In this document: positions 1 through 64,000 of the stretch, one piece after another
How the letters are laid out: each line of letters opens with the position of its first letter
How positions within the stretch are numbered: position 1 is the stretch's first letter
Assembly (NCBI GenBank): GCA_003151435.1
Contig: PLXP01000144.1
Location: 7,422 to 71,421, forward strand
Direction of reading: 5' to 3'
Length of the DNA stretch: 64,000 nt
DNA from: Acidobacteriaceae bacterium
GTDB lineage: Bacteria; Acidobacteriota; Terriglobia; Terriglobales; Acidobacteriaceae
The notes under the pieces: generated by a model
The model's database searches: none
What the model was told of the DNA's origin: nothing
What the model saw: the letters and a program-made list of their open reading frames with translations, nothing else
Translations under genes and position numbers: made by a program

Positions 1-192
1 GAACATGGAAAGATCTATGCGGCCGTCGAAGCGCGCTCCATGATCTTTGGCGCGATAGCGTTCTTTTGCTACGCGAGCGCCGCCAACTGGATACAGATGC
101 GCTTCAGGCCGCACGCGCTCACAACGACGATTGCGCTGTTGCCCTTGTGGCTGGGCACGTCGCTGGCCCTGTGGTTCACGTTTTCACGGTAG
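1..192 (+). CDS. C-terminal fragment of a hydrophobic membrane protein (start lies upstream of window)
   Basis: Frame 1 is open from the window edge to TAG at 190-192. The translation EHGKIYAAVEARSMIFGAIAFFCYASAANW...LPLWLGTSLALWFTFSR is TM-helix-like. It is absent from the ORF track because it is truncated. Confidence 0.35.
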   Translation, partial: EHGKIYAAVEARSMIFGAIAFFCYASAANWIQMRFRPHALTTTIALLPLWLGTSLALWFTFSR

Positions 193-211
193 GGTTCAAG
201 ATCGGCCCACG

Positions 212-685
212 ATGATCGTTCAGGCAAAATTCGCGGCGTTGAAAGGCATCAAGCCGCACGAGTTTGCGCTGCGCTTTCTCTTCGGCGGGCTGGTGTGTGT
301 GGCCGCGGGCCTGATTGCCAAGGAATATGGCCCGGCGATCGGCGGCTTGTTCCTTGCTTTTCCCGCGATTTTCCCCGCGGGCGCAAGCCTGGTGGAAGCG
401 CATGAGAAGACACACAAGGCTCGCGCGGGGTTTGACGGAACCAATCGCGGGCGCGTAGTGGCCGGCATTGACGCGGCCGGAGCCGCAATCGGCTGCATCG
501 GGCTTGCCGGCTTTGCCGTCACCTGCTGGCTCTGCCTGCCGCGCTTCTCCAGCTACACCGTGTTTGGCATGGCGATCATCGTGTGGCTCGTGCTATCAGT
601 ACTCCTCTGGCTCCTGGTCAAAAGCCGCATCTTCCGAAAGATGCGCGGGTCAAGGCACGATCTCCGCGCTTTCCGGCAACTATGA
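212..685 (+). CDS. DUF3147-like small polytopic membrane protein
   Basis: ATG at 212 gives MIVQAKFAALKGIKPHEFALRFLFGGLVCVAAGLIAKEYGP..., with four hydrophobic segments. The 131-211 extension in the track is Arg/Cys/Trp-rich and overlaps the preceding frame. Confidence 0.55.
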   Translation: MIVQAKFAALKGIKPHEFALRFLFGGLVCVAAGLIAKEYGPAIGGLFLAFPAIFPAGASLVEAHEKTHKARAGFDGTNRGRVVAGIDAAGAAIGCIGLAGFAVTCWLCLPRFSSYTVFGMAIIVWLVLSVLLWLLVKSRIFRKMRGSRHDLRAFRQL

Positions 686-796
686 CTCGCAGCAGGATTG
701 CGGTGTCTTGAAACCCCCGAGGCAAGCCGGGGACCCAGTCTTACGGTCCCCACACTCAGCCGGAATCGGGAGGCACGCATTCACGCTGTCAGAGAC

Positions 797-3070
797 CTAG
801 TCAGGCCCCGCGTCGTAGCCCGGCAGCATTCGCGCTTCCGACCGAAACACATGATACTCACCAAAAGAAACATCGTTCAGCCGCGTAAACTCAGCTCCAA
901 GATCTGTGGCCTGTCCATGACGATCCTTCTTGACCACCACAATTCGGCTAGTTGAAAGTGACACGCTTCTCACCGGACAAATGTAGATCTTGCTTCCGAT
1001 TTCTACGGGACCGTATTCCACCATGATGTCGGAACGCTCAATCGTAAGTCCGGGATTGAGGTCGGCTTCCACGGTCAGGCGAACGATCGTTCCCGTCTCG
1101 GGATCGATCGCCACCTCTCCGTGATAGCCGGTTTCCCGATCAAGATCGTAACTGTGATCGCTCTCCTTTGAACTGCGGTGTGCCACTTCGTAATGTGATT
1201 TCTCGTTGGGCACCGCGTAGCGAAAAACGGCCACTCGCCCGTTCGCGCCCTGTTCCCAGCGGCTCCAGGTCATTTCGCTGTGGGATGCATCCACAATGAC
1301 GGTGGAAAGAATCGGTCCGAATGTTCCCCTGGTGATTAGGCCCTTCTCTTCCCCATTCGGCTTCTTGCCCTTTAGCGCAGCCGAGTTCACCTCCTCCTTG
1401 CCGTTCCGGTAAATCACGGTAGCGTTGGAACTGCCCTCCACATGAAACGGCCGTGCCCCGGCAAGGATCGTGCCCCCCTGCTCAATATTCGGCGGCGTGT
1501 CATCAAAGCGAGTTGTCGCCCGATTGGCGTAGAAGTTCGGCAACTTGGGAATGGTCTTGCCTAAATAATCGACGGTCAGCGCGAAGATGCGACGCTGCTC
1601 AGCAATATCTGGCGCTGCACTGGCTGTGATCTCATCATCGGGAGGGCTGAGGAAGACTGACGCATCGCCCAGCGCCACCAGGGCCTGCTGGGCTTTCGCG
1701 CCGGGCAATCCGGCTTTCAACGCTGACAGCTTGTTGCTGCTGAGGCGCTCGGTCAGCTCAAGCCCGCCCAGTTGCCGGGCCACATCGGCGTCCGGCCTCC
1801 CCTGCATTTCTTTCAATTGCTGCTGCAACTGTGCGACCGTGACCTGTTTGGCAAGCATTTTCGGCGTCCAGGCATCAGCGGAAAAGGCGAGACGGTTCTC
1901 ATGCGGTGAATCTGGTGGCGGCTCGGGGCGACTGTAATCCGGCTGGTTGTAATACCCGGTGTTGGTCCGCGCCGTCAGCCCCGGCTTGCTTACAACCACC
2001 TTGAGATCGTGGTATTCATCGGAGTGTTCCGTCGGCGGCGGATTGAAGCTCAGCGTGTAAGCGGGGTTCGCTTCGGAGACAAAATCCTCGAGCTGTTCGA
2101 TCAGGTCGCTATCGCGATTGATAGCGGCGAGATCACCGCGCCCGCCGCTTTGAAGCGCAAGCACCGCCAGCGATAAGTTGCGCGGATCCACACCGCTAAC
2201 CCTCTTCACGCCTTTAAGGTAGTCGCGATAGTAGTACGGCGAATTGGCGTAGCCGCCATACAGCGTGATCCGCGCTTCTCGCAGCTTAGTTGAAAGAAAC
2301 ACGATCGCATTGAATTGAGCACTCTTGTCTTTCTCGTCCTTTTGCGTGAGCACGATCGGGTTAGGCGGAGGAGTCGACCACCCTGGGCCTGTCCAGATCA
2401 GCAGCTTCCTTCCCGGTTTCCTCGCCTCATCCTGCACAAAATGAAACAGCGTCAGGATCGACAGTTCGAAGAGATCCATGCCCCTTGGGCGGATGCTGGG
2501 ATTGATTTGGTGGACGATCTTAGCCAAAGCGATCCCATCCATCGAAGCCTGAGATGCAGTCTGGAAGCCCTTTGCCGTAAACAGGAGAATCGACACCGGA
2601 TGCGCTAATTGCCCGCCATTCTGGCGCAGAAACGCCTCTACCCCTTGTCGTATGTAGCCCAGTTCAACAAAACCGTTGTTGACCTCATCGATCAGCAGAA
2701 TCACTTCCACCGGCGGTTCAGGCTTGGCGGCGTTCTTATCCAATGCCATGAAGGAGACAATCTCCTTCGGCTTTCCATCTTCGAGTAACGTGAAATCCTG
2801 CGCGGTCAGGCCACCCACCGGCTTGCCCGCCGCGTCCGTCACCACCACGTCGAGGTGGATCCGGCCTTCAGCACTGCGCGCCGGCCATGGCCGAGGCCGA
2901 TTCCTCAGCCCGGGGTCAAAAGGTGCGGACTGCGGCACCGCCGCTGGCTGATCGGCTGCAACCGTGGCGCCTTGCTGACCCCACGTCATCACCGCCACGC
3001 TCATCAGAAGCAGCACACAGGCACACCCCGACTTGCTCAAACCCGCAGTCCCGGTCATCGCTCTGTCCAT
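797..3070 (-). CDS. Acidobacterial VWFA-related protein (TIGR03436-like) with about 370 aa extra C-terminal domain
   Basis: Signal-like N-terminus. Contains RIHLDVVVTDAAGKPVGGLTAQDFTLLEDGKPKEIVSF, a VWA core (VILLIDEVNN ... KLLIWTGPGW) and YHDLKVVVSKPGLTARTNTGYYNQP, all paralogous to the upstream gene. About 370 further residues of unknown fold follow. Confidence 0.75.
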   Translation of the reverse strand: MDRAMTGTAGLSKSGCACVLLLMSVAVMTWGQQGATVAADQPAAVPQSAPFDPGLRNRPRPWPARSAEGRIHLDVVVTDAAGKPVGGLTAQDFTLLEDGKPKEIVSFMALDKNAAKPEPPVEVILLIDEVNNGFVELGYIRQGVEAFLRQNGGQLAHPVSILLFTAKGFQTASQASMDGIALAKIVHQINPSIRPRGMDLFELSILTLFHFVQDEARKPGRKLLIWTGPGWSTPPPNPIVLTQKDEKDKSAQFNAIVFLSTKLREARITLYGGYANSPYYYRDYLKGVKRVSGVDPRNLSLAVLALQSGGRGDLAAINRDSDLIEQLEDFVSEANPAYTLSFNPPPTEHSDEYHDLKVVVSKPGLTARTNTGYYNQPDYSRPEPPPDSPHENRLAFSADAWTPKMLAKQVTVAQLQQQLKEMQGRPDADVARQLGGLELTERLSSNKLSALKAGLPGAKAQQALVALGDASVFLSPPDDEITASAAPDIAEQRRIFALTVDYLGKTIPKLPNFYANRATTRFDDTPPNIEQGGTILAGARPFHVEGSSNATVIYRNGKEEVNSAALKGKKPNGEEKGLITRGTFGPILSTVIVDASHSEMTWSRWEQGANGRVAVFRYAVPNEKSHYEVAHRSSKESDHSYDLDRETGYHGEVAIDPETGTIVRLTVEADLNPGLTIERSDIMVEYGPVEIGSKIYICPVRSVSLSTSRIVVVKKDRHGQATDLGAEFTRLNDVSFGEYHVFRSEARMLPGYDAGPD

Positions 3071-3086
3071 TTAACTTCAAGCAAGT

Positions 3087-4256
3087 CTACTGCTTTTGCG
3101 CGTGAGGCTGGTTGTAGTAGCCGGTGCTGGTGTGCGCGGTCAAACCGGGTTGTGCCACCTGCACCTTCAGATCGTGATACTCGCCGGCGTGCTCCGCAGG
3201 TGGCGGATCGAACGAAATTCTGTAGAACGCATTGGGATCCGCAACACAACGATCGATCTGGCCCGCAAGGTCGTTATCCGGCCCTGTAATCTGTCCGCCT
3301 GACTGTGTCACAAGCACCTTCAGCGCCAGGTCGCCGGCTTGTGCCTCGTGGGCTGATTTCACCGGTTTCAGAAAGTCTTTGAAAAGCAGCGCATAAGTGG
3401 AATCGGCGCCGCCCGCCCCCACGTTTGCCGGCGCAGCGCTGTAGATCACCATGCGCGCCTCTCGCAGCTTGGTCGATAGTTCGACGATGCCGTCAAAGTA
3501 GCGCCGTTCGTTCTTTTCGGAGTAGTAGCTTGGGTCGGTCCGGGTGAGCATGGGCCAGCCGGGCCCAACCCATATCAGCAACTTTCTGCCCGGTTTACGC
3601 GCCTCGTTTTCGGCAATGTTTGCCATTTGCCTGACGGATAACTGGAAACGCTCCAGCAAGCCCTCCCCACCCATCGCCGCGTCCACGGTCCTGATGCTGC
3701 CGTTGATATCGTGCACAACCTTCGCGATGGCATTGCCATCTACCGAAGGCCGCGGCTGTACCCTGAGACCCGCGTCAGAAAGCACAATGAGAGAAACCGG
3801 CTGCTTGAGATGCCCGCTATTCTCATGCAGAAATTGCTCCACTTGATGCCGCACGAAGGCCACCTGCTGGAAGGGCAGGTTGGCCGTGTCGATGACCAGG
3901 ATCACCTCAACCGGCGGGTCGGGCTTTGATGTGGAGTCGTTGAATGCATGAAACGAAAGGATCTTGCGCGGCTGCGCGTTATCCAGCAACTTCAAGTCCC
4001 AAGGCTGCAAACCTGTGACGGGCCTTCCTGCCGCATCCGCAACCACCACATCCAACTGCACCCGGCCTTCGCGGATCACCAGGCTCTTCGGCTTGGGCGG
4101 CGGGCGATTCGTGAGCACCGGATCGGCAGACGCCGGCGCCTGAACTGTCGTCTCGGGAGATGCAACGCGTTGCTGTGCGAATACCGCGATGGGCGCGCAA
4201 AACGCAACAAAAATGCACGCGAAACAAAATCCAGCCGGTCCATTCAGCCTTTGCAT
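3087..4256 (-). CDS. Acidobacterial VWFA-related protein (TIGR03436-like)
   Basis: The internal ATG at 4256 gives the signal peptide MQRLNGPAGFCFACIFVAFCAPIAVFAQQ. Contains RVQLDVVVADAAGRPVTGLQPWDLKLLDN, VILVIDTANL, KLLIWVGPGW and YHDLKVQVAQPGLTAHTSTGYYNQP. A 16-nt gap separates it from the downstream paralogue. Confidence 0.75.
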   Translation of the reverse strand: MQRLNGPAGFCFACIFVAFCAPIAVFAQQRVASPETTVQAPASADPVLTNRPPPKPKSLVIREGRVQLDVVVADAAGRPVTGLQPWDLKLLDNAQPRKILSFHAFNDSTSKPDPPVEVILVIDTANLPFQQVAFVRHQVEQFLHENSGHLKQPVSLIVLSDAGLRVQPRPSVDGNAIAKVVHDINGSIRTVDAAMGGEGLLERFQLSVRQMANIAENEARKPGRKLLIWVGPGWPMLTRTDPSYYSEKNERRYFDGIVELSTKLREARMVIYSAAPANVGAGGADSTYALLFKDFLKPVKSAHEAQAGDLALKVLVTQSGGQITGPDNDLAGQIDRCVADPNAFYRISFDPPPAEHAGEYHDLKVQVAQPGLTAHTSTGYYNQPHAQKQ

Positions 4257-4332
4257 CGTCTTGGTCTCCCCACCGAGTCTAATGCCGAACGCCGGCACAG
4301 GCATAATGAAGGAGACCCGAAAGGAAGGTTGG

Positions 4333-5310
4333 ATGTTGCGTCGAAACATGAAGCTTTCGGTCTTTGTGGCATTGGCGACGGTGGCTCTTCTGTCGTTTTC
4401 CCGCCAACCATTGCGCGCTCAGAGCGCGGCCCCCAGATCCGGCCTTGTTGAAACCACCCCCGGTGATGCAGCCGCCTGGCGCCAGCAACTCGATCTGTGG
4501 CGCGCGCAACGCGAGCGCGAACTTGCCACGCCGGACGGCTGGCTCACGCTGGTCGGGCTGGAATGGCTGAAGCCGGGCGTCAACTCCTTTGGCACCGCGG
4601 CTGACAATCGGATCAGGATCAATGCCAAGGCCCCCGACCACATGGGGCTGCTGACGGTCTCCGGGCCAACCGTGCAGCTGCTTTCGCCCAGCGGCGGCTT
4701 TCCGCCCGACCTGCAAATCGACGGCAAGCCGGCGCGCGAGGGCACGCTGAGCGCCGACGACAAGAAGCCTTCGACGCTGACCTGGCACAACTTGACCATG
4801 GTGGTGCTGCCCCGCGGCGACCGCTACGCCCTGCGCATCAAGGATGCGGCCTCGCCCACGCGCACCGGCTTTCGCGGCCTGCACTGGTACGCGGCCGACC
4901 CGCGCTATCGCGTCACGGCGCGCTGGATTCCGTTCACGCCTCCGCACGTTGAGAAGATCCCCACCATCATCGGCACCACGCTGAACATGCCCGCGCCGGG
5001 CATCGCGGAGTTCACGCTCAACGGCAAAACGCTGTTGCTTGAGCCGGTGATCGAAGGCGGCGAGAAGGACAAGCTGTTCTTCATTCTGCGCGACCAGACC
5101 AGCCAGACCACCACATACCAGGCTGCGCGGTTTCTTACCACCGGGCTGCCCAGCAACGGCCTCACGCAGCCGGGAACGCTCACGCTCGACTTCAACGAGC
5201 TCTACAATCCGCCCTGCGCCTACACGCCTTACGCAACTTGCCCGCTGCCGCCCGACGCGAATCGGCTTGCCGTTGCAATCGAGGCGGGCGAACAGCGCTA
5301 CGCGCACTGA
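4333..5310 (+). CDS. DUF1684 domain-containing protein
   Basis: ATG at 4333 follows AAGGAAGG and gives the signal-like MLRRNMKLSVFVALATVALLSF. DUF1684 hallmarks are present: GLHWYAADPRYRV ... LDFNELYNPPCAYTPYATCPLPPDANRL..IEAGEQRY. Confidence 0.8.
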   Translation: MLRRNMKLSVFVALATVALLSFSRQPLRAQSAAPRSGLVETTPGDAAAWRQQLDLWRAQRERELATPDGWLTLVGLEWLKPGVNSFGTAADNRIRINAKAPDHMGLLTVSGPTVQLLSPSGGFPPDLQIDGKPAREGTLSADDKKPSTLTWHNLTMVVLPRGDRYALRIKDAASPTRTGFRGLHWYAADPRYRVTARWIPFTPPHVEKIPTIIGTTLNMPAPGIAEFTLNGKTLLLEPVIEGGEKDKLFFILRDQTSQTTTYQAARFLTTGLPSNGLTQPGTLTLDFNELYNPPCAYTPYATCPLPPDANRLAVAIEAGEQRYAH

Positions 5311-5371
5311 AGCTTAACCCGGGCTTGCGCTCAGTGTCCCCGATTGCATCTGAAAGCAAGCAGGAGCGTTG

Positions 5372-6223
5372 ATGAGAATTCGCGGTCGTGGCGTGAACCT
5401 GGCGCAGATTGTTCTGTTGATGTTGGCCGCGCCCGTGTTGGGTGCGCAGGCGGGCCCACCCTTCCAGACCGACGACCCAACGCCGGTGGACTACGGGCAC
5501 TACGAGTTCTACATCTTCGGCATGGTGGATGGCACGCCTGCAGAACTTGACCCGACGGGGCCGGCCTTCGAATTCAACTGGGGCGCGGTTCCCAACGTTC
5601 AGTTGCATGCCATTCTGCCCTGGGGCGGCGTGATGCCGTCGAATAACCCCATCTATGCTCCGGGCGGAACGGGGACGAGCGCCTTCGGCCTCACAGACAT
5701 GGAATTTGGCGTGAAATACGGCTTTATCAAACAGACCAAGCATCGCCCACAGATCGGATCGTTCACCATGCTTGAAGTTCCCACGGGCAATGCCGACAAG
5801 GGCCTCGGCGTGGGCAAGGTCTGGTACAAGCTGCCGCTGTGGATCGACAAGGACTTTGGGCCGTGGAGCCTGGTGGGCGGAGCCGGATACGCGATCAACA
5901 AGCAGAAGGATTACCGCAGCTATCCGTATGGTGGGTTCCTGGTAAAGCGAGTGATGAGCAAGAAGCTCGAGTTATCCGCTGAAGTGTTTTCGCATGCGAG
6001 GGAGGGCTTTGCCGCCGCGCAGACGCAAGCCTCCGCCATGATCGACGCGGGCGGATACTACCACTTCAAATCTCCGGGGCTGCAATTGCTGTTCGCGTAC
6101 GGGCACTCCATCGCCGGGCAAACGGAGAACTACGGCTACCTGGGGCTCTACAAGACCTGGGGCAAAGACAAGGACGCCGGAAAAGACGGGAACGACCCCA
6201 CGAAACCCGCGCAGGAGCAGTAA
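5372..6223 (+). CDS. Outer-membrane beta-barrel 'transporter' family protein (MetA-pathway/phenol-degradation-like)
   Basis: CAGGAG SD lies 5 nt before ATG 5372. Signal peptide, PFQTDDPTPVDYGHYEF motif and alternating beta-strand pattern. The family call is by recollection only. Confidence 0.55.
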   Translation: MRIRGRGVNLAQIVLLMLAAPVLGAQAGPPFQTDDPTPVDYGHYEFYIFGMVDGTPAELDPTGPAFEFNWGAVPNVQLHAILPWGGVMPSNNPIYAPGGTGTSAFGLTDMEFGVKYGFIKQTKHRPQIGSFTMLEVPTGNADKGLGVGKVWYKLPLWIDKDFGPWSLVGGAGYAINKQKDYRSYPYGGFLVKRVMSKKLELSAEVFSHAREGFAAAQTQASAMIDAGGYYHFKSPGLQLLFAYGHSIAGQTENYGYLGLYKTWGKDKDAGKDGNDPTKPAQEQ

Positions 6224-6406
6224 GTTTCCCGCAGTACTTCACCTCGCTGGAAATCTCTTTGAATTGCGAGTGAAACTTTAACTCCGTTCCTCTTTGGCGC
6301 GTAGTGCCCGTCATCACTTCTGAAGGCTGTTAACTTTAAAAGAGGGAGTGTTCCCTCAGAGCCGTGACGTTTCCGCGGCAAGGACGCAAGCCGCCAGAAA
6401 AGAGCC

Positions 6407-7483
6407 ATGTTCCAACCGACAGAGAATCTTCGCATTCAATGGACCAAAGTCGTTCTTCCTCCCGTGTTTCTCGAGGAAGAATTGCCCATCACGGAAGCCG
6501 CATCGGCCACCATCTACAACGCGCGCAACGGGATCTGCGAGATCCTCGGCAAGCGCGACCAGCGGCTGCTGGTACTGGTGGGCCCGTGCTCCATTCACGA
6601 CACCAAGGCAGCGCGCGGGTATGCCACGCTGCTCAAGAGCGCCATCGCGGAGTTTTCAAGCGAGCTGCACATTGTGATGCGCGTTTATTTTGAGAAGCCC
6701 CGCACCATTGTGGGATGGAAGGGCCTGATCAACGACCCGCACCTCGATCAGTCGTTCAAGATCAACGACGGGCTGCGCCTGGCGCGGCATCTGCTGCTCG
6801 ATCTCGCCGAGATGGGTGTTCCCGCTGGCACGGAGTTCCTTGACATGATTTCGCCGCAGTACATCGCGGGCCTGGCTAGCTGGGGCGCCATCGGAGCACG
6901 CACCACGGAGAGCCAGGTGCATCGCCAACTCGTGTCAGGCGTGTCGTGCCCGGTGGGCTTCAAGAATGCGACGTCAGGCGACGTGCAGGTGGCTATCGAC
7001 GCGATCTTGTCGGCGGCGCACTCGCACACATTTTTGGGACACACGAGTTATGGCCAGTCCGCCATCTTTGTCACCACGGGCAATCCCGATTGCCACATCA
7101 TTTTGCGCGGCGGCCGCAAGATGGTGAACTACACAGCGGAGAGCGTGGCGCAGACGGCAGCGCAGATGGAAAAGGCCGGCCTGGACCCCCGCATCATGAT
7201 CGATTTCAGCCACGCCAACAGCAACAAGGACTACACGCGGCAGGCGCTGGTCTGCCACGATGTAGCCGGACAGATCGCAGGTGGGGACCGCAACATCATT
7301 GGCGCGATGATCGAGAGCAACCTGGTGGCTGGCGCGCAAAAGCTGGTCCCCGGGCAACCGCTGGTGTATGGACAAAGCATCACCGACGCGTGCATCGACT
7401 GGCCCGAAACGCAAACGCTGCTTGCTGAACTGGCAGCCGCGGTCAAGGCGCGGCGGACCGCCCCTCCGGCGATCCGCGCGTAA
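6407..7483 (+). CDS. aroG: 3-deoxy-7-phosphoheptulonate (DAHP) synthase, class I
   Basis: LVLVGPCSIHD, FEKPRTIVGWKGLINDP, GARTTESQVHRQL and IDFSHANS match class I alpha DAHP synthases. Isozyme and feedback specificity are unknown. Confidence 0.9.
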   Translation: MFQPTENLRIQWTKVVLPPVFLEEELPITEAASATIYNARNGICEILGKRDQRLLVLVGPCSIHDTKAARGYATLLKSAIAEFSSELHIVMRVYFEKPRTIVGWKGLINDPHLDQSFKINDGLRLARHLLLDLAEMGVPAGTEFLDMISPQYIAGLASWGAIGARTTESQVHRQLVSGVSCPVGFKNATSGDVQVAIDAILSAAHSHTFLGHTSYGQSAIFVTTGNPDCHIILRGGRKMVNYTAESVAQTAAQMEKAGLDPRIMIDFSHANSNKDYTRQALVCHDVAGQIAGGDRNIIGAMIESNLVAGAQKLVPGQPLVYGQSITDACIDWPETQTLLAELAAAVKARRTAPPAIRA

Positions 7484-7523
7484 AAGCCCCGGGCGATCTG
7501 CGCTCTTGTTTCTATCGGCAGAG

Positions 7524-8555
7524 TCAGGCGTGCCCCATCACCACAGTATGTGGACTCATCGGGATGGGGTGCGCCGTGATCCCTGTGAAGCCCGCCTCGT
7601 TGTACATGGCCGTAAGTTCGCTCAGCGTATAAGCGTCCCCGCCTACGGTGGATGTGAGCATGGTCATGGCGAAGGCCGCGGGCATGGGCGGCGACACTCG
7701 ATCTTCGTTGGGCACAAACTCCAGCGTGGCCGCGCGCCCGCCGGGCCGCAGCGCAGCGTGCACTTTGTGCAACAGGCTTACGCAGGTGGGCTTATCGAAG
7801 TGGTGCAGGAAATTGGTGAGCAACACCGCGTCGTAAGGCTCGCCAAAGTCCACGTCGAACGCGCTTCCCGGCAGCATGTTGTAGCGTTCGTGCACCCCGG
7901 CCTTGCGCGCATTGTCAAGCGCCACTCTCAGCACCGGAGCCCAATCGAGACCCGTGACGTGAGCCTCGGGATTTTGTTTCGCGATCTCGATGCCGAAAAG
8001 CCCGTGACCCGCAGCGATATCCAGCACGCGCATCGGGCCGGTCTGTCCATCCAGCACCACGGCGCCCAGCGGACCGGTCAGCGGCGCCATCATGGGCGCC
8101 ATGGTCTCCGCAAACTGCACCCAGATCGGATTTTCCGGCGCCACGCTGCCATCGCCCGCGAGCGTTGTGCGCCCGGTGCGCACCACATCCGCCAGGTGGT
8201 AGTAAGGCTCGCGCATTGCCTCATTGCCGAGAAACTGCGCAATGGAAGCAAGCGATGAAGGCGAGCGCGGGTCAAGGAACGCAGCGCTCGTGGCAGAGTG
8301 CCGGTAGTGCCCGTCATCCTTCACCAGGACACCGTAGATGGCGAGGAAATCGCACAGGATGCGGATGCCGCGCTCCGATGCCGAACAGTGCTTTGCAATG
8401 GAGGCCACATCTCCGGGCCCTTCCCCCACCGCCCTGAACACATCGAGATCAATTGCCGCTTTGAGAGCCGCGGTGCGCTGATGCGCCTGCAGCATGTCGA
8501 ACACCAGACCTGGAGTCAATGGACCTTCAGCGTGAGTACTCTCGTGCATGAACAA
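7524..8555 (-). CDS. SAM-dependent O-methyltransferase (family 2, with N-terminal dimerisation/wHTH domain)
   Basis: VLDIAAGHGLFGIEIAKQNP (motif I) and LLTNFLHHF. The length and N-terminal helical domain are typical of COMT/Methyltransf_2 proteins. Confidence 0.75.
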   Translation of the reverse strand: MFMHESTHAEGPLTPGLVFDMLQAHQRTAALKAAIDLDVFRAVGEGPGDVASIAKHCSASERGIRILCDFLAIYGVLVKDDGHYRHSATSAAFLDPRSPSSLASIAQFLGNEAMREPYYHLADVVRTGRTTLAGDGSVAPENPIWVQFAETMAPMMAPLTGPLGAVVLDGQTGPMRVLDIAAGHGLFGIEIAKQNPEAHVTGLDWAPVLRVALDNARKAGVHERYNMLPGSAFDVDFGEPYDAVLLTNFLHHFDKPTCVSLLHKVHAALRPGGRAATLEFVPNEDRVSPPMPAAFAMTMLTSTVGGDAYTLSELTAMYNEAGFTGITAHPIPMSPHTVVMGHA

Positions 8556-8791
8556 CCTCCTGTTTTATAAAGCCGAATGATGGATTGGGGAATCCGGGGC
8601 AGGCCTGCAGAGTGTATCACTCAGTGAACTTCTTAGCGATGAGAATCGTCAACTTGCGCGCACACGCATTCCCTGGCAAAACCAGTGCGCGGTCGAGGGG
8701 CCGCGGCCTTGTGAATCTTCAACCACGCCGCGCCAATCCACTCATCAGCGGGCGACAGGTGGCATGATGCAGCGAAGCACCTTAAATCGCG

Positions 8792-9439
8792 CTACCTGCA
8801 ATCTCCATCAACCAGAGCCTTCACTTGGTTGATGAATTGCTTGCCGGCGTCTGGAGAACTCAGCGGGATCAGGAACCGGTAAACGTATCCGTCAAAATCA
8901 ACAAAGTTGTTTGTGGTCCTGGTCTCCTTGATGACTTTAGCCTTTGCCTGTACCTGAAGCCACGTGAAGGTGCATGAGGAGTTTTCAGTGCACACGGAGT
9001 TGGTGTTCCTTTTCAACTGAAGGGGCCGTGCCTCGACCAGCGTCATCGCACCAGCGATCTCGCGCGTGAGAATGAAATCGATTCTGTAGGTCTCGGTATC
9101 CTGCATGTTTTCGATGGATTTTTTGCCCGCGGTTCCGGAGAAAAGATCCACAATCAGGATGTCCATTGTCAACGAGCAGCCATCCAGTTTGGCACTTTGA
9201 ATCGCGCCATAGACCGAACCGCGATAGGAGGCTAACTTGTTGGTCGAATCGATATAGCTTTGGCGATAGAAAAGGGTTGCGCCCGTCTTTCTTTCCTCTT
9301 CGATCACATTGAGGAAGTTCTCTCGCGCTGAAGCTCTCTTTATCTCATTGCCCCCGCTGTTGCTCTGGCAGACGAGGGCCGGCGTTCCTGCCGCGGCCAC
9401 CATCAGGCAAACAAAAATTGCCGCCGTTCGCCACACCAT
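8792..9439 (-). CDS. Hypothetical secreted protein
   Basis: 215-aa ORF with N-terminal signal-like MVWRTAAIFVCLMVAAAGTPALV. No recognisable motif. The codon usage is visibly more A/T-rich than in the neighbours. Confidence 0.5.
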   Translation of the reverse strand: MVWRTAAIFVCLMVAAAGTPALVCQSNSGGNEIKRASARENFLNVIEEERKTGATLFYRQSYIDSTNKLASYRGSVYGAIQSAKLDGCSLTMDILIVDLFSGTAGKKSIENMQDTETYRIDFILTREIAGAMTLVEARPLQLKRNTNSVCTENSSCTFTWLQVQAKAKVIKETRTTNNFVDFDGYVYRFLIPLSSPDAGKQFINQVKALVDGDCR

Positions 9440-9530
9440 GTGTGATTACACCACCTCAATGAACCATGGTAAGTCATTGGCAATCCGAGAAGCTGCGATG
9501 CGCCCTGCGCCCGACTCCCCGCGTGGAGGG

Positions 9531-10484
9531 TTACGGATGGTGTCCCAGCAGAACCCGCGTGCGCTGCCGCGCAATGCGAATGCGGCAAGGGAATCCGACG
9601 GGACCAAAACCGCAAGTCCGGTCCCTCACGCCGATCCATGCTATTTGCTCCGGCTCCAGCATCCACGCAGTCGCATTTGCAGCATTGAGCGTTTCCTTCA
9701 TGAAGTAGGCTGCGCTCATGTCTGCATCGGCCGCAGAGGCGTTCATTTGCCCACACACATTTTGAGGGGGCGCAGGTGTATTGTCTGGATGCCAGCAATA
9801 ATCCTCATCATGCACGAGGACATACTTTCTGCCGTTGTCGGGAATGAAGTAGCGCACCGAAATCTCGGGAACGCGCGCAACGGCAGTCCACCGGCCCACA
9901 TCCTCTGCGAACGCCATGGGAAGCTGACTCATAGCGAGTGAGTCTTGTTTCAATTGCCGCGAAAAGATGGCCAGCGTCGGCGTCGGTTCTCCGTTGACCG
10001 GATGGAAATAGACGCCTCCCAGCGCGATTCCTTCCCTCATGTCAATCCACAAAAACCCGCGGCCGTCGAGGTAGGGCCCGCTGTGGCTGCCCACCATCAC
10101 GTAGCGCCCGTCGCGAATATCGATCGGCAGTGGCGCTCCCTCAAGCAGGGTTTCGCTGGTGTAGAAGAGCGCCATGTCGCGCCCGTAATGATAGGTGGTG
10201 CGAGGCGTCGCCAGCTTTAGCAACGACCGGAATCGCTTGTCTTTCATGATGTCTTTAGTAGTTCGGCCGGCGTAGTCGTTGAGGAACGCAAGTTGATCGC
10301 CGGGGATCGTGTTCTGAAAAACCGCCGGAGGTGCAGCCGGAATGGCGGGCGCGCCCGGGGGCGCTTGAGCTTGCAGGGAAGAAGCCTCGAACGCGAGTGG
10401 CGACAAAAGCATTAGAACGAATGCGGCCTTGAATTTGAACAGAAAGGTTTGGAACGAATGCACAGTAAACCCTCTCGCCCTCAA
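9531..10484 (-). CDS. Hypothetical secreted protein
   Basis: 317-aa ORF with a hydrophobic signal segment (FKAAFVLMLLSPLAFEASSLQAQ). No recognisable catalytic motif. Confidence 0.5.
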   Translation of the reverse strand: MRARGFTVHSFQTFLFKFKAAFVLMLLSPLAFEASSLQAQAPPGAPAIPAAPPAVFQNTIPGDQLAFLNDYAGRTTKDIMKDKRFRSLLKLATPRTTYHYGRDMALFYTSETLLEGAPLPIDIRDGRYVMVGSHSGPYLDGRGFLWIDMREGIALGGVYFHPVNGEPTPTLAIFSRQLKQDSLAMSQLPMAFAEDVGRWTAVARVPEISVRYFIPDNGRKYVLVHDEDYCWHPDNTPAPPQNVCGQMNASAADADMSAAYFMKETLNAANATAWMLEPEQIAWIGVRDRTCGFGPVGFPCRIRIARQRTRVLLGHHP

Positions 10485-10583
10485 TTTAACGTAGAAATGT
10501 GAATTTCACCCGTCATTTTTTCGCGACATCGAAGACGAAGAGGCTCCGAGACACCGAGGCTGTCTCTGGTAAAGTTCTGTGAC

Positions 10584-11390
10584 ATGGACATCCGCCCTCT
10601 TCGCAGCGTGCTGAAACTCGCCGTCTTATCCTTGCTGCCGGTTCTACTGCTCTGCACGGGAACGCATCTTCGCGCACAATCGCCTGCGGCGCAGGTCCCC
10701 GCAGTTCCGGACTGGGCGCAGCCGGGCTCTGCGACACACACCCAGGTGCCGCCGCCGACGGACTTCCATCGACCCACAACGACCGACAACACACCGATCG
10801 GCATCTTCGACGGCCAGTCGGACGTAGGAGGCGCGGTGGTGCCCGGCAGCGCCAGTTATGACGCCGCTACGAAGCAGTACACCATCCACTCGGCCGGCTA
10901 TAACATCTGGTACACGCGCGACGAATTCCGTTTCCTTTGGAAGAAAATGTCCGGCGACGTCTCGCTTGCGGCCGACGCCTCCTTTCCCGATCCCAAGGGC
11001 TACGGCGATCGCAAAGCAGTGCTTGTGATTCGCCAGAACCTCGACGACGATTCAAAGGAAGCCATGCTCGGCGAACACGGCGTGGGCATGATCCACCTGG
11101 CCCAGCGTCCGGAAAAGGGCGCAAGCATCAACGATCTGCAATACCGCTTCGGCGGCGGACTAAACGGCGTGCTGGCCAAGCGCATTGGGATCGAAAAGCG
11201 TGGCGACTCGATCGCCATCTTCATCAGCCTGCAAGACGAGCCGATGCATCAGTTCGGTCCGCCCATCACACTGCACTTTGACGGGCCGTTTTACGTGGGC
11301 ATCGGCTTCTGCTCGCACCTGCCCGCAACGTCGGATACGGCGGTGCTCTCCGACGTGGTTCTGGAGGATGCGGCGGGCAAGGTCCAGTAA
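10584..11390 (+). CDS. Hypothetical secreted protein, beta-sandwich (concanavalin/DUF1349-like?)
   Basis: Signal peptide MDIRPLRSVLKLAVLSLLPVLLLCTG. The beta-rich body contains YNIWYTRDEFRFLWKKMSGDVSL. The fold assignment is a weak guess. Confidence 0.5.
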   Translation: MDIRPLRSVLKLAVLSLLPVLLLCTGTHLRAQSPAAQVPAVPDWAQPGSATHTQVPPPTDFHRPTTTDNTPIGIFDGQSDVGGAVVPGSASYDAATKQYTIHSAGYNIWYTRDEFRFLWKKMSGDVSLAADASFPDPKGYGDRKAVLVIRQNLDDDSKEAMLGEHGVGMIHLAQRPEKGASINDLQYRFGGGLNGVLAKRIGIEKRGDSIAIFISLQDEPMHQFGPPITLHFDGPFYVGIGFCSHLPATSDTAVLSDVVLEDAAGKVQ

Positions 11391-11545
11391 CCACAATCCC
11401 GACAACACGTTGCGGCCTCGTGAGTCGCTGATGCAACGTCGCGCCCGGAGTGTCCGTTCTTTCAACAGCCATCCCAACCACTTCATCCCGGCCGGGTCAA
11501 GCCGCTATCATGGTGACCACAGCAGGAAAGGCGGCCCAGGCACGG

Positions 11546-12826
11546 ATGTCCCCCACAATCTTCATCTCGGCAGGCGAGGCCAGCGGCGAGCACTATGGCG
11601 CGCTGCTTGTGGAGGCGCTGAAGTTGCGGCTGGCAGAGACGGGCCGGACTGCCCGGTTTTTCGGCATGGGCGGCACGCGTATGCAGGCCGCCGGCCTCGA
11701 GAGCGTCGTCCGGTCAGAGGAAATGGCGGTAATGGGCATTACGGAAGTGGTTCGCCATCTGCCGCGCATCTACCGCGAGTTTCGCAGGCTCAAGCAGGCC
11801 GTTCGCGAGTGGCGGCCCAGCGTGGCCGTGCTCATTGACTTCCCCGACATCCATTTCCGGCTGGCCGAGGAACTGCACAGGCTTGGCATTCCGGTGATCT
11901 TCTTCGTGAGCCCGCAGTTGTGGGCGTGGAAGAAACACCGCATCAAGCTGGTGCGGAAATACATTGACCGCATGCTGGTGATCTTCCCATTCGAGGAGGC
12001 GTTTTACCGCGAACACGGCGTCAAGGCCGAATTCGTCGGGCACCCGCTGGCGGAGGCGGGGTTGCCCACCATCGGGCGGGAAGAATTTGCCGCCGACCAT
12101 GGGCTGGACCCGGCGAAGACCTGGATTGGCTTGTTGCCGGGCAGCCGCGCCAAGGAGATCAGGGACAACCTGCCCGAGATGTTGACGGCGGCGCGGGACC
12201 TGGCCGCCCGCAGTGACCTGGACACCCGCGAACCCGACGCGTATGAGTTCATCTTGCCGCTCGCCCCCACCCTCACTGCCATCCAGCGCTGCGCGGTCAA
12301 GGAAATGGTGAACCAACTCCGCGGGAATCTCACCATCCGCCTGATCGATGACATGAGCGCCGAAGGCGCAGTTGGCCCCACCGCAGGTGGCGCTCGCGCC
12401 GTACTTTTCCACGCCCGCGCGTCGGTGGTGGCCAGCGGAACAGCTACCGTGGAGGCGGCCCTGATCGGCAACCCCTTCGTAGTGGTCTACCGGGTATCGC
12501 CGGTGACCTACGCCATCGCCAAACGGGTGGTGAAGGTGCCGCACGTGGCCATGGCCAACTTGATTGCCGGAAAACGTGTGGTTCCCGAGTTGATTCAGAA
12601 CGAGTTCACTGCATCCAATATCGTCAGACAGTTGCAGCCGTTGCTACCCGACGGCCCTCCTCGACAGTCCATGATGAAGGAACTCGCGGCCATCCGGGGT
12701 CTGCTACGCGCCGGAGTACCAGACGTAAACCATAAAAGCGGCGCCATCGGCCGGGTGGCGGACATTACCCTTGACCTGCTCGATACGGCCTCTCCAACGG
12801 AAATCGCACAAACTGTGCATTCCTGA
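11546..12826 (+). CDS. lpxB: Lipid-A-disaccharide synthase
   Basis: MSPTIFISAGEASGEHYGALLVEAL is the canonical LpxB N-terminus. Also YVSPQLWAWK-type FFVSPQLWAWKKHR and the LLPGSR motif. Start chosen at ATG 11546; the ORF track begins at 11450. Confidence 0.85.
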   Translation: MSPTIFISAGEASGEHYGALLVEALKLRLAETGRTARFFGMGGTRMQAAGLESVVRSEEMAVMGITEVVRHLPRIYREFRRLKQAVREWRPSVAVLIDFPDIHFRLAEELHRLGIPVIFFVSPQLWAWKKHRIKLVRKYIDRMLVIFPFEEAFYREHGVKAEFVGHPLAEAGLPTIGREEFAADHGLDPAKTWIGLLPGSRAKEIRDNLPEMLTAARDLAARSDLDTREPDAYEFILPLAPTLTAIQRCAVKEMVNQLRGNLTIRLIDDMSAEGAVGPTAGGARAVLFHARASVVASGTATVEAALIGNPFVVVYRVSPVTYAIAKRVVKVPHVAMANLIAGKRVVPELIQNEFTASNIVRQLQPLLPDGPPRQSMMKELAAIRGLLRAGVPDVNHKSGAIGRVADITLDLLDTASPTEIAQTVHS

Positions 12827-12866
12827 GGGAAGCGGGCAGAAAGGCGCCTGGGGAATAAGGGAGTCT

Positions 12867-14888
12867 ATGCGAGTACGAGAGCACAAGATGAAACCACGGA
12901 ACAAGTTGGGCCGGCTCTGCGCCGGGCTCGGTCTCCTCGCCGCCGCGCTGCTCGCGGCCTCTCCCGCCACCGCGCAACGGTCTGAACGCGCCGCGCTCAA
13001 CATCACCGGCTACGTGATCGACGCCGAGCTCGACACGGCCACGCATCACATTACGGCCAAAGCGGCAGTCACATTTACGGCGCCCGATAACGCTGAGATG
13101 GTGAGCTTCGGCTTTCATCCTGCGCTCAAGGTGAACAAGATCTCAGACCAGTCGGGCAAGACGCTCACTGGCGAGCGGTCGGCAGACGGCACCATTCGCG
13201 TGACCCCGGCCACGCCCTTTGTCCGCGCCACGCCGGTCCGTTGGACATTTGAGTACGAAGGCGTGATGACCGGCAGCGAAGACGGCCCTGTAGAAGGGCT
13301 GAAGCTGGCCGCGATTCAAGAGCCCATCACCTATCTGCTCTACGCGGCGCGCTGGTTCCCCACTACGGGGTTCATGACGGACCGATTCACGGCGGAGATG
13401 CACATCAAGGTGCCGCAGGGCATGAAGGTCTTTGCCAGCGGCGCCCAGGGAGCGTCGCACCCAGTAACGCTGGCCGACGGCAAGCCCGGCGACCAATTTG
13501 ACTTCAACTGGAACAAGCCCGGGTTTCCCGGAACAGTGATCGCTGGCCGCTACGTCAATCCGGTTTCCGTCGGCGCCGGCAACGTGAAGGTCTACCTCAC
13601 CGTCGCGCACCAGCAGGCAGGCAACGAACTGGCGCAGACTGCGGCCAAGCAATACGATTTCTTTACCGATAGCTTCGGAGCTCCGGAGACGAGCCACCTG
13701 AACGTCGTCGAGATTCCCGACGACACGCTGCCCGCGGTGTGGGCGCCGGAGTTGGCCGGCATGATGGGCTCTCGCGTCGGCGACAAATCAGGCATTCGCC
13801 TGCTGGCCAACACCATCGCGCACCAGTGGTGGGGATCTGAAGTGAGCCCACGCACCCTGAGCGAAGCCTGGATCACCAACGGCATGGCCCGTTATGGCGA
13901 ATTGATGTACGTGGAAGAGGAGAGCGGCAAGAACGCCATGAAGGCCGACCTGCAGGATGTCTCCGCCGGTGCGCTGGCCTATGACACCATCCCGCTGTCG
14001 AGTTCCGGGCGTCTCAACCCGTTCTCGCCTGAGTTCCAGTCGATGACGCTTGAAAAGGGCGCCATGATCTTCCACATGCTGCGCTGGGAGATTGGCGACA
14101 AAGCATTTCTTGCCACGCTGAAGGGGGCGTTGAGCCAGTATATCGACCAGGGCATTCGGGCGACTGATTTTGAGAAGGTGGCCGAGGCGCAGAGCCAGCA
14201 GCAGTTGACGCCGTTCTTCGCGCAATGGATCGACGGCACCGGCGCGCCGCTGTTCGTCAACAAGTACGCCGTCTACCGCCTGGGTAATAACAAGGGCTTC
14301 CGCACCATCGGCGAAATCAACCAGGACCTCGACCTGTTCCGCATGCCGGTGGAGCTGCGCGTGGAGACCGACGGCAAGACCGAGATCCAGAAGGTGGACG
14401 TGGTGGGCACCGAGTCCCAGTACGTTGTGGACACGTTCGGCCGCCCCCGTCGCATCAGCATCGATCCGCAAGGCTGGCTGCTCAAGTCTTCACCGGACCT
14501 TCAGGTTCGCATCTCCATTCTGAAGGGGCAGCAACTGGTGGCGCAGGGCGACCTGGTGGCCGCGCTGGCTGAGTACCAGAAAGCGTTGGTGGCCAACTCG
14601 CAGAGTTCGCTGGCCAACTATCGCATCGGCGAAGTGCTGCTGGCGCAGCGCAACTTCCAGGCGGCGGTGAATGCCTACCGCGACGCGCTGCGGGGCGACG
14701 ACGAGCCACGCTGGACCGAGGTTTGGAGTCACATCGAACTGGGCAAGATATTTGACATGACCGGCCAGCGCGATCGTGCAGTGAACGAGTACCGCCTGGC
14801 GGTGCAGACCAACGACAACACGCAGGGAGCCCTGAACGAAGCGCGCCAGAATCTGCAAAAGCCCTACGTACGGCCACCAGACCAATAG
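12867..14888 (+). CDS. M1 aminopeptidase-fold protein with degenerate active site plus C-terminal TPR repeats
   Basis: AAGGGAG SD precedes ATG 12867, followed by a signal peptide. The M1 fold is recognisable around LLANTIAHQWWGSEV...EAWITNGMARYGE, but HEXXH reads NTIAH and the distal Glu is Asn. The C-terminus has TPR-like AEYQKALVANSQ..ANYRIGEVLLAQRNFQAAVNAYRDAL. Confidence 0.8.
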   Translation: MRVREHKMKPRNKLGRLCAGLGLLAAALLAASPATAQRSERAALNITGYVIDAELDTATHHITAKAAVTFTAPDNAEMVSFGFHPALKVNKISDQSGKTLTGERSADGTIRVTPATPFVRATPVRWTFEYEGVMTGSEDGPVEGLKLAAIQEPITYLLYAARWFPTTGFMTDRFTAEMHIKVPQGMKVFASGAQGASHPVTLADGKPGDQFDFNWNKPGFPGTVIAGRYVNPVSVGAGNVKVYLTVAHQQAGNELAQTAAKQYDFFTDSFGAPETSHLNVVEIPDDTLPAVWAPELAGMMGSRVGDKSGIRLLANTIAHQWWGSEVSPRTLSEAWITNGMARYGELMYVEEESGKNAMKADLQDVSAGALAYDTIPLSSSGRLNPFSPEFQSMTLEKGAMIFHMLRWEIGDKAFLATLKGALSQYIDQGIRATDFEKVAEAQSQQQLTPFFAQWIDGTGAPLFVNKYAVYRLGNNKGFRTIGEINQDLDLFRMPVELRVETDGKTEIQKVDVVGTESQYVVDTFGRPRRISIDPQGWLLKSSPDLQVRISILKGQQLVAQGDLVAALAEYQKALVANSQSSLANYRIGEVLLAQRNFQAAVNAYRDALRGDDEPRWTEVWSHIELGKIFDMTGQRDRAVNEYRLAVQTNDNTQGALNEARQNLQKPYVRPPDQ

Positions 14889-14925
14889 CGTGAAACAGGT
14901 CGCCAACTCGGTGCTTTGAAAAGGC

Positions 14926-14945
14926 GCGGCTTTAGCTGAAGCCGC
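14926..14945 (+). terminator. Hairpin downstream of the M1-like gene (possible terminator, no U-tract)
   Basis: GCGGCTT-TAGCTG-AAGCCGC, a 7-bp perfect stem 38 nt after the stop. The weak T-tract lowers confidence. Confidence 0.3.
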
Positions 14946-15109
14946 AACGCTCGCACAGCGGGATCAGTAGCTGATTTCCGCGAATGAGTTCGATTACTCG
15001 CCGTCAATAATTTCGCTCAACGAAGAAATGAAACATGGTTCCCATTCTTGGGGCTCTCGTGGGATATTTCTTTCTCATGCTCATGGTTCGCGTCTTGCCC
15101 GCCTGCAAC

Positions 15110-15139
15110 TTGACAGCGTTACTTGAGCCTCCATAGAAT
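15110..15139 (+). promoter_or_regulatory. Sigma-70-like promoter candidate upstream of hrcA
   Basis: TTGACA (15110-15115), 18-nt spacer, TAGAAT (15134-15139). It sits about 150 nt upstream of the hrcA ATG in an A/T-richer 400-bp spacer. Confidence 0.35.
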
Positions 15140-15287
15140 TAACAAGGGTAAGTGTATCCAATTTTCGTGGATAACTTCCTGTGTATTCAGGAGTTAGTCG
15201 TGTTTGCTTCGGGACCGCGCCGCATCAGGAGGCGCTGCGGATCGGGGAATAAACCACCAGAAATGAACGTACAGGGGAGCAGGGAAG

Positions 15288-16406
15288 ATGTCTGAGACAC
15301 GCGTCAGTCCGCGCGAGCGGTTGGTGCTCACGGCCATCATCGAACTGTACATCGCTACCGGAGAACCCGTAGCCTCCCAGGCGGTCGCACGCTTTTTTGC
15401 CAACCGCGAGGGCCTCAGCTCCGCCACCATCCGCAACGTGATGGCCACGCTGGGCGATGCGGGCCTGCTTGAGCAGCCGCACACCTCCGCCGGACGCGTG
15501 CCCACCGCCGCCGCATTCCGCTATTACGTGGAGCAGATTACGCAATCGGGACGCATGGCCGTCGGCGCGCAGACTGATGCGCTGAACCCCATGCCGCAAA
15601 GCAATTCGCTGCTCAGCCCCTTGAGCGAACAACGCCGCGAGCAGATCGACGACAGTTTCTCCGGCGTTTCCAGCACCAACGAATACCTTGAGCGCACCTC
15701 CCAGGTGCTGGCGCTGCTTTCCAGCGGACTGGGTGTGGCCCTGGCCAGCGCCACCGGCACGCAAGTGCTGGAGCACATTCATTTTTCGCGGCTCACCGCG
15801 GGGCGTGTGCTGACCGTGGTGGTCACGCAGGCCGGAGCCGTGCTCGACCGCGTTTTGAATCTCGACCGCGACCTGACTCATCTGGATCTGGAGACCGCCG
15901 CGCGCTATTTGAATGAGAACTTCCGCGGCTGGCCCATTGAACGCATCCGCACTGAAGTGGCACGCCGCGTGGACATGGAGCGCGCCGCCTACAACCAGAT
16001 GCTGGCCTCGGTGGAGGAGCTTTGCCGCAAGGGAGCGTTGACCGGAGCCGAGTCAGGCCCCACGCTCTTCGTTGACGGCATGGCCAACCTGATTGCGGCC
16101 GAACTGGATCGCGAACGGCTGCGCCAGATGCTGCTGGCTCTCGAGGCAAAGCAGCGGCTGGTGGAACTGCTCACAGCCTACGTGGACGGCCGCCAGCAGG
16201 AGGTGCGTGTGGTGGTCGGGCTCGATGAAGCTTCGCCGGCGATGCAGGACCTTGTGCTCATCGGCTCGTCCGCTCGACTCGGCAACAACAGCCTGGGCAC
16301 CGTCGCGGTCATCGCGCCCACGCGCATCCAATATCAGGAGATGATTCACGCGGTGCGCTATATCGCGCGGCTTTCCGAGCGCATCCTCGAAGTTCCCACC
16401 GACTAG
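15288..16406 (+). CDS. hrcA: Heat-inducible transcription repressor HrcA
   Basis: N-terminal wHTH SPRERLVLTAIIELYIATGEPVASQAVA. The length and its position before grpE-dnaJ also fit. Confidence 0.9.
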   Translation: MSETRVSPRERLVLTAIIELYIATGEPVASQAVARFFANREGLSSATIRNVMATLGDAGLLEQPHTSAGRVPTAAAFRYYVEQITQSGRMAVGAQTDALNPMPQSNSLLSPLSEQRREQIDDSFSGVSSTNEYLERTSQVLALLSSGLGVALASATGTQVLEHIHFSRLTAGRVLTVVVTQAGAVLDRVLNLDRDLTHLDLETAARYLNENFRGWPIERIRTEVARRVDMERAAYNQMLASVEELCRKGALTGAESGPTLFVDGMANLIAAELDRERLRQMLLALEAKQRLVELLTAYVDGRQQEVRVVVGLDEASPAMQDLVLIGSSARLGNNSLGTVAVIAPTRIQYQEMIHAVRYIARLSERILEVPTD

Positions 16407-16543
16407 GGTGCATTCGTTCCCCCTGCCGGGCAGAACGAATGCGAGGCGCCCCGCTCCCCCATCAACCCCAGAGAGGCCGGCGGCTGCCGCGGAATTTATC
16501 ATTGAAACAGATACGAACCATTTTGCGGAGATTGCACCGAAGT

Positions 16544-17155
16544 ATGCCAAAACAAGAAACCGAGTTGAAAGAATTGGAAGCCAGCGAAAACACACTCCAG
16601 GCCGCCCAGGAGGTTGCCGTTGTTGACTCCGCGGCGCCCGAAGCGGAAACCGTTCCCGCGGCCGGCCCCGTGGCCGTCGAAGAGACGGTAAGCCGGGCGG
16701 AGTTCGACCAGTTGAAGCTGGAACGCGACCAGCTTGTCGACCGCATAGCACGCCTGCAGGCCGAGTTTGAAAATGCCCGCAAACGTGCCGAGCGCGAGAA
16801 GGTGGAGTTTCGCGACTACGCCACAGGCAATGTGGTGGAGCAGTTTTTGCCCGTGCTCGACAATTTTGAGCTGGCGCTCAAGTCCACCGGCTCGGCAGAG
16901 CAACTGCGCTCCGGCGTGGAATTGATCGTCAAGCAGATGGAAGAAGTCCTTCGCCAGATGCAGGTTACGCCTGTTCCCGCCGTGGGTGAGGAGTTCGATC
17001 CGCGCCATCATGAGGCCCTTGGCTCCATCGAACGCGACGACCTGCCCGACCACTTTGTTGCCGACGAAGTTCGCCGCGGCTACAAGCTCCGCGATCGGCT
17101 CCTGCGGCCGGCGCTGGTGCGCATCGTTTCAAATCCAAAACAGAAGATAGAATAA
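16544..17155 (+). CDS. grpE: Nucleotide exchange factor GrpE
   Basis: ATG 16544 (MPKQETELKELE...). Coiled-coil N-terminus, RLQAEFENARKRAEREK, FDPRHHEAL and GYKLRDRLLRPALVRV-type C-terminus. Confidence 0.9.
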   Translation: MPKQETELKELEASENTLQAAQEVAVVDSAAPEAETVPAAGPVAVEETVSRAEFDQLKLERDQLVDRIARLQAEFENARKRAEREKVEFRDYATGNVVEQFLPVLDNFELALKSTGSAEQLRSGVELIVKQMEEVLRQMQVTPVPAVGEEFDPRHHEALGSIERDDLPDHFVADEVRRGYKLRDRLLRPALVRIVSNPKQKIE

Positions 17156-17158
17156 AAA

Positions 17159-18283
17159 GTGACAGTGAGCAAAGCAGACTACTACGAAGTGCTGGGCGTT
17201 TCCCGCGAGGCCAGTGACCAGGAGTTGAAGAGCGCCTACCGCAAGCTGGCGCTCAAGCATCATCCTGACCGCAACCCCGGCGATCACGCCGCGGAAGAGC
17301 GTTTCAAACAGGCAAGCGAGGCCTACCAGGTGTTGTGCGACGCAGACAAACGCGCCGCGTACGACCGCTATGGCCACGCCGGCGTTGGTGCGGCCAGCCA
17401 GGGATACGGGGGCCCCTTCGCGGGCAGCGTCGATATCGGCGACATCTTCGGCGACCTTTTCGGCGAGATGTTCAACGTGGGCGCCCAGCAGCAGCGCGGC
17501 TCCCGCCAGCATCGCGGCGATGACCTCCGCGTCGACCTGTCCATCGAGTTTGAAGACGCCATCTTTGGCGCCGAGACCGAAGTCAAGGTTCGCCGACTTG
17601 AGACCTGCCCCACGTGCAGCGGCCGCGGCAGCGCCTCCGGCCAGGGACCCACCGTTTGCCGGCAGTGCCAAGGACGCGGCCAACTCCGCTATCAGCAGGG
17701 CTTTTTCTCCGTGGCGCGTACGTGCAACGCCTGCGGAGGCACCGGCTCCATCATCGGTGATCCCTGCTCAACCTGCCGGGGAGAGACGCGCGTTTCAAAG
17801 GAACTCAAGCTCAACGTCAAGGTGCCCCCGGGCGTCGAAGACGGCACCCGCATCCGCTATGCGGGCGAGGGCGATGCGGGCCGCTCAGGCGGTCCCAAGG
17901 GCGACCTGTACGTGGTCCTGTCCATCCAGCCGCATGACCTTTTTGAGCGCGATGGCCACGATCTGCGCTGTGTCATTCCCATCAGCTTTCCGCAGGCGGC
18001 GTTGGGGGCGGAGATCGAGATCCCCGGTATCGACGGCCCCGTCAACCTCAAGATTCCCGAGGGCACCCAGAGCGGCAAGGAGTTGCGCGTGCGCGGCCGC
18101 GGCGTTCCCTACCTTAGCAGCAAGGGACACGGCGACCTGGTGGTGAAGGTGCTGGTGCAGGTGCCGCGCAAGCTGTCCCGTGCCCAGCGCGAACTGGTGG
18201 CCAAGCTGTCTGACATGCTGAGCGTGGACAACAAGCCCACCTCACCTTCCCTGATCGACAAGATGAAAGACCTGTTCAACTAA
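17159..18283 (+). CDS. dnaJ: Molecular chaperone DnaJ
   Basis: GTG start. J-domain DYYEVLGV...[13 protein letters not shown], a G/F region and four CxxCxGxG zinc-finger repeats ([32 protein letters not shown]). Confidence 0.95.
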
Positions 18284-18619
18284 GCTTCGTGCGATTGACC
18301 GGCAATCTGCCCGGAACTTTCAGAACTCCAGTAGCGGCTCGATGAGTGCATTGGGCTGTTGGCGACAGTTGAGGACTGGTGCCTATCACATTCCTTAATA
18401 CTGGCCGACATTCCGTTACTTATCCGACCGCGAAAATTCAAAGTTGCAAAGCGGCAGGCGAGCTGATCGCTCCAAACGGATTATGACAGAAGGCTTTTCT
18501 TCCGAAAAGCTCCCACTTTCAGTGCGAACATTCCGTTGGCATCGCAATCTACCTCAGGCGAAGTACACTTGTTGTGATTCTGGGTCGCAACGGAGATTCC
18601 AGTTGGAGGGCTTTTCATC

Positions 18620-20059
18620 ATGAGCCCATCAGAGATTTCTCGCCGCACGGTGCTGCGTGGCGCTGCGCTGGGCGCGGCGGTGCTTGCCTCTGGCGCCGAC
18701 AAGCTGCTGGGCGAATCGGTCCAGGCTCCGCCCAACATCGTTTTCATCCTTGCTGACGATATGGGTTACGCCGATATTTCCTGCTACGGACGACCCGACC
18801 TCCACACTCCGAACATCGATAGTCTTGCATCGCGCGGAATGCGCTTTCTGCAGGCCTACGCCAACTCCGCGGTCTGCTCGGCCACGCGCACCGCTCTGAT
18901 TACCGGACGCTATCAGGACCGCCTCGATGTTGGTCTCGACGAACCGCTCGTCGGACGCGACACCGGTTTGCCTCCGAGCCATCCCACGCTGCCTTCGCTC
19001 CTGCGCAAGGCCGGATATGGGACCACCCTTGTGGGCAAGTGGCATCTGGGCTTGCTGCCCAAATATGGCCCGCTGCATAGCGGCTACGACCACTTTTATG
19101 GTTTTCGCGGCGGCGCGGTCGACTACTTTACACACTCCAACGACCTGTGGGACGAAGACATCAAGGTCCAACAGGTTGGCTACCTGACTGATTTACTCGG
19201 CAACCACGCCGTCAATGTCATCAACGGCTACGCCAAGGCCGGAAAGCCCTTCCTGTTGAGCTTGCACTTTAATGCTCCTCACTGGCCGTGGGAGGGGCCG
19301 GGAGATGAGGCCGAGTCCCGGCGGCTCAATGGCCATGGGCTCGTCGATTTTGACGGCGGTTCGCAAGGGACCTTTGAGCGCATGATCGAGGACCTCGATC
19401 TCCAGGTTGGGCGAGTGATCGATGCGCTTCACGCTGGCGGCATCATCGACAACACAATCGTTATTTTCACGAGCGACAATGGAGGCGAGCGCTTCGCCGA
19501 TACCTGGCCATTTACAGGCCGGAAGACAGAGTTGCTTGAAGGCGGTTTGCGGATTCCGGCCATCATTTCGTGGCCCGCCCGCATTGGCAAGGGCCAAACC
19601 ACCAATCAGGTGGCGATCAGCATGGATTGGCTGCCAACGCTTCTTGCTGCTGCCAGCACAGGGCCCGATGCCGCGTATTCACCCGACGGCATTAACCTGC
19701 TGCCATTTCTATCCGAAGGCGCCACGCCGGTTCCGCGCAAGCTCTTTTGGCGCTACAAAGCCAATGCCCAGCACGCGACGCGCGATGGCGATATGAAGTA
19801 TCTCAAGATTCTAGATAATACATTCCTGTTCAACGTCGTTGAGGATCCTATGGAGCGCGCCAATCTGAAGGAACGCATGCCCGACGTTTACAGCCGCCTG
19901 ATCGCGGAATGGGCCGCTTGGAATGCCGCCATGCTGCCGGAGATCGATGAGAGCTACACCGGCAACTTCACCGGGGCCGAACTCGCCGATCACATCGGTA
20001 CGCCAGAAGCCAGCCACAAAGCCGATAACCCACCTTCCGTGACGGCTCCTGATCGCTGA
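18620..20059 (+). CDS. Tat-exported arylsulfatase-family hydrolase
   Basis: Twin-arginine signal SRRTVLRGAALGAAVLASGA. NIVFILADDMGYADI and the formylglycine site CSATRTALITGRY (C-x-A-x-R variant). Confidence 0.85.
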   Translation: MSPSEISRRTVLRGAALGAAVLASGADKLLGESVQAPPNIVFILADDMGYADISCYGRPDLHTPNIDSLASRGMRFLQAYANSAVCSATRTALITGRYQDRLDVGLDEPLVGRDTGLPPSHPTLPSLLRKAGYGTTLVGKWHLGLLPKYGPLHSGYDHFYGFRGGAVDYFTHSNDLWDEDIKVQQVGYLTDLLGNHAVNVINGYAKAGKPFLLSLHFNAPHWPWEGPGDEAESRRLNGHGLVDFDGGSQGTFERMIEDLDLQVGRVIDALHAGGIIDNTIVIFTSDNGGERFADTWPFTGRKTELLEGGLRIPAIISWPARIGKGQTTNQVAISMDWLPTLLAAASTGPDAAYSPDGINLLPFLSEGATPVPRKLFWRYKANAQHATRDGDMKYLKILDNTFLFNVVEDPMERANLKERMPDVYSRLIAEWAAWNAAMLPEIDESYTGNFTGAELADHIGTPEASHKADNPPSVTAPDR

Positions 20060-20368
20060 GACTGCCGATCCCTCGCCCGCACGCTGCCACATAGTGCGTT
20101 CGACCGCGCGCTGAAGGATGAGTTCTGTGGTTCCGATATGCTAATTCTCCGTGATTTACTCTCCAACGGCAGGATCAGTCCTGAAAAACGCCCTTCACTT
20201 CAGTCATCGCTTGGCGGTTCCGCAGAGGATTGTCAACGAGCGCATCATCTCCGACTCCCCCAGAATGAATGCAGTCGTCAATCGCCAACGAGGGCAGGCT
20301 CTTTCGAGTTTCGGGGGCGAGTCTCAATCAGCACTATGGGTAGATGCGATGGGTCAACCCAAACTCAC

Positions 20369-22378
20369 TTACTGGCACTCCGCCTCGAACGGCAGGAACA
20401 ACGCAAACGCCGTTCCGCTGCTGCCTTGCCGCTGCGAACTGCGCACCCTGAGCGTGCCGTGATGCCGGTTGACAATCTCCTGGCACACCCACAGCCCCAA
20501 TCCATTCCCCGCGGTGCCTTTTGTCGTGAAGAAGGCATCGAAGATATTCTTCCGCGCCGCCGGGCTGATCCCTGTGCCGGTGTCGCCGATGGTAAGAACC
20601 AGCCCCGCCTTGCCCGTCGCCCAGTTTCTTCCGCTGCGGCTGCGGATCAACAATCGTCCGCCAAACGGCATCGCCTCCAGCGCGTTGCCCACCAGGTTGT
20701 TCAGCACCTGGCGCACGTCGCCCTGAAAGCATACCGCCGGCTTGTCGGTCCTGAATCGCTTCTCCACCTTCACTCGCGCGTTGCGAAGGCGCCCCTCGTA
20801 AATGCTCATCACGGTTGAGTACAGGTCGGCGCCGCTTGCGGCCTGCGGCTTCGAGGCCTGCTTGTGGAAGCGCAGCGTCTGGTTGGCGATGATGGAGACG
20901 CGGCGAATCTCCTGGTCCGCAAGGTCGAGATATTCCCGGGCTTTGGGAGTCTCGGCCTGACGCGCCAGGTAGATCAGGTTCATCACCGACTCCAGCGGAT
21001 TGTTAATCTCATGCGCGATGGACGATGCAAGCCGCCCCACGGCAGCCAGCTTTTCACTTTTCAGCAACGCCGATTCGGCTCGCCTGAATTCAGTAATGTC
21101 CCGTCCTTCGGGAACCAGAAAGAGCACTCTTCCGTCTGTGTCCCGAACCGGCGTGAGCGAGAAATCGAAGATCCGCGTCTCTCCCGAAGGCCGGTTGAGC
21201 GATGCTTCATAGCGCACAAACTCCCCCGCGGCGGCGCGTGCCATCGCCGCCCGCAACGCCTCGGGTGCGCCCGGCGTGCCCGCGAACCAGGGCGAATCGG
21301 CCAGGCCCTTGCCTACCACCTCCGTGCGGTCAGTTCCGGAAAACTCCAATGAGGCGCGGTTGCAATCGACGATCACCCCATCCGGCGTCAGCAGACCGAT
21401 GTACCCCAGGCTGGTGGTGTACATGGCCTTGAGCCGCGCTGCGCTCTCGCGCAACGCCTCGGCTTCCGCTCGCTGCCTTGTAATATCGCGAAACACGAGC
21501 ACGATCCCCGCAAGCGCCCCGTTGTCATCCAGAACCGGCGCTCCGCTGTCGTCGATTGCGGTCTCACTTCCGTCCTTGCGAATCAGGATTGTATGGTTGA
21601 CGAGTTCCACCGCGGTTCCAAGCCGACGCACCTTTTCCGCTGGGCTCTCCACCGGTTCGCGCGTGCCCTCATCCACAGTGTGGAAGACCTGCTGGAGCGG
21701 ATCGCCTTTGGCTTCTTCTAATCGCCAGCCGGTGAGGTTCTCGGCCACGCGGTTCATCTGAACCACGCGGGCCTCGGAGTCCGTCACAATCACCGCATCG
21801 CCGATGCTCTGCAAGACGCGCGTGGCGCGGGCTTCGCTTTCACGAAGATCGCGCGTGGCCATTACCTCGCCCGTCACATCCTGCATTAAGCCGAAGAGGC
21901 CTGCGATCTTGCCCTCCTCAAAGACGGGGCTGAACGTATAGTCGAGGGAAGAATCCTGCACCCCGCTGCCGGAATCGATCGGCACCTGCAGCTTTCGGTG
22001 CGAAAACATCGTCCCCGTGGCGTAAGCCTCCTCCAGCAGCGGCCCCACAATGGGCCACGATTCCTTGTAGACCTCCCGGGCAGGCTTCCCTAGGGCCTCG
22101 GGGTGCCGTTTCCCCGGTATCGGCCGATAGCCATCGTTGTAAATCAGAATCATGTCCGGACCCCAGAGGGTTCTTGCCGGGGCCGGCGAGCACAAGGTGA
22201 GGTTCACGATGGCGACCAGTTCCCGGGACCAGCCTTCAATGGGGCCCACGGGCGTGGAACTCCAGTCATGACTGCGGACCAGCTCCGCCATCTCCCCCAC
22301 GCCCACAATGCGGGCTGCCGCAGTCTCGCACGAGCCGGACTGCGGGGGCGATGGTTTTGCTGATCTGAACAAGCTCAT
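20369..22378 (-). CDS. Multi-PAS sensor histidine kinase
   Basis: GGAGG SD. Several PAS/PAC modules, the HisKA H-box SSIAHEINNPLESV, and HATPase N/G boxes (LNNLVGNALEAM, IGDTGTGI, GNGLGLWV). Confidence 0.85.
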   Translation of the reverse strand: MSLFRSAKPSPPQSGSCETAAARIVGVGEMAELVRSHDWSSTPVGPIEGWSRELVAIVNLTLCSPAPARTLWGPDMILIYNDGYRPIPGKRHPEALGKPAREVYKESWPIVGPLLEEAYATGTMFSHRKLQVPIDSGSGVQDSSLDYTFSPVFEEGKIAGLFGLMQDVTGEVMATRDLRESEARATRVLQSIGDAVIVTDSEARVVQMNRVAENLTGWRLEEAKGDPLQQVFHTVDEGTREPVESPAEKVRRLGTAVELVNHTILIRKDGSETAIDDSGAPVLDDNGALAGIVLVFRDITRQRAEAEALRESAARLKAMYTTSLGYIGLLTPDGVIVDCNRASLEFSGTDRTEVVGKGLADSPWFAGTPGAPEALRAAMARAAAGEFVRYEASLNRPSGETRIFDFSLTPVRDTDGRVLFLVPEGRDITEFRRAESALLKSEKLAAVGRLASSIAHEINNPLESVMNLIYLARQAETPKAREYLDLADQEIRRVSIIANQTLRFHKQASKPQAASGADLYSTVMSIYEGRLRNARVKVEKRFRTDKPAVCFQGDVRQVLNNLVGNALEAMPFGGRLLIRSRSGRNWATGKAGLVLTIGDTGTGISPAARKNIFDAFFTTKGTAGNGLGLWVCQEIVNRHHGTLRVRSSQRQGSSGTAFALFLPFEAECQ

Positions 22379-22691
22379 CCTGTAATTCCTCCGTGATCAA
22401 AAAATGCAGACGAGCTTTAACCAACTTCTTCGCGATAAAAGCACCGCCTCCCCATCGAAATAACCAATCCCGCGGGAGGAACGACGCGCATTCGCCTTCA
22501 ATTCGTATTGGATGCTTGATTCCGCGAACACTATGCCGCGCCGTAAGATGAATCGCGGCGAACCTCCGCGGCCAGCATGGGGGCCGGCAGCCCCCGTCGC
22601 CGCATAGCACACCCCCGAAGCCATTTACCGCATCCAAATAACATGCGCCCCCCGGGCCAAATCCACTGAAAGCCATTCTCCAAGGAGCTGA

Positions 22692-23762
22692 ATGACAACG
22701 GCTTATATCAATCGCATCGCGACAGCAGTCCCGCGGCATGATGTGCACCGGCCGTTTGTCCAGTTTGCCGAAGGCATGCTGCCCGAGGGCACGGTGCGCA
22801 ATCTCTTTCGGCGCATGGCTCGTATGTCGGCCATCGAACACCGCTACTCATTCCTGCAGCCCATCTCCACGGACGACTCGACGTGGCGCGATGCGGAAAA
22901 CCTCTATGTGACCGGAAATTTTCCTCCCACCTCGCGCCGCATGCAGGCCTTTGAGAACTTTGCTCCGCTGCTGGCGCAATGCGCGCTCGACAAACTTGCC
23001 CTCACGGATGAGGAACGCCGCTCCGTCACGCACGTCATCGTCACCTCCTGCACCGGCCTCTACGCTCCGGGTCTCGACTTCGACATCGTCAAGCACCTTG
23101 GCCTCAGCACCTCCGTCGAACGCACCATGATCGGCTTCATGGGATGCTACGCCGCCATCAACGCATTGAAGTCAGCGCATCACATCGTGCGCTCGGAACC
23201 CCAAGCCAAGGTTCTCGTCCTGAATCTGGAACTCTGCACGCTCCACCTGCAGGAAACAAAAGATCTGGAACAGATGCTCTCGTTCCTGCTCTTTGCGGAT
23301 GGTTGCGCGGCGTCCCTGATCAGCGCGCAACCGCAAGGGTTGGGCATCGACAGTTTTCTTGCCATCCAGCTTCCCGACACAAGCCATCTCATTACGTGGC
23401 GCATTCGCGAGATGGGATTCGACATGCAACTCTCCGGCCAGGTTCCCGCCGAGATTCGTCGCACCCTGAAGGATTCGGGCTCTCAAGTCACGCGCGGAAA
23501 AGATCCGCAGGCCATCGATCTCTGGGCCGTGCACCCGGGAGGCCGTTCCATCCTCGATGCCGTGGAGCAGGGCCTTGGTTTGCCGGGCGATGCGCTCCGC
23601 TACTCGCGCGACATCCTCGCGCGTTACGGCAATATGTCCTCCGCCACCGTGATGTTTGTCCTGCAGCAAGTGCTGGAGCACGCACAGGCACGGCAGCAAG
23701 GCTGTGCCATGTCGTTTGGCCCCGGAGTCACGGCGGAGACCATGCTCTTCCATGCCGCCTAG
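22692..23762 (+). CDS. Type III polyketide synthase (chalcone-synthase superfamily)
   Basis: AAGGAG SD. Cys-His-Asn triad contexts VTSCTGLYAPG, WAVHPGGRSILD and YGNMSSATVMF, plus FADGCAA. Confidence 0.9.
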   Translation: MTTAYINRIATAVPRHDVHRPFVQFAEGMLPEGTVRNLFRRMARMSAIEHRYSFLQPISTDDSTWRDAENLYVTGNFPPTSRRMQAFENFAPLLAQCALDKLALTDEERRSVTHVIVTSCTGLYAPGLDFDIVKHLGLSTSVERTMIGFMGCYAAINALKSAHHIVRSEPQAKVLVLNLELCTLHLQETKDLEQMLSFLLFADGCAASLISAQPQGLGIDSFLAIQLPDTSHLITWRIREMGFDMQLSGQVPAEIRRTLKDSGSQVTRGKDPQAIDLWAVHPGGRSILDAVEQGLGLPGDALRYSRDILARYGNMSSATVMFVLQQVLEHAQARQQGCAMSFGPGVTAETMLFHAA

Positions 23763-24474
23763 CACGCCCGATTTTCGCCGCCGCGCGCAACTCTCCGAAC
23801 TCATGGACGGGCCTTGCACTCGCGAGCAGTTGCGCGCCTGCCTCCGCGATCTCGCCAGGGTCAACCGCCTGGTGTTGGCCTATCGGCCTCTGCTCGCGTG
23901 GCTCAACAGCTTTCGATTCTCATCATCCGCGGAGCCCCTTCGCATCCTCGACGTGGGCTCCGGTTATGGCGACGGGTTGCGCCGCATCGAACGTTGGGCA
24001 CACAAGCGCGGCATCGCCGTGGAACTCACAGGGCTCGACATGAACCCCGACTCCACCGCCATCGCCGCCGAGGCCGGGCCTCCAGAATGTCGAATTCAGT
24101 GGGTCAGCGGCGACGTGTTTTCGTACTCCCCACAACGGTCCCCTCATCTCGTCGTCAGTTCGCTCTTCACGCATCATCTGGCCGACGCTGACGTGGTCCG
24201 CTTCCTGCGATGGATGGAGCAGAACACTGAAATGGGATGGTTCATCAACGACCTTTCGCGAGCCCCCATTCCGTACCACCTCTTCCGCATCTTCTCAAAG
24301 CTCGCGGGGTTTCATCCCTTCGTGCAACACGACGGCCCCGTCTCCATCGCCCGCTCGTTCGTGCCGGAAGATTGGCGCGGCCTGTGCGCTGCGGCAGGGC
24401 TAAACGATAGCGACGTTTCCATCGTCGGATTCAAGCCCGGACGACTCTGCGTTAGCCGGAGAAAACTGCAATGA
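23752..24474 (+). CDS. Class I SAM-dependent methyltransferase
   Basis: ATG 23752 overlaps the PKS stop (ATGCCGCCTAG). Motif I is ILDVGSGYGDGL. Confidence 0.75.
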   Translation: MPPSTPDFRRRAQLSELMDGPCTREQLRACLRDLARVNRLVLAYRPLLAWLNSFRFSSSAEPLRILDVGSGYGDGLRRIERWAHKRGIAVELTGLDMNPDSTAIAAEAGPPECRIQWVSGDVFSYSPQRSPHLVVSSLFTHHLADADVVRFLRWMEQNTEMGWFINDLSRAPIPYHLFRIFSKLAGFHPFVQHDGPVSIARSFVPEDWRGLCAAAGLNDSDVSIVGFKPGRLCVSRRKLQ

Positions 24475-25640
24475 CCGCGCCGAGGTCGATGCCCATGCCG
24501 AAGCCGAAGCCGAAGCCCAATCCCAATGTTGATAATCTCGTCATCGGCGGCGGTCTCGCCGGCGCCATGGCAGCCATGCGCCTTGCCGCCGCGGGCCGTG
24601 ACGTGGCGCTGCTGGAGAAAGAGCCGGCCGCACATCACAAGGTGTGCGGAGAGTTTCTGAGCCCCGAAGCGGTTGCGTATCTGCACCAGGCAGGCGTCGA
24701 CCCCGTCCGTCTCGGTGCTGTGCCCATCCGCTTTCTGCGCCTCTCCGCGAAAAGCAGGGTCGTGGAAACCGCATTGCCCTTCACCGCGCTCTCGCTCTCG
24801 CGTTGCGTGCTCGATGAAGCTCTTCTCGCGCGTGCCGCAGAGCAAGGATGCGACGTGCGTCGCGGCGTTTCTGTCGAGAAACTCACGCAACGCGCAGACA
24901 CATGGGTCGCAAAATTGTCCGATGAAAGTTTGCAGAGCGCCCACACGGCCTTCCTCGCCACGGGAAAGCACGATCTGCGCGGGTGGACTCGCATGCCCGG
25001 CAAGCACAACGATCTCGTCGGCTTCAAACTGCATTGGCGATTGGCGACGGCGCAGACCGAGGCGCTGCGCCAGTTCATGGAACTCTTCCTCTTCTCCGGT
25101 GGTTACGGAGGGCTTTCGCTCGTCGAAAACGATACCGCCAATCTCTGCCTCGTGGTGCGGCGTTCCACGCTGCGCAAACTGCGCGGATGGAACGAACTGC
25201 TGGCAGCGCTGCGGCTTGAGAACCGCCACATGCAGCAGCGCCTTGAAGGTGCGCAGCCGCTGTGGCAGCGGCCGCTGGCCATCTCTCCCATTCCCTACGG
25301 CTACCTGGCGACCAGGCCGCACGGCCTGTGGTGTGTCGGCGACCAGGCCGCTGTCATTCCCTCATTCACCGGCGATGGCATGTCCATCGCGCTGCATTCG
25401 GGCGCGCTCGCCGCACAAATGCATCTGGCCGGCGACACATCGGACCAGTATCATCGCGCGCTTCAATCGCAGTTGAAGTCCGGCATGGGTCTGGCGACAT
25501 GGCTTTCTCGCGCGATGGTCACGCGCGCCGCCCGCGAACTCGTTCCTTTGGGTGTCTCGTTGTTTCCCAGGGCAATCAAGAGCATTGCCACGTCGACGCG
25601 CATTCCGTCGCACGCGCTTCTTGCCGCATCGCCGCAATAG
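24471..25640 (+). CDS. FAD-dependent oxidoreductase/monooxygenase (geranylgeranyl-reductase-like)
   Basis: ATGA start/stop overlap with the methyltransferase. Dinucleotide fold VIGGGLAGAMAAMRLAAAGRDVALLEKE, GEFLSP, and GDQAAVIPSFTGDGMSIAL (GD motif). Confidence 0.75.
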   Translation: MTAPRSMPMPKPKPKPNPNVDNLVIGGGLAGAMAAMRLAAAGRDVALLEKEPAAHHKVCGEFLSPEAVAYLHQAGVDPVRLGAVPIRFLRLSAKSRVVETALPFTALSLSRCVLDEALLARAAEQGCDVRRGVSVEKLTQRADTWVAKLSDESLQSAHTAFLATGKHDLRGWTRMPGKHNDLVGFKLHWRLATAQTEALRQFMELFLFSGGYGGLSLVENDTANLCLVVRRSTLRKLRGWNELLAALRLENRHMQQRLEGAQPLWQRPLAISPIPYGYLATRPHGLWCVGDQAAVIPSFTGDGMSIALHSGALAAQMHLAGDTSDQYHRALQSQLKSGMGLATWLSRAMVTRAARELVPLGVSLFPRAIKSIATSTRIPSHALLAASPQ

Positions 25641-25654
25641 GGCCAGACAAAAAA

Positions 25655-27109
25655 TCACACTGCGAGGAAGGCGACGATTCCCACCGCTGCACCGATCACC
25701 AGGCTCATTTTGTCGGTCAGGGCAAATACCACGGGGTCTTCGTTGAGTTCACCGCGCGAGGCCAGCAGCCATACCCGGCAAAGCCAAAGCACCATCAACG
25801 GCAAGATCAGCCAGAGCCATTGCGTGTGTCGATAGAGAATCGTCACGTCGTGGCTCCCAATGTAGTTGGCGAACACCACCACCGCTGCAAACGCGCTCGC
25901 GGTTCCGAAGGTTCGTATCTGTTCGATGTCAGCCACCAGGTACCCGCGGCCGTTATTTGGCTTCGAACCGAGGATGCGCATGTTCTCCAACTCGGCAAAG
26001 CGTTTGACAATGGCCAGCGACAGAAACAGAAAGATCGAGAACCCGCTCAGCCAATGCGAAATCGGCGTGTGCGTTGCCGCGCCGCCTCCCAGCAAACGCA
26101 GTGTATACAGTCCCGAGAGCACCAGCACATCCACCAGGGCAATGCGTTTCAGATAGGTGGAGTATGCCATGGTCGTGGCCAGGTAGAGCAGCAGCCAGCC
26201 TCCGAAGCGAAAGGGAAGATAGTGCGTTCCGCAGATCGCCAGCGCCAGGAAAACGGCAACAATGCCAAACCCTGTGAGTGCGGAGAGATCTCCTGACGCA
26301 AAGGGACGCTGCCGCTTTTGTGCATGACGCCGGTCCGCCTCAATGTCGAACATGTCGTTCACAATGTAAGCGGCTGAAGCGCTCAGGCTGAAACAGCAAA
26401 AGGCCATAAACGAGTGCAGCACTTTGCCGTGCGTGAACCGGTGCGCCAGCAGCATCGGAGCAAACACCAGCAGATTCTTCGCCCATTGATGCACGCGCAC
26501 GGCCTTCAACATGGTCCTCAGAGAATGAGGCCGTTCTTCAAACACGCGCGTTGGCACAATGCCGCGCGATCGCAGCCCTCTGCGCAGCGCCGCGCTCGGA
26601 TTAGCCACCATCGCCTCGGATGCGTGTGCCAGCAGCGGTAGATCGGGGCTGGCGTTGCCAATGTAATCAAAAGCCTCGGAGCCGAGATGAGCGCGCAACC
26701 CGTCCAGCTTGCGCTTTCCGGTCAGGTTGGTGGCTCCATCGCTGCCCAGCACCCCGCTGAAGATTCCAAGATGGTCGGCGACACGGCGCGCAAGGCGCAG
26801 GTCCGCGCCCGTCGCCAGGTAGATTGCTCGCCCTCGCGCCCGCTCCTGCTGCAAAAACTGCAGCAGCTTGCGGTTGTAGGGCAGATGCGCCACATCCAGC
26901 GATACTGACTCCGTGACGTATGCCTTGAAAGCCGCCTTGCCGCGAAAAAGCCGTCCGCAAAGCGCCGGCAAACGCCCCGGCCGGGTCCGCGCAAGCACCA
27001 GCAGCGAATCGACCAGCGTATCCGACTTGACGAGTGTGCCATCCAGATCGACGCAAAGTGGACGCAGCACTGCGGCGGGAGCTTCCGGCTCAAGAATGGT
27101 AGTTGCCAA
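25655..27109 (-). CDS. HAD-phosphatase / UbiA-family (decaprenyl-phosphate phosphoribosyltransferase-like) fusion protein
   Basis: TTG start with GAGGTGA SD. N-terminal HAD motif I CVDLDGTLVKSD. The C-terminal polytopic domain carries NDMFDIEADRRHAQKRQRPFASG. Confidence 0.8.
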   Translation of the reverse strand: MATTILEPEAPAAVLRPLCVDLDGTLVKSDTLVDSLLVLARTRPGRLPALCGRLFRGKAAFKAYVTESVSLDVAHLPYNRKLLQFLQQERARGRAIYLATGADLRLARRVADHLGIFSGVLGSDGATNLTGKRKLDGLRAHLGSEAFDYIGNASPDLPLLAHASEAMVANPSAALRRGLRSRGIVPTRVFEERPHSLRTMLKAVRVHQWAKNLLVFAPMLLAHRFTHGKVLHSFMAFCCFSLSASAAYIVNDMFDIEADRRHAQKRQRPFASGDLSALTGFGIVAVFLALAICGTHYLPFRFGGWLLLYLATTMAYSTYLKRIALVDVLVLSGLYTLRLLGGGAATHTPISHWLSGFSIFLFLSLAIVKRFAELENMRILGSKPNNGRGYLVADIEQIRTFGTASAFAAVVVFANYIGSHDVTILYRHTQWLWLILPLMVLWLCRVWLLASRGELNEDPVVFALTDKMSLVIGAAVGIVAFLAV

Positions 27110-27356
27110 CCGCTCACCTCATCGAGGATCGCTGACTAGCCCCAATGCACGTTTGCTGTGGGAAGTAACCGATCGCTCAATTGGACTGTTTTCCAGGGAA
27201 GGCCGCCCGTCACATCCTGACTGCAGGAAATGAACCGGCCCTCTGGGTGCAGATACACTCGCTGCCCACTGGTCAGGAACGTTTTTAGTATACAGTCGCC
27301 TCTAAATCCTTGAAAACCGTGCGGAATAAGGGGACAGGGGGAGAGAGTTGGAAACA

Positions 27357-27375
27357 CGCGGCCAGGGCGGCCGCG
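27357..27375 (-). terminator. Hairpin immediately 3' of tRNA-Ala
   Basis: On the minus strand: CGCGGCC-GCCCT-GGCCGCG followed by UGUUUCC. A 7-bp GC stem lies 7 nt after the CCA end. Confidence 0.4.
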
Positions 27376-27382
27376 CAAATTT

Positions 27383-27458
27383 TGGTGGAGCTGAGCGGGA
27401 TCGAACCGCTGGCCTCCTCGTTGCGAACGAGGCGCTCTCCCAGCTGAGCTACAGCCCC
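27383..27458 (-). tRNA. tRNA-Ala (anticodon CGC)
   Basis: The reverse complement GGGGCTGTAGCTCAGCTGGGAGAGCGCCTCGTTCGCAACGAGGAGGCCAGCGGTTCGATCCCGCTCAGCTCCACCA folds as a 76-nt cloverleaf. It has the G3:U70 Ala identity pair, anticodon loop TTCGCAA and an encoded CCA. Confidence 0.95.
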
Positions 27459-27596
27459 ACGACTTCCTTATCTTATCAGCGAGTAGAGAATCGCGGAAGG
27501 GGCGGAGTCACGGCCCGGCACGAAATACCACCGGTCGGTTTAGGCCAGGGGCGTCGGGACTGCACCCCGACCTTCCACGCCCCCGGCCCTCCCCAC

Positions 27597-28847
27597 CTAA
27601 AGCTGGTTCATGTTGGCCAGGAACTCGGCGTTATTGCGTACCTTCTCGAGACGGCTGATCAACAACTCCATAGCCTCGACGGGCGACAACGGATTGAGTA
27701 CCTTGCGCAGAATCCAGATGCGCTGCAATTCTTCCTTCGGAATCAGCAGCTCTTCCTTGCGGGTGCCCGACCGCTGGATGTCGATGGCCGGGAACACCCG
27801 CTTGTCCACCAGCTTGCGGTCCAGAATGATTTCCATGTTGCCGGTGCCCTTGAACTCTTCAAAGATGACTTCGTCCATGCGCGAACCGGTATCCACCAGC
27901 GCCGTTGCAATAATTGTCAGAGACCCGCCCTCTTCAATGTTGCGGGCCGCGCCAAAGAAGCGCTTGGGGCGCTGCAAAGCGTTCGAATCCACGCCTCCCG
28001 ACAGCACCTTGCCCGACGGGGGCACGATGGTGTTGTAGGCGCGCGCCAGGCGGGTGATCGAATCCAGCAGAATCACCACGTCGCGCTTGTGCTCCACCAG
28101 TCGCTTGGCCTTTTCGATCACCATCTCCGCCACCTGTACGTGGCGAGCCGCCGGCTCGTCAAAGGTGGAACTGATCACTTCGCCCTTCACCGACCGCTGC
28201 ATGTCCGTAACTTCTTCAGGCCGCTCGTCGATCAGCAGCACAATCAGCACGACGTCGGGGTGATTGGTGGAGATAGAGTTGGCGAGCGACTGCAACAGCA
28301 TGGTCTTGCCGGTGCGGGGCGGGGCGACGATGAGGCCGCGCTGGCCCTTGCCCACTGGGGTCAGCAGATCCATCACCCGGCCACTGGTGGCCTCGCGTAC
28401 GGTCTCCAGCTTGATGCGTTCCTGCGGATAGAGCGGCGTCAGGTTGTCAAACAGAATCTTGTTGCGCGTCTCTTCGGGCGACTCGAAGTTGATGGCTTCA
28501 ATCTTGACCAGCGCGAAATATTTTTCGCCTTCATGCGGCGGGCGCACGTTACCGCTGATCGAGTCGCCGGTCTTCAAATCGAACTTGCGAATCTGCGAGG
28601 GCGAAACGTAGATGTCGTCGGGGCCGGGCAGATAGTTGTAATCGGGCGAGCGCAGAAAGCCGTAGCCGTCGGGCAATATTTCAAGCACGCCCTCGGCAAA
28701 GATGTGGCCCTCTTTTTCGCTCTGGGCCTGGAGAATCTTGAAAATAAGATCCTGCTTGCGAAGACCGCTGGCGCCCGGAATCTCCAGGGTGCGCGCGATG
28801 CGGCTTAGTTCCGTGATGTTTTTCTCTTTGAGTTCAGCGATGGTCAT
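27597..28847 (-). CDS. rho: Transcription termination factor Rho
   Basis: [23 protein letters not shown] (Rho N-terminal domain), RNA-binding [17 protein letters not shown], Walker A APPRTGKT and [14 protein letters not shown] 28847 follows AGGTGA; the track starts at a TTG at 28859. Confidence 0.95.
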
Positions 28848-29073
28848 GTTCACCTGCAACGGGGCGGGATGGTAGTGAGGGAGAGTCGGAGAGGGGAATG
28901 TGCTCCGGGAAGTAAGGCAGGAGTTCGTTACGGCAGTTGACGCGGCCGCGCCTTGCAGCTTATCCCGAACTCAGTCAGTGGAGTATGAAAACACCGGGAA
29001 GAGCGGCCCCCTTGCACAGGAAAGCCGCCAGAAACCGTGACTTACTCAACTATACGCTTTTCGGGAAACCCGG

Positions 29074-29295
29074 CTATGCTGCTCGACGCTGCTCGACGGG
29101 CTGAACCGCGGGTGCCGCAAAGGGCCCCAGCGATCCAGGATTGGTGGTGTGAAAGCGGTCCAGAACCTCGTTCGTTGTGTCCTGTAGCCGCGTGTTGGGC
29201 TTGTGGAGCTTGCGGGTTGCCTTGCTTGCCAACTGGCAAAGCTGGTAACGGTTGGACACGTGAGAGAGTGCCCCAAATACCAAATCAGAACGCAT
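29074..29295 (-). CDS. Small conserved protein, possibly RNA polymerase omega-like
   Basis: ATG 29295 lies 8 nt after GGAG. MRSDLVFGALSHVSNRYQLCQLASKATRKLHKPN resembles the RpoZ core NRF/YxLxxxAxKRARxL. The assignment is tentative. Confidence 0.45.
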   Translation of the reverse strand: MRSDLVFGALSHVSNRYQLCQLASKATRKLHKPNTRLQDTTNEVLDRFHTTNPGSLGPFAAPAVQPVEQRRAA

Positions 29296-29837
29296 TACAA
29301 AATTCTCCTTCAAACAAATTAGCCGCCCGGCCGGAACTGCTTGGCGCCGCCAGTGCAGCGGACAGCCCAAACTCACGGCTGCCCTAATCTTCCATTCCAA
29401 GGGATTAGACGCACGGACCGTACGTCCAGTTCAAAAACTTTGATGCATTTCTGCACATTGCGAAACGTATCGTCTGATTTTTTGTGATACAAGCCCGGTC
29501 GCGCGTGCCGCTTGTCCAGGTTCAATGTGAGCCAAACTGAACACACCGCTGCACCAAATGATTGAGCAGAAGCTCACTCTATCGATGCGGGAAATGACAG
29601 ACACGCACACCCGGCCGAACTCTGCGATCTACCCTTTTGGATGGCACTCATGAATGTATACCGAGCCGGGTTTTGGGTCAATAGTTTTTTCAGAGGTTTC
29701 CCTCAGCCCCGCAGAGCAGCGAAATCCGCAACGTCACAGGCCCATAACAGCTTTTTCCCCTAGGAGATACGAGAAAGGATCCCGGTCCAATCCCCGGCCC
29801 CGGCCCCACCTCCCCGTACCACCCTGTAAACCCCGCA

Positions 29838-30077
29838 TCATCCTCTTTTCGACAGTCTTTTCCCGTCGAGGGGCCTCCTCCACGGCCTTCCATCCGGATC
29901 GGAAAGCAGCGGTGCCCCGTCCCCGTCCACCCCACAGAACTTCTGCCGCCGTGGAACCGACGCCTTCGGAGAGGCAAATCGCTCATCCAGGCGAAACATC
30001 CCAAGGGCCATCAGCCCCAGGAAGGGAATCATGATCACGAGTGTGTCCCATTCGGACAATAGGTTCGTTGCGTGCAT
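29838..30077 (-). CDS. Small single-pass membrane protein, paralogue A (FRLDE / SDPDGRPW motifs)
   Basis: GGAGG SD 8 nt upstream. One TM helix (LVIMIPFLGLMALGMF), then RLDERFAS...PRRQKF...SDPDGRPWRRP. It is paralogous to the neighbouring ORF. Confidence 0.6.
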   Translation of the reverse strand: MHATNLLSEWDTLVIMIPFLGLMALGMFRLDERFASPKASVPRRQKFCGVDGDGAPLLSDPDGRPWRRPLDGKRLSKRG

Positions 30078-30204
30078 TGGTAAACCTCCATAGCAGGCTT
30101 CTCGATGGACATGAGAGAGTTCTCATGCCTTCCATTCAGGTCATCGGCGAAGATTGGAGGTTCCTTAGAATCGGAGGTAACTTCGGGCATTGCGCGCGGA
30201 AAAC

Positions 30205-30420
30205 CTAAGAATTGGGCTTCTTCCACGGACGCCCGTCCGGATCGCTCTGCATCAAGTGCTTCTCGGCTAACGGGAACTCACGACGGCGCGGCGCAGCGCC
30301 ACTCTTCCGCGACGAGCTGAAGATCTCGTCCAGGCGGAAATATCCGACAAACAGCAACACGATCAAAGGAATGCCGAATAGAAAGTCGTCCCAGCCCGAA
30401 GTTGATAGATCCAGAAGCAT
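30205..30420 (-). CDS. Small single-pass membrane protein, paralogue B (FRLDE / SDPDGRPW motifs)
   Basis: ATG 30420 with GGGAGG SD. TM helix FLFGIPLIVLLFVGYF, then RLDEIFSS...PRRREF...SDPDGRPWKKP. Confidence 0.6.
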   Translation of the reverse strand: MLLDLSTSGWDDFLFGIPLIVLLFVGYFRLDEIFSSSRKSGAAPRRREFPLAEKHLMQSDPDGRPWKKPNS

Positions 30421-30552
30421 GTTCGACCTCCCGCAACGCTCGCGCCCATGACGCGAGAGCACATTTATACAGCGGGATTGCCTGGGGCGCAAGACAACTT
30501 TCAGGGGATCGTGCCGGTAACCAACCTCTTAGCCCCATCGCCAAAAGGCATG

Positions 30553-32112
30553 TCAGGCCCAGTAACTGCGGTCGAGTGTGCGGTATTGAATGGCTTCGGC
30601 CAGGTGCGCCACGCTCAGGTTCTCCGCGCCTTCAAGGTCGGCAATGGTCCGCGCCACTTTGAGAATGCGATCATGGGCCCGCGCGGTCAGCCCCTGCTGC
30701 TGCATGGCGCGTTCCAACAGTCGCTCGGCGTCGGGGCCCAGTTCACAGTAGACGCGAATCTGGCGCGTAGTCATCTGCGCGTTGGAGTAGATCTTCTCGC
30801 CGAACTTGCGGAAGCGCTGCTGCTGGCGCTCGCGGGCCATCAGCACCCGCGCGCGAATCTCACTGGAACCTTCGGCAGCCGATCCGCCACGCAACTCCTT
30901 GTATTGAACGGCGGGAACCTCAATATGAATATCGATGCGATCGAGCAGCGGCCCGGAGATCTTCGCCACGTAGCGCTGAATCATCGGCGGAGTGCACATG
31001 CACTCGCGCGATTTGTCGTTGAAGAAGCCGCAAGGGCAGGGGTTCATCGCCGCAGCCAGCATAAACCGCGCCGGAAAGCTCAGCGACATGCTGGCCCGCG
31101 CAATGGTCACGGTATGGTCTTCAAGCGGCTGGCGCAACACTTCAAGCACATTGCGCGGAAACTCCGGCAACTCATCCAGAAACAAAAGTCCGTTGTGCGC
31201 CAGCGAAACTTCACCCGGCCGAGGCACAGCGCCGCCGCCAATCAGCCCCGCGTCGGAGATCGTATGATGCGGCGAGCGGAACGGCCGCTGTGTCACCAGC
31301 CCCGCCGCCGCGTCCAGCACGCCGGCCACGGAATGGATCTTGGTCGTTTCCAAGGCCTCATCGAAGGTGAGCGGCGCAAGAATGGAGGGCAGCCGCTTGG
31401 CCAGCATGGTCTTGCCTGAACCGGGCGGCCCGATCATCAGGATGTTATGGCTGCCCGCCGCGGCCACTTCCAAAGCACGCTTGGCCGTATGCTGGCCGCG
31501 CACATCCTTGAAGTCAACGGTGAAATGCTGCAGCTCGCCCAGCAGCGTTTCAGTCGCCACGCGAAACGGCTCACGCTGAATCACGCCCACCACCGCGCTG
31601 TTGAGCAAGTCCAGCACATCGAGCAGCGAAGCCACCGGGTACACATTCACGCCTTCCACCACGGCAGCTTCAGCAGCGTTGCCCAAAGGCAGAATCAGGT
31701 TCGGAATATTTCTATCGCGCGCGAGAATCGCTACAGACAACATGCCGGGCACAGAACGCACGGTGCCATCGAGGCCCAGTTCGCCCACCAGAAGGAACTG
31801 GCTCAGGTCTTTCACGCGCAGTGCGCCGTAGGCCCCCAGGATGCTGACTGCGATGGGAAGATCGAATCCGGAGCCTTCCTTCTTCAAATCGGCCGGCGCC
31901 AGGTTGATGGTGATCTGTGTCGGCGGAATCGTGTAGCCGGAGTTCTTAATGGCCGCGCGCACACGGTCGCGGCTTTCGCGCACCGCTGCGTCGGGCAGGC
32001 CCACGGTGTGGAACACGTCTTTGTCCGTCGCAATGCCGCTGTAATCGACTTCCACGTCGATCAGGTTGGCGTCAATTCCATAGACGGCCGCACTGAGGGC
32101 TTTAAAATGCAT
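30553..32112 (-). CDS. comM: YifB/ComM family Mg-chelatase-like AAA+ ATPase
   Basis: N-terminal Lon-protease-like domain (VEVDYS...[22 protein letters not shown]), Walker [23 protein letters not shown], and a C-terminal Mg-chelatase subunit ChlI domain. Confidence 0.9.
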
Positions 32113-32305
32113 GATCGATAAGTTGCAGCGAGTGTATCAGAAAGCACGAACATCGAGCCGGTATCAGGGATCACAAACCAGGCCATCGCATCAACATATT
32201 CCGATTGCGCGCACCTTGAGCGCGGCACAATCCGGCGATGAGGCCGCGCACTTTGCGGGCCCCTTCCTCGCCGATCGTCTTTGTGCCTGGTCTTTGTGAG
32301 CCGTA

Positions 32306-32935
32306 TCAGTGGCGGTCGTGTCCGCCTGTCAGTTGAGTCATGGCCTGTTGATAGCCACGCCGAAAGGCTTCACGATACTCGCGTTGCAGTTGGTCCGGAA
32401 CATTCGGGCGGCGGTACTCATCGCGGTTGTTGGGGTCGGGCCGGCGGTGGTTGTCATAGTCCTTCCGCGCGCCATCCATACCATCTTGAAAGCCGCGGCG
32501 CTGAATCTCGCTGCCACGTTCCTGATCCATATCCCGTCCGCGCTCCGGTTCATGCATCTGAGGCTCCGGTGGGCGCATGGGCTGTGCAGGGCCGCCCATC
32601 AGGTGAGCCATACCGCGTTCGTAGCCGCGACGAAATCCTTCGCGGTACGCTTCTCGCACTCCCCAAGGAACACTGGGATGACGATACTCGTCGCGGTTGT
32701 TCACATCAGACCGGCGGTGGTTGTCAAAATCCCGGCGCGCGCCTTCGATGCCGTCATGAAAGCCGCGGCGTTGCACTTCCTGCCACTCCTGCGGAGGCGC
32801 ATCCCACGCGCCGCGTTCCTGTCCATACCCAGCCGCGGGTGAAGCCGCAGCCACGCCCGATGCGTTGGCGGTGGCCAGCCCGGCGCCACCCAAAAAGAGC
32901 GCAAGTACCGGCAATACCAGTCGATTCAGAATCAT
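32306..32935 (-). CDS. Secreted protein built from two about 65-aa repeats (period 90 aa)
   Basis: ATG 32935 after AAGGAAG, with signal MILNRLVLPVLALFLGGAGLATANA. QRRGFHDGIEGARRDFDNHRRSDVNNRDEYRHPSVP...FRRGYERGM is repeated as QRRGFQDGMDGARKDYDNHRRPDPNNRDEYRRPNVP...FRRGYQQAM. Confidence 0.65.
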   Translation of the reverse strand: MILNRLVLPVLALFLGGAGLATANASGVAAASPAAGYGQERGAWDAPPQEWQEVQRRGFHDGIEGARRDFDNHRRSDVNNRDEYRHPSVPWGVREAYREGFRRGYERGMAHLMGGPAQPMRPPEPQMHEPERGRDMDQERGSEIQRRGFQDGMDGARKDYDNHRRPDPNNRDEYRRPNVPDQLQREYREAFRRGYQQAMTQLTGGHDRH

Positions 32936-33066
32936 AGGTCGATCTTCCTTTGCTTCAGAGAGTTTCCGAAATGGTACTCCCTGTGCAGGAAGAATGCAGT
33001 GAGCCAAGCCGGCCCGGGCTTTTCTTTCTTCGCATGCCTCGCAGTTGTCATGCAGGCAACACAACC

Positions 33067-33103
33067 CGCTAACTCGCCAGGCCGCGCAGCGGCGCTAACT
33101 CGC
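33067..33103. repeat. Direct repeat CGCTAACTCGC x2 (26-nt spacing)
   Basis: Identical 11-mers at 33067-33077 and 33093-33103, in the divergent spacer between the repeat-protein gene and sdaA. The same CGCTAAC word family occurs at 44576 and 55503. Confidence 0.6.
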
Positions 33104-33201
33104 AGGTTTTGCAATGAACCGTCGGTGCTGCTGTCGGATTAACTTGAATGATCACATTAGCGGGAGAATCTCGGGCACACCACCCGCATCAGATCCAGTT
33201 C

Positions 33202-33250
33202 TCCCTATTCCCTATTCCCTGTTCCATGATCCCTGTCCCTTCACCCCTCT
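33202..33250. repeat. Heptanucleotide tandem array (TCCCTRT-type, about 7 copies)
   Basis: TCCCTAT TCCCTAT TCCCTGT TCCATGA TCCCTGT CCCTTCA CCCCTCT, ending 20 nt before the sdaA GTG start. Confidence 0.7.
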
Positions 33251-33269
33251 CCCCCGGTACAATCTCTCC

Positions 33270-34721
33270 GTGACGAGTTTTTTCGATCTCTACAAAATCG
33301 GTGTTGGCCCTTCGAGTTCACACACCATGGGCCCCATGCGCGCGGCCTTTCGTTTTGCCCACGGTCTCATGGAGCGCGGACTCCTGCCGGAAGTCAATCG
33401 CGTGCAGGCGGAACTGTTCGGCTCGCTTGCTCTTACCGGAATGGGGCACGCCACCGACCGCGCCGTGCTGCTGGGCCTCGCGGGCAACGAGCCCGCCACC
33501 ATCGACCCCGCTTCCATCTCCGCCTCCGTTGCCGCTATTCGTGAGACAAAGCATCTGCCTCTCGCCGCGGAGCGTTCCATCCCGTTTGACGAATCACGCG
33601 ACCTGCTCTTCAATCGCTCCACCATGTTTCCTCCCGGCGCGCGCACGCAGCACCCCAACGGTCTGCGATTGACGGCGTACGACACCGGCGGCGCAGTGCT
33701 CGATGAGCGCACCTTCTTCTCCATCGGCGGTGGATTCATCACCGAGGACAGCGCCGCACCTGCGACGGATCCAACGGCGACAGGCGGCGGTGCAACTAAA
33801 CAAGATCCGCTGATTCCATTTCCTTTTCACAGTGCGGCCGAACTGCTGCAGATTGCAGAGATCAACCACCTCACCATTAGCCAGGTCATGTTGCAGAACG
33901 AGTGTTCCCTCATGCCGCGGAATCTTGCACCGCACGATGCCGAGCCGTCACCGGAGGCGCAGGTGCGTGCGCGCATCGAACATATCTGGCAGGCCATGCG
34001 CACTTGCGTAGACCGCGGCATGACCACCGAGGGCATTCTACCCGGCGGCTTGAATGTGCGCCGCCGCGCCAAACGGCTCGCCGAGCGGCTGCGCGACAAA
34101 GAGGCCAATGGCAAGAGCAGCGATCCGCTGGCCCCGCTCGATTGGGTCACCGTCTACGCCATGGCTGTGAATGAAGAGAACGCCGCGGGAGGCCGCGTGG
34201 TGACCGCGCCCACAAATGGAGCCGCGGGCGTAGTGCCGGCCGTGGCCCTCTACTACGAGCACTTCACTCCCGATGCGGATCACGAGGGCATCATGCGCTA
34301 CTTCCTCACCTCCGCCGCCGTCGGCATCCTATATAAGGAGAACGCGTCCATTAGCGGCGCTGAAGTCGGCTGCCAGGGAGAAGTGGGCGTGGCCTGCTCC
34401 ATGGCCGCGGGCGGGTTGACCGCGGCGCTCGGCGGCACCAACGCGCAAATCGAGCACGCCGCCGAAATCGCGATGGAACACAACCTCGGCATGACCTGCG
34501 ATCCCATTGGCGGACTGGTGCAAATCCCGTGCATCGAACGCAATGCCATGGGCGCGGTCAAGGCGGTGCATGCCTCGCGCATCGCCATGAACGAAACCGA
34601 GGGCCACAAGGTTTCGCTCGACCAGGTCATCCGCACCATGTATCTCACCGGCCTCGACATGCAATCGCGCTACAAGGAAACAAGCCTTGCCGGCCTTGCC
34701 CTCAACATCATCGAGTGCTAA
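33270..34721 (+). CDS. sdaA: L-serine ammonia-lyase (Fe-S dependent, single chain)
   Basis: GTG 33270 gives [23 protein letters not shown], the canonical SdaA N-terminus. The C-terminal alpha-domain has [18 protein letters not shown]. The 52-codon upstream extension in the track is implausible. Confidence 0.9.
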
Positions 34722-34769
34722 CGCCGAAGCATTCATCCCAAACAGGTTGAACGAACTGATCGCGTTCCA

Positions 34770-35612
34770 TTGATAGAGGAAGCTAGATTGCCGACACCTG
34801 AGAATGGTTTCATCGAATCGGCCCTCGCTGAAGCACCGCCGGCATCGCCGCTTCCACCTGCCGCCATCGCGCCCGTCTGGCACACCGTCATTCTCATGGC
34901 GGCCATCGTCGCGCTTTCCATCCAGGGCGCCGCGGAGTTTGCAGGAAAACAGGCCGGAGCTAACCGCCTCATCACCTATGCCGCCACCATTGCATCCGAA
35001 TTATTGATGCTCGGCTGGGTTTGGTTGGGGCTCCGCCTCCGGAAAACTCCCTTCCGTTCGCTGTTCGGTTCCGTTTCCTTCAACCTTCGTTCCATTGCCC
35101 TTGACCTGGGCTTCGCATTTGCGTTCTGGATTGGCTCACTCATCGTGCTGGGCACCATCGGCATTTTCTGGACGGTGGTTGAAGCCGTCATTACGCATCG
35201 CCCGCTGCTTCACGCCGGAAAGGCCACAGCCGACCCGTCGCAACAGCAGGCCATTCACGCGCTCAGCTCGCTTGTGCCCACCAACGGTCGCGAGGTTGCT
35301 GCCTGGATACTGGTCTGCATCGTCGCCGGATTCGCGGAAGAACTGATCTTTCGCGGTTACTTTCAGCGCCAGTTCATTGCATGGTCGCGCGGCACGATTG
35401 CAGTGGGCGTGGTGTTTTCCGCGCTGCTGTTCGGCGCCGCGCATGGATACCAGGGCGTGCGCAACATGGTGATGCTTTCCGTTTTCGGTGCGCTCTTCAG
35501 CCTTCTCGCGCTCTTCCGCCGCAGCCTGCGCCCCGGCATCATCGCCCATGCATGGCACGATGGCATCGCCGGTCTCGCTCTTGCATTACTCAAAGCGCAC
35601 CATCTCATTTGA
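34770..35612 (+). CDS. CPBP (CAAX) family intramembrane glutamic endopeptidase
   Basis: AGFAEELIFRGYFQ (EExxxR), FGAAHGYQG and IAHAWHD motifs in a polytopic membrane protein. The TTG start is uncertain. Confidence 0.8.
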   Translation: MIEEARLPTPENGFIESALAEAPPASPLPPAAIAPVWHTVILMAAIVALSIQGAAEFAGKQAGANRLITYAATIASELLMLGWVWLGLRLRKTPFRSLFGSVSFNLRSIALDLGFAFAFWIGSLIVLGTIGIFWTVVEAVITHRPLLHAGKATADPSQQQAIHALSSLVPTNGREVAAWILVCIVAGFAEELIFRGYFQRQFIAWSRGTIAVGVVFSALLFGAAHGYQGVRNMVMLSVFGALFSLLALFRRSLRPGIIAHAWHDGIAGLALALLKAHHLI

Positions 35613-35684
35613 GTCTTGAGAGTGACTTGAAATTCAACAATGAAAAATTGTTGCCACTTTTTCCACCTATCATTCGTTTTTTTC

Positions 35685-35713
35685 TTGACACTGTTGAAAC
35701 ATGAATCTATACA
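35685..35713 (+). promoter_or_regulatory. Sigma-70-like promoter candidate for the Lys-rich micro-gene
   Basis: TTGACA (35685-35690), 17-nt spacer, TATACA (35708-35713), preceded by a T-rich tract (CATTCGTTTTTTTC). Confidence 0.4.
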
Positions 35714-35776
35714 TTCCTCAACTGCAATGTGTTGTTGCAGCATCGATGCAAACCATCGAAAAGGGAGAATAGGCAA

Positions 35777-35848
35777 ATGGCAACGAAAAAGGCAGCCAAG
35801 AAAGCACCCGCGAAGAAAGCCGCGAAGAAAGCTACAAAGAAAAAGTAG
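35777..35848 (+). CDS. 23-aa Lys/Ala-rich basic peptide (MATKKAAKKAPAKKAAKKATKKK)
   Basis: AAGGGAGA SD 8 nt upstream of the ATG. A strong terminator lies 25 nt after the TAG and a promoter-like site about 65 nt upstream. It is too short for the ORF track. Confidence 0.5.
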   Translation: MATKKAAKKAPAKKAAKKATKKK

Positions 35849-35872
35849 CTCTAACCAACAGGCAACACTCTA

Positions 35873-35895
35873 GGGGGACGCTCAAAGCGTCCCCC
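35873..35895 (+). terminator. Rho-independent terminator
   Basis: GGGGGACGC-TCAAA-GCGTCCCCC, a perfect 9-bp stem followed by TTAGTGTTTCT. Confidence 0.8.
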
Positions 35896-35989
35896 TTAGT
35901 GTTTCTGGGCGCGTTTGCCGGCGATTGCGCTTTTCTGAAAACGCCATTCCCCCGAAAAGGCTAAACTTTGTGGGGAGGGTTGCACAACC

Positions 35990-36721
35990 ATGACGCGCCG
36001 CCGCTGGATTGCCGAACACTGGGATGAAGCCACCGCTACCATCACCGGGGCACAGGCCGAACACATGAGCCGCGTGCTCCGCGCACAGCCAGGCATGGAA
36101 GCCGATATAGTGGCGGGCGGCCACGTTTTCCACGCGGAAGTGGTTGCCGTCGCGCCCCGTGAGGTCCGCTTCAACCTGATCACTGAACTTCAGGCCGATC
36201 CCGCGCTGCCCGTCACCCTGGTCGTTTCCATTTATAAGTTCGACCACATGGAGTGGGCCATCGAGAAGGCCACCGAGTTGGGAGTGGCCGCGATCGTGCC
36301 GGTGATCGCGCGCCGGACGGAAAAGCATCTGGCCCTGGCCGCAGAGAAACGCGCCGAACGATGGCGCCGCATCGCCCACGAAGCCGCCCAGCAGTCGCGG
36401 CGGTCCGATGTTCCCACCGTCGACGATCCTGCTCCGCTCGCGCAGCGAGTGCGCGCCACAGCCCATGCCACACGCATCGTGCTTGCGGAGCAGGAGCGGG
36501 GCACCGCTCTGCGCACCGTCATCGAAGAGGCTGTCGCGGCGGCGCAAGACGAAATGCCTGCGCTCGAGATCGCAATCGGACCCGAAGGGGGCTGGGCGCC
36601 CGAAGAAGAAGCGCTCTTCGATGCCAACGGCTGGCGCGCCGCATCGCTCGGCCCGCGCATCCTTCGCGCTGAGACCGCCGCTATCGCCGCGCTATCCGTT
36701 GTAGCTTCGTTTTTGGAATGA
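35990..36721 (+). CDS. rsmE: 16S rRNA (uracil1498-N3)-methyltransferase
   Basis: MTRRRW..., KFDHMEWAIEKATELGVAAIVPV, IAIGPEGGW..EE and LGPRILRAETAAIAALS are RsmE hallmarks. Confidence 0.85.
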   Translation: MTRRRWIAEHWDEATATITGAQAEHMSRVLRAQPGMEADIVAGGHVFHAEVVAVAPREVRFNLITELQADPALPVTLVVSIYKFDHMEWAIEKATELGVAAIVPVIARRTEKHLALAAEKRAERWRRIAHEAAQQSRRSDVPTVDDPAPLAQRVRATAHATRIVLAEQERGTALRTVIEEAVAAAQDEMPALEIAIGPEGGWAPEEEALFDANGWRAASLGPRILRAETAAIAALSVVASFLE

Positions 36722-36744
36722 ACGGCGTCTGAAAGAAGAGAATC

Positions 36745-37278
36745 GTGACGATTGCAAGGTTGGCGTTTACTCTCACCCTCGCTCTTGCTCTGATAGGCTC
36801 CGCCAATGCCAAACACCCCGTCCGACCGGAACAGCTGCACTTTAGCGCGGAAGACGAAGGTGTAAGGCACCCTGTAGCGATTCCAACGGAAGTATTGGCC
36901 ATATTGGGCAAAGACGAAATGGTCAAAGACATCCTGGAAGACCAGAATGTTTCCGCCGATACGATGCCGCCGTCATGGTTCTCCGCTTCGGTGGTGCATC
37001 TCAGCGCCAATGATGAGGCTGATCTGATTGTCGAAGGAGAACCTCCCGTCGTGGGAGCCAATATCACTCCATTCTGGGTCTTCTGCGCCACGGACCACGG
37101 CTACGAGTTGGTTCTTACGGCTCGTGCGCATGATCTGGAAGTGAAGAAGAGGCGGTGGAAAGGGCACCACGTAATCGTAATGTCAGGCGAGACTGCAGTG
37201 GTGTTCACCGGGGTCGAGTTCAGATGGAACGGGAATCGCTATACGGAGTTTCGAGAGAAGTCGGAGAATCTGCGCTAG
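36745..37278 (+). CDS. Hypothetical secreted protein
   Basis: GTG start with signal MTIARLAFTLTLALALIGSANA. No recognisable motif. Confidence 0.5.
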   Translation: MTIARLAFTLTLALALIGSANAKHPVRPEQLHFSAEDEGVRHPVAIPTEVLAILGKDEMVKDILEDQNVSADTMPPSWFSASVVHLSANDEADLIVEGEPPVVGANITPFWVFCATDHGYELVLTARAHDLEVKKRRWKGHHVIVMSGETAVVFTGVEFRWNGNRYTEFREKSENLR

Positions 37279-37286
37279 CGCACGCC

Positions 37287-38963
37287 CTAAAGCGAAACCC
37301 CGCGCTTCCACGGAATGAAATCGTTCTGTCCCAGCAACTCAGCTTTCGTGAGCCGCTCACCGCTCGCCACCTCGATGCAAAGATCCAGCAGCTTCTCCGC
37401 GCACTCGGCGATCGTCATCTCCCCGGTAATGATTCCACCCGCATCGAAGTCGATGATGTCCCCCATGCGTTCAGCGAGCGTCGAATTGGTTGAGATCTTC
37501 ACCACCGGCGCCACCGGATTCCCAGTCGGTGTTCCGAGCCCCGTCGTAAACAGCACAAGGTTCGCGCCCGAACCCGCCTGTGCCGTCACGCACTCCACAT
37601 CGTTGCCCGGCGTACACAACAGGTTGAGTCCCGCCTTGGTCGCGTATTGTGGAAAATCGAGCACGTCCTCGATCGGCGACATTCCGCCCTTGCGCGCCGC
37701 CCCCGCGGACTTGATGGCATCGGTAATCAGCCCGTCCTCAATATTGCCCGGCGACGGATTCATTTCGAACCCCGAATGCACCGCCTTGGCGCGCGCCGAG
37801 TACGCCTGCATCAAATCGTAAAAGCGCTGTGCCAGTTCATCCGTGGCGCAGCGGTTAATCAACTCCTGCTCCACGCCGTGCAACTCCGGGAATTCCGAAA
37901 GCAACGTCCTGCCGCCCACGCCCACTAACAAATCCGACAGATAGCCGATCGCGGGATTCGCCGAAATGCCGCTGAACCCGTCCGAACCGCCGCACTTCAG
38001 TCCCACCGTCAGTGCGGACAGAGAAACAGGCGCGCGCTCCGCGCGGTTGGCCTCCTCGAGCGCAGCAAATGTCTGGTCCAGCGCTGCGCTCATCAGCGCA
38101 GTCTCGCGCCCCGATCGCTGCTGATCGAATACCAGCACAGGCTTGCGCATCTCAGGATCGCGCGCACCCAGCTCGTCCATCAGGATGCTGGCCTGCGCGT
38201 GCTGGCAGCCCAGGCTCAGCACCGTGGCGCCGGCCACGTTGGGGTGATGAATGTAACCGGCCAGCAAACCGCAGAGCGCCTGCGCGTCCTGTCGCGTGCC
38301 GCCGCATCCGCCCTGGTGCGTCAAAAATCGAATGCCATCGAGATTCGGAAACACCTGCTCTTCACGCACCCCGTTTGGGTGCCCCATCCTTGCAGCGTCC
38401 TTTGCCGCAAGGGTGGGATCCAACGAACCCTCGCTTTTTCTTCCCCGGACCAGTTGCCGCACATGCTGGCGATAGCTGTTTTGTGTGCTGCCGTAGCCAA
38501 GCTCCTCTTCAAGCGCTTCTCTCATCCGCTCCACGTTGCGGTTCTCGCAAAACACCAGCGGCAGCACCAGCCAATAATTGCGCGTGCCCACCTGTCCATC
38601 CGCGCGGTGATAGCCCATGAAGGTGCGCTCGCTCCACGTTGAGGCATCGGGCAGCGCGAAGGTCACCGGATGCCGCATCGCGGAATATGCGTCCGCACGG
38701 TGCCGCACATTGCGCGTTGACAGCAGGCCTCCGCTCGGAATCGCTTCCACTACTTCGCCCACCACCATGCCGTACATGCGGATCAAGTCGCCGGGCTTCA
38801 GATCGACCAGCGCCATCTTGTGCTTGGCGGGAATATTTTGCGCTACGGCACACGAGGCAGAGGCCGGCGGCTGCCCAAAATGCACGACCGCACCAGGGAT
38901 GAGAGGGGTGAGCGCGACTAAAACGTTGTCACGCGGATCGAGTTGCAGAACGGATTTCAGCAT
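37287..38963 (-). CDS. UxaA/GarD family sugar-acid dehydratase (altronate/galactarate dehydratase-like)
   Basis: ATG 38963 after GAAGGAAA. N-terminal SAF domain (DNVLVALTPLIPG...IPAKHKMALVDLKPGDLIRMYG). The C-terminal domain has GLKCGGSDGFSGISANP and LFTTGLGTPTGNP. Confidence 0.85.
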   Translation of the reverse strand: MLKSVLQLDPRDNVLVALTPLIPGAVVHFGQPPASASCAVAQNIPAKHKMALVDLKPGDLIRMYGMVVGEVVEAIPSGGLLSTRNVRHRADAYSAMRHPVTFALPDASTWSERTFMGYHRADGQVGTRNYWLVLPLVFCENRNVERMREALEEELGYGSTQNSYRQHVRQLVRGRKSEGSLDPTLAAKDAARMGHPNGVREEQVFPNLDGIRFLTHQGGCGGTRQDAQALCGLLAGYIHHPNVAGATVLSLGCQHAQASILMDELGARDPEMRKPVLVFDQQRSGRETALMSAALDQTFAALEEANRAERAPVSLSALTVGLKCGGSDGFSGISANPAIGYLSDLLVGVGGRTLLSEFPELHGVEQELINRCATDELAQRFYDLMQAYSARAKAVHSGFEMNPSPGNIEDGLITDAIKSAGAARKGGMSPIEDVLDFPQYATKAGLNLLCTPGNDVECVTAQAGSGANLVLFTTGLGTPTGNPVAPVVKISTNSTLAERMGDIIDFDAGGIITGEMTIAECAEKLLDLCIEVASGERLTKAELLGQNDFIPWKRGVSL

Positions 38964-39125
38964 GGGGGTTTTCCTTCGCAAGAGCGCATCAGCCAACACG
39001 CCAAGGATACAACCACGCCCATTGATGCGCCGCACATCGACTGCCGTGTCTTGATCCGCCCTTGGAGCGGTGAAGGGTACGGGCTTTAGCCCCCGAGGGA
39101 GCTTATCGATCCCCAAACCATTCCG

Positions 39126-39869
39126 CTACAAATGCGCGAACCGCAACAGCAGACCCGCCAGCCCACCACCTATCAGCGGTCCAATCACCGGGATCGGTGC
39201 ATACCTCCACTGCGAACCGCCCTTGCCGGGAATAGGCAGCAGCGCGTGCGCAATGCGCGGCCCAAGGTCGCGCGCCGGATTGATGGCATACCCTGTCGTC
39301 CCGCCCAGCGAAAGACCGATGCCCCACACCAGGCTCGCCACCAGCCACGGCCCCATGCCCGCGGCCGGCCCGTGTTCCGCTACTCCGTGAGAAAAGATCG
39401 CGCCCACCACCACCACCAGCACCGCCGTACCCAGAATCTCGTCGAAGAGGTTGGCCAGTGGGCTGCTCACCGCAGGCGCGGTGCAGAAAATTCCCAGCTT
39501 GGCCGCGGGGTTGGGCGTGTGCTTCCAGTGCGGCGCATAGTGCAGCGCCATCAGCGACGCGCCGCACACACCGCCCAGCAACTGCGCCGACCACAGCCAC
39601 AGCACCTGCGAGTAATCGCCGCTCTGCACCGCGGCTGACAACGTGATCGCCGGATTGAGATGCGCGCCGGGGCTGCCGAAGGCCTGCGCCACCAGCACGC
39701 CGCACAGCACTCCCAGCGCCCATCCAGTGGTTACCACCATCCAGCCCGCATCGGCCGCATACGACTTGCGCAGGGTCACGCCGGCGCAAACACCGTTGCC
39801 CAGCAGCACCAGCACAAGCGTGCCCAAAAATTCGCCAAACCAGGGAGAATGCATCAAGGCTTCCTTCAT
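39126..39869 (-). CDS. MIP-family channel (aquaporin/glycerol facilitator)
   Basis: Two NPA boxes (GAHLNPAITL and INPARDLGPR) and six hydrophobic segments. Start chosen at ATG 39869; ATG 39854 is also possible. Confidence 0.85.
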   Translation of the reverse strand: MKEALMHSPWFGEFLGTLVLVLLGNGVCAGVTLRKSYAADAGWMVVTTGWALGVLCGVLVAQAFGSPGAHLNPAITLSAAVQSGDYSQVLWLWSAQLLGGVCGASLMALHYAPHWKHTPNPAAKLGIFCTAPAVSSPLANLFDEILGTAVLVVVVGAIFSHGVAEHGPAAGMGPWLVASLVWGIGLSLGGTTGYAINPARDLGPRIAHALLPIPGKGGSQWRYAPIPVIGPLIGGGLAGLLLRFAHL

Positions 39870-40063
39870 GCGCGCGTTCTGCGTTACCTGGCAGAGCACG
39901 CGCCAACCATCCATATACGGAACCAGAGCATTCTGCACTGTCCGCCTGTGTTTCGCCAAGATGCCGAGCCCTCGCATCCGCAACATGGCCCCGCGGGTGT
40001 ACACGGCAAGAGCAAATGCATTAGCCTCAAGTCTCACTCTGTTGTGCGAATAGGACTTAAAAA

Positions 40064-40483
40064 ATGGCTGTGACCAACGTACAAGAGCCTGCCCTTCAGC
40101 ATCTCCTCGAACACGCGCGCCAGGCCGCGCAAAACTCCTACTCGCCTTACTCTCACTTCAGAGTCGGTGCGGCGCTCAAGCTCAACAGCGGCGAAGTGGT
40201 CACCGGCGCCAACGTTGAAAATGTGAGCTACGGACTCACCATCTGCGCCGAGCGTTGCGCCCTCGTGCGTGCCGTTGCCCTGTTCGGCCCTGACATCCGC
40301 ATCCAGGCCGTCGCCGTCGCCAACCTCAACGACGCTCCCAGCCCGCCGTGCGGTGCGTGCCGCCAGGTGCTGGCCGAATTCATTGAGCCTGAAGCGCCGG
40401 TTCTTTTCTCCGCCGCCGATGGCCTGCGCTGCATGCCCTTCTCTGACCTGCTGCCTCTCGCATTCGACATGAAACTGAAGTGA
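40064..40483 (+). CDS. cdd: Cytidine deaminase
   Basis: Zinc motifs CAERCAL and PCGACRQVLAEF, at about 139 aa. Confidence 0.9.
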   Translation: MAVTNVQEPALQHLLEHARQAAQNSYSPYSHFRVGAALKLNSGEVVTGANVENVSYGLTICAERCALVRAVALFGPDIRIQAVAVANLNDAPSPPCGACRQVLAEFIEPEAPVLFSAADGLRCMPFSDLLPLAFDMKLK

Positions 40484-41883
40484 AGGCTCCCGATCTCATG
40501 AAAGATGATTCCGTTGTATCTGTTGCTCCTCTCCACATCACCGACATCATTCGCAAAAAGCGCGATGGTGGCGTGCTCGACGACCGCGAAATTGGTTTCC
40601 TCGTCTCCGGCGCCACCACCGGATCCATCCCGCCCGAGCAGCTCGCCTCGTGGCTGATGGCGTCGTGGCTGCGCGGCTTGTCGCTCGATGAAACCCGCGC
40701 CCTCACCATCGCCATGCGCGACTCCGGTGAAAAGTTCACGCCCCGCCGCCTCGGCAAAGTCGCCGTTGACAAGCACTCCACCGGCGGCGTGGGAGACAAG
40801 ACCAGCTTTCTCGTCGCTCCTCTCGCCGCGGCTTGCGGCCTCGCCGTGCCCATGATCAGCGGTCGCGCCCTGGGCCACACCGGCGGCACTCTCGACAAAC
40901 TGGAATCCATTCCCGGCTACCGCACCGCCCTCACACTGTCTGAATTCGAAGACGTGCTGGTCCACTGCGGCGCATCCATCGTCAGCCAGACCGCCACGCT
41001 TGTCCCTGCCGACGGCGTGCTCTATGCCCTGCGCGACCGCACCGCCACGGTCGAAAACGCAAGCCTGATCTGCGCCTCCATCCTCAGCAAAAAACTCGCC
41101 GCGGGTCTCGACGCGCTTGTTCTCGACGTGAAAACCGGCTCGGGTTCTTTCCTTCCCCAGCACAAGGACTCCGCGTACCTCGCCGCCCTCCTGGTGGCCA
41201 CGGCCGAGGGCGCGGGAACCCGCACCGTCGCGCTCATGACCGACATGGGCCAGCCTCTTGGCCGCACCGCAGGCAACTGGATCGAACTCGCGGAGTGTGT
41301 CGAACTGCTTCGCGGCCAGCGCCCCGCCGGCAGCGAAGATCTTCGCGGGCTCTCGCTCATTCTCGCTGGATGGATGATCCATCTCGGCGGCAAAGCAGGC
41401 ACGCCGGAAGCGGGTCGACAGCTGGCAGAAACCGCACTGGTGGATGGCTCGGCCTTGGGCAAGTTTTACATGATGATCGAAGCGCAAGGCGGCGATCTCT
41501 CCGTCTTTGACGATCTCGCCGCCACCCACAAGCCCGGCGCCACCCAGGTTCTCGCGGCTTGGGATACCGGCTACATCGCCGCGATGGACACCATGGCCAT
41601 CGGCTGGGCCGTCCAACGCACCGGCGCCGGCCGCGAGCAGCCAGGTGCGCCCGTCGATCCCCATGCCGGCATCGAGTTTCACGCTCGCCGCGGAGCCCAC
41701 TTGGTAAAGGGCGAGCCGCTGGCCACGCTCTACGCCACCACTGCCGCGCAACTCGATGAGCCCATCGCCATCCTGCAACGCGCAATCCAAATCTCGCCGG
41801 CCCCGCCCGACGCAGTACCGCTCGTCAACCAGATCTTCACCCGCGAAAATGCCGAAGCCTTCCTGCGCAATACTGTAAGGTAG
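40480..41883 (+). CDS. deoA: Thymidine/pyrimidine-nucleoside phosphorylase
   Basis: The GTG start overlaps the cdd stop (GTGA). IIRKKRDG, DKHSTGGVGDKTS, SGRALGHTGGTLDKLESIPG. ATG 40498 is an alternative start. Confidence 0.9.
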   Translation: MKAPDLMKDDSVVSVAPLHITDIIRKKRDGGVLDDREIGFLVSGATTGSIPPEQLASWLMASWLRGLSLDETRALTIAMRDSGEKFTPRRLGKVAVDKHSTGGVGDKTSFLVAPLAAACGLAVPMISGRALGHTGGTLDKLESIPGYRTALTLSEFEDVLVHCGASIVSQTATLVPADGVLYALRDRTATVENASLICASILSKKLAAGLDALVLDVKTGSGSFLPQHKDSAYLAALLVATAEGAGTRTVALMTDMGQPLGRTAGNWIELAECVELLRGQRPAGSEDLRGLSLILAGWMIHLGGKAGTPEAGRQLAETALVDGSALGKFYMMIEAQGGDLSVFDDLAATHKPGATQVLAAWDTGYIAAMDTMAIGWAVQRTGAGREQPGAPVDPHAGIEFHARRGAHLVKGEPLATLYATTAAQLDEPIAILQRAIQISPAPPDAVPLVNQIFTRENAEAFLRNTVR

Positions 41884-41892
41884 TGACAAACA

Positions 41893-41927
41893 GGGAATAG
41901 GGAAAAGGGAACATGGAACAGGGAGAA
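41893..41927. repeat. Heptanucleotide tandem array (GGGAAYA-type, 5 copies)
   Basis: GGGAATA GGGAAAA GGGAACA TGGAACA GGGAGAA, starting 10 nt after the deoA stop. It is the reverse complement of the word family at 33202 and 50176. Confidence 0.7.
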
Positions 41928-41959
41928 GTGTGGGCAGCCGCTTCGTCAACGTTCAATCT

Positions 41960-42018
41960 CTGACCCCTGAGCTCTGACAATTGACAACTGACAACTGAAG
42001 ACTGACAACTGAAGACTG
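41960..42018. repeat. 14-nt (2 x 7) tandem repeat CTGACAACTGAAGA, about 4 copies
   Basis: CTGACCCCTGAGCT / CTGACAATTGACAA / CTGACAACTGAAGA / CTGACAACTGAAGA / CTG, ending 18 nt before the nupC TTG start. TGA occurs in every unit. Confidence 0.75.
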
Positions 42019-42036
42019 CTTCTCAGGAGCACTCAC

Positions 42037-43290
42037 TTGGACCGATTCACGGGAATACTGGGCATTCTGGCCGTGCTGCTGGCGGCCTGGCTTGGCTCCA
42101 CTGACCGTCGCCGCATCCGCTGGCGCACCGTGGCCTGGGGCCTGAGCCTGCAATTCATCTTCGCTTTCTTCGTGCTCCGTTTCGACTACGGACAGCGCGC
42201 CATGGCGTGGGCCGGAGGCGTGGTCAACAACATGCTCGCCGCCACCTTCTCGGGAACGAAGATCCTGTTCGGACAGCTCGGCCTTCCCAACTCCGGCGCA
42301 TTCGGCAACCTGCTTCCACCCAACTCCGGCTCCATCTTCGCCTTTCAGGTTCTGCCCACCATCATCTTCATCTCCGCATTCTTCGCGGTCATGTACCACA
42401 TCGGCCTCATGCAGATCGTCATTCGCGGCCTGGCATGGGTCATGCTCAAGACCATGCGCATCTCCGGCGCCGAGAGCATGAACGTCGCGGCCTCCATCTT
42501 CATGGGCCAGACCGAGGCCCCGCTCACCATACGGCCGTTTCTCTCCAAGGCCACGCGCAGCGAACTCATGACCATCATGACCAGCGGCATGGCTCACGTC
42601 TCCGGCGGCATCATGGCCATGTACATCTCGCAGGGTGTCGAAGCCAAGCACCTGCTCGCAGCCGTCATCATGACATCGCCCGGCACCATCCTGGTCTCCA
42701 AGATGCTCGTGCCTGAAACCGGCATCCCCGCCACCGAAGGCCGCGTCGTCATTCCCAAAGACGAGCAGCACAAGGACGAGAACCTCATCGGCGCCATTGC
42801 CCGCGGCACCATCGACGGCGGCAAGCTGGCCCTGAATGTGGCCATCATGCTCATCAGCTTCCTCGCCCTGGTTGCGTTGCTCGACAGCCTGCTCGGGTGG
42901 GCTCACGGTGGCATGCCTTGGGTTCCTGCCAGCCTCGGTCAGATTCTTGGCTACATCTTCTGGCCCGTCGCGTGGCTCATCGGAGTTCCAAGCCACGACT
43001 GCGGCGTCATCGGCAACCTGCTCGGCATGCGCATGGCGCTCAACGAAGTCATCGCCTACATTTCACTCGGCGCACAAAGGGCCGCGCTCGCTCCCCGCTC
43101 TTTCACCATCGCCACGTTCGCGCTCTGCGGCTTCGCCAACCTCGGCTCCATCGGCATGCAGATCGGCGGCATCGGCGCGCTGGTCCCGGAGCGCCGCAAC
43201 GACCTGGCCAAGCTGGGCGTCCGCGCCATGTTGGCCGGCACCATGGCCAATCTCATCAGCGCTTCCATCGCCGGCATGTTCCTTGGGTAA
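42037..43290 (+). CDS. nupC: NupC/CNT-family nucleoside transporter
   Basis: TTG start. MDRFTGILGILAVLLAAW, the WGLSLQFIFAFFVL N-terminal domain, GQTEAPL, and a conserved C-terminal domain (ALCGFANLGSIG). Confidence 0.85.
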   Translation: MDRFTGILGILAVLLAAWLGSTDRRRIRWRTVAWGLSLQFIFAFFVLRFDYGQRAMAWAGGVVNNMLAATFSGTKILFGQLGLPNSGAFGNLLPPNSGSIFAFQVLPTIIFISAFFAVMYHIGLMQIVIRGLAWVMLKTMRISGAESMNVAASIFMGQTEAPLTIRPFLSKATRSELMTIMTSGMAHVSGGIMAMYISQGVEAKHLLAAVIMTSPGTILVSKMLVPETGIPATEGRVVIPKDEQHKDENLIGAIARGTIDGGKLALNVAIMLISFLALVALLDSLLGWAHGGMPWVPASLGQILGYIFWPVAWLIGVPSHDCGVIGNLLGMRMALNEVIAYISLGAQRAALAPRSFTIATFALCGFANLGSIGMQIGGIGALVPERRNDLAKLGVRAMLAGTMANLISASIAGMFLG

Positions 43291-43330
43291 GAAAGAATAA
43301 AGCGACCGAAATCGAATCTGCGATGGGTGC

Positions 43331-43356
43331 CCCAGGTCTCGCTTTTGAGACCTGGG
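43331..43356. terminator. Perfect 10-bp hairpin between convergent nupC and DUF2277 genes
   Basis: CCCAGGTCTC-GCTTTT-GAGACCTGGG. The flanking T/A tracts are weak, so the terminator function is inferred from its position. Confidence 0.5.
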
Positions 43357-43382
43357 TTAGCACAATCAGAAATCACTCCCGC

Positions 43383-43652
43383 CTAATCGCCATATCGCGC
43401 CAACCCGCGCGCTCTTGCTTTGGCCGCCTCTTCTTCGCGATTCCGATGCGGCGCATTCGTCTCCAGCGAACTCAGCAGCCGTGCCGAGACGGCAGCGATT
43501 TCATCCACGGCGCGGTCAAACGCCGCTTCATTCGCCTTGGAAGGTTTCGCGAATCCGCTGATCTTCCGCACGAATTGCAGCGACGCCGCCCGAACCTCGT
43601 CCTCCGTCATAGGCGGATCGAAGTTGAATAGCATTTTGATGTTCCGGCACAT
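43383..43652 (-). CDS. DUF2277 domain-containing protein
   Basis: ATG 43652 gives MCRNIKMLFNFDPPMTEDEVRAASLQFVRKISG, the characteristic DUF2277 N-terminus. Confidence 0.75.
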   Translation of the reverse strand: MCRNIKMLFNFDPPMTEDEVRAASLQFVRKISGFAKPSKANEAAFDRAVDEIAAVSARLLSSLETNAPHRNREEEAAKARARGLARYGD

Positions 43653-43756
43653 TTCTCGACTCCTTCCCACGTGACACTACTGCCTCACCAATCAAGGAAT
43701 TCCGGCAGGCGTCTCCTGCGGCCATCCCAGGAGTATAGTGTTTCCATAATCGGCCA

Positions 43757-44497
43757 ATGGAGCCTGCCTTGAAAAACTTCCTTTGCGGAGCCCTGCTCGT
43801 TTGCGTCTCTCTTCTCACCACTTCAGCTTCTGCGAAGGAGAAGGCGACAAAGCTCACCTTCGACTTCAACGGGCAGACGAGAATCCTCTTCGCCTTCGTA
43901 CCGAACAGGGAAGGGCCGCTGCCCGTCGTCGTTCTTCTCCATGGCTCAGGCAGAGACGGTCAGATCATGATTGAAATGTGGAAGGATCTCGCGGCGCGCG
44001 AAGGCATCATCCTTGCCGCCCCCAACTCATTCAACTCTGCGGAATGGAACACCACTCTGGACCCGCCGGAATTCCTCCACGCCGTGGTTGCACAGGTCCA
44101 GGCGACACACGCCATCGATGAAAGCCGCATCTACCTCTTCGGACATTCGGGAGGTGCAGTATACGGCCTTCTGCTTGCCATCATCGATTCCGAATACTTC
44201 GCGGCCACCGCTGTACACGCGGGCAAATTGCTGCCTCAGTTTTACGATGCATTTCCTTACGCAAAGCAACGAATGCCCATCGCCATCTGGGTCGGAGATC
44301 AGGACGCCGGATTCCCCGTGACTCAGGTCTTGGAGACCAAGCGAGTCATGGAGTCGAATGGGTTTCACGTCAATGTTTCCGTGATCCCCAATCACGACCA
44401 CAACTACTACGGAATCGCAAACGAGATCAACAGCAAAGCCTGGAACTTCTTGAAGAACGCGAAACTCAAGCCGCCCGCTGCCGAATCACAGGAATGA
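43757..44497 (+). CDS. Secreted alpha/beta-hydrolase esterase (PHB-depolymerase/carboxylesterase-like)
   Basis: Signal peptide, VVVLLHGSGRDG, nucleophile elbow LFGHSGGAVYG, and the C-terminal His region IPNHDHNY. Confidence 0.7.
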   Translation: MEPALKNFLCGALLVCVSLLTTSASAKEKATKLTFDFNGQTRILFAFVPNREGPLPVVVLLHGSGRDGQIMIEMWKDLAAREGIILAAPNSFNSAEWNTTLDPPEFLHAVVAQVQATHAIDESRIYLFGHSGGAVYGLLLAIIDSEYFAATAVHAGKLLPQFYDAFPYAKQRMPIAIWVGDQDAGFPVTQVLETKRVMESNGFHVNVSVIPNHDHNYYGIANEINSKAWNFLKNAKLKPPAAESQE

Positions 44498-44575
44498 TCG
44501 ACCTGCATTCCGAAGGAGACAATAACGAAGCGAAGAGAGTGGAATACACCGAATCTGTTCGCATCCCACCCGTCC

Positions 44576-44647
44576 CGCTAACCTGCTAGCTCGCTAACTC
44601 CGCGAAGCGGAGGCCAACTCGCTGACTTGCTGACTCGCTAGCTTCTC
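44576..44647. repeat. Octanucleotide-period micro-repeat block (CGCTAACY / ACTYGCTR words) with central hairpin
   Basis: CGCTAACC TGCTAGCT CGCTAACT ... AACTCGCT GACTTGCT GACTCGCT AGCTTCTC. The hairpin CTCCGC-GAA-GCGGAG lies at 44598-44612. Confidence 0.6.
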
Positions 44648-44900
44648 ACCCGCATCCCCGCCTTCCTCAACTCCCGGCGCACCGCCTTCTCAGTGCCGCC
44701 ACCCCGCCCCACGCTTCCAGCTTCCTGTGCGCGAGCATTGTTCTCCTCTTCCGCTCCTCGTCCCGCGCCTCCTCGCGCCGGGCCGCTCCGTGCGGCATTC
44801 CGGCCCGGAATGCATCAGGAAAGGGGCAGGAAGCAGTAATCCCCGCCTCAGCAAGCAACATCCCATCAGCCGCCATGCTTCAAACCAGCAGGCTTCGATA

Positions 44901-44925
44901 TTGCGGAACCTTCATCGTTCCGCAA
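44901..44925. promoter_or_regulatory. Perfect 9-bp inverted repeat (operator- or 5'UTR-hairpin-like)
   Basis: TTGCGGAAC-CTTCATC-GTTCCGCAA, 47 nt upstream of the ATG at 44972. Confidence 0.35.
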
Positions 44926-44971
44926 CATCCGCAGGTCAAACGCTCGTTGAACGTCGCGGAGGCTGCTCACC

Positions 44972-46546
44972 ATGTCCGTCGCAAACATTCCCCGGCTTTC
45001 CCCTACCCGCCGTTCTTTCTTCGCTCGCCCCCATGCGCGGCTGGGTCTGGGGCTCGCCATTGGACTTGTCATGCTGTTGATCGTGGGCCTTGTCTTCATC
45101 AGCGCCAACTGGCCCTATCGCTATCGCAAAATTCACCCTCTGCTTGAAGACGTGCTCTCCAGCCAGGTCAAGGTTTACCAGTACCATCGCACCTACTTCC
45201 CCAACCCCGGCTTTGTCGCCATCGGTCTCACGCTGCGCCGCAAGTCCGCGCCCGATCTTCCGCCTCTCGGCTCTGCGGAGAAGATGGTTGTGCAGGGCCG
45301 TTGGAGCGACCTCTTCCTGCTTCGCCAGCGCGTGCAACTCGTCGAGATCACCAACCTGCACATCGTCGTGCCGCCCATCGGAAGCCGCGCCAATCATGAA
45401 GACTTCCCGCCCGGCAGTGCCGCAGACTTTGCCGGTCCCGACACCACAATCGAACATCTGCATATTCACAACGGCGCTCTCGACATCCTGCGTAAAGATG
45501 GCGGCCGCTTCTCCTTCCCGATTCACGACCTCCATCTCCGCAACTTCGCAAAGGGCAAAGCCATGCACTACGAAGTTGATATGCAGAACGCCAAGCCCAC
45601 CGGCCTCATTCAAGCCACGGGCAGCCTCGGTCCCATCGCAGCAAAAGACATGGGCTCCACGCCGGTATCCGGTAACTTCACCTTCACCTCCGTCGCCCTT
45701 CATGACGTGGGCAACATCAGCGGAACCCTCTCTTCATCGGGTCATTTCGATGGCACCCTGGTAGCCATGGAAGCCGAGGCCAACTCCACCACCCCCGACT
45801 TCGCCGTCGACAAAGGCAGGCCCACGCCCGTTGCCGCCTCCATCCAATGCACGGTGAACGGCGTCAATGGCGACGTGAACATCCACAGCATCGAGGCAAA
45901 GATAGGCGCAACCACCATTCACGCCGTCGGCGTCGTCGCGGGCTCGCCCAAGGTCACCAACTTCGACATCTCCGTCACCGGCGGCCGCGCGGAAGACGTC
46001 CTCCGGCCCTTCATGCACAACGAGGTCCCCATCCTCGGTCCCGTTCGCCTTCACAGTCATGCCTATATCGCACCCTCCGCCAAAGGCGAAGGATTTCTTC
46101 AGCGCCTGCGCGTCGATGGCACCTTCGATGTTCCCACCGAACGCCTCACCGATAGCTCGACCCAGAAGAGCGTCTCCGACTTCAGCCAGCGCGCCCAGGG
46201 CGGCAAGGCCGACGATAAGTCCTCGCCCGATGCGCTGTCCTCCATCAAGGGTCCCGTGCAGATTCGCAACGGGATCGTCTCGTCGCCGCATCTTGTTTTT
46301 CAGGTCCCCGGCGCGGAGGCCAATGTCAGCGGCACCTTCCAACTTCACGGTCAGGTTGTCCACCTGGTTGGCGATCTCAAGATGGAGTCGGATATTTCGC
46401 ACGCCACCACCGGCTTCAAGTCGTTCCTGCTGAAACCGTTCGCGCCGTTTTTCAAGAAGCGCCGCGCCGGCGCGGTAATCCCCATTGCCGTCACCGGCAA
46501 TTCGGGCCACTACAAGGTGGGCCAGGACATTACGCATTCAAAATAG
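44972..46546 (+). CDS. AsmA-like membrane-anchored protein
   Basis: N-terminal TM anchor (LGLGLAIGLVMLLIVGLVFI) and a beta-rich body. The C-terminus NGIVSSPHLVFQVPGAEANVSGTF...VIPIAVTGNSGHYKV resembles the AsmA-family C-terminal region. The family call is tentative. Confidence 0.55.
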   Translation: MSVANIPRLSPTRRSFFARPHARLGLGLAIGLVMLLIVGLVFISANWPYRYRKIHPLLEDVLSSQVKVYQYHRTYFPNPGFVAIGLTLRRKSAPDLPPLGSAEKMVVQGRWSDLFLLRQRVQLVEITNLHIVVPPIGSRANHEDFPPGSAADFAGPDTTIEHLHIHNGALDILRKDGGRFSFPIHDLHLRNFAKGKAMHYEVDMQNAKPTGLIQATGSLGPIAAKDMGSTPVSGNFTFTSVALHDVGNISGTLSSSGHFDGTLVAMEAEANSTTPDFAVDKGRPTPVAASIQCTVNGVNGDVNIHSIEAKIGATTIHAVGVVAGSPKVTNFDISVTGGRAEDVLRPFMHNEVPILGPVRLHSHAYIAPSAKGEGFLQRLRVDGTFDVPTERLTDSSTQKSVSDFSQRAQGGKADDKSSPDALSSIKGPVQIRNGIVSSPHLVFQVPGAEANVSGTFQLHGQVVHLVGDLKMESDISHATTGFKSFLLKPFAPFFKKRRAGAVIPIAVTGNSGHYKVGQDITHSK

Positions 46547-46597
46547 AAATTGATCTCGCGATGCACGCACGCAATGCGTTCATCACGCGCTGAGTCT

Positions 46598-46885
46598 CTA
46601 TTGCGCCGCAATCCCGCGCTTCCGCCGCAGTCGGTACATCAACGTCAGCAGCGTCACCGTGCCGCAACTTAACAAGCTCGCCGCCATGCCGAGAATCAGC
46701 GACAGATCGTGCTGATAACTTCCGTGCACAATCCCGATCGCCTGCAGCACGCTAAAGCCCCCAAACGTGATCAGCGACACGCCCTCATCGGTCTTCTTGC
46801 GCCACACCGCCAGCGCCTGCGGCACAAACAGCAGCGCATTGCACAGCAGCCCCAACCCGAAAATCACGGCGACAATCTGCTTCAT
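46598..46885 (-). CDS. SemiSWEET / PQ-loop family small transporter
   Basis: 95 aa with three TM helices. PQ motif in LFVPQALAVWRKKTDEGVSL, and size typical of bacterial SemiSWEETs. Confidence 0.6.
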   Translation of the reverse strand: MKQIVAVIFGLGLLCNALLFVPQALAVWRKKTDEGVSLITFGGFSVLQAIGIVHGSYQHDLSLILGMAASLLSCGTVTLLTLMYRLRRKRGIAAQ

Positions 46886-47073
46886 TCTTTGCTTTCTCCC
46901 ACGGTCTATCGCTCTATGTTCCCACTCCGCACAAGAGTCGTCATTATCCCTTCTTTCGAAAAGGTTGCCTGCGCTTCTGCGAATAAGTGTCTAAAATCAC
47001 GCAAATTGTTCGCATTATTCCAAGGAATATCCGTGGCGCAACTAAACGGGAGCACCGGTGCATCACAGTCACG

Positions 47074-47907
47074 ATGCGCTTAAAGACTTCAAACTCGTTT
47101 TGGATCGCGGTTGGTGCGGCGCTCATCGCTCTTGTGCTTCTCGTCCGTTGGAACAGCGGACAAGTGCAAGCGCAAACGCAGGCCCCCGCATCGCTGGCTG
47201 CGGCTCAACCTCAGCCTGAGATCAAGTCCGCGCCGCCCACGCCCATCGCCGAGAAGAAGGCTGAGTTGGGCGACGACGAGACTTGGCAGCCCGAGTGGGA
47301 CGGCATTGTCGAAAAGGCGCTCCCGCGCGAGTTGTTGTCTTCTCGAGTGGCGCGCGCGGTCAAGCCCTTGTGCCCGCGATTTAATTCTATGAGGGAAGTC
47401 GACAAGCGCGCCTATTGGGCCTACTTCTTCCAGGCGCTTTCCGGAGCTGAGGCTGGCCTCAAGCCCACTGCAGACGTGCGCCACACCGAGCCTGATGTCG
47501 CTGTGAAAGACGAGGTCACTCACCGCATCGCGCGCCAGCAAGGCTTGCTCCAGTTGGCCTACATGGATTCTGAGCGCTACGGCTGCGACTTCGATTGGGA
47601 GAAGGACAAGGAACTCGCCGAGCACGATCCGTCCAAGACCATCCTGCAACCGCAGAATAATCTTCTTTGCGGAGTGAAGATCCTCAAGAACCAGCTCATC
47701 GATCAGCACAAGCCGCTCCTCAGCAGCACCAGTTACTGGTCCACTCTGCAACCCGGAACGATCAGCGTCAAAGTGTTTCTCAAGCAGATGGCCAATGTCC
47801 CCGCAGCCTGTGGCCGCCGCCCCGTGCGCGGTGAACAAAAGCCTGGGCCGGCACGCGAGGAGTCCACAGCGTCAGTCCCGTCCCAAACCATCGCTGCCGC
47901 GCATTAA
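47074..47907 (+). CDS. Secreted protein with weak lytic-transglycosylase (SLT)-like motifs
   Basis: ATG 47074 gives the signal anchor MRLKTSNSFWIAVGAALIALVLLV. GAEAGLKP (compare ESGFNP) and QGLLQLAY (compare GLMQ). The assignment is weak. Confidence 0.45.
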   Translation: MRLKTSNSFWIAVGAALIALVLLVRWNSGQVQAQTQAPASLAAAQPQPEIKSAPPTPIAEKKAELGDDETWQPEWDGIVEKALPRELLSSRVARAVKPLCPRFNSMREVDKRAYWAYFFQALSGAEAGLKPTADVRHTEPDVAVKDEVTHRIARQQGLLQLAYMDSERYGCDFDWEKDKELAEHDPSKTILQPQNNLLCGVKILKNQLIDQHKPLLSSTSYWSTLQPGTISVKVFLKQMANVPAACGRRPVRGEQKPGPAREESTASVPSQTIAAAH

Positions 47908-48022
47908 ATTGCAGGCCTGCGGCCCGGGCCCTTCAATCCGGGCCTGAAAGTCAGCATCCCCCATCACCGTTCCGCAATTTCCAAACCTGTAGAATGTGCA
48001 TAGCGCATCGTCAGGTCAATCC

Positions 48023-48916
48023 ATGAATTATTTCGATCAGGTTTCTGAAGCAGCTGCATTCTTGCGCAGCAGGATATCGCCTCCCTCGGCCACGTTTGCT
48101 CCATGCATCGGCATCGTGCTGGGCTCCGGGCTGGGCGCAGTGGCTGACGCCATCACTGAACCCGCCGTCGTTCCCTATGCCGAAATCCCCCATTTCCCGC
48201 AATCCACAGTCGAGGGTCATTCGGGATGCATCGTAGCCGGCCAACTGGCAGGCGTGCCCGTCGTCGTCATGCAGGGCCGGGTACATTTCTACGAGGGTTA
48301 CACGCCCCTCCAGGTCACGTTTCCCATGCGCGTTCTGGGCGCGCTCGGCCTCCGCGCCGTCATCCTCACCAACGCTGCCGGCGGCATCGAAGAAGGCTAT
48401 CGCGTCGGCCAACTCGTGGCCCTTTCAGATCACATCAACTTCATGGGCTGGAACCCCCTCACCGGTCCCAACGAGCCCCGCTTCGGTTTCACCCCCGACG
48501 CCGGCCTCCGCTTCTTCGACATGACCGAGGCCTACAGCAAGCGCTTCCGCGATTTCGCCAAAGAAGCCGCATCGGGAGAAGGATTCTCGCTCAAAGAAGG
48601 TGTATATCTGGCTACACCCGGGCCCTGCTTCGAAACACCCGCCGAAGTCCGCGCCTTTCGCGGGCTGGGCGCCACGCTGGTTGGCATGTCCACTGTGCCT
48701 GAGACCATCGTCGCCCGCCACATGGGCCTCGAGGTGCTCGGCATCTCCTGCGTGACCAACCTCGCCGCCGGTCTCGGTAAAACGCAGCTTAACCACGAAG
48801 AGGTCTTTGAGGCGGGCCGCCAGGTCGAACAGCGCCTCGCCGGCCTCCTCAAGCGCCTCGCGCCCAAAATCTCCGCCGCCCTGTGCAGCGATGTGAAAAC
48901 GGAAAAGAAGCAGTGA
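48023..48916 (+). CDS. punA: Purine nucleoside phosphorylase (trimeric PNP/PunA type)
   Basis: MNYFDQVSEAAAFL, GIVLGSGLG, STVEGHSG, QGRVHFYEGY, TNAAGG and GMSTVPETIVARHMG. Confidence 0.85.
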   Translation: MNYFDQVSEAAAFLRSRISPPSATFAPCIGIVLGSGLGAVADAITEPAVVPYAEIPHFPQSTVEGHSGCIVAGQLAGVPVVVMQGRVHFYEGYTPLQVTFPMRVLGALGLRAVILTNAAGGIEEGYRVGQLVALSDHINFMGWNPLTGPNEPRFGFTPDAGLRFFDMTEAYSKRFRDFAKEAASGEGFSLKEGVYLATPGPCFETPAEVRAFRGLGATLVGMSTVPETIVARHMGLEVLGISCVTNLAAGLGKTQLNHEEVFEAGRQVEQRLAGLLKRLAPKISAALCSDVKTEKKQ

Positions 48917-49575
48917 GCGAAGCCACAGCGCGCACACAGCGCTTGCCCTTTCCGCCGGTCGTATTGGGAATCGCCGGCTGTTCCGGCTCCGGGAAAACCA
49001 CACTGGCCGCCGAACTGGCCCGCACTCTTGAAGGGATCCATTTCCCGCTCGACAACTACTACCGCGACCTTTCTCATCTGCCGCGGGCCCAGCGCATACT
49101 GCAGAACTTCGACGATCCCGCTCTCATTGAGAGCTCTCTGCTGGCGGCCCACGTCGCAGCCCTGGCGCGCGGAGAAACCATCGAACGCCCGCTCTACGAC
49201 TTCTCCAACCACACCCGCGTTCCCGATCGCACAGATACGGTGCATGCCGGAGCCTTCCTCATCGTGGAGGGCCTGTTCGCGCTCGTTTATCCGCCCTTGC
49301 TTCCGCTCTACCAATTGCGCGTTTATGTCGAAACACCCGACGACGTGTGCTTCGAACGCCGCATGCGGCGCGATATTGAAGAGCGCGGCCGCACGCCGGA
49401 GTCGGTGCGCTGTCAGTATGAAGCCACCGTTCGCCCCTCGAGTCTCGCCTGGGTGCGACCCTCGGCCGCCAACGCCGACCTCACCGTCGACGGCACCGGC
49501 GCCCTCGACTGGAAGGTGGAACGAGTCCTCACGGAGTTGCGTAGAAAGGGATACGCGCTGGGCTTCCCGGATTGA
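48913..49575 (+). CDS. udk: Uridine kinase
   Basis: GTG 48913 overlaps the punA stop (GTGA). P-loop VLGIAGCSGSGKTTLA, NFDDPALIE, and RRMRRDIEERGRT. Confidence 0.8.
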   Translation: MSEATARTQRLPFPPVVLGIAGCSGSGKTTLAAELARTLEGIHFPLDNYYRDLSHLPRAQRILQNFDDPALIESSLLAAHVAALARGETIERPLYDFSNHTRVPDRTDTVHAGAFLIVEGLFALVYPPLLPLYQLRVYVETPDDVCFERRMRRDIEERGRTPESVRCQYEATVRPSSLAWVRPSAANADLTVDGTGALDWKVERVLTELRRKGYALGFPD

Positions 49576-49669
49576 CATCGCAACTTTCGCTGCCCAATCG
49601 GGTCCCACTCACTAAAGATTCGTCATCGCGTCATCTTTGCGGTGCATCTATGACGATAGGGTAGGGGAG

Positions 49670-50170
49670 ATGCAAACGTCCGTGGAGACTCTCGAGTCAC
49701 TCAAGCAGAAGGCGACCCTGTGGCTGCGGCAAGGCATCTCGCCGCGCCGCCTCGCCCTCACGCTTGCGCTCGGATTCGGTCTCGGTTGCATCCCGGTTGT
49801 TGGCATTCCCACGGCTCTATGCGCTATGGTGGCCCTCGCCTTCCGGCTCAATCAGCCCGCCATTCAGGCTGCAAACTACGCCGCGATGCCGTTTCAGTTG
49901 GCGCTCATTGTGCCTTTCGTGCGGCTCGGCGCCTGGCTCGTCCCCTCGGTCGCACACTCCTCCATCAACCTCGCCGCCGTGATGCACGCGCCCCTCAGCA
50001 CCGTGACTCACGCGCCGGTTCAAGTGGTGGCACAGCTTGAGGTGCTGGCCGGACAGGCTCTGCTGGGCTGGCTGCTCGTGGCCATACCGGTGGTATTGCT
50101 GCTCACCGCCACACTCACCGTGCTGCTTCGCCGCATTCCGGCTCTAGCCGCCGTCGAAGCCGCCGACTGA
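49670..50170 (+). CDS. DUF2062 domain-containing membrane protein
   Basis: GISPRRLALTLALGFGLGCIPVVGIPTALCAMVALAFRLNQPAIQAANY matches the DUF2062 core. The start is uncertain (ATG 49670 or TTG 49637). Confidence 0.7.
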   Translation: MQTSVETLESLKQKATLWLRQGISPRRLALTLALGFGLGCIPVVGIPTALCAMVALAFRLNQPAIQAANYAAMPFQLALIVPFVRLGAWLVPSVAHSSINLAAVMHAPLSTVTHAPVQVVAQLEVLAGQALLGWLLVAIPVVLLLTATLTVLLRRIPALAAVEAAD

Positions 50171-50175
50171 ACGCG

Positions 50176-50203
50176 CCCCTGATCCCTGATCCCTGTTCCC
50201 TGT
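50176..50203. repeat. Heptanucleotide tandem array (TCCCTGW, 4 copies)
   Basis: CCCCTGA TCCCTGA TCCCTGT TCCCTGT fills the 39-nt gap between convergent stops at 50170 and 50210. Confidence 0.7.
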
Positions 50204-50209
50204 TCTTAG

Positions 50210-51130
50210 TCACTTCCCGGCATACGGATCCGGCACGACCTTTGCGCTATCCAGCCACGCCGTATAAATCATGTCGCGCAACATGCTCGCGCCGGCCGCC
50301 AGCCGGTCTGCCGTAAACTGCCGCGACTCCGGGCTTCCCGCACCCACAAACCCACCCGCCTTCTCCAGTTGGTACACCTTCTCCATATAGGTCGCTGTAT
50401 GGCGAAGGTAGGCCACGTAACTGTCGAACATGTCCCCATCAACCGCATGGGGCTGCGTCATCTTCGCCTGCACTTCGGGTGCACGCAGGTTGGCACCCAC
50501 GAACGGCCCCTCAAACTGCCAATGAATCTGGTGAGCGGTGGTGTAGCCGTTGGGGTTAGCCCCGGTCCAGCCGTTGTACTGGATCGTTGTGTGCAGAGGC
50601 TGCGCCGCGTCCCCCACATAGTGGCCCAACCAGCCGGCGTAGAATAGCGCCGCCTGTTCCACAGCTCGCGTATCCTGGTGCGCTGCCGAAAGATTCCGAT
50701 GCTCGCGCAGTGCGGCCTTCAGACGCTCCCACACCTCGGTAGCCTCCCAGGGCTGCAGACCGATCTTCTCGGGCCGTTGGCCAGCGGAAAACACCTTGGC
50801 TTCAAAGTCGAGCCTGCGATGCGGTAGGGGACCAAGCGCGTCCGCCAGCTCCAGATCGATAAAGTGCTCGGGAGCCTGCACCGCGCTCAACTCCGGTTCA
50901 GCCGGGGAGCGCCAACGGTCGGGCTCGGGACCGAGGTACTCAATCTCGTTCACCGCAGACTCGGCGCGCAGAAACGCAGGAACATCTGCCGGCAGTGTCT
51001 GAGCCGCAAGCCGGTTGATGAGACGGTGGCCCTCATTGCCCCAGGCATGGGCGGCAGTCGGCTGAAAGCCAAGAAGGAACAGCACCACAATCGCCGCGGC
51101 AACGGCACGAAAACCCCTGGAATTCTGCAT
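50210..51130 (-). CDS. Secreted S1/P1-family zinc nuclease
   Basis: The signal peptide ends ...TAAHA, followed by WGNEGHRLI (N-terminal Trp ligand). APEHFIDLE and LGHYVGDAAQPLHTT (HxxGDxxQPLH). Confidence 0.8.
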   Translation of the reverse strand: MQNSRGFRAVAAAIVVLFLLGFQPTAAHAWGNEGHRLINRLAAQTLPADVPAFLRAESAVNEIEYLGPEPDRWRSPAEPELSAVQAPEHFIDLELADALGPLPHRRLDFEAKVFSAGQRPEKIGLQPWEATEVWERLKAALREHRNLSAAHQDTRAVEQAALFYAGWLGHYVGDAAQPLHTTIQYNGWTGANPNGYTTAHQIHWQFEGPFVGANLRAPEVQAKMTQPHAVDGDMFDSYVAYLRHTATYMEKVYQLEKAGGFVGAGSPESRQFTADRLAAGASMLRDMIYTAWLDSAKVVPDPYAGK

Positions 51131-51536
51131 GTCGCAAGTATACGGCGGCCCCTGCGCACTCATCTGTGAGAATCCCGCCAGCCCTCAACCAGAGTCTGGG
51201 GAGTTTCAAGCGGCGCGCTTCCTTTTCTTTTGCCCCAATTTTTTCTTCCAGGTCACAAAATCCGCGCGTTTCGTGCGAAAAGGAAGCTAGTTCTGTGATG
51301 TCAACACATCTATTGATAATGCAAATACGATCTTGAGTCCCGACGCTACCTTTCCAAGACTTCGTGATGTGAGACATTGCCAGTCGTATTTTCGGAGGGC
51401 TAGTATTCCGGTTAGTTCGACCGGGTGCAACCTATTTCAACCCGGCTGTACGCCAGCATGCAGTTGTTCCCAAGGGTTAATCCGAGTTCCACAAACCAGC
51501 GGCGGTTACCGGCTGTCGCATAGGGAGTGTCTCAAT

Positions 51537-52358
51537 ATGGCATGGTATGCCTACTGCATTGGTGAAAAGCAAGCCTTTCCTGAATTGGCCCGTCATCGCA
51601 AACCCGTTCCAATGGAATCTGTCCTCGGCGTTAGCGGAAATCAAGTTTTTCTTTATCCTGCCAGCGACCTCGCCGTCATCGTCAGCGAACATAATCCAGC
51701 AGAAAGCCTTAACCAGAAATCCGGCATGGACCATGCCCGGGTGATCGCCGATTGTTTTCAGCACTCGACGGTGCTGCCGTTCCGCTTTGGAACGGTCTTC
51801 AATGACGATGAGGCCCTTCGCAAATCCATTCGATCCAACCAGCGCCAGTTTCTTAACAATATCGAAAAGCTGCGTGGCAAGACCGAAATGCACCTCAAGA
51901 TCGTCGTGGACGATTGCTGCACCCGCGACATCGGCAAGCACCTTCCCGCTGAGGGGGTGGGACGCGAATATCTGACCAACCTGCGTGAAAATGCAGTGCG
52001 GCAGCGTGAGCGCCAGACACGGGCACGGGCGGTCAGCTTCCAGATGCACCGCCAGTTCCTGCCCCTTGACGAGGAGGTCAGTTGCCGCCTCACTGAAAGC
52101 GGCAAGATGGTGCTCGACATCGCGCACCTTATTGACCGCAAGTACGTGGAACGCTACCAGAACAAGTTCGCCACCACCAGCGCCATGATGCGGGAATGCC
52201 AGATGCAGATTTCCGGCCCCTGGCCCCCCTACCACTTCGTCCACCGGCTCACACGCGGAAACGCCTCTTCGTCAACGCCTGCTGTCCCCACGCCGCATGC
52301 GCCTTCCGCCACCACGCCGGCCATCCAAATCACGGAGCCCGTTGCCGTTATGGCGTAA
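51537..52358 (+). CDS. GvpL/GvpF family protein (orphan)
   Basis: AGGGAG SD 9 nt before ATG 51537. MAWYAYCIG, STVLPFRFGTVF and ISGPWPPYHF are GvpL/GvpF family signatures. Confidence 0.75.
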   Translation: MAWYAYCIGEKQAFPELARHRKPVPMESVLGVSGNQVFLYPASDLAVIVSEHNPAESLNQKSGMDHARVIADCFQHSTVLPFRFGTVFNDDEALRKSIRSNQRQFLNNIEKLRGKTEMHLKIVVDDCCTRDIGKHLPAEGVGREYLTNLRENAVRQRERQTRARAVSFQMHRQFLPLDEEVSCRLTESGKMVLDIAHLIDRKYVERYQNKFATTSAMMRECQMQISGPWPPYHFVHRLTRGNASSSTPAVPTPHAPSATTPAIQITEPVAVMA

Positions 52359-52394
52359 GCCACTCGACCATCGGTGCTCCACCCTCGCGAACAA

Positions 52395-52420
52395 AAAGCC
52401 CCGGCCAATGCCGGGGCTTT
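52395..52420. terminator. Bidirectional rho-independent terminator
   Basis: AAAGCCCCGGC-CAAT-GCCGGGGCTTT, flanked by an A-tract on the left and TTCATTTT on the right. It lies between the convergent gvpL-like and pgsA genes. Confidence 0.8.
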
Positions 52421-52478
52421 CATTTTCCGTGCTTCCGCTTTTATTGAACCGGATGCCGCAGACCTCTCGGTCTCAACT

Positions 52479-53126
52479 TCAATTCGTGCTGGTCGTCCCC
52501 GCACTCTTGCGCCGCGTCAGCACAAACGATTTCCGGCGGTCCTTCGATGCGTGATCGATCTTCTTCCAGAAGCCCACGAAATAATCGATCGCGGAAATCG
52601 TCGAGACTCCCACCGTGAAGTAAATCGCCGTTACCGCAGTCCATTTCACCGGAATAATGAGCCACCCAATACTCCACTGGAACCAGTGATGGGCCAGGAT
52701 CGCGGAGACCACGGAGACAATCTGGATCACGGTCTTGAGCTTTCCCAGATCGCTTGCCTGGATCGTAAAGCCCTCTGAAGCCGCAATCGAGCGCAGGCCG
52801 GAGATGAGGAATTCGCGGCCAATAATCACCACCGCAATCCACACCTTCACCACGTCAGGGTTATAAGCCACCAGGGCGATGAGTGCGGCGGTCACCATGA
52901 TTTTGTCCGCTAGCGGATCCAGCAGCATGCCTATTGTCGTGATCTGGCCCCGCTTGCGCGCCAGGTAGCCATCCACGCCGTCGGTGATGGAGGCCAGCAC
53001 AAACAGCACAGAAGCCACAATCTCCTGCTCTCCGTGACCCTGCCACATAAAATGCGGCGACAGGATCCAGAGCAGGAGCGGAATCATGACGATTCTGCTC
53101 ATCGTGATGGAATTGGGCAAATTCAC
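52479..53126 (-). CDS. pgsA: CDP-diacylglycerol--glycerol-3-phosphate 3-phosphatidyltransferase
   Basis: The CDP-alcohol phosphatidyltransferase motif DGVDGYLARKRGQITTIGMLLDPLADK. N-terminal MNLPNSITMSRI. Confidence 0.85.
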   Translation of the reverse strand: MNLPNSITMSRIVMIPLLLWILSPHFMWQGHGEQEIVASVLFVLASITDGVDGYLARKRGQITTIGMLLDPLADKIMVTAALIALVAYNPDVVKVWIAVVIIGREFLISGLRSIAASEGFTIQASDLGKLKTVIQIVSVVSAILAHHWFQWSIGWLIIPVKWTAVTAIYFTVGVSTISAIDYFVGFWKKIDHASKDRRKSFVLTRRKSAGTTSTN

Positions 53127-53280
53127 GGGCTTTTGTACCGCCGGAACTCGATATCCGGTTTTGCTCCATTATTGCACCGCAGGCCAAACCGCGCTGCCGC
53201 CTCCCACCGCGGTGGCGTAATGACCCATTGACGATCTGACCGTGCTTCTGTGCGACTATCCTGGTGCGGCATCCGTGTAG

Positions 53281-53700
53281 CTACGGCACCACCGGCATCG
53301 GTGGGAATTTCGCTTTGTTGTTTTCAAACTGGCTGTGCATGATCACCGCAACCGCAACGCTGGCGCCAATGCTGCCCGCAATCAGCGCCACCGCCGCTTT
53401 GTTTGACAAACCCGTGCGCAGGCGCAGCACATCGCCGTACGCGACCGTTGTGATCTCAGGATAGTTTTGAAGTTGCAAGCCGAACGACTGCTCCTCGATG
53501 GAAGTAATTCTGCCCACAAGAGCAAGCCCATTTTTCTCTTCCACGCAGATCCAGTTCCCCACGCCTCGCTTCACAATCCGTGCATGAATGGCCTCGGGGT
53601 TCACCGGCTTTGGCGAGGCCTGGGCCAGCGTTGGAGCCATCAGCGCACAAATTAGCGCAATACCAGCCCCCCTTACGAAGGCATGGACTAAGCTCTTCAT
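53281..53700 (-). CDS. Hypothetical protein with signal peptide and C-terminal TM segment
   Basis: ATG 53700 lies 6 nt after AAGGAG. MKSLVHAFVRGAGIALICALMAPTLAQA. The C-terminal hydrophobic stretch is AAVALIAGSIGASVAVAVIM. Confidence 0.5.
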   Translation of the reverse strand: MKSLVHAFVRGAGIALICALMAPTLAQASPKPVNPEAIHARIVKRGVGNWICVEEKNGLALVGRITSIEEQSFGLQLQNYPEITTVAYGDVLRLRTGLSNKAAVALIAGSIGASVAVAVIMHSQFENNKAKFPPMPVVP

Positions 53701-53875
53701 ATTCATCTCCTTGCGGTTCTTTGTCTCTGCTTTCACAAACAGCACACCGCAGGATTAGTTGCGTCGGTTAACCAAATAACACCAAAACAAAAGCGGGACG
53801 AACCCCGAAGGGCCCATCCCGCTCTTGCCTTGCTTTGACTGATCTTAGAATCGATCGATCCCAAGTACGGTCGTG

Positions 53876-55153
53876 TTACGCGTAGAACCCTCGCTGCTTG
53901 ATGGTGAATGCCACGCGGTCGATCGCCAGCATGTACGCTGCGATGCGGTTGTTCACGTTGTGTGCCTCGGCATAACGCACCACGTCTTCGAAGCTGTCGC
54001 GCAAAATCGTCTCCAACTGCTCGTTGACGATGGCTTCTTTCCAGAAATAGCCCTGCCGATCCTGCACCCACTCAAAGTAGCTTGCCGTCACGCCGCCCGC
54101 GTTGGCCAGGATGTCGGGAACCACGAAGATCCGCTTGTCGGACAGGATCTCATCGGCCACCGCGGTCGTAGGACCATTGGCGCCTTCCACCACGATCTTC
54201 GCCTTCAGCCGCTCAGCATTCCGGCTCGTAATCACATTCTCCGTTGCCGCGGGAATAAGAATTTCGCAGTCGGAAACCATGAGCTCTTCGCTGGGCATCG
54301 CTTCTGCTCCGCGGAACCCAAGGGTAGTGCCATTGCGATACTTGAATTCCACGAGCTGGTGAATGTCGATGCCGTTGGGGTTATACAGCCCGCCGTCTTT
54401 CTCGGCGATACCCACAATCTTGTACCCGTGCTCCATCATCAGCCGCGCGGCATTCGAGCCCACGTTGCCAAATCCCTGGATGATGACGCGGCAGCCGTCA
54501 ATCGGCATCTTCAGGTAGCGCAGGCTCTCGTCGCATACCACCATCACTCCGCGCCCCGTCGCTTCAAGCCGGCCGCGCGAGCCGCCGATGGTCAGCGGTT
54601 TGCCCGTCACCACGCTCGTGACCGTCTGCCGCATGTGCATCGAGTAGGTGTCCATGATCCACGCCATGGTCTGCTCGTTGGTGTTCACGTCCGGCGCCGG
54701 CACATCCTTTTCCGGCCCGATGAAGTCGATGATCTCTGACGTGTACCGGCGCGTCATGCGCTCCAGTTCGCCCAGGCTCATCTTCTTCGGGTCGCAGATT
54801 ACGCCACCCTTCGCGCCGCCAAAAGGAATATTCACCACGGCGCACTTCCATGTCATCCAGCTTGCCAGCGCGCGAACCTCATCCAGCGTCACATCCGGCG
54901 AGTAGCGAATGCCACCCTTGGCCGGACCTCGCGCCTGCGAGTGCTGTACTCGAAAGCCGGTAAACATCTCGATTCGGCCGTCGTCCATCCTTACCGGGAA
55001 GTGCACAATCACCTCGCGCGAGGGAGACCTGAGCACTTTCCACAAACCTTCATCCAAATTCAGCTTGCGTGCCGCAAATTCAAATCGGGCGCTTTGCGCC
55101 TCCCAGGGGTTAATTTCCTGATCTAAAGTTACTGTCGGGGTTGACACTGCCAT
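53876..55153 (-). CDS. gdhA: Glutamate dehydrogenase (Glu/Leu/Phe/Val dehydrogenase family)
   Basis: [17 protein letters not shown] and the dinucleotide fold [13 protein letters not shown] 55153 follows GGAGA; the track starts at TTG 55165. Confidence 0.9.
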
Positions 55154-55502
55154 ACCTATCTCCAATTCCGATCGCCTGTCTGTGTCTCGATGGATTCGGC
55201 GAACCGTCCCATCTTTGCAACCTACACACGCAGCAGGGTTTCTTCCGCTTTCACGGAATAATGCACGTCCCGGCCTTCCGCCGTCTCAGTATTGGCCGGC
55301 ACCTTGGGGGCCCAGTTGAATCCGCATATGCCCAAACCCCAGTGAGTCTAGCCCTGCAACACACCGTCGTCAAGCGGGGATGAACCATCTGTGAAACCCT
55401 GATCCGGCTTGTCCCGATTTTGCAAATACCGCCTCCAAAACCGGATCTCCGATCATCATCAACCCAGCCCTCAAGTTGAATGCAGCCAAAATGAACCCGG
55501 AA

Positions 55503-55556
55503 ACTAACTCGCTAACCCGATGCATTCGTCTCACCGACTCCGCGCAATCCGCTAAC
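55503..55556. repeat. CGCTAAC-word micro-repeat block
   Basis: ACTAACTC GCTAACCC ... TCCGCTAACATCC in the gdhA / serine-hydrolase divergent spacer. It belongs to the same word family as 33067 and 44576. Confidence 0.4.
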
Positions 55557-55637
55557 ATCCCCCTTGTCAAGACCCAACACTTCATAGACACTTAGCTCAA
55601 TTTACGTTTCCAATGATCCCGGCATGTAAGAGGTGAA

Positions 55638-57629
55638 ATGCGAGTCATTCAGCGAGCAGCTCTCAGCGCAGTACTCCTGGCCATCGTCTTCGCTTGCCAC
55701 GCGCAGGTTCCCACAGCCCAGGCGCCCATTCTGGCTCCGCCCGCGCAGCCCAGCACTACCGGCCCCGCCGCAGCCGCGCCCGGAACCCATTCCCTGGAGG
55801 CCGCCGACCTCGAAGCATTCTTCGATGGCATCTTTCCCCTGCAACTCGAACGAAGCGACATTGCCGGAGCCTCCGTCCTGGTGATGAAAGACGGCCAGGT
55901 CCTCCTCCAGAAGGGATACGGGTCCGCAGACATCAAGTCGAAGAAGCCCGTCGACCCCACCGCGACTATCTTTCGCCTCGCATCCATCTCCAAGCTGTTT
56001 ACCTGGGTCTCCGTCATGCAGTTACAGGAACAGGGCAAGCTCGATCTCGATACCGACATCAATCGCTACCTCGACTTCCAGATCCGCCCCGCCTTCAACA
56101 AGCCCATCACGCTGCGCAACCTCATGACCCACACCGGCGGCTTCGAAGAGGTACTCGACAATATCATTCTCACCGACCCCAAGAAGGCCGTTTCGCTGCG
56201 CGACGACCTCATCCGCAACCAGCCCAACCGCATCTTCGCCCCCGGAGAGGTTCCCGCTTACTCCAACTACGGCGTGGGGCTCGCCAGTTACATTGTCCAG
56301 CGCGTCAGTGGCGAGTTGTTCGAGCAATACGTCCAGAACCACATCTTCACTCCGCTCGGCATGACGCACTCCTCCTTCAACCAGCCGTTGCAGAAACCGC
56401 TGGCCGGCACCGACTCTGAGGGCTACCGCTCCAGCACGCTCAAGCCCACCGTCGGCTTTGAAATCCTCAACCCCGTTGGCGCCGGAGGCCTCTCCTCCAC
56501 CGCGTCGGACATGGGCCGCTTCGGCCAGGCGCTGCTCAACGGTGGCGAACTCGACGGCAAGCGCATCCTCAAGCCGGAGACCCTCGCGCAGATGTGGACT
56601 CCGCAATTCCGCGCCAGCGACCAGATGTCCCCCATCTGCATGGGCTTTTATCAGGACTGGCACAATTCCCTCCGCTGGATCGGCCACGAGGGCGACCTAA
56701 TCGCCTTCCATAGCCTCTTCTTCGTCGAGCCGCAGCAGAAGTTGGTCCTGTTCGTCTCCTACAACTCCGCGGGAGGCGGCAGCAAGCCCCGCCCCGAAAT
56801 CATCAACTTCTTCACCGATCGCTATTTCCCCGGCGTCTCCAAACCTGTCTTCCTCAAAAAGCCGGCAAGCGAACTCAAGGCAATCGCCGGAAGATATGAG
56901 TCGACACGCCGCGCCGATAGCACCAGACTCAGTCTCGGGAACCTCTTCGGACAGACCACTGCCAAGGTGGACAAGGACGGTGTTCTCTCGCTCGAAGGCT
57001 TCAAGGACCTCCGCGGTCACCCAATCAAGTGGAAGCTCGTCGGATCCGATCTCTGGCAGACGGAAGAGGACCAGGAGCGAATCTTCGCCATCCGCGACAG
57101 CAAGGGCCGCGTGGTGCGCCTGGCCTTCGATTTCCCCGGCGTGCAAATGCAGCGCGTCTCCTGGTACGAAAACAGCAATCTCGTTCTGTCCGCGGTCGGC
57201 ATCAGCCTCGGAATTCTCGCGCTGGTGTTCTTCGCCTCACTCGTTCGCTTGGGCCGCCGCCTCTTTCTGCGCAAACGGCCTCGCCTGGCGCCTCAACCCG
57301 GAACGATCTGGCTCCCTTGGGCGCCGCGCCTAGCCGCGTTGCTGTGGGTTCTTTTCCTGGGAGGCGTCACCGTCTACTTCGCCATCCAGGGCGACGACAT
57401 GATGCCCCCCACGCCGGATTGGTTCCCATGGTTCGTTGCCATGAATTGGGTAACGGGCGTGGCGCTGCTGATCAGCCTCTTTGCAGTCATCTCGGCCATA
57501 CGCATCTGGGGGCGCTTCGACCTCCGCTGGATCACGAAGGTGAAGTTCTCGCTCGTCGGCCTGGCCTGTCTCATCCTGAGCTGGTTTGCCGTCTACTGGC
57601 ACCTCATCGGCCCGGCACATCGCATCTAG
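55638..57629 (+). CDS. Beta-lactamase-fold serine hydrolase fused to a C-terminal 4-TM membrane domain
   Basis: AAGAGGTGA SD and a signal peptide. The SxxK nucleophile is in LASISKLFTW, and YSNYG supplies the YxN motif. The last about 170 aa contain four hydrophobic helices. Confidence 0.8.
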   Translation: MRVIQRAALSAVLLAIVFACHAQVPTAQAPILAPPAQPSTTGPAAAAPGTHSLEAADLEAFFDGIFPLQLERSDIAGASVLVMKDGQVLLQKGYGSADIKSKKPVDPTATIFRLASISKLFTWVSVMQLQEQGKLDLDTDINRYLDFQIRPAFNKPITLRNLMTHTGGFEEVLDNIILTDPKKAVSLRDDLIRNQPNRIFAPGEVPAYSNYGVGLASYIVQRVSGELFEQYVQNHIFTPLGMTHSSFNQPLQKPLAGTDSEGYRSSTLKPTVGFEILNPVGAGGLSSTASDMGRFGQALLNGGELDGKRILKPETLAQMWTPQFRASDQMSPICMGFYQDWHNSLRWIGHEGDLIAFHSLFFVEPQQKLVLFVSYNSAGGGSKPRPEIINFFTDRYFPGVSKPVFLKKPASELKAIAGRYESTRRADSTRLSLGNLFGQTTAKVDKDGVLSLEGFKDLRGHPIKWKLVGSDLWQTEEDQERIFAIRDSKGRVVRLAFDFPGVQMQRVSWYENSNLVLSAVGISLGILALVFFASLVRLGRRLFLRKRPRLAPQPGTIWLPWAPRLAALLWVLFLGGVTVYFAIQGDDMMPPTPDWFPWFVAMNWVTGVALLISLFAVISAIRIWGRFDLRWITKVKFSLVGLACLILSWFAVYWHLIGPAHRI

Positions 57630-57781
57630 TGTCCTCTCCCATGAGTACGTTAAAGAAGACAGTCGCTGAGCGGAATTTGGCGCGCTTTTTGCGCCCAATG
57701 GAGTCGAAGGATCTGCGTTTCCGTCCGTCGACTTTTTCAATTTACTTTTGGGACGGCGAACTAGGAGATGCTGCTCTCGGC

Positions 57782-58468
57782 TCACTGTCCTGGTTTGACG
57801 GTTCCAGCCGCCGGTGCGGGCTGCTGCTGGGGAGCTTTCGTGGTCGGTGGGCGCTTCTTCTTCGCCTTCTTTGCAGGAGGCGGTGGTGCACAAGGGGCGG
57901 TTGCTGGGGGCGATTGGGCACTGGCCTGCGCCTCCGATTGTTTCTGCAGAGCAGTCCGAAGATCGCTCATCTGCTTTTCCTGCGCAGTGGCCGTCTCAAG
58001 CAGATGATCGCTCAGTACCTTGCGAGCACTTCCCAGGTCGAGCAACGCCTGCTCCAGCGGGGTAATCTGCTCGGCGGGCGCTGACACTCGCGCCGCTTCC
58101 ACCACGCGTAGCAGTACGTCGTACATCGCATCGACGTTGTGGGTGATGGGCAGAACCTTGCTCAGCGTTCCAGGAGCCGCATCGGCGGCTGCAAGAACCG
58201 GCGGCAGCGTGGTCTGCAGATCCAACAGGATTGCGTGAATGTTCGCCCCCGCCTCCTCGCGCACGGTACCCCGCTTCCATTTCTCCACCTTCACGGCGCT
58301 CACAGTCTGCTGCACCGTATCGAGCGAGGACTTCAGGATCGCGGAGGGTGTGACCGGCGCGGCGGGCGCGTCTTGCGCCGGCGTTCCATTGGCCGGCGCT
58401 TGCACCGCGGACGCAACGGAGGCCGAACAGACTATCGTCAACATCAACACTGCATGGCTAATAGGCAT
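57782..58468 (-). CDS. Hypothetical secreted helical protein with Pro/Lys-rich C-terminal tail
   Basis: Signal MPISHAVLMLTIVCSASVASA. The tail is PPPPAKKAKKKRPPTTKAPQQQP. No known motif. Confidence 0.5.
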   Translation of the reverse strand: MPISHAVLMLTIVCSASVASAVQAPANGTPAQDAPAAPVTPSAILKSSLDTVQQTVSAVKVEKWKRGTVREEAGANIHAILLDLQTTLPPVLAAADAAPGTLSKVLPITHNVDAMYDVLLRVVEAARVSAPAEQITPLEQALLDLGSARKVLSDHLLETATAQEKQMSDLRTALQKQSEAQASAQSPPATAPCAPPPPAKKAKKKRPPTTKAPQQQPAPAAGTVKPGQ

Positions 58469-58807
58469 TTTTTCTTCCTGCTATGTCAGATGCGGCAAAC
58501 AGCGGCATGGTATGGAATCTTGGGGATACAAAAGTCCGGCGACAACATCAGCTTCGATTACGAGCCCGGCTCATGAGACCAGATGCCCTCAGGATAGCTC
58601 AGGCCTGCCACACTTCAGAATCCCATAAGTCCTTCCCCAGACGACCGCCGCCAATAGACCCGCGTCTCTTCAAAAAAGATCGCCATTCCGGGAACGAAAC
58701 CGGTGTTGTAAACGTCTTAATAGGCATATCCTCCGCAGTTTGAAAGAAAGAATATCCGTTCGCGCTTCTCGAATTCCAAGCTCCGTCCGCAAGAAAGGAT
58801 CACCCGC

Positions 58808-60022
58808 ATGAGTTATCATCAGCCCGCGTACCCAGGTAATTTCCCCCGGAGGGCGCTGCTCGGCGTGGCCTGTGCCGCCGCTGCACTCGTTCCGCTGGGC
58901 TTCGGTATCCTGCCTGTCGCCCAGGCCAGCGCCCAATCCGCGGCATCGAATGCCGCGCAGGACATCGCCGACACCTGGCAAGGCACTCTGCACGCCGGCC
59001 AGGACCTGCGCACCGTCGTCAAGATCACCAAGGACGCAGGCGGCTACAAAGCCCTGTTTTACAGCATCGACCAGGGCGGCGAGCCCCTGCCCGTCACATC
59101 GGTTACGCTGCAGGGCACGAACGTGAAGATGGAACTCAAAATGATCAACGGCACGTACGAGGGCAAGCTGAGTGCCGACGGAAAGACCATCGTCGGCAAT
59201 TGGAGCCAGGGCCCCAACCCGCTGCCCCTGACCCTGACCCGCGCCACCCCTGAGACTGAATGGTCCATCCCGGCGCCTCCTCCCGTGATTCCGCCCATGG
59301 CCGCCGACGCCAATCCCAGCTTTGAGGTGGCCACTATCAAGCCCACCAAGCCGGATGAACAGCGCAAGTTGCTCATCGTGCGCGGCCGGCTCTTCGAAAC
59401 CGTCAATACCTCATTGAACGACCTCATCTCGTTTGCCTACGGTCTTCATGCAAAACAGGTCATCGGCATTCCGGCCTGGGCGGACACTGACAAGTTCGAC
59501 ATCACTGCGCAACCCGATCTCGAAGGCCGGCCGAATGACAAGCAGTTGAAAGGTATGCTGCAGAAGCTGCTCACAGAACGCTTCAAACTCGCCTTTCATC
59601 GCGACAAAAAGGAACTCTCGGTTTATGTGCTGAGCGTGGCCAAGACGGGGCAAAAGATGACGAAGAGTGAAGGCGATCCGAATGGCCTGCCCGGATTGTT
59701 CTTCAGCGGCCTCGGGGCATTGAACGTTCGCAACGCAAACATGGGCGACTTTTCTCAACTGATGCAGAGTGTGGTGCTCGACCGCCCGGTGGTGGACCAG
59801 ACTAGCCTTACGGGAAGATTCGACTTCAAGCTGAATTGGACGCCCGACGACTCGCAATTCGGCGGGATGGGTGCCAAGATTCCGCCTCCAACCGACAGCG
59901 CGACCGCACCGCCACCGCTCTACACGGCCATCGTTGAGCAGATCGGTCTGAAACTTGAGGCCACCAAGGCACCCGCCGACGTGCTCGTCATCGACCACGT
60001 CGAAAAGCCTTCTGAAAACTGA
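58808..60022 (+). CDS. TIGR03435-like (soil-associated) family protein with N-terminal extension
   Basis: Tat/Sec-like signal. The C-terminal domain has PSFEVATIKPTKPDE...SLNDLISFAYGL...PAWADTDKFDI and ends ...APADVLVIDHVEKPSEN, typical of the family as I recall it. Confidence 0.7.
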   Translation: MSYHQPAYPGNFPRRALLGVACAAAALVPLGFGILPVAQASAQSAASNAAQDIADTWQGTLHAGQDLRTVVKITKDAGGYKALFYSIDQGGEPLPVTSVTLQGTNVKMELKMINGTYEGKLSADGKTIVGNWSQGPNPLPLTLTRATPETEWSIPAPPPVIPPMAADANPSFEVATIKPTKPDEQRKLLIVRGRLFETVNTSLNDLISFAYGLHAKQVIGIPAWADTDKFDITAQPDLEGRPNDKQLKGMLQKLLTERFKLAFHRDKKELSVYVLSVAKTGQKMTKSEGDPNGLPGLFFSGLGALNVRNANMGDFSQLMQSVVLDRPVVDQTSLTGRFDFKLNWTPDDSQFGGMGAKIPPPTDSATAPPPLYTAIVEQIGLKLEATKAPADVLVIDHVEKPSEN

Positions 60023-60054
60023 CACGAACCGCGCTTTGGAGACGGTAAAGACGA

Positions 60055-63000
60055 ATGAAGTTACGGCGAACGCACCCGATTCTGATGCTGATCTGCGTTT
60101 TCGCGTTCGCCGTTTTTCCTTTTCTGGCCGCGGCTTCGGAGTACCACGGCCAAGTCACGTTCGGTGGATTTCCCGTTCCCGGCGCGACCATCACTGCAAC
60201 ACAAGGCACAAAGAAGTTCACCACGGTCACCGATCAAGGCGGCCTATACAACTTTGCCGACCTTCCTGATGGTGCCTGGAAAATCGAAGTCGAAATGCAG
60301 TGTTTCTCGACTATCCCGGCCGAGGTCAACGTCAGGCCTCAGGCACCCGCGGCCAAGTGGGAGTTGACGCTGCTGCCGCTTGACCAGATCATAGCGCGCA
60401 GCAAGCTCATGGAACTTCCGCCCGTTCAACTCCCCACTCTCACCGCGCCCGCGAAGAAGACGGCGGCGCAGTCCTCCGCCGCACCCGTAGATATTCCCAA
60501 GCCGCCATCGGAGACCAACGAGCAGGCCGCCGACGGTTTTCTCGTCAATGGCAGCGTCAGCAACGCCGCAACGTCGCAGTTCGCGCTGACACAGGCCTTT
60601 GGCAACCGCCGCTACGGCAGCAAGGCACTCTACAACGGAGGGTTCGCCGCCGTCTTCGATAACTCCACGCTCGACGCGCGCCCGTATTCGCTCAGCGGCC
60701 AGGACTCGCCTAAAGCCACCTACGATCGCATCACGGGCGTCTTCACCATCGGGGGCCCCATCAAGATTCCGCGCCTTCTTCCGCGCGGCCCCAACTTCTT
60801 TTTTGCCTATCAGGGCACGCGCGATCATAACGCCGCGATCGAGTCCGGCCTGGTGCCGACAGTCGCAGAGCGCGCCGGGAATCTCTCCGGCGTTCTCAAT
60901 GCTCTCGGTCAGCCAGTCACCATCTACAATCCCGCCACTGGTCTGCCGTTCGCGGGCAACATCGTCCCTGTCAGCTCGCAGGCGCAGGCATTACTCGCTC
61001 TCTATCCCCAACCCAACATCACGGGTAACTCGCGCTATAACTACCAGGTCGCGGTGCTTAACAGCATCCATCCGGACGCAGCTCAGTTGCGTCTCGACAA
61101 AACACTCGGCCGCAAGGACCAGCTCTACGGCGGATTCAACCTGCAGAGCACGCGCGCCGGCAGCACCAATCTTTTCGGATTCGTCGACTCGACGGATTCT
61201 CTCGGCATCAACAGCAACATCAATTGGAACCACCGCTTCAGCCAGTATCTATTTCTGTTTGCCACCTATAGATTCAGCCGGCTTCGCACTTCGATCGCGC
61301 CCAACTTCGCGCATCGTCAAGACGTCTCAGCCGCCGCAGGAATCTCGGGCAACGACCATGACCCAATCGACTGGGGTCCGCCCGCGCTGAATTTCTCCAG
61401 CGGCATCGCATCCCTCAGCGACGCGCAAAGCACCTTCAATCGCGCCCGCACCGACAACTTCTCAGTCTCGGCGCAGCTTTATCGGGGCCATCACAATATC
61501 ACCCTCGGCGGCGACTTTCGCAAGCAGCAGTACAACGACTTCTTCCAGCAGGATCCGCGCGGGACATTTACCTTTACCGGCGCCGCCACGCAGACCGCTG
61601 CAAGCAGCAGCACCGCTGGCTCTGACCTCGCGGACTTCCTCATCGGCGTGCCCGACACAAGTTCCATCGCCTTTGGCAATGCGGACAAATACCTGCGCCA
61701 ACCCGCGTATGACGCGTATGCTGCAGATGATTGGCGCATCCTTCCTATACTCACCATTAACGTCGGTGCGCGATGGGAGTACGAAGCGCCCATCACCGAA
61801 CTGCACGGGCGGCTCGTCAATCTCGATGTCGCGCCCGGTTTTTCGTCCGCGGCTCCCGTGCTCGCCAACGCTCCCATCGGGCCGCTTACCGGCAACCACT
61901 ATCCCACATCGCTGGTGCAGCCCGACAAGCTCGGCGTCGAACCGCGCATTGGTATCTCCTGGCGTCCTATCCCTGCATCTACCGTCGTCGTCCGCGCCGG
62001 CTACGGCGTCTATCGCGACACATCGGTCTACCAGAGCACCGCGCTGCAACTTGCGCAGCAGGCCCCGCTCTCAAAAAGCCTCAGCGTGCAAAACAGCGCC
62101 GCATGTCCTCTCACGCTCGCAAATGGCTTCAACGCTTGCTCCTCCACCATTGCGGATACCTTCGCCATCGATCCCAACTTCCACGTAGGCTACGCGCAAA
62201 CGTGGCAGTTATCCGTGCAGCGCGATATGCCCGCCGCTCTTCAGCTCACGGCAACTTATCTCGGCGTGAAAGGCACACGCGGCGTGCAGGAGTTTCTTCC
62301 CAACACCTATCCAATCGGCGCGCTCAACTCGTGCCCCTCGTGTCCTTCCGGCTTTGCTTATCGCACGTCGGGCGGCGATTCAACGCGGCACTCCGGCCAA
62401 CTCCAACTGCGACGGAGGCTGCGCAGCGGCTTTACCGCATCGCTTCTTTACACCTTCTCGAAATCGCTTGATGACGACGCGTCCCTTGGCGGCCAGGGTT
62501 ATCGCACCACTACCCAGCAGAATCAAGACATCGCCGAAGCAGCCACCACTCCTACGTTCGCCATCGTGCAGAACTGGCGCAACCCGCACGCAGAGCGCTC
62601 TCTCTCCTCGTTCGATCAGCGCCACCTTCTTAACCTGCAGGCGCAGTACACAACCGGCGAGGGTCTGGGCGGCGGCGACCTATTGCGCGGATGGGCGGGC
62701 AGGCTCATTAAGGAGTGGTCCGTGCTGGCGCAGATCAACGCCGGAAGCGGCCTGCCGGAGACGCCCATCTATCTCGCCGCAGTTCCGGGCGCGGGCTTTA
62801 CCAACATCATCCGCCCCGATCCGACTGGAGCATCCATATACAAATCCGGCGCGGGCCTGCACCTCAACTCCGCTGGCTACACGGCGCCGCTGTCCGGTCA
62901 TTGGGGAACCGCGGGCAGGAACTCCATCACCGGCCCCGATCAGTTCAGTCTCAACAGCTCGCTTGCTCGCACATTTCGTCCTACCACGCGCTTTTTTCTC

Positions 63001-63144
63001 GACGCCCGCATCGATGCCACCAACGTGCTCAATCATGGCGTCTTCACTGGCTGGAACACCATTGTCAACAGCACGCAATTCGGCGTGCCCGTCGCCGCCA
63101 ATCCAATGCGCAGCCTGCAAACCACGCTGCGCCTGAGGTTCTGA
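60055..63144 (+). CDS. TonB-dependent-receptor-like outer-membrane protein with N-terminal carboxypeptidase-regulatory-like domain
   Basis: Signal peptide. YHGQVTFGGFPVPGATITATQGTKKFTTVTDQGGLYNFADLPDGAWKIEVE (CarboxypepD_reg fold), a long beta-barrel body, and a C-terminal aromatic ...TTLRLRF. Confidence 0.8.
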   Translation: MKLRRTHPILMLICVFAFAVFPFLAAASEYHGQVTFGGFPVPGATITATQGTKKFTTVTDQGGLYNFADLPDGAWKIEVEMQCFSTIPAEVNVRPQAPAAKWELTLLPLDQIIARSKLMELPPVQLPTLTAPAKKTAAQSSAAPVDIPKPPSETNEQAADGFLVNGSVSNAATSQFALTQAFGNRRYGSKALYNGGFAAVFDNSTLDARPYSLSGQDSPKATYDRITGVFTIGGPIKIPRLLPRGPNFFFAYQGTRDHNAAIESGLVPTVAERAGNLSGVLNALGQPVTIYNPATGLPFAGNIVPVSSQAQALLALYPQPNITGNSRYNYQVAVLNSIHPDAAQLRLDKTLGRKDQLYGGFNLQSTRAGSTNLFGFVDSTDSLGINSNINWNHRFSQYLFLFATYRFSRLRTSIAPNFAHRQDVSAAAGISGNDHDPIDWGPPALNFSSGIASLSDAQSTFNRARTDNFSVSAQLYRGHHNITLGGDFRKQQYNDFFQQDPRGTFTFTGAATQTAASSSTAGSDLADFLIGVPDTSSIAFGNADKYLRQPAYDAYAADDWRILPILTINVGARWEYEAPITELHGRLVNLDVAPGFSSAAPVLANAPIGPLTGNHYPTSLVQPDKLGVEPRIGISWRPIPASTVVVRAGYGVYRDTSVYQSTALQLAQQAPLSKSLSVQNSAACPLTLANGFNACSSTIADTFAIDPNFHVGYAQTWQLSVQRDMPAALQLTATYLGVKGTRGVQEFLPNTYPIGALNSCPSCPSGFAYRTSGGDSTRHSGQLQLRRRLRSGFTASLLYTFSKSLDDDASLGGQGYRTTTQQNQDIAEAATTPTFAIVQNWRNPHAERSLSSFDQRHLLNLQAQYTTGEGLGGGDLLRGWAGRLIKEWSVLAQINAGSGLPETPIYLAAVPGAGFTNIIRPDPTGASIYKSGAGLHLNSAGYTAPLSGHWGTAGRNSITGPDQFSLNSSLARTFRPTTRFFLDARIDATNVLNHGVFTGWNTIVNSTQFGVPVAANPMRSLQTTLRLRF

Positions 63145-63145
63145 G

Positions 63146-64000
63146 ATGCGAAGCTTCCTCGGCGTTCTCCTCCTGCTCTGCGCGGCCCTTCCGGTTGCGG
63201 CGCAGCAGATCGGCCAGAACAAGCCCGCCAATTCCTCAGAGAATTTCACGGTCACCATGAAAGTGCAATTGGTGGTCGAAGCGGTCGTCGTCAAAGACAA
63301 GCAGGTCAATTTCATCCATGGGCTCACCGCAAAAGACTTTGCTCTCACTGAAGACGGCGCACCGCAGACGGTTCGATTCTGTGAGCATCAAAGTCTTGTC
63401 GACAGCGCTGTCCCTGTGCCGGTTGCCGCGCCCGGCACAGAGAATATCAAGCTCTACAAACAACTGACGCGGACCCAGATCGCTTCAGAATCGATCGAAA
63501 ACGAGCGCTACAAAAACCGCCGGCTTCTCGCGCTCTACTTCGACATGTCGGCGATGCGGCCTGCTGATCAACTGCGTGCGCTCACAGCGGCGCAGCAGTT
63601 TATCCGCACCCAGATGACCACCGTCGATCTGGTCTCGATTCTTCGTTATCAGGGCGGCTCCGTCGATATTCTCCAGGACTTCACGGCCGACCGCAACAAG
63701 CTGCTCAGCATTCTTGAAACGCTCATCGTCGGCGAGGGCCAGGGTAACGCCGAAACGATCGACGATGCCAGCAGTGCCGACACCGGCGCCGCGTTCGGCC
63801 AGGACGACAGCGAGTTTAACGTTTTCAACACCGACCGCCAACTCTCCGCGCTGCAAACTGCGGCGAAAATGCTCGGCCAGTTGAACGAGAAAAAATCGCT
63901 GATCTACTTTGCCAGCGGGCTGCGCCTCAACGGAATTGACAACCAGGCGCAACTCCATGCCACGGTTGACGCCGCCATCAAGGCCGGTGTTTCCTTCTGG
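63146..64000 (+). CDS. Acidobacterial VWFA-related protein (TIGR03436-like), 3'-truncated by the window end
   Basis: The ATG lies 1 nt after the OMP stop. Signal MRSFLGVLLLLCAALPVAAQQ, VQLVVEAVVVKDKQVNFIHGLTAKDFALTEDGAPQTV, and a VWA core (LLALYFDMS...IYFASG). It is not in the ORF track because it runs off the window. Confidence 0.75.
   Translation, partial: MRSFLGVLLLLCAALPVAAQQIGQNKPANSSENFTVTMKVQLVVEAVVVKDKQVNFIHGLTAKDFALTEDGAPQTVRFCEHQSLVDSAVPVPVAAPGTENIKLYKQLTRTQIASESIENERYKNRRLLALYFDMSAMRPADQLRALTAAQQFIRTQMTTVDLVSILRYQGGSVDILQDFTADRNKLLSILETLIVGEGQGNAETIDDASSADTGAAFGQDDSEFNVFNTDRQLSALQTAAKMLGQLNEKKSLIYFASGLRLNGIDNQAQLHATVDAAIKAGVSFW

Follow-up and report, generated by a model that had tools for sequence, protein, structure and literature searches.

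A compact type III polyketide synthase, methyltransferase and flavoenzyme operon in a soil acidobacterium, probably of the hid/planctomycetal type

Described phenolic-lipid operons and the acidobacterial locus

The hidABC cluster of Cyanobium sp. LEGE 06113 and the 'hierridin-like' cyanobacterial clusters bring a methyltransferase, an oxidoreductase and a type III polyketide synthase (PKS) together in one small operon. HidABC is associated with hierridin B, and its HidA was able, in recombinant form, to O-methylate pentadecylresorcinol (PMC10896814, PMC6836626). The canonical hid gene order is methyltransferase-oxidoreductase-PKS, and cyanobacteria also show the order hidC>hidA>hidB (PMC8086630). 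The planctomycetal mtr-fdo-t3pks operon is described from Gimesia, Rhodopirellula and Stieleria (Milke et al. 2024), and PKSs of such operons made C15/C17 alkylresorcinols in C. glutamicum (PMC10896814, PMC6836626). In the srsABC (Streptomyces griseus) and pkqABC (Mycobacterium smegmatis) systems, a single operon with the order PKS-methyltransferase-oxidoreductase directs the methylation and oxidation of an alkylresorcinol; the methyltransferase of srs-type clusters is annotated as an isoprenylcysteine carboxyl methyltransferase (ICMT) (PMC6669644, PMC8779670). Phenolic lipids are also the business of the type III PKS-based systems arsABCD (Azotobacter vinelandii), bpsAB (Bacillus subtilis), ftp (Myxococcus xanthus) and agqABCD (Actinoplanes missouriensis). 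BpsB is ICMT-like as well.

We analyzed a 64,000-nucleotide stretch of DNA from an Acidobacteriaceae bacterium (GCA_003151435.1 PLXP01000144.1:7422-71421), referred to here as the window. It contains a compact three-gene operon for a type III PKS, a methyltransferase and a flavoenzyme, which is genuine but ordinary. Its closest known systems are the hidABC cluster and the planctomycetal operon, both of which the first-pass annotation of this DNA had missed. The operon has the same three enzyme classes as hid and the gene order of those cyanobacteria with hidC>hidA>hidB, although the host phylum differs and the hid product, a 2,4-dimethoxy-6-alkylphenol, is at most a candidate for the window. 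The connection to hid is made through the literature and a single Paludisphaera operon. This operon, on a plasmid of Paludisphaera borealis, has the planctomycetal layout and is homologous to the window trio: both methyltransferases match NF004851, both flavoenzymes fall in the geranylgeranyl reductase (GGR) superfamily (TIGR02032, 116 bits for Paludisphaera and 97 for the window), and invariant motifs are held in common. However, identity is only 35/34/29% for PKS, methyltransferase and flavoenzyme (E values of 5e-60, 6e-21 and 5e-19), the gene order differs, and the Paludisphaera operon lies outside the set tested for products.

The other systems are further removed. The first-pass annotation equated the locus with the SrsA/B/C trio, and gene order and pathway logic do agree, but the equation fails for the methyltransferase. 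In the window this enzyme is a soluble Rossmann protein of class I, whereas srs-type clusters are annotated with an ICMT, so the two would be analogous, not homologous. In arsABCD, the type I fatty acid synthases ArsA and ArsD supply the starter to paired type III PKSs, and the window has neither feature: it has no type I fatty acid synthase, none of its ORFs exceeding 1029 aa. The ORFs adjoining the trio include no acyl-AMP ligase, ACP or aromatic UbiA prenyltransferase. PKS18 of M. tuberculosis, which makes long-chain alpha-pyrones, has its catalytic triad in common with the window PKS; unlike the window, PKS18-like homologues sit in a desaturase-PKS-ABC transporter context. The actinobacterial plasmid PKS matches examined were in PKS18-like (desaturase-PKS-ABC, PKS-MMPL) or RppA-like (PKS-cupin-P450) contexts.

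Operon layout and conservation of the trio

All three ORFs are on the + strand. The PKS gene (22692-23762; 356 aa; Pfam Chal_sti_synt_N/C) is preceded by a Shine-Dalgarno-like AAGGAG (22682-22687, + strand), read directly from the sequence 4 nt 5' of the start codon. It is followed by a class I SAM-dependent methyltransferase of a PRK06202/NF004851-like family (23752-24474; 240 aa from ATG; Pfam PF13649, NCBIfam NF004851) and by an FAD-dependent oxidoreductase of a GGR-like subfamily (24471-25640; 389 aa; Pfam FAD_binding_3, with TIGR02032 below cut-off). The PKS stop and the methyltransferase start overlap by 11 nt (ATGCCGCCTAG, 23752-23762), and the methyltransferase stop and flavoenzyme start share ATGA (24471-24474). 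The tightly packed operon proposed in the first-pass annotation, with both of these overlaps, is thus borne out by the ORFs, the Pfam matches and the sequence at the two junctions. ATG 23752 is the likely methyltransferase start, because homologues begin there and because E16, which lies 5' of the next ATG (Met18), and D19 are invariant or nearly so. The overlapping stop and start codons would keep all three proteins co-expressed. A scan of 22300-25800 found no sigma-70 consensus promoter, and terminator-like sites in the scan did not exceed their frequency in shuffled sequence. Each trio gene, the type III PKS included, is present once in the window.

The trio is co-conserved across gene neighborhoods. 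Among 80 related Acidobacteriaceae loci, PKS and methyltransferase genes adjoin in nearly all, the 11-nt overlap with its ATG recurs in 64, and the FAD gene lies directly 3' in about 58-61 (roughly three quarters). It is missing from 19 of the 80, suggesting that the flavoenzyme is dispensable for some product. A genome scan with a narrow methyltransferase alignment returned Acidobacteriaceae only; other phyla were reached by a profile search and a plasmid collection. Trios were seen in four other phyla, including Alphaproteobacteria and Bacteroidota. Identities to the window for PKS, methyltransferase and flavoenzyme were 55/45/43% in Indioceanicola and 54/50/45% on a Paracoccus plasmid, and in Hymenobacter and Cnuella all three proteins are homologous to those of the window. 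In Deinococcus only the PKS and the methyltransferase match. The genes flanking the trio vary widely among loci, which argues that the trio is the functional unit. The cassette is abundant and found in many phyla, and the operon represents a kind of system already known.

Family placement and key residues of the three enzymes

Homology shows the predicted catalytic triad of the PKS to be Cys152 (in GFMGCYAA, codon 23145-23147), His281 (in WAVHPGG, 23532-23534) and Asn314 (in YGNMSS, 23631-23633), all on the + strand. The first-pass annotation had the His and Asn contexts right and placed the Cys at 23049-23051. That codon specifies Cys120 (in VTSCTG, + strand), which we reject as the nucleophile: alignment with PKS18 pairs Cys120 with Ser143, a tunnel-lining position, and Cys152 with the nucleophile Cys175. 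By the same alignment, Cys182 corresponds to Cys205 of the PKS18 acyl tunnel, whose residues are given in PMC6274091. PKS18 (PDB 1TED) is also the closest solved structure to the window PKS (E = 4e-46, 33% identity).

Trp236 (23397-23399, + strand) and Met245 form a pair linked to aldol cyclization and are conserved in every trio-linked PKS aligned; PKS18 has Leu266 and Cys275 there. The pair, a Trp with a Met at +9, matches the ArsB Trp281/ArsC Gly284 switch with Met293, and the substitutions ArsB W281G and ArsC G284W swap product type (PMC6274091). ArsC and PKS11 were not among the top-ranking alignments in PDB searches with the window or Paludisphaera PKS, so the equation of Trp236 with ArsB Trp281 rests on the Trp/+9 Met spacing and published statements. 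DpgA and one type III PKS from Rhizobium also have Trp at this position; Trp236 therefore indicates aldol chemistry, and not alkylresorcinols specifically.

Membership among the non-lipid type III PKSs (DpgA, RppA, PhlD) was rejected. In a neighbor-joining tree the window PKS falls in a trio-linked clade (bootstrap only 72%) adjoining PKS18-like lipid enzymes, with DpgA, PhlD-annotated and RppA-like proteins on separate branches. Identities to these were 27%, 25% and 27-28%, respectively, and the DpgA model gave the window PKS 107 bits where its cut-off is 425. Homologues number in the thousands at E<=1e-20, and the best 120 are 76-97% identical, so that chance is no issue for the PKS.

The methyltransferase matches the Pfam families PF13649 (Methyltransf_25), PF08241, PF13489 and PF08242, all class I, and its Pfam search gave no match to an ICMT/PEMT family. 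Its motif I, ILDVGSGYGDG (23944-23976, + strand), was found as first annotated, and His141-His142 are invariant. It scores 130.7 bits against NF004851, below the cut-off of 243, where the Paludisphaera and Deinococcus methyltransferases score 232 and 334 bits. Relatives fill 1776 representative clusters at E<=1e-10, and a PDB sequence search gave weak matches only. NCBI still labels the PRK06202/NF004851 methyltransferase 'hypothetical protein.'

In the flavoenzyme, the dinucleotide fold (GxGxxG in GGGLAGA, 24546-24563) and the GD motif (25338-25343) noted in the first pass are both present on the + strand, as are an invariant Cys59 in KVCGE (24645-24647) and GGYGG (residues 210-214). Its best family is TIGR02032 (geranylgeranyl reductase), at 97.4 bits against a cut-off of 158.8, with weaker matches to QhpG and MenJ. 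To judge by this score and by a motif region that reads GGYGGLSLV, the protein is related to the TIGR02032 family, and we rejected membership in it. The canonical GGR motif, which we take to be YxWxFP, is replaced by GYxG[LI]; the KVCGE cysteine motif we take to be GGR-like; and what we take to be the halogenase motif, WxWxIP, is not visible in the protein. A PDB sequence search returned weak matches only and no close solved structure. An AF2 model (pLDDT 87) placed GGR 3OZ2 at the top of a Foldseek search; next came phenol/pyrrole halogenases, among them PltM, which halogenates phloroglucinol, and class A hydroxylases (TM ~0.7, identity <=20%). The predicted fold is thus equally near to reductases, halogenases and hydroxylases.

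Predicted product and competing readings

We think it probable that the cassette is a self-contained, co-translated operon of the hid/planctomycetal type which makes a tailored long-chain 5-alkylresorcinol, a phenolic lipid. A modified alkylresorcinol-type lipid had been proposed in the first pass and, judged from the genes, a long-chain one is the most likely product; the literature searched contained no characterized acidobacterial product, as had been noted. The PKS would draw its fatty acyl thioester starter from the cellular pool, in these bacteria mostly iso-C15/C16/iso-C17, and add three malonyl-CoA units. The cavity narrowed by Trp236 and Met245 suggests that the tetraketide closes by aldol chemistry, and C2-C7 condensation with decarboxylation would yield an alkylresorcinol, not a pyrone. 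The class I methyltransferase would then methylate the ring, on oxygen (the HidA precedent) or on carbon (seen for the Gimesia enzyme). In the weakest step of the scheme, the GGR-like flavoenzyme would hydroxylate the ring to give a methoxy-alkyl-hydroquinone, a benzoquinone or a hierridin-like phenol. Candidate roles for the product are those of a membrane or envelope lipid, an antimicrobial or a redox carrier.

The flavoenzyme step attracts the strongest competing reading, that the enzyme is instead a GGR-type reductase, acting for example on a quinone or on the double bonds of an unsaturated alkyl chain, or performs other flavin chemistry such as halogenation, in which case the final product would not be a hydroxyquinol or quinone. 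Its best family, its invariant cysteine motif and its top structural matches all point this way. A flavoenzyme of this sort has been tested once, by co-expression of Gimesia fdo in C. glutamicum; no hydroxylated product was seen, and the methyltransferase appeared to C-methylate. Hierridin C, moreover, has no assigned chlorinating enzyme. However, the GGR motif is replaced and no halogenase motif is visible, and the related families QhpG, LodB and GoxB are aromatic hydroxylases. In D. radiodurans the slot after PKS and methyltransferase holds a UbiH/PHBH-type aromatic hydroxylase, which argues that the step is ring hydroxylation, and in the hid cluster HidB alone is a candidate for introducing the third ring oxygen that hierridin B requires. 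We therefore consider a non-hydroxylase role possible, though rather unlikely. More doubtful is the proposal that an alkyl-methoxy-benzoquinone, oxidized by the GGR-like flavoenzyme, serves beside MK-8 as a second membrane electron carrier when oxygen runs low, with the divergent PAS kinase as its switch. Alkylbenzoquinones from the actinobacterial pkqABC and srs operons do carry electrons in hypoxic biofilms and spores (PMC9927152), and relatives live across peat redox gradients. The kinase (20369-22378, - strand; cytoplasmic, PAS-PAS-HisKA-HATPase by Pfam) is found 5' of the PKS at 10 of the 82 trio loci, each with a dnaJ-rho context, and is absent from same-block HAD-UbiA loci that are without the trio; PAS kinases also flank the Paludisphaera and Hymenobacter trios. 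We infer that the kinase, which accompanies the trio only where the context is dnaJ-rho, is a possible regulator of the operon. Yet most trio loci have no kinase, and the link may be a single inherited insertion. Further points count against the proposal: the methyltransferase of the window and that annotated for srs-type clusters belong to non-homologous types, MK-8 is the sole quinone seen in cultured relatives (PMC12935467), and a PKS knockout in S. maiorica gave no phenotype.

That the PKS might make alkylpyrones in the manner of PKS18, ArsC or BpsA, with the methyltransferase forming pyrone methyl ethers, is improbable. PKS18 is its structural neighbor, JGI names many close homologues 'alpha-pyrone synthase,' and pyrone by-products are common from type III PKSs; but Trp236 and Met245 stand where PKS18 has Leu and Cys, the ArsB/ArsC swaps tie this position to product type, and operon-linked planctomycetal PKSs gave resorcinols experimentally. 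It is very improbable that the neighboring HAD-UbiA fusion belongs to the pathway, prenylating or otherwise modifying the phenolic lipid like the UbiA-type AgqD of Actinoplanes. UbiA genes do occur in a UbiA-PKS-MT-FAD arrangement in Cnuella, in an srs-like cluster and in Raphidiopsis, and the HAD-UbiA stop is 14 nt from the FAD-gene stop. The gene is, however, convergent and not co-oriented with the operon; it matches NF006088 at 583 bits, resembles decaprenyl-phosphate phosphoribosyltransferases and not aromatic prenyltransferases, and has no BLAST similarity to the Cnuella UbiA. Any trio gene occurs at only 4 of 80 HAD-UbiA metagenome loci, the trio is absent from 33 of 34 HAD-UbiA loci that also show dnaJ, and HAD-UbiA is present at only 1 of 80 trio loci. 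On these counts we rejected it as a pathway gene; it is unrelated resident synteny, in keeping with the first-pass view that it stands apart from the operon.

Acidobacteriaceae dominate acidic soils and peat. For these bacteria, the assignment of a hid-type operon offers a specific and inexpensive hypothesis about a class of lipid that the phylum has so far not been reported to make. The cassette also flags two families of unassigned function that invariably accompany a type III PKS, the PRK06202/NF004851 methyltransferase and the GGR-like flavoenzyme. If the product should be a quinone carrier, the flavoenzyme subfamily performing its oxidation would be one that is uncharacterized and widespread across phyla.

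Gene boundaries and active site of the trio

The trio is an acidobacterial version of an alkylresorcinol-type cassette already known from several phyla, with a product predicted from sequence. The first-pass annotation, which had described an srsABC-like phenolic-lipid operon, was genuine except for one mis-assigned cysteine. The three co-oriented ORFs it claimed are real and were read from the sequence: a type III polyketide synthase (PKS) of 356 aa (22692-23762, + strand) with Pfam chalcone/stilbene-synthase N and C domains; a methyltransferase (MT) of 240 aa from its ATG (23752-24474, +) with the Pfam class I methyltransferase domain PF13649; and a flavoprotein of 389 aa (24471-25640, +) with the Pfam domain FAD_binding_3. 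Both proposed overlaps were found, ATGCCGCCTAG at 23752-23762 between PKS and MT and ATGA at 24471-24474 between MT and flavoprotein. The MT start at 23752 is backed by a 48-sequence family alignment, in which homologues share this start and show no or almost no variation at E16 and D19, both placed before the next ATG (Met18). The flavoprotein N-terminus (24471-24536) consists of low-complexity MTAPRSMPMPKPKPKPNPN ahead of the Rossmann fold. Because alternative in-frame ATG starts lie at 24489 and 24495, the ATGA overlap is likely rather than certain.

The cysteine proposed as the PKS nucleophile, Cys120 in VTSCTG (23049-23051), corresponds to Ser143 in the alignment with M. tuberculosis PKS18. 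The actual nucleophile, at the position of PKS18 Cys175, is Cys152 in GFMGCYAA (codon 23145-23147); His281 and Asn314 had been assigned correctly. PKS18, a long-chain enzyme, is the closest solved relative (E 4e-46, 33% identity). In a neighbor-joining tree, the window PKS grouped with other trio-linked PKSs (bootstrap 72%). PKS18-like enzymes were the neighbors of this clade, and DpgA, PhlD-annotated and RppA-like proteins, to which the window PKS is 25-28% identical, lay elsewhere. The DpgA family model scored far below its cut-off. Given this separation and score, the PKS does not cluster with the non-lipid type III PKSs, the alternative raised against a phenolic-lipid assignment.

DpgA forms a resorcinol-type ring by aldol closure, and it also has Trp at the equivalent of window PKS position 236, so this residue argues for aldol chemistry and not for lipids as such. 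Every aligned trio-linked PKS has Trp at 236 and Met at 245; the PKS18 residues there are Leu and Cys. Whether closure is aldol or lactone depends in Azotobacter on Trp281 in ArsB versus Gly284 in ArsC, a switch that works via Met293, nine residues further (PMC6274091), and SrsA, FtpA and PKS10/11 are reported with the same Trp (PMC5916927). The spacing from Trp to the +9 Met is the same in the window PKS; on that spacing, Trp236 would be the equivalent of the switch Trp. In C. glutamicum, PKSs of planctomycetal MT-FDO-PKS operons gave pentadecyl- and heptadecylresorcinols (PMC10896814).

Conservation and genomic setting

The locus comes from a Terracidiphilus-like bacterium of the Acidobacteriaceae. 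Among public sequences, the closest PKS is 97% identical, and the same locus occurs on two metagenome contigs (L094 and L161) at 94-98% identity. A genome scan with the window MT yielded 80 Acidobacteriaceae loci. The PKS gene lay directly upstream of the MT gene in nearly all of them, with an identical 11-nt overlap containing ATG in 64, and the flavoprotein gene lay directly downstream in about 58-61. A PKS-MT pair without a flavoprotein gene directly downstream was seen at 19 loci (L003, L012, L018, L019, L020, L023, L029, L038 and 11 more within L003-L082), a two-gene form that parallels the cyanobacterial hidCA variant. The genes around the trio vary greatly from locus to locus, among them a LacI-type regulator, dnaN, and genes resembling those of acyltransferases and malate dehydrogenase, so the trio acts as a self-contained unit.

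Outside the phylum, a search with a distant-methyltransferase profile and of annotated plasmids recovered the order PKS-MT-FAD in Indioceanicola, with overlapping genes, and on a Paracoccus plasmid; FAD-PKS-MT in Hymenobacter; and MT-FAD-PKS on plasmid PALBO1 of the planctomycete Paludisphaera borealis. Identities of the window PKS, MT and FAD proteins were 55, 45 and 43% to Indioceanicola and 35, 34 and 29% to Paludisphaera, all with significant E-values. Cnuella takakiae carries a four-gene UbiA-PKS-MT-FAD operon (L085 3960-7860) in which the UbiA stop overlaps the PKS start; this UbiA gave only weak matches to prenyltransferase models and no BLAST similarity to the window HAD-UbiA. Analogy with the Actinoplanes agq cluster suggests a prenylated phenolic lipid. 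Deinococcus radiodurans has PKS-MT-FAD-glycosyltransferase-PLD (L087 3872-9585), in which the FAD slot holds a hydroxylase, PLD is a phospholipase-D-like gene, and all genes overlap or nearly do; a glycosylated phenolic lipid is a possible product.

The HAD-UbiA fusion gene beside the trio (25655-27109, − strand) had been noted as foreign to the classical srs/ars loci. It is a clear NF006088 member (583 bits) whose UbiA half resembles decaprenyl-phosphate phosphoribosyltransferase. Among 80 HAD-UbiA loci from a metagenome scan, trio genes were absent from 33 of the 34 also showing dnaJ and from 32 of the 33 also showing rho, which rules out HAD-UbiA as a cassette part. Thus, it is a resident of a rho-HAD-UbiA-dnaJ block conserved in many Acidobacteriaceae, and the trio was inserted into this block in a few lineages; relative to HAD-UbiA, the window has the trio on one flank, and L072 and L158 have it on the other. 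The window block also holds tRNA-Ala(CGC) (27383-27458, −) and rho (27597-28859, −). The dnaJ-rho interval (window 17159-28859; L001, L015, L019, L065, L072, L096-L173) is variable: some lineages have only HAD-UbiA there, others the trio, the PAS kinase, a PNPOx-like gene or a TAT-signal sulfatase (18620-20059 in the window).

The PAS kinase gene (20369-22378), divergent from the trio, accompanies it in the dnaJ-rho block and is missing from trio-less versions. It is not present at most other trio loci; a regulatory link is possible, but the pairing may reflect a single inherited insertion. PAS-domain sensor kinases adjoin the trio in three phyla, in the window, on the Paludisphaera plasmid (L086 1706-4917) and in Hymenobacter (L083 1-1444). 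This may be a recurrent regulatory pairing or, such kinases being common, coincidence.

The flavoenzyme and known systems

Flavoenzymes of the window, Paludisphaera, Hymenobacter and Indioceanicola are kin to the geranylgeranyl reductase (GGR) superfamily and to QhpG/LodB/GoxB hydroxylases, and score under every curated family cut-off. The family motifs are an invariant KVCGE cysteine, GGYxG, GD and GDG. An AlphaFold2 model of the window enzyme (pLDDT 87) was matched to a similar degree by GGR 3OZ2, phenol/pyrrole halogenases and class A hydroxylases (TM ~0.7, identity <=20%), so the fold does not reveal its chemistry. The Deinococcus operon has an ordinary aromatic hydroxylase of the UbiH/PHBH type at this position, where it replaces the GGR-like enzyme without being its orthologue. 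This replacement is the best argument, albeit indirect, that the step would be ring hydroxylation. Ring hydroxylation by HidB is a proposal in the literature; for the Gimesia flavoenzyme homologue a product change was not detected, and its partner MT apparently C-methylates. We consider it quite improbable that the trio, controlled by the PAS kinase, uses a new GGR-like oxygenase to make a polyketide-quinone electron carrier.

The likeness to srsABC held for logic and gene order and failed for the methyltransferase: annotations of the srs-type enzyme name an isoprenylcysteine carboxyl methyltransferase, whereas the window MT matches class I families only. Closer precedents are the cyanobacterial hierridin cluster hidABC, with the order hidC>hidA>hidB also found in cyanobacteria, and the planctomycetal MT-FDO-PKS operon. 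The ars system is excluded, as the window has one PKS only and no type I synthase. An acyl-AMP ligase, an ACP and an aromatic prenyltransferase were all absent from the annotated neighbors of the trio. Acidobacterial type III PKS clusters are routine antiSMASH listings, and in one peatland whose BGC transcription is dominated by Acidobacteriota the expressed BGC classes include type III PKS clusters. As the first-pass annotation had supposed, the literature searched reports no acidobacterial type III PKS product.

The methyltransferase family

The window MT belongs with NCBIfam NF004851 (PRK06202), at 131 bits against a cut-off of 243; related operon MTs scored 334 bits, above cut-off (Deinococcus), and 232 (Paludisphaera). 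The family comprises 1776 representative clusters at E<=1e-10, and the 48-sequence alignment showed His141-His142 to be invariant along with E16, plus further conserved polar residues. NF004851 members adjoin a type III PKS in every locus examined here. NF004851 is an NCBIfam 'equivalog' still named 'hypothetical protein', a label that marks an annotation gap that can be closed.

Follow-up and report, generated by a model that had tools for sequence, protein, structure and literature searches.

Polyprenyl-P-ribofuranose is made from PRPP by ORF15 of C. youngae, a protein in which a HAD phosphatase at the N-terminus is joined to a UbiA phosphoribosyltransferase at the C-terminus (Kelly et al., PNAS 2024; PMC11127046). 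The product of the ORF15 assay with PRPP was farnesyl-P-Ribf, reported at m/z 435, and the D18A variant accumulated the 5-phosphorylated product, with some dephosphorylated product remaining (PMC11127046). The same authors proposed undP-Ribf as the common entry point to Araf and Xylf (PMC11127046). The closest solved structure to the protein studied here is that of M. tuberculosis Rv3806c, a UbiA-type decaprenyl-phosphate 5-phosphoribosyltransferase (PDB 8J8J/8J8K, PMC10994848). In this enzyme Q135 contacts ribose O3; UbiA prenyltransferases do not conserve the sites that bind phosphoribose (PMC10994848).

Here we analysed a fusion gene in a window of 64,000 nucleotides (the whole stretch of DNA under study) from an Acidobacteriaceae bacterium. 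The gene very probably codes for an ORF15-type polyprenyl-phosphate ribofuranose synthase that is bifunctional and embedded in the membrane, and the enzyme most likely makes lipid-carried ribose for decorating cell-surface glycans. What we established directly is the domain architecture and fold, the conserved catalytic residues, the family to which the protein belongs and the neighbourhoods of the gene in relatives; the activity, the lipid and the final acceptor we infer. Public annotation describes homologues only as, for example, "UbiA family prenyltransferase", which the ORF15-type reading corrects.

The fusion gene and its family

The gene and its parts are located as follows:
27114-27120, minus strand: Shine-Dalgarno-like GAGGTGA, 4 nt 5' of the fusion TTG (the strand reads ...GAGGTGA-gcgg-TTG)
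25655-27109, minus strand: HAD phosphatase/UbiA-fold polyprenyl-phosphate phosphoribosyltransferase fusion gene, predicted to be bifunctional (ORF and translation: 484 aa, TTG start, stop codon 25655-25657)
26540-27061, minus strand: N-terminal HAD-fold domain, predicted phosphoribose 5-phosphatase (PRP), approximately residues 17-190 (Pfam PF12710, AF2 model, Foldseek)
27035-27049, minus strand: HAD motif I DLDGT, residues 21-25, with D21 as predicted nucleophile and counterpart of C. youngae ORF15 D18
25658-26524, minus strand: C-terminal polytopic UbiA-fold domain, predicted polyprenyl-phosphate 5-phosphoribosyltransferase (PPPRS), approximately residues 196-484 (Pfam UbiA, phmmer, Foldseek)
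26333-26359, minus strand: cytoplasmic-loop motif NDMFDIEAD, residues 251-259, predicted Mg2+/PRPP-binding Asn/Asp

The HAD motif CVDLDGTLVKSD comprises residues 19-30 of the fusion protein and the Asp-rich motif NDMFDIEADRRHAQKRQRPFASG residues 251-273. Both Pfam domains scored above their cutoffs, UbiA with 73.8 bits (residues 217-462) and HAD PF12710 with 31.6 bits (residues 21-137). Scans for promoters and terminators near the gene yielded nothing above shuffle expectation. The fusion stop codon faces a flavoprotein ORF that ends at 25640, leaving a gap of 14 nt. In three independent peat metagenomes, single contigs run across 23500-27409 with 0-1 mismatches, so the junction between the fusion gene and the operon containing this flavoprotein is real. 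An earlier note on this DNA had described the 484-aa ORF with its TTG start and GAGGTGA Shine-Dalgarno sequence, HAD motif I and the Asp-rich UbiA motif (DLDGT; NDMFDIEAD...), and the 14 nt between the two stops; all of this was confirmed, the ORF on the minus strand and the gap from the coordinates.

The fusion protein has more than 6860 homologues, the closest with 99% identity and many with 68-74% over the full length. The NCBIfam model NF006088 (PRK08238) matched it with 583.1 bits (cutoff 351), residues 15-484 corresponding to model positions 11-480 of 482. To place the UbiA domain within its superfamily, we ranked HMM scores and folds. DPPR-synthase models scored 120-140 bits; none of the other UbiA-type models, among them those for aromatic and other prenyltransferases (UbiA, MenA, heme O synthase, GGGP/DGGGP synthases, homogentisate phytyltransferase; cutoffs 180-350), exceeded 47 bits. 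The scores with the equivalog models NF008976/7/8 were below the cutoffs (140.4 vs 207, 134.3 vs 234 and 120.6 vs 474, respectively). Since these cutoffs were missed, the fusion protein is, judged by its sequence, a sister branch to Rv3806c and no strict orthologue. The best PDB sequence match was 8j8j (Rv3806c; phmmer E 6e-30). In Foldseek, the AF2 model (pLDDT 93.8, pTM 0.89) matched 8j8j with TM 0.86, rmsd 2.7 Å and 31% identity, whereas AfUbiA gave TM 0.72 and 16% identity, and prenyl-diphosphate-using UbiA enzymes overall TM 0.66-0.72 and 15-18%. HMM scores and Rv3806c as closest sequence and fold thus agree with the earlier assignment of the UbiA domain to the phosphoribosyltransferase branch. 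The HMM searches that the note had proposed gave the Pfam UbiA and PF12710 domains above cutoffs and NF006088 over the full length, and the NCBIfam UbiA and MenA models stayed well short of their cutoffs.

The PRPP site was compared using eleven Rv3806c residues (R22, K28, Y70, N73, D77, K87, R90, Q135, Y138, K143 and Y157; PMC10994848). In the phmmer alignment ten of them are identical in the fusion protein (R205, K211, Y248, N251, D255, K265, R268, Y316, K321 and Y335), with N251 and D255 aligned to N73 and D77 (roles from PMC10994848), and each of the ten is at least 95% conserved among 147 family representatives. The eleventh, Q135, is replaced by T313, a position held in the family by T (106), S (23) or N (10 of 147). 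Each of N251, D252, D255 and D259 occurs in 146 of the 147 representatives; these loop II residues and R370/E373 of loop IV (R-x-x-E) are invariant in the family alignment and are found in 144-147 of the 147 representatives.

For the catalytic cycle we propose that the C-terminal nine-helix UbiA-fold domain would move 5-phosphoribose from cytoplasmic PRPP to polyprenyl phosphate, probably undecaprenyl-P, with Mg2+ held by N251 and D255, pyrophosphate by R205, K265, R268 and K321, and the 5-phosphate by K211, Y248 and Y335. The cytoplasmic N-terminal HAD domain (nucleophile D21; D23, T100, K134, D156) would take off the 5-phosphate. After flipping of the polyprenyl-P-beta-D-ribofuranose across the membrane, a GT-C glycosyltransferase would attach its pentofuranose to a surface glycan; an earlier epimerisation of the polyprenyl-P-ribofuranose to arabinofuranose or xylofuranose may occur in some genomes. 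That phosphoribosyl transfer and dephosphorylation take place in one polypeptide had been suggested in the earlier note, and it is supported by the HAD and UbiA motifs and by the biochemistry of ORF15, which has the same architecture (PMC11127046). The enzymatic idea is not new, as it corresponds to a published and biochemically proven enzyme type.

Partner genes and the phosphatase step

No flippase, GT-C, DprE1/E2 or ORF13-like gene was detected in the 64-kb window by tblastn, Pfam and hydropathy. A tblastn search of the window with the DprE1/E2-like, GtrA, SMR, EamA, LPG-synthase-TM and putative GT-C proteins of relatives found nothing, Pfam scans of 30 further window ORFs and a hydropathy scan revealed no GT-C, GtrA, MATE, SMR or DprE homologue, and the hydropathy scan showed no protein with eight or more TM segments. 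The downstream pathway in the source organism is therefore not seen in this stretch, and the partners of the fusion enzyme may be encoded elsewhere in the genome. A 486-aa ORF (27348-28808, plus strand) considered as a possible partner had no Pfam hit and is a shadow of the minus-strand rho gene.

Conserved neighbours of the fusion occur in other phyla and in two Acidobacteriaceae; they are genes for DprE1/DprE2-like epimerases, for carriers of the GtrA/SMR type and for glycan synthesis. A DprE1-like and then a DprE2-like gene follow the fusion in six loci (L005, L023, L030, L033, L038 and L056), and L032 has the DprE1-like gene only. The order in Cereibacter and Ruegeria is fusion, GtrA, DprE1-like, DprE2-like and a hypothetical protein of ~500 aa; in Jannaschia the fusion lies in an O-antigen-type cluster, and in Sinorhizobium it occurs with an epimerase and an SMR carrier. 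Synthase, flippase (MATE/GtrA/SMR) and GT-C are encoded together in L038, L039, L059 and L060.

These neighbourhoods bear on the identity of the final sugar donor. It is possible, though we think it rather unlikely, that the product of the phosphoribosyltransferase is epimerised by enzymes encoded elsewhere, so that the physiological donor would be polyprenyl-P-arabinofuranose (or xylofuranose) and not ribose. The proposal of undP-Ribf as a shared entry to Araf and Xylf (PMC11127046) is consistent with such a route, as are the Acidobacteriaceae loci L005 and L023 and many Proteobacteria, in which the fusion is immediately followed by a DprE1-like gene (270 bits to PDB DprE1) and a DprE2-like gene. 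However, the 64-kb window contains no DprE1/E2-like or ORF13-like gene, and most Terracidiphilus loci are without DprE1/E2-like genes near the fusion. An epimerised donor would refine the main explanation and does not contradict it. The ORF15-type synthase predicts that a surface glycan of abundant soil Acidobacteriaceae bears pentofuranose (Ribf, Araf or Xylf); near-identical acidobacterial homologues number thousands in peat and soil metagenomes.

Searched alone, the HAD domain gave only a marginal sequence match in the PDB (3fvv, E 0.8), and a fold search was therefore needed. The HAD part of the AF2 model has a Rossmann-like beta/alpha pattern, and Foldseek matched the N-terminal part to the HAD-IB protein 3fvv and to SerB phosphoserine phosphatases. 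Among the 147 representatives, D21 and D23 were each found in 146, T100 in 127 (S in 20), K134 and G151 each in 145, and D156 in all 147. Position 152, the first acidic site of motif IV, is Asn in the fusion protein; N occurs here in 89 and D in 52 of the 147 sequences. Since the two residues alternate within the family, Asn152 is, as far as the alignment tells, a family trait and no sign of decay. This Asn in place of Asp, together with the dephosphorylated product still formed by ORF15 D18A, which makes the HAD contribution not absolute, could speak for an inactive or regulatory HAD domain and the release of polyprenyl-P-ribose-5-phosphate. With the nucleophile/acid Asp, motif II Thr/Ser, motif III Lys and motif IV Asp 87-100% conserved across these diverse representatives, we consider this very unlikely.

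The adjacent type III PKS operon

The surroundings of the fusion gene comprise the following features:
22692-25640, plus strand: operon of type III PKS (22692-23762), SAM methyltransferase (ends at 24474, start uncertain) and FAD oxidoreductase (24471-25640), SrsABC/HidABC-like and convergent with the fusion gene (Pfam, NCBIfam)
27383-27458, minus strand: tRNA-Ala(CGC), a conserved anchor that bounds the variable interval with the fusion gene on one side (Rfam 66 bits, ARAGORN)
27597-28859, minus strand: gene for the transcription termination factor rho, on the same strand as the fusion gene and upstream of it (Pfam Rho_N, Rho_RNA_bind, ATP-synt_ab)

The tRNA-Ala(CGC) gene lies beside rho in 6 of the 13 relatives scanned (L003, L008, L021, L040, L051 and L053), and also in L018 and L026. 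Fusion gene and PKS operon are both inside the variable interval from tRNA-Ala(CGC)/rho to dnaJ, and they stand tail-to-tail because both modules sit in this interval, not because they share a pathway.

We attach very little probability to the idea that the stand-alone PRP-PPPRS, widely retained in Terracidiphilus and related Acidobacteriaceae and detached from glycan loci, could supply polyprenyl-P-pentofuranose for an undescribed envelope modification, and that beside a PKS operon (source genome, L026) the acceptor could be a phenolic lipid, giving a ribosylated alkylresorcinol or alkylquinone.

Slightly less probable still is the extension made in the earlier note, with the PKS-derived lipid as acceptor or partner: the lipid-linked ribose, or the enzyme itself, would glycosylate or modify the alkylresorcinol or alkylquinone of the adjacent type III PKS-methyltransferase-flavoprotein operon to give a pentosylated phenolic lipid. 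The two modules do adjoin in the window across the 14-nt gap and adjoin again in L026, in the other order and head-to-head; a carrier-protein/thioesterase protein is encoded a few genes downstream of the fusion in L005, and a type I PKS follows the fusion in L031 (Rhodobacteraceae). The last was rejected as support for a polyketide link, with three other Rhodobacterales records showing glycan, GtrA and DprE contexts; other Rhodobacterales have the fusion in glycan clusters and not in PKS clusters. When the count of fusion-PKS adjacency that the note had called for was made on 31 acidobacterial loci centred on the fusion, a single one had a PKS operon within 8 kb. With this count and its position on the opposite strand, the fusion gene fails as a member of an SrsABC-like operon. 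The operon is also present without the fusion across L040-L054: four distinct relatives (L040-42, L049-50, L051-52 and L053) have it at the same place in the chromosome, in the order dnaJ-HK-PKS-MT-(FAD)-tRNA-rho, in another clade (L043-48) it stands in an unrelated setting with aroDE, and tblastn detected no fusion remnants in relatives with the PKS operon alone. At least 12 loci, in turn, lack the PKS operon and have the fusion no more than ~3 kb from dnaJ. A trio of PKS, methyltransferase and oxidoreductase genes is known to form a module complete in itself (PMC10896814). RNA contigs from two soil metatranscriptomes show transcription of the fusion gene, at 26513-27023, and do not cover the PKS operon, which is weak evidence against the link. 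Given the adjacency in one of 31 loci, the operon kept without the fusion in four relatives, and the glycan genes that neighbour the fusion elsewhere, we did not retain the phenolic-lipid link.

Least probable of all is an aromatic prenyltransferase role (AgqD/UbiA/MenA-like) for the UbiA domain, which would then prenylate the neighbour operon's alkylresorcinol with prenyl diphosphate. A precedent exists in Actinoplanes, where the type III PKS cluster for prenylated alkylresorcinols includes a UbiA-like prenyltransferase (cited in PMC10896814), and NDxxDxxxD is common to the whole UbiA superfamily, but prenyltransferase models stayed far below the phosphoribosyltransferase models, the fold is nearer to Rv3806c than to UbiA homologues, the 5-phosphate/pyrophosphate K/R cluster of Rv3806c, not conserved in UbiA prenyltransferases (PMC10994848), is kept, and a fused phosphatase would have no role in prenyl transfer. 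The ORF15-type synthase brings no new mechanism, its chemistry having been established in 2024 and the phenolic-lipid link failing comparative genomics.

Comparison with described systems

The SrsABC, HidABC and planctomycetal operons for alkylresorcinol and alkylquinone synthesis have the same three-gene make-up as the neighbour operon; the fusion gene differs from members of such operons in lying on the opposite strand and in not being conserved with the operon. AgqD, the UbiA-like prenyltransferase of the Actinoplanes alkylresorcinol cluster, sets the precedent for an enzyme of this family working on the product of a type III PKS, whereas the UbiA domain of the fusion belongs to the phosphoribosyltransferase branch and not to the aromatic prenyltransferase branch.

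Among the phosphoribosyltransferases, the PPPRS of P. aeruginosa PA7/Pa5196 (pilin D-arabinofuranosylation), compared by its description, is likewise from a Gram-negative bacterium and feeds DprE1/E2-type epimerases, but it is unfused (PMC11127046). A DprE1/E2-type arrangement as in this pathway is found beside the fusion in L005, L023, L030, L033, L038, L056, L059 and L060. In P. syringae B728a the PRP fused to the PPPRS is described as C-terminal (PMC11127046), in contrast to the N-terminal HAD domain here. Rv3806c shares with the fusion protein the NDxxDxxxD...H..K..RP.A.G loop, but it has no HAD domain, and dephosphorylation is carried out by the separate, unrelated Rv3807c; the lipid is C50 for Rv3806c and probably C55 for the fusion protein.

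C. youngae O1 ORF15 (AWU66546.1) belongs to an O-antigen locus that also encodes a MATE flippase and a GT136 GT-C, to which serotype O2 adds an epimerase. The fusion gene, from a host of another phylum (Acidobacteriota), differs in having no partner gene within 64 kb and housekeeping neighbours (rho, tRNA-Ala, dnaJ). In both proteins a HAD domain is followed by a nine-TM UbiA fold, and the predicted reaction of the fusion protein is that of ORF15: PRPP and polyprenyl-P would give polyprenyl-P-Rib-5-P and then polyprenyl-P-Ribf. Compared by the residue numbers printed in the paper, D18, N247, D248, D251, D255, R366 and E369 of ORF15 correspond to D21, N251, D252, D255, D259, R370 and E373 of the fusion protein. 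The offset in numbering is constant, +3 for D18/D21 and +4 for the residues of the UbiA domain, and all ORF15 residues named in PMC11127046 have an invariant counterpart in the fusion protein family.

The HAD-UbiA fusion gene and its family

The fusion gene, predicted to encode a polyprenyl-phosphate-ribofuranose synthase, converges on a type III polyketide synthase (PKS)-methyltransferase-FAD oxidoreductase operon. Re-reading confirmed everything the earlier note had stated about its sequence (ORF, TTG start, GAGGTGA, both motifs and the 14-nt spacing).

Features of the fusion gene and its upstream flank (window coordinates or residues)
25655-27109, minus strand: fusion ORF, 484 aa, TTG start, read from the sequence
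27114-27120, minus strand: Shine-Dalgarno-like GAGGTGA, 4 bases 5' of the TTG start
25655-25657, minus strand: fusion stop codon, 14 nt from the end (25640) of the convergent flavoprotein ORF
Residues 19-30 of the translation: HAD motif CVDLDGTLVKSD
Residues 251-273 of the translation: Asp-rich motif NDMFDIEADRRHAQKRQRPFASG
27383-27458, minus strand: tRNA-Ala(CGC), between rho and the fusion gene
27597-28859, minus strand: rho (Rho_N, Rho_RNA_bind, ATP-synt_ab)

The junction between PKS operon and fusion gene is no assembly artefact, since individual contigs in three independent peat metagenomes run through 23500-27409 with 0-1 mismatches. In two soil metatranscriptomes, RNA contigs of low depth cover 26513-27023, within the fusion gene; the same two datasets had none for the PKS operon, which is weak evidence because contigs tell presence, not absence. 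The 486-aa ORF at 27348-28808 (plus strand) was rejected as a gene: it matched no family and merely shadows rho on the opposite strand. Several further long ORFs in this window of 60% GC are opposite-strand shadows of the same kind. ORFs with good coding scores and no Pfam match were seen at 797-3070 (minus strand), 44972-46546 (plus strand) and 8792-11390; the Pfam-unmatched ORFs encode 757 and 524 aa, with signal-peptide-like N-termini, and 215, 317 and 268 aa.

In the fusion protein, Pfam detected UbiA at residues 217-462 (73.8 bits) and HAD (PF12710) at residues 21-137 (31.6 bits). The whole protein matched NCBIfam NF006088 (PRK08238) at 583 bits versus a cutoff of 351, over model positions 11-480 of 482. 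Next came three decaprenyl-phosphate phosphoribosyltransferase models (120-140 bits, each under its own cutoff), whereas the aromatic, heme O, GGGP and other UbiA-type models scored at most 47 bits; the HMM searches proposed in the earlier note thus found both domains and ranked phosphoribosyltransferases above other UbiA types. A collection clustered at 90% contained more than 6860 matches, the top 120 of which (68-99% identity) came from Terracidiphilus/Acidobacteriaceae of soil and peat. The 50%-cluster library gave 3333 representatives at E ≤ 1e-30, and nearly all of the best 150 were full-length fusions of about 480 aa.

The closest solved structure by sequence was the M. tuberculosis decaprenyl-phosphate 5-phosphoribosyltransferase Rv3806c (8J8J; E 6e-30, fusion residues 198-417). 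With an alignment of 66 sequences as input, AlphaFold2 gave a confident model (pLDDT 93.8, pTM 0.89), whose membrane domain superposes on 8J8J with a TM score of 0.86, an rmsd of 2.7 Å and 31% identity; UbiA prenyltransferase homologues reached TM scores of 0.66-0.72 at 15-18% identity. According to a fold search, the modelled N-terminal domain resembles HAD-IB proteins (3fvv) and SerB phosphoserine phosphatases.

The PRPP/Mg2+ ligands of Rv3806c are R22, K28, Y70, N73, D77, K87, R90, Q135, Y138, K143 and Y157, and conservation of the phosphoribose-binding sites does not extend to UbiA prenyltransferases (PMC10994848). The ligands align, in order, to fusion residues R205, K211, Y248, N251, D255, K265, R268, T313, Y316, K321 and Y335, so that ten of eleven are identical, the exception being Q135 (T313). 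Across 147 sequences, each representing a 50%-identity cluster, every one of the ten is kept in at least 95%. The HAD catalytic residues are equally well retained in these 147 (D21 in 146, D23 in 146, T100 in 127 with S in 20, K134 in 145, G151 in 145, D156 in 147), and position 152 is N in 89 and D in 52.

A variable interval shared with the PKS operon

The earlier note had raised the PKS-derived lipid as a possible acceptor or partner of the enzyme and proposed counting the adjacency elsewhere. The count does not support this link: PKS-methyltransferase-FAD genes lay within the flanks at one of 31 fusion-centred Acidobacteriota loci (L026), divergently oriented and on the opposite side of the fusion gene from that in the window. 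At 12 or more loci the fusion gene stands about 3 kb or less from dnaJ-grpE-hrcA without the operon, and at 16 rho is upstream of it. Conversely, where the nearest PKS homologues lie on long contigs, in four distinct relatives (L040-42, L049-50, L051-52, L053), the order is dnaJ, PAS kinase, PKS-methyltransferase-(FAD), tRNA-Ala, rho and Mg-chelatase-like ATPase (no tRNA detected in L049), and the fusion gene is absent, with no remnants found by tblastn. In another clade (L043-48) the operon adjoins aroDE. The trio is a known self-contained module (PMC10896814).

The tRNA-Ala(CGC) recurs beside rho in many relatives and also starts the L026 interval. Between it and dnaJ, genomes carry the fusion gene only, the kinase and PKS operon only, both, or extra genes. 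From the fusion- and PKS-centred comparisons and the recurring tRNA, the stretch is therefore a variable interval, which behaves as a genome-plasticity hot spot; no integrase was seen in it. We conclude that the fusion gene and the kinase-plus-PKS module are retained independently, and that their adjacency reflects a shared plastic locus and is no evidence for a common pathway.

The PAS/PAS/HisKA/HATPase sensor kinase (20369-22378, minus strand) is divergently paired with the PKS operon (22692-25640, plus strand). Every relative in which the operon occupies this position (L040, L049, L051, L053) keeps the pairing, which suggests a role for the kinase in regulating phenolic-lipid synthesis; no nearby response regulator was seen. 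A TAT-signal sulfatase (18620-20059, plus strand) between kinase and dnaJ occurs in this genome only; in relatives, the kinase directly adjoins dnaJ or a PMT_2 GT-C glycosyltransferase intervenes (L040:5221-7203). The longest methyltransferase ORF (23656-24474, plus strand) begins at a TTG and shares some 107 nt with the PKS gene. In relatives the called gene starts either roughly 10 nt ahead of the PKS stop or past it, which puts the probable true start near 23752-23800. In one relative (L051/L052, 11061-12163) the methyltransferase gene following PKS is directly succeeded by tRNA-Ala and rho; the flavoprotein gene is absent, and the operon's own three-gene make-up is thus variable too.

Relation to the Citrobacter youngae ORF15 pathway

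As described by Kelly et al. (PNAS 2024, PMC11127046), the C. youngae O1 enzyme ORF15 combines an N-terminal HAD-family phosphoribose phosphatase with a C-terminal UbiA-family polyprenyl-phosphate phosphoribosyltransferase. Its pathway has three components (synthase, flippase and GT-C) and optional epimerases, ORF13 leading to xylofuranose and DprE1/E2 homologues to arabinofuranose (PMC11127046). No flippase, GT-C or epimerase genes were found across the 64-kb window. In L005, L023, L030, L033, L038 and L056, the next two genes after the fusion encode a DprE1-like oxidase and a DprE2-like SDR; in L032 only the oxidase gene was seen. Against PDB DprE1 the oxidase scored 270 bits; with the NCBIfam DprE1 model it reached 377-396 bits (cutoff 500), and the SDR reached 185-192 bits with the DprE2 model (cutoff 250), both below threshold. 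On plasmids of Cereibacter and Ruegeria the order is fusion, GtrA, DprE1-like, DprE2-like and an unannotated protein of about 500 aa; in Sinorhizobium, genes for an NAD-epimerase, a 658-aa polytopic protein and an SMR carrier accompany the fusion, and Jannaschia has it within an O-antigen-type cluster. These informative neighbours fit a pentofuranose pathway.

A 2148-aa type I PKS (KS-AT-KR-DH-ACP-TE) follows the fusion in L031:9693-16139 (Rhodobacteraceae), an isolated case among otherwise glycan-type Rhodobacterales contexts. Equally isolated, L005:12870-15893 (Acidobacteriaceae MAG) has the fusion, DprE1-like, DprE2-like and FkbM methyltransferase genes in this order, and after them a gene whose 1007-aa product contains carrier and thioesterase domains. 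The 969-aa version in L037:5507-8413 (Azospirillum lipoferum plasmid), followed by an EamA-family carrier gene, begins with an additional hydrophobic, polytopic domain of some 490 aa that by eye resembles GT-C enzymes; this protein may be a three-domain pathway fusion.

ORF15 membranes formed farnesyl-P-ribofuranose from PRPP, as confirmed by MS and NMR, and the 5-phosphate product built up with the D18A mutant; loop II residues N247, D248, D251 and D255 are required for normal activity (D251A retained some in vivo), and activity was kept in R366A and E369A (PMC11127046). By the residue numbers printed there, D18, N247, D248, D251, D255, R366 and E369 correspond to fusion D21, N251, D252, D255, D259, R370 and E373, all invariant columns in the 66-sequence alignment. 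The offset is constant (+3/+4), and the two proteins are therefore collinear. The proposal of the earlier note that one polypeptide performs phosphoribosyl transfer and dephosphorylation holds as a predicted function, given the same architecture demonstrated for ORF15 and the conserved residues; the lipid carrier is one that we infer. The main value of the assignment is that a widespread vague annotation is corrected, and it predicts that the abundant Acidobacteriaceae of soils bear pentofuranose on surface glycans. The enzyme type itself is already known, having been proven in 2024 with ORF15; what is new is its acidobacterial member, with its predicted activity.

What the first reader, a model, noticed from the sequence alone, without database searches (positions are those of the whole stretch)
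29838..30420. Tandem paralogous micro-membrane proteins with FRLDE and SDPDGRPW motifs downstream of comM
**Seen in sequence**
- Two adjacent minus-strand ORFs of 79 and 71 aa.
- Each has a strong SD (GGAGG or GGGAGG at 6-8 nt).
- Each has one N-terminal TM helix.
- They share a collinear motif string: W-D ... IP ... G-(M/Y)FRLDE-(R/I)F-(A/S)S ... PRR..F ... SDPDGRPW(R/K)(R/K)P.
- Conservation is concentrated in the juxtamembrane and C-terminal motifs, while the linkers diverge. This argues for selection on the protein rather than chance ORFs.

**Inference**
- I do not recognise the motif from any described family.
- They could be small regulatory or anchoring membrane proteins, or a duplicated effector/adaptor pair.
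Basis: seen in the sequence. Interest (0 to 1): 0.6.

Follow-up and report, generated by a model that had tools for sequence, protein, structure and literature searches.

The report
Orphan small membrane protein pair
The two tiny adjacent genes are real, selected paralogues of an undescribed 70-80-residue single-pass membrane protein family found only in a narrow group of peat and soil Acidobacteria (Terracidiphilus-like); their function is still unknown.

Summary
Two minus-strand ORFs (79 aa, 29838-30077; 71 aa, 30205-30420) lie downstream of comM. Each has a Shine-Dalgarno site and one hydrophobic helix, and they are 44% identical (E 9e-16).

They belong to a real protein family:
- 570 clusters (50% identity) in metagenomes, all small stand-alone proteins.
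- 42 species-level loci, all in MAGs labelled Terracidiphilus/Acidobacteriaceae/Acidobacteriota.
- Nearly always the same slot: comM, small gene(s), about 550 nt, omega-like gene, rho.
- The reading frame is open in 52/52 orthologues; median dN/dS is about 0.38.
- FRLDE and DPDG are near-invariant, with exactly 27 residues between them in 80% of members.

The tandem pair is an old duplication kept in a sub-clade, and each copy forms its own clade. The family was found in only 2 of 142 sampled genera of the family and in no other genus of the phylum. One species of the same genus has a clean empty site.

Pfam, NCBIfam, PHROGs, PADLOC, PDB sequence and fold searches, and the literature gave no match. 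AlphaFold gives a confident helix (residues 3-35) and a weakly supported mini beta-meander built on two DxDG turns. Charge distribution predicts N-out/C-in topology.

My best guess, which is inferred, is a membrane-anchored accessory or regulatory subunit. Its cytoplasmic tail would dock a partner that is not yet identified. The omega-like/rho operon has its own promoter, so these are not its leader peptides. Interest is modest.

The parts
30205..30420 (-). ORF B: the comM-proximal paralogue, 71 aa, stop included. It has an N-terminal hydrophobic helix, FRLDE, a basic linker and SDPDGRPWKKPNS. It lacks the first (CGxDxDG) turn.
   Evidence: family profile E 3e-24; groups with the comM-proximal copies of six other two-copy species in one clade, support 98/77 (after correcting the swapped L021 labels); called as a 71-aa gene in other assemblies
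29838..30077 (-). ORF A: the second paralogue, 79 aa, stop included. Layout: helix 3-35 with TM about 12-28, FRLDE 28-32, basic linker, C48-G-V-D-G-D-G54 turn, and S59-DPDGRPW66.
   Evidence: profile E 8e-35; AlphaFold models; groups with the second copies in one clade, support 97/97
30427..30432 (-). Shine-Dalgarno GGGAGG, 6 nt before the ATG of ORF B
   Evidence: read; orthologues also carry GGAG/GGAGG 6-10 nt before their ATG/GTG/TTG starts
30085..30089 (-). Shine-Dalgarno GGAGG, 7 nt before the ATG of ORF A
   Evidence: read
30463..30520 (-). Promoter-like region of the small-gene unit (inferred). It contains TTACCG (30520-30515), which matches the motif (A/G)TTACCT..N16..TCTAAT conserved upstream in most species, and TTGCGC-N17-TATAAA with TG directly before the -10 (30492-30464).
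   Evidence: alignment of upstream regions from 44 loci; read. No transcription data; below the threshold of the consensus scan.
29653..29681 (-). Boundary of the unit. This is a conserved sigma-70-like promoter (TTGACC-N17-TACATT in the window; TATAC(T/A) in most orthologues). It belongs to the downstream omega-like/rho operon and lies about 155 nt after the stop of ORF A.
   Evidence: conserved in 41 aligned orthologous spacers and followed by a 340-373-nt leader. It also matches the empty site of G186.

Best explanation
**Shown**
- ORF A and ORF B are two expressed-looking, selected paralogues of an undescribed family of about 73-aa bacterial proteins.
- The family is restricted to a narrow Terracidiphilus-like clade of Acidobacteriaceae.
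- Each protein has a short acidic N-terminal stub (S-G-W-D-T) and one hydrophobic helix with a near-invariant mid-helix proline.
- F-R-L-D-E follows at the end of that helix, then a basic linker of fixed length, then a tail G-x-D-x-(D/N)-G-x-P-x-L-S-D-P-D-G-R-P-W.
- The pair arose by an old tandem duplication that a sub-clade has kept.

**Inferred**
- The helix spans the inner membrane, with the N-terminus in the periplasm and the roughly 45-residue tail in the cytoplasm (positive-inside rule).
- The tail folds, perhaps only on binding, into a three-stranded mini-meander built on two DxDG turns.
- The protein acts as a small membrane-anchored accessory or regulatory subunit. The TM helix plus FRLDE would pack against a larger membrane protein, and the tail would dock onto that partner's cytoplasmic face or recruit a soluble one. 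This is how AcrZ, MgtS or MgrB-type small proteins work.
- In two-copy species, A and B may act as a hetero-oligomer.
- The partner is unknown. Gene neighbourhood does not identify it.
For: **Real, selected family**
- 685 clusters at 90% identity and 570 clusters at 50% identity. All of the best 150 are 65-193 aa, and none is a domain of a large protein.
- 42 species loci with the same synteny.
- The frame is open in 52/52 orthologues, against 3-29/52 for the other five frames.
- Median dN/dS is 0.38, and the third codon position is the most variable.
- Shine-Dalgarno sites precede the starts.

**Membrane topology**
- Mean Kyte-Doolittle is above 2.1 over 17 residues.
- The helix at 3-35 has pLDDT above 90, and P18 is conserved at 96%.
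- Net charge is -0.57 before the helix and +3.5 after it across 229 members.

**Defined tail geometry rather than a floppy linker**
- Exactly 27 residues separate FRLDE and DPDG in 184/229 members. G49, D51 and G54 are 78-90% conserved.
- AlphaFold places beta-bridges at 49-50/56-57/59/65, with block-mean pLDDT 64-74 for residues 41-70.

**Own transcription unit**
- A conserved motif lies upstream.
- A separate conserved promoter for the downstream operon lies after the stop.

**Old duplication with divergence**
- Each paralogue forms its own clade.
- Several A-type copies in two-copy species have lost R29 (FGLDE/LGLDE), while their B partners keep it.
Against: - There is no expression, localisation or interaction evidence.
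- No homology to any characterised small regulator was found.
- No partner gene is conserved next to it. Insertions beside the gene in rearranged loci are heterogeneous.
- The tail model has low to moderate confidence.
- All carriers found in the genome-contig scan are MAGs, so nothing can be read from a cultured strain.
- The functional class is chosen by architecture and by exclusion of alternatives, not by a positive test.
Confidence: 0.45

Rival explanations
1. Membrane-insertion-monitoring arrest peptide of the MifM/SecM/VemP type. The N-terminal TM segment would be pulled by YidC/Sec while the ribosome stalls on the conserved C-terminal DPDGRPW motif. The stall would regulate a downstream cistron.
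For: - Same architecture as MifM (own knowledge): a short acidic N-out stub, one TM and a conserved C-terminal acidic/Pro/Trp motif.
- The distance from the end of the TM (F28) to W66 is fixed at about 38 residues, close to the length of the ribosomal exit tunnel.
- The tail after W is short, 7 residues in 81 of 229 members.
Against: - No regulated cistron follows. The next gene is 540 nt away and has its own conserved promoter about 155 nt after the stop.
- That gene is an omega-like gene followed by rho, not sec or yidC.
- FRLDE, P18 and the periplasmic SGWDT are conserved as strongly as the C-terminal motif. This points to a role for the mature protein.
- Two copies in series are not expected for such a sensor.
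Confidence: 0.05
2. Type I toxin-like or holin-like membrane-damaging peptides, with the tandem copies resembling multi-copy type I toxin-antitoxin loci.
For: - Small single-TM peptides with a charged tail lie in an intergenic slot and are tandemly duplicated.
- No annotated function.
Against: - Distribution is strictly syntenic, usually single-copy and vertical-looking, in one chromosomal slot across 42 species.
- Only two copies exist in this genome.
- No hit in PADLOC or PHROGs, and no phage or mobile context.
- At 71-79 aa, with a precisely conserved 45-residue cytoplasmic tail, it is longer and more constrained than typical type I toxins (own knowledge).
- An antisense RNA could not be tested.
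Confidence: 0.07
3. Membrane-tethered cation-binding module. The acidic DxDG/DPDG turns, with C48, would chelate a divalent or trivalent metal at the inner face of the membrane. This could buffer or sense metals in acidic peat and soil.
For: - Conserved carboxylates D51, D53/N53, D60 and D62, plus C48 (63%), sit in two consecutive turns.
- They loosely resemble DxDxDG-type and thrombospondin-type-3 calcium loops (own knowledge).
- Carriers come from peat, bog, fen, wood and soil samples.
Against: - The motif is DxDG, not DxDxDG, so the defining spacing is not met.
- No Pfam hit to EF-hand or TSP3 models.
- The predicted cytoplasmic location argues against calcium.
- The B-type paralogues lack the first turn altogether.
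Confidence: 0.08
4. Chance ORFs in GC-rich non-coding DNA, or conserved non-coding or antisense elements rather than proteins.
For: - About half of the orthologues also have open antisense frames over the same 66 codons.
- No expression data.
Against: - The sense frame is open in 52/52 orthologues.
- Substitution is amino-acid-level, with dN/dS about 0.4 and the third position most variable.
- Shine-Dalgarno sites precede the starts.
- Hundreds of diverged homologues keep the same motifs and length.
Confidence: 0.02

Closest known systems
Small regulatory or accessory inner-membrane proteins of Enterobacteria (AcrZ, MgtS, MgrB, KdpF class; own knowledge)
   Same: They are under 100 aa with a single TM helix, and the gene stands as its own unit. 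They act by binding a larger membrane protein. No enzymatic domain is present.
   Different: There is no sequence or profile similarity. This family is longer and has a 45-residue cytoplasmic tail with a precisely spaced, invariant DPDG motif. It sits in a different phylum, and no partner is known.
MifM of Bacillus subtilis and other monitoring arrest peptides (SecM, VemP, ApdA/ApdP; own knowledge)
   Same: N-out/C-in single-pass topology with a short acidic N-terminal stub, a conserved C-terminal acidic/Pro/Trp-containing motif, and a fixed distance from the TM.
   Different: It is not followed by a coupled sec or yidC cistron. An independent promoter and a 340-373-nt leader separate it from the next gene. 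The juxtamembrane motif is conserved as well.
YajC (Sec translocon accessory subunit; own knowledge)
   Same: One N-terminal TM helix is followed directly by a basic stretch and a small beta-rich cytoplasmic module.
   Different: No Pfam YajC hit. The tail here is about half the size, and its fold is only weakly predicted.
NCBIfam NF040514, CAL67264 family membrane protein (weak hit only)
   Same: A small membrane protein. Residues 7-32 of ORF A align to positions 5-30 of the 57-position model.
   Different: E 0.083 and 13.2 bits against a cutoff of 50. This is hydrophobic-helix similarity only, and ORF B does not hit. Not a member.

Membership tests
Any curated protein family (Pfam-A, NCBIfam, PHROGs, PADLOC, PDB chains) | Profile match above the curated or significance threshold | tested here: not met
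   - Pfam: 0 hits at E<=10.
- NCBIfam: only 13.2 bits against a cutoff of 50.
- PHROGs: E 0.08.
- PADLOC: none.
- PDB profile search: best E 0.72.
- Foldseek against PDB: no match.
Monitoring arrest peptides (MifM/SecM/VemP type) | N-terminal TM or signal segment plus a conserved C-terminal motif at a fixed distance | tested here: met
   TM at about 12-28. DPDGRPW at 60-66, with fixed 27-residue spacing from FRLDE in 80% of 229 members.
Monitoring arrest peptides (MifM/SecM/VemP type) | Lies directly upstream of, and is translationally or structurally coupled to, a sec/yidC-type gene | tested here: not met
   The downstream gene is an omega-like gene followed by rho, 540 nt away, behind its own conserved promoter.
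Monitoring arrest peptides (MifM/SecM/VemP type) | Ribosome stalling on the motif | not testable with these tools
   Needs toeprinting or an in vitro translation assay.
Type I toxin-antitoxin toxins | Overlapping or adjacent antisense RNA antitoxin | not testable with these tools
There is no Rfam hit in 26500-33500 apart from tRNA-Ala and one sub-threshold match beside it.
Type I toxin-antitoxin toxins | Patchy, multi-locus or mobile distribution | tested here: not met
   One syntenic slot in 42 species. Only these two copies exist in the genome.
DxDxDG / thrombospondin-type-3 calcium-binding loops | D-x-D-x-D-G spacing and a profile match | tested here: not met
   The motifs are D-x-(D/N)-G and D-P-D-G. 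No Pfam hit.
Small single-pass membrane accessory/regulatory proteins (functional class, no sequence definition) | Under 100 aa, one TM helix, no enzymatic domain | tested here: met
Small single-pass membrane accessory/regulatory proteins (functional class, no sequence definition) | Physical binding to, and modulation of, a larger membrane protein | not testable with these tools
   No multimer prediction or interaction data are available. The neighbourhood gives no candidate.

The most novel reading that the evidence does not exclude
The family is a lineage-specific invention. It may have been born de novo in the ancestral comM / omega-like intergenic spacer of a Terracidiphilus-like ancestor. 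It then became fixed and was duplicated. It may work by an undescribed mechanism in which a membrane-tethered mini beta-meander (two DxDG turns) acts either as a co-translational force or arrest sensor or as a new docking module.

The evidence does not exclude this. No homologue was found outside the clade, the empty sites carry no remnant, and the geometry is fixed.
Probability: 0.1. Interest if true: 0.65.

Novelty: new member of a known kind. Interest (0 to 1): 0.3.

Why it matters
Acidobacteriaceae of the Terracidiphilus type are abundant in peat, wood and acidic soils. A small protein that is conserved in at least 42 species and in hundreds of metagenomic clusters, and that no database describes, is a concrete and cheap target for small-protein biology: it is 73 aa, can be synthesised, and has two sharp motifs. 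Its presence or absence within a single genus, together with an ancestral empty site, also makes it a clean case for studying how lineage-restricted small genes arise and duplicate. Without a function or a partner it remains one of very many orphan small membrane proteins, so its immediate importance is modest.

Tried and rejected
**Searches that found nothing**
- Curated libraries and structures gave nothing: Pfam, NCBIfam, PHROGs, PADLOC, PDB sequence profile and Foldseek against PDB.
- A literature search for the motif strings (DPDGRPW, SDPDGR, FRLDE, DPDGRP) found only irrelevant papers.
- Earlier notes of this scan hold nothing on this family. One words query was malformed.

**Ideas tested and dropped**
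- Single-sequence searches greatly under-detected the family: 3 proteins and 5 genomes. Profiles were needed.
- Leader peptide of the omega-like/rho operon: rejected. A conserved promoter lies between them, and the same promoter and leader exist in genomes without the small gene.
- Functional link to comM: not supported. comM, spacer, omega-like, rho is the ancestral arrangement in many genera without the gene. In one carrier a ComEA-like gene replaces comM upstream.
- Guilt by association in rearranged loci (L018, L036, L043, L046, L051): the inserted genes are heterogeneous.
- A partner carrying the same motif elsewhere in the genome: DPDGRP occurs twice more (C153, C251), about what chance predicts by my own estimate.
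- A remnant or proto-gene in empty sites: nhmmer and blastn found none.
- The borderline phylum-level hit in G608 is an HNH endonuclease with an 'FLRPDGRPL' hairpin. I judged it chance or low-complexity similarity.
- The first attempt to scan genome contigs with the 30-sequence alignment failed for lack of a conserved stretch. A tighter alignment worked.

Full report
**1. The observation**

The region contains two minus-strand ORFs.
- ORF A is 29838..30077 (79 aa, ATG).
- ORF B is 30205..30420 (71 aa, ATG). A longer TTG-started frame reaches 30492.

In the sequence, GGAGG ends 7 nt before the ATG of A and GGGAGG ends 6 nt before the ATG of B. BLASTP of A against B gives 44% identity over 64 residues, E 9e-16.

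The gene upstream (30553..32112, minus) carries the ChlI, Mg_chelatase and Mg_chelatase_C domains, so it is a ComM/YifB-type AAA+ protein. Downstream lie a 74-aa omega-like ORF (29074..29298), which has no Pfam hit, and then rho (27597..28859).

The best 17-residue hydrophobic windows have mean Kyte-Doolittle 2.26 (A) and 2.15 (B). The N-terminal flanks are acidic and the C-terminal flanks are basic.

**2. Is it a real protein family?**

Single-sequence searches found little: three proteins, and five of 151 family genomes. A six-sequence profile found 685 clusters at 90% identity, mostly 73 aa, and the few that carry a name are 'hypothetical protein [Terracidiphilus sp.]'. An exhaustive HMMER search of 1.84 billion representatives found 570 clusters at E<=1e-3 and 348 at E<=1e-10. 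All of the best 150 are 65-193 aa, so this is a stand-alone small protein and never a domain of something larger.

A pattern scan of species-representative genomes returned 42 loci. All are MAGs labelled Terracidiphilus sp., Acidobacteriaceae or Acidobacteriota, from bog, fen, SPRUCE peat and Microflora Danica samples.

Evidence for coding and selection:
- Over the first 66 codons, the annotated frame is open in 52/52 family members. The other five frames are open in only 3-29 of 52.
- Nei-Gojobori dN/dS has a median of 0.38 over 413 pairs. The closest pairs give 0.11-0.67.
- Column entropy by codon position is 1.18/0.92/1.53.
- Orthologues start with ATG, GTG or TTG, mostly 6-10 nt after GGAG-type sites.
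- Other assemblies of the same organism (wood and soil metagenomes, 66 index blocks) independently call the 71-aa and 79-aa genes.

Chance ORFs are excluded.

**3. Anatomy of the family**

I tabulated 229 members (175 of them with the canonical spacing gave the column frequencies).
- **N-terminal stub:** M-(H/Q)-(D/E)-x-x-L-x-S-G-W-D-T.
- **Hydrophobic helix:** P18 at 96%, L23 at 81%.
- **Juxtamembrane motif:** F28 0.95, R29 0.85, L30 0.92, D31 0.99, E32 0.83.
- **Linker:** A35, P37, K38, then a basic run through R44-R45.
- **Tail:** C48 (0.63), G49, x, D51 (0.89), x, D/N53, G54 (0.90), x, P, x, L58, S/C/T59, D-P-D-G (invariant), R64, P65, W66.

Exactly 27 residues separate FRLDE from DPDG in 184 of 229 members; 208 fall within 26-28. 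The commonest tail after W66 is 7 residues. Mean net charge is -0.57 before the helix and +3.5 in the 20 residues from FRLDE onwards. By the positive-inside rule this predicts the N-terminus outside and the C-terminus in the cytoplasm.

AlphaFold2 was run with a 30-row and then a 121-row alignment. Both give one long helix at residues 3-35, with mean pLDDT above 90 over residues 11-30. The rest is a low-to-moderate-confidence tail. In the deeper run, beta-bridges at 49-50/56-57/59/65 outline a small meander built on the two DxDG turns; mean pLDDT of the 10-residue blocks 41-50, 51-60 and 61-70 is 64, 74 and 64. Foldseek against the PDB found nothing.

**4. Genomic context and history**

In nearly all of the 42 loci the order on one strand is comM, small gene(s), a spacer of about 480-650 nt, the omega-like gene, then rho.

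Eight loci, counting the window, have two copies: the window, L015, L016, L019, L021, L045, L049 and, independently, L056. G625 of the same genus also has two.

In the tree, the comM-proximal (B-type) copies form one clade (98/77) and the second (A-type) copies form another (97/97). The L021 labels were swapped by a coordinate artefact, which I corrected by hand. The pair is therefore an old duplication retained in a sub-clade, not a strain-specific event. The paralogues have since diverged:
- B-type copies have lost the first CGxDxDG turn and end soon after W.
- Several A-type copies in two-copy species have lost R29 (FGLDE/LGLDE) and have longer tails.

Distribution is narrow.
- A profile search of 301 genomes spread over 142 genera of the family found the gene in two genera only (g1 and g81).
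- A sample of 401 genomes across the phylum found it only in g1, plus one borderline hit. That hit is an HNH endonuclease and I take it as chance.
- G186 belongs to the same genus and is 100% complete. There, comM is followed after about 520 nt by the omega-like gene and no small gene is present.
- Neither that site nor the comM / omega-like gaps of 29 other genera contain any protein-level or nucleotide-level remnant.

The omega-like gene itself is present in 57 of 61 genera, usually in the order comM, a 330-630-nt gap, omega-like, rho. The small gene therefore sits as a clean extra segment in an ancestral intergenic slot. Whether it was gained once (possibly de novo) or lost many times cannot be decided here.

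**5. Transcription units**

The spacer after ORF A contains a conserved sigma-70-like promoter, TTGACC-N17-TATAC(T/A), at window 29681..29653. It is followed by a leader of 340-373 nt that keeps its length in 33 species. The same promoter region aligns to the empty site of G186. The omega-like/rho operon is therefore transcribed independently of the small genes.

Upstream of the first small gene, most species share a motif, (A/G)TTACCT..N16..TCTAAT, 60-95 nt before the start. This is probably the small gene's own promoter. The window has TTACCG plus a TG-TATAAA element.

**6. What it does**

Nothing identifies the function directly.

- **Best explanation.** The architecture is a single pass with N-out/C-in topology, a Pro-kinked helix, an invariant charged juxtamembrane motif, and a fixed-length basic linker carrying a small turn-rich module. 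This fits a membrane-anchored accessory or regulatory subunit that binds a larger partner, and I put that at about 0.45.
- **Arrest-peptide reading (MifM-like).** It is attractive on geometry, but the defining feature of a coupled downstream cistron fails. About 0.05.
- **Type I toxin or holin-like reading.** It fits the size and the tandem arrangement, but not the strict vertical synteny or the constrained tail. About 0.07.
- **Metal-binding reading.** It rests only on the acidic turns, and the DxDxDG spacing is not met. About 0.08.
- **Neighbourhood.** Rearranged loci offer no consistent partner.

**7. Novelty and verdict**

The family is undescribed in Pfam, NCBIfam, PHROGs, PADLOC, the PDB and the searched literature. 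It belongs to a very common kind, the orphan lineage-restricted small membrane proteins, so I rate it a new member of a known kind with interest about 0.3. The features that lift it slightly above the average orphan are:
- the sharp motifs and fixed geometry;
- the abundance of its carriers in peat and soil;
- the retained old duplication;
- the clean presence/absence polymorphism in an ancestral intergenic slot.

Noticed in passing
window 29299-29681 (minus strand): A conserved sigma-70-like promoter (TTGACC-N17-TATAC(T/A)) is followed by a 340-373-nt leader of nearly constant length in 33 species. It lies upstream of the omega-like gene and rho. Several sequence blocks and a few covarying hairpins are conserved, and there is no Rfam match. 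It may be a rho-autoregulatory leader or an undescribed structured 5' UTR.
   Followed up: partly
window 29074-29298 (minus strand): A 74-aa omega-like ORF (MRSDLVFGALSHVSNRYQLCQL...) has no Pfam hit. It is present in 57 of 61 genera of the family and lies directly upstream of rho in nearly all loci examined. A second, 40%-identical copy lies elsewhere in this genome at C153:23514-23729.
   Followed up: partly
window 30463-30520 and upstream regions of L015-L056: A conserved motif (A/G)TTACCT(T)GG ... N~16 ... TCTAAT lies 60-95 nt before the start of the small gene in most species. It is probably the gene's promoter or an operator.
   Followed up: partly
L088 (G186:C57:13000-18500): A complete genome of the same genus lacks the small gene. 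About 120 nt separate the end of comM from the omega-like promoter, with no remnant. This is a within-genus presence/absence polymorphism.
   Followed up: yes
L004/L036 (G062:C26) 959-1390 of L004: In one carrier the gene upstream of the small gene is not comM. It is a 143-aa ComEA-like helix-hairpin-helix protein, identified by reading the translation and not checked against Pfam. comM has been displaced, so linkage to comM is not obligatory.
   Followed up: no
L052, L055 (and L025, L050, L051): comM in all five long-read MAG loci, and the small gene in L052 and L055, are broken into several frames. These look like assembly indel errors rather than pseudogenes.
   Followed up: no
window 32306-33064 (minus strand): A 252-aa predicted secreted protein carries an internal Arg/Asp/Asn-rich repeat (RRGF.DG..GAR.D.DNHRR.D.NNRDEYR.P) and has no Pfam hit.
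   Followed up: no
L095 (G608:C1:3644835-3644960): An HNH endonuclease in a very GC-rich genome of another family of the phylum gives a borderline profile match (E 4e-4) through an 'FLRPDGRPL' hairpin. I judged it chance similarity of turn motifs.
   Followed up: yes
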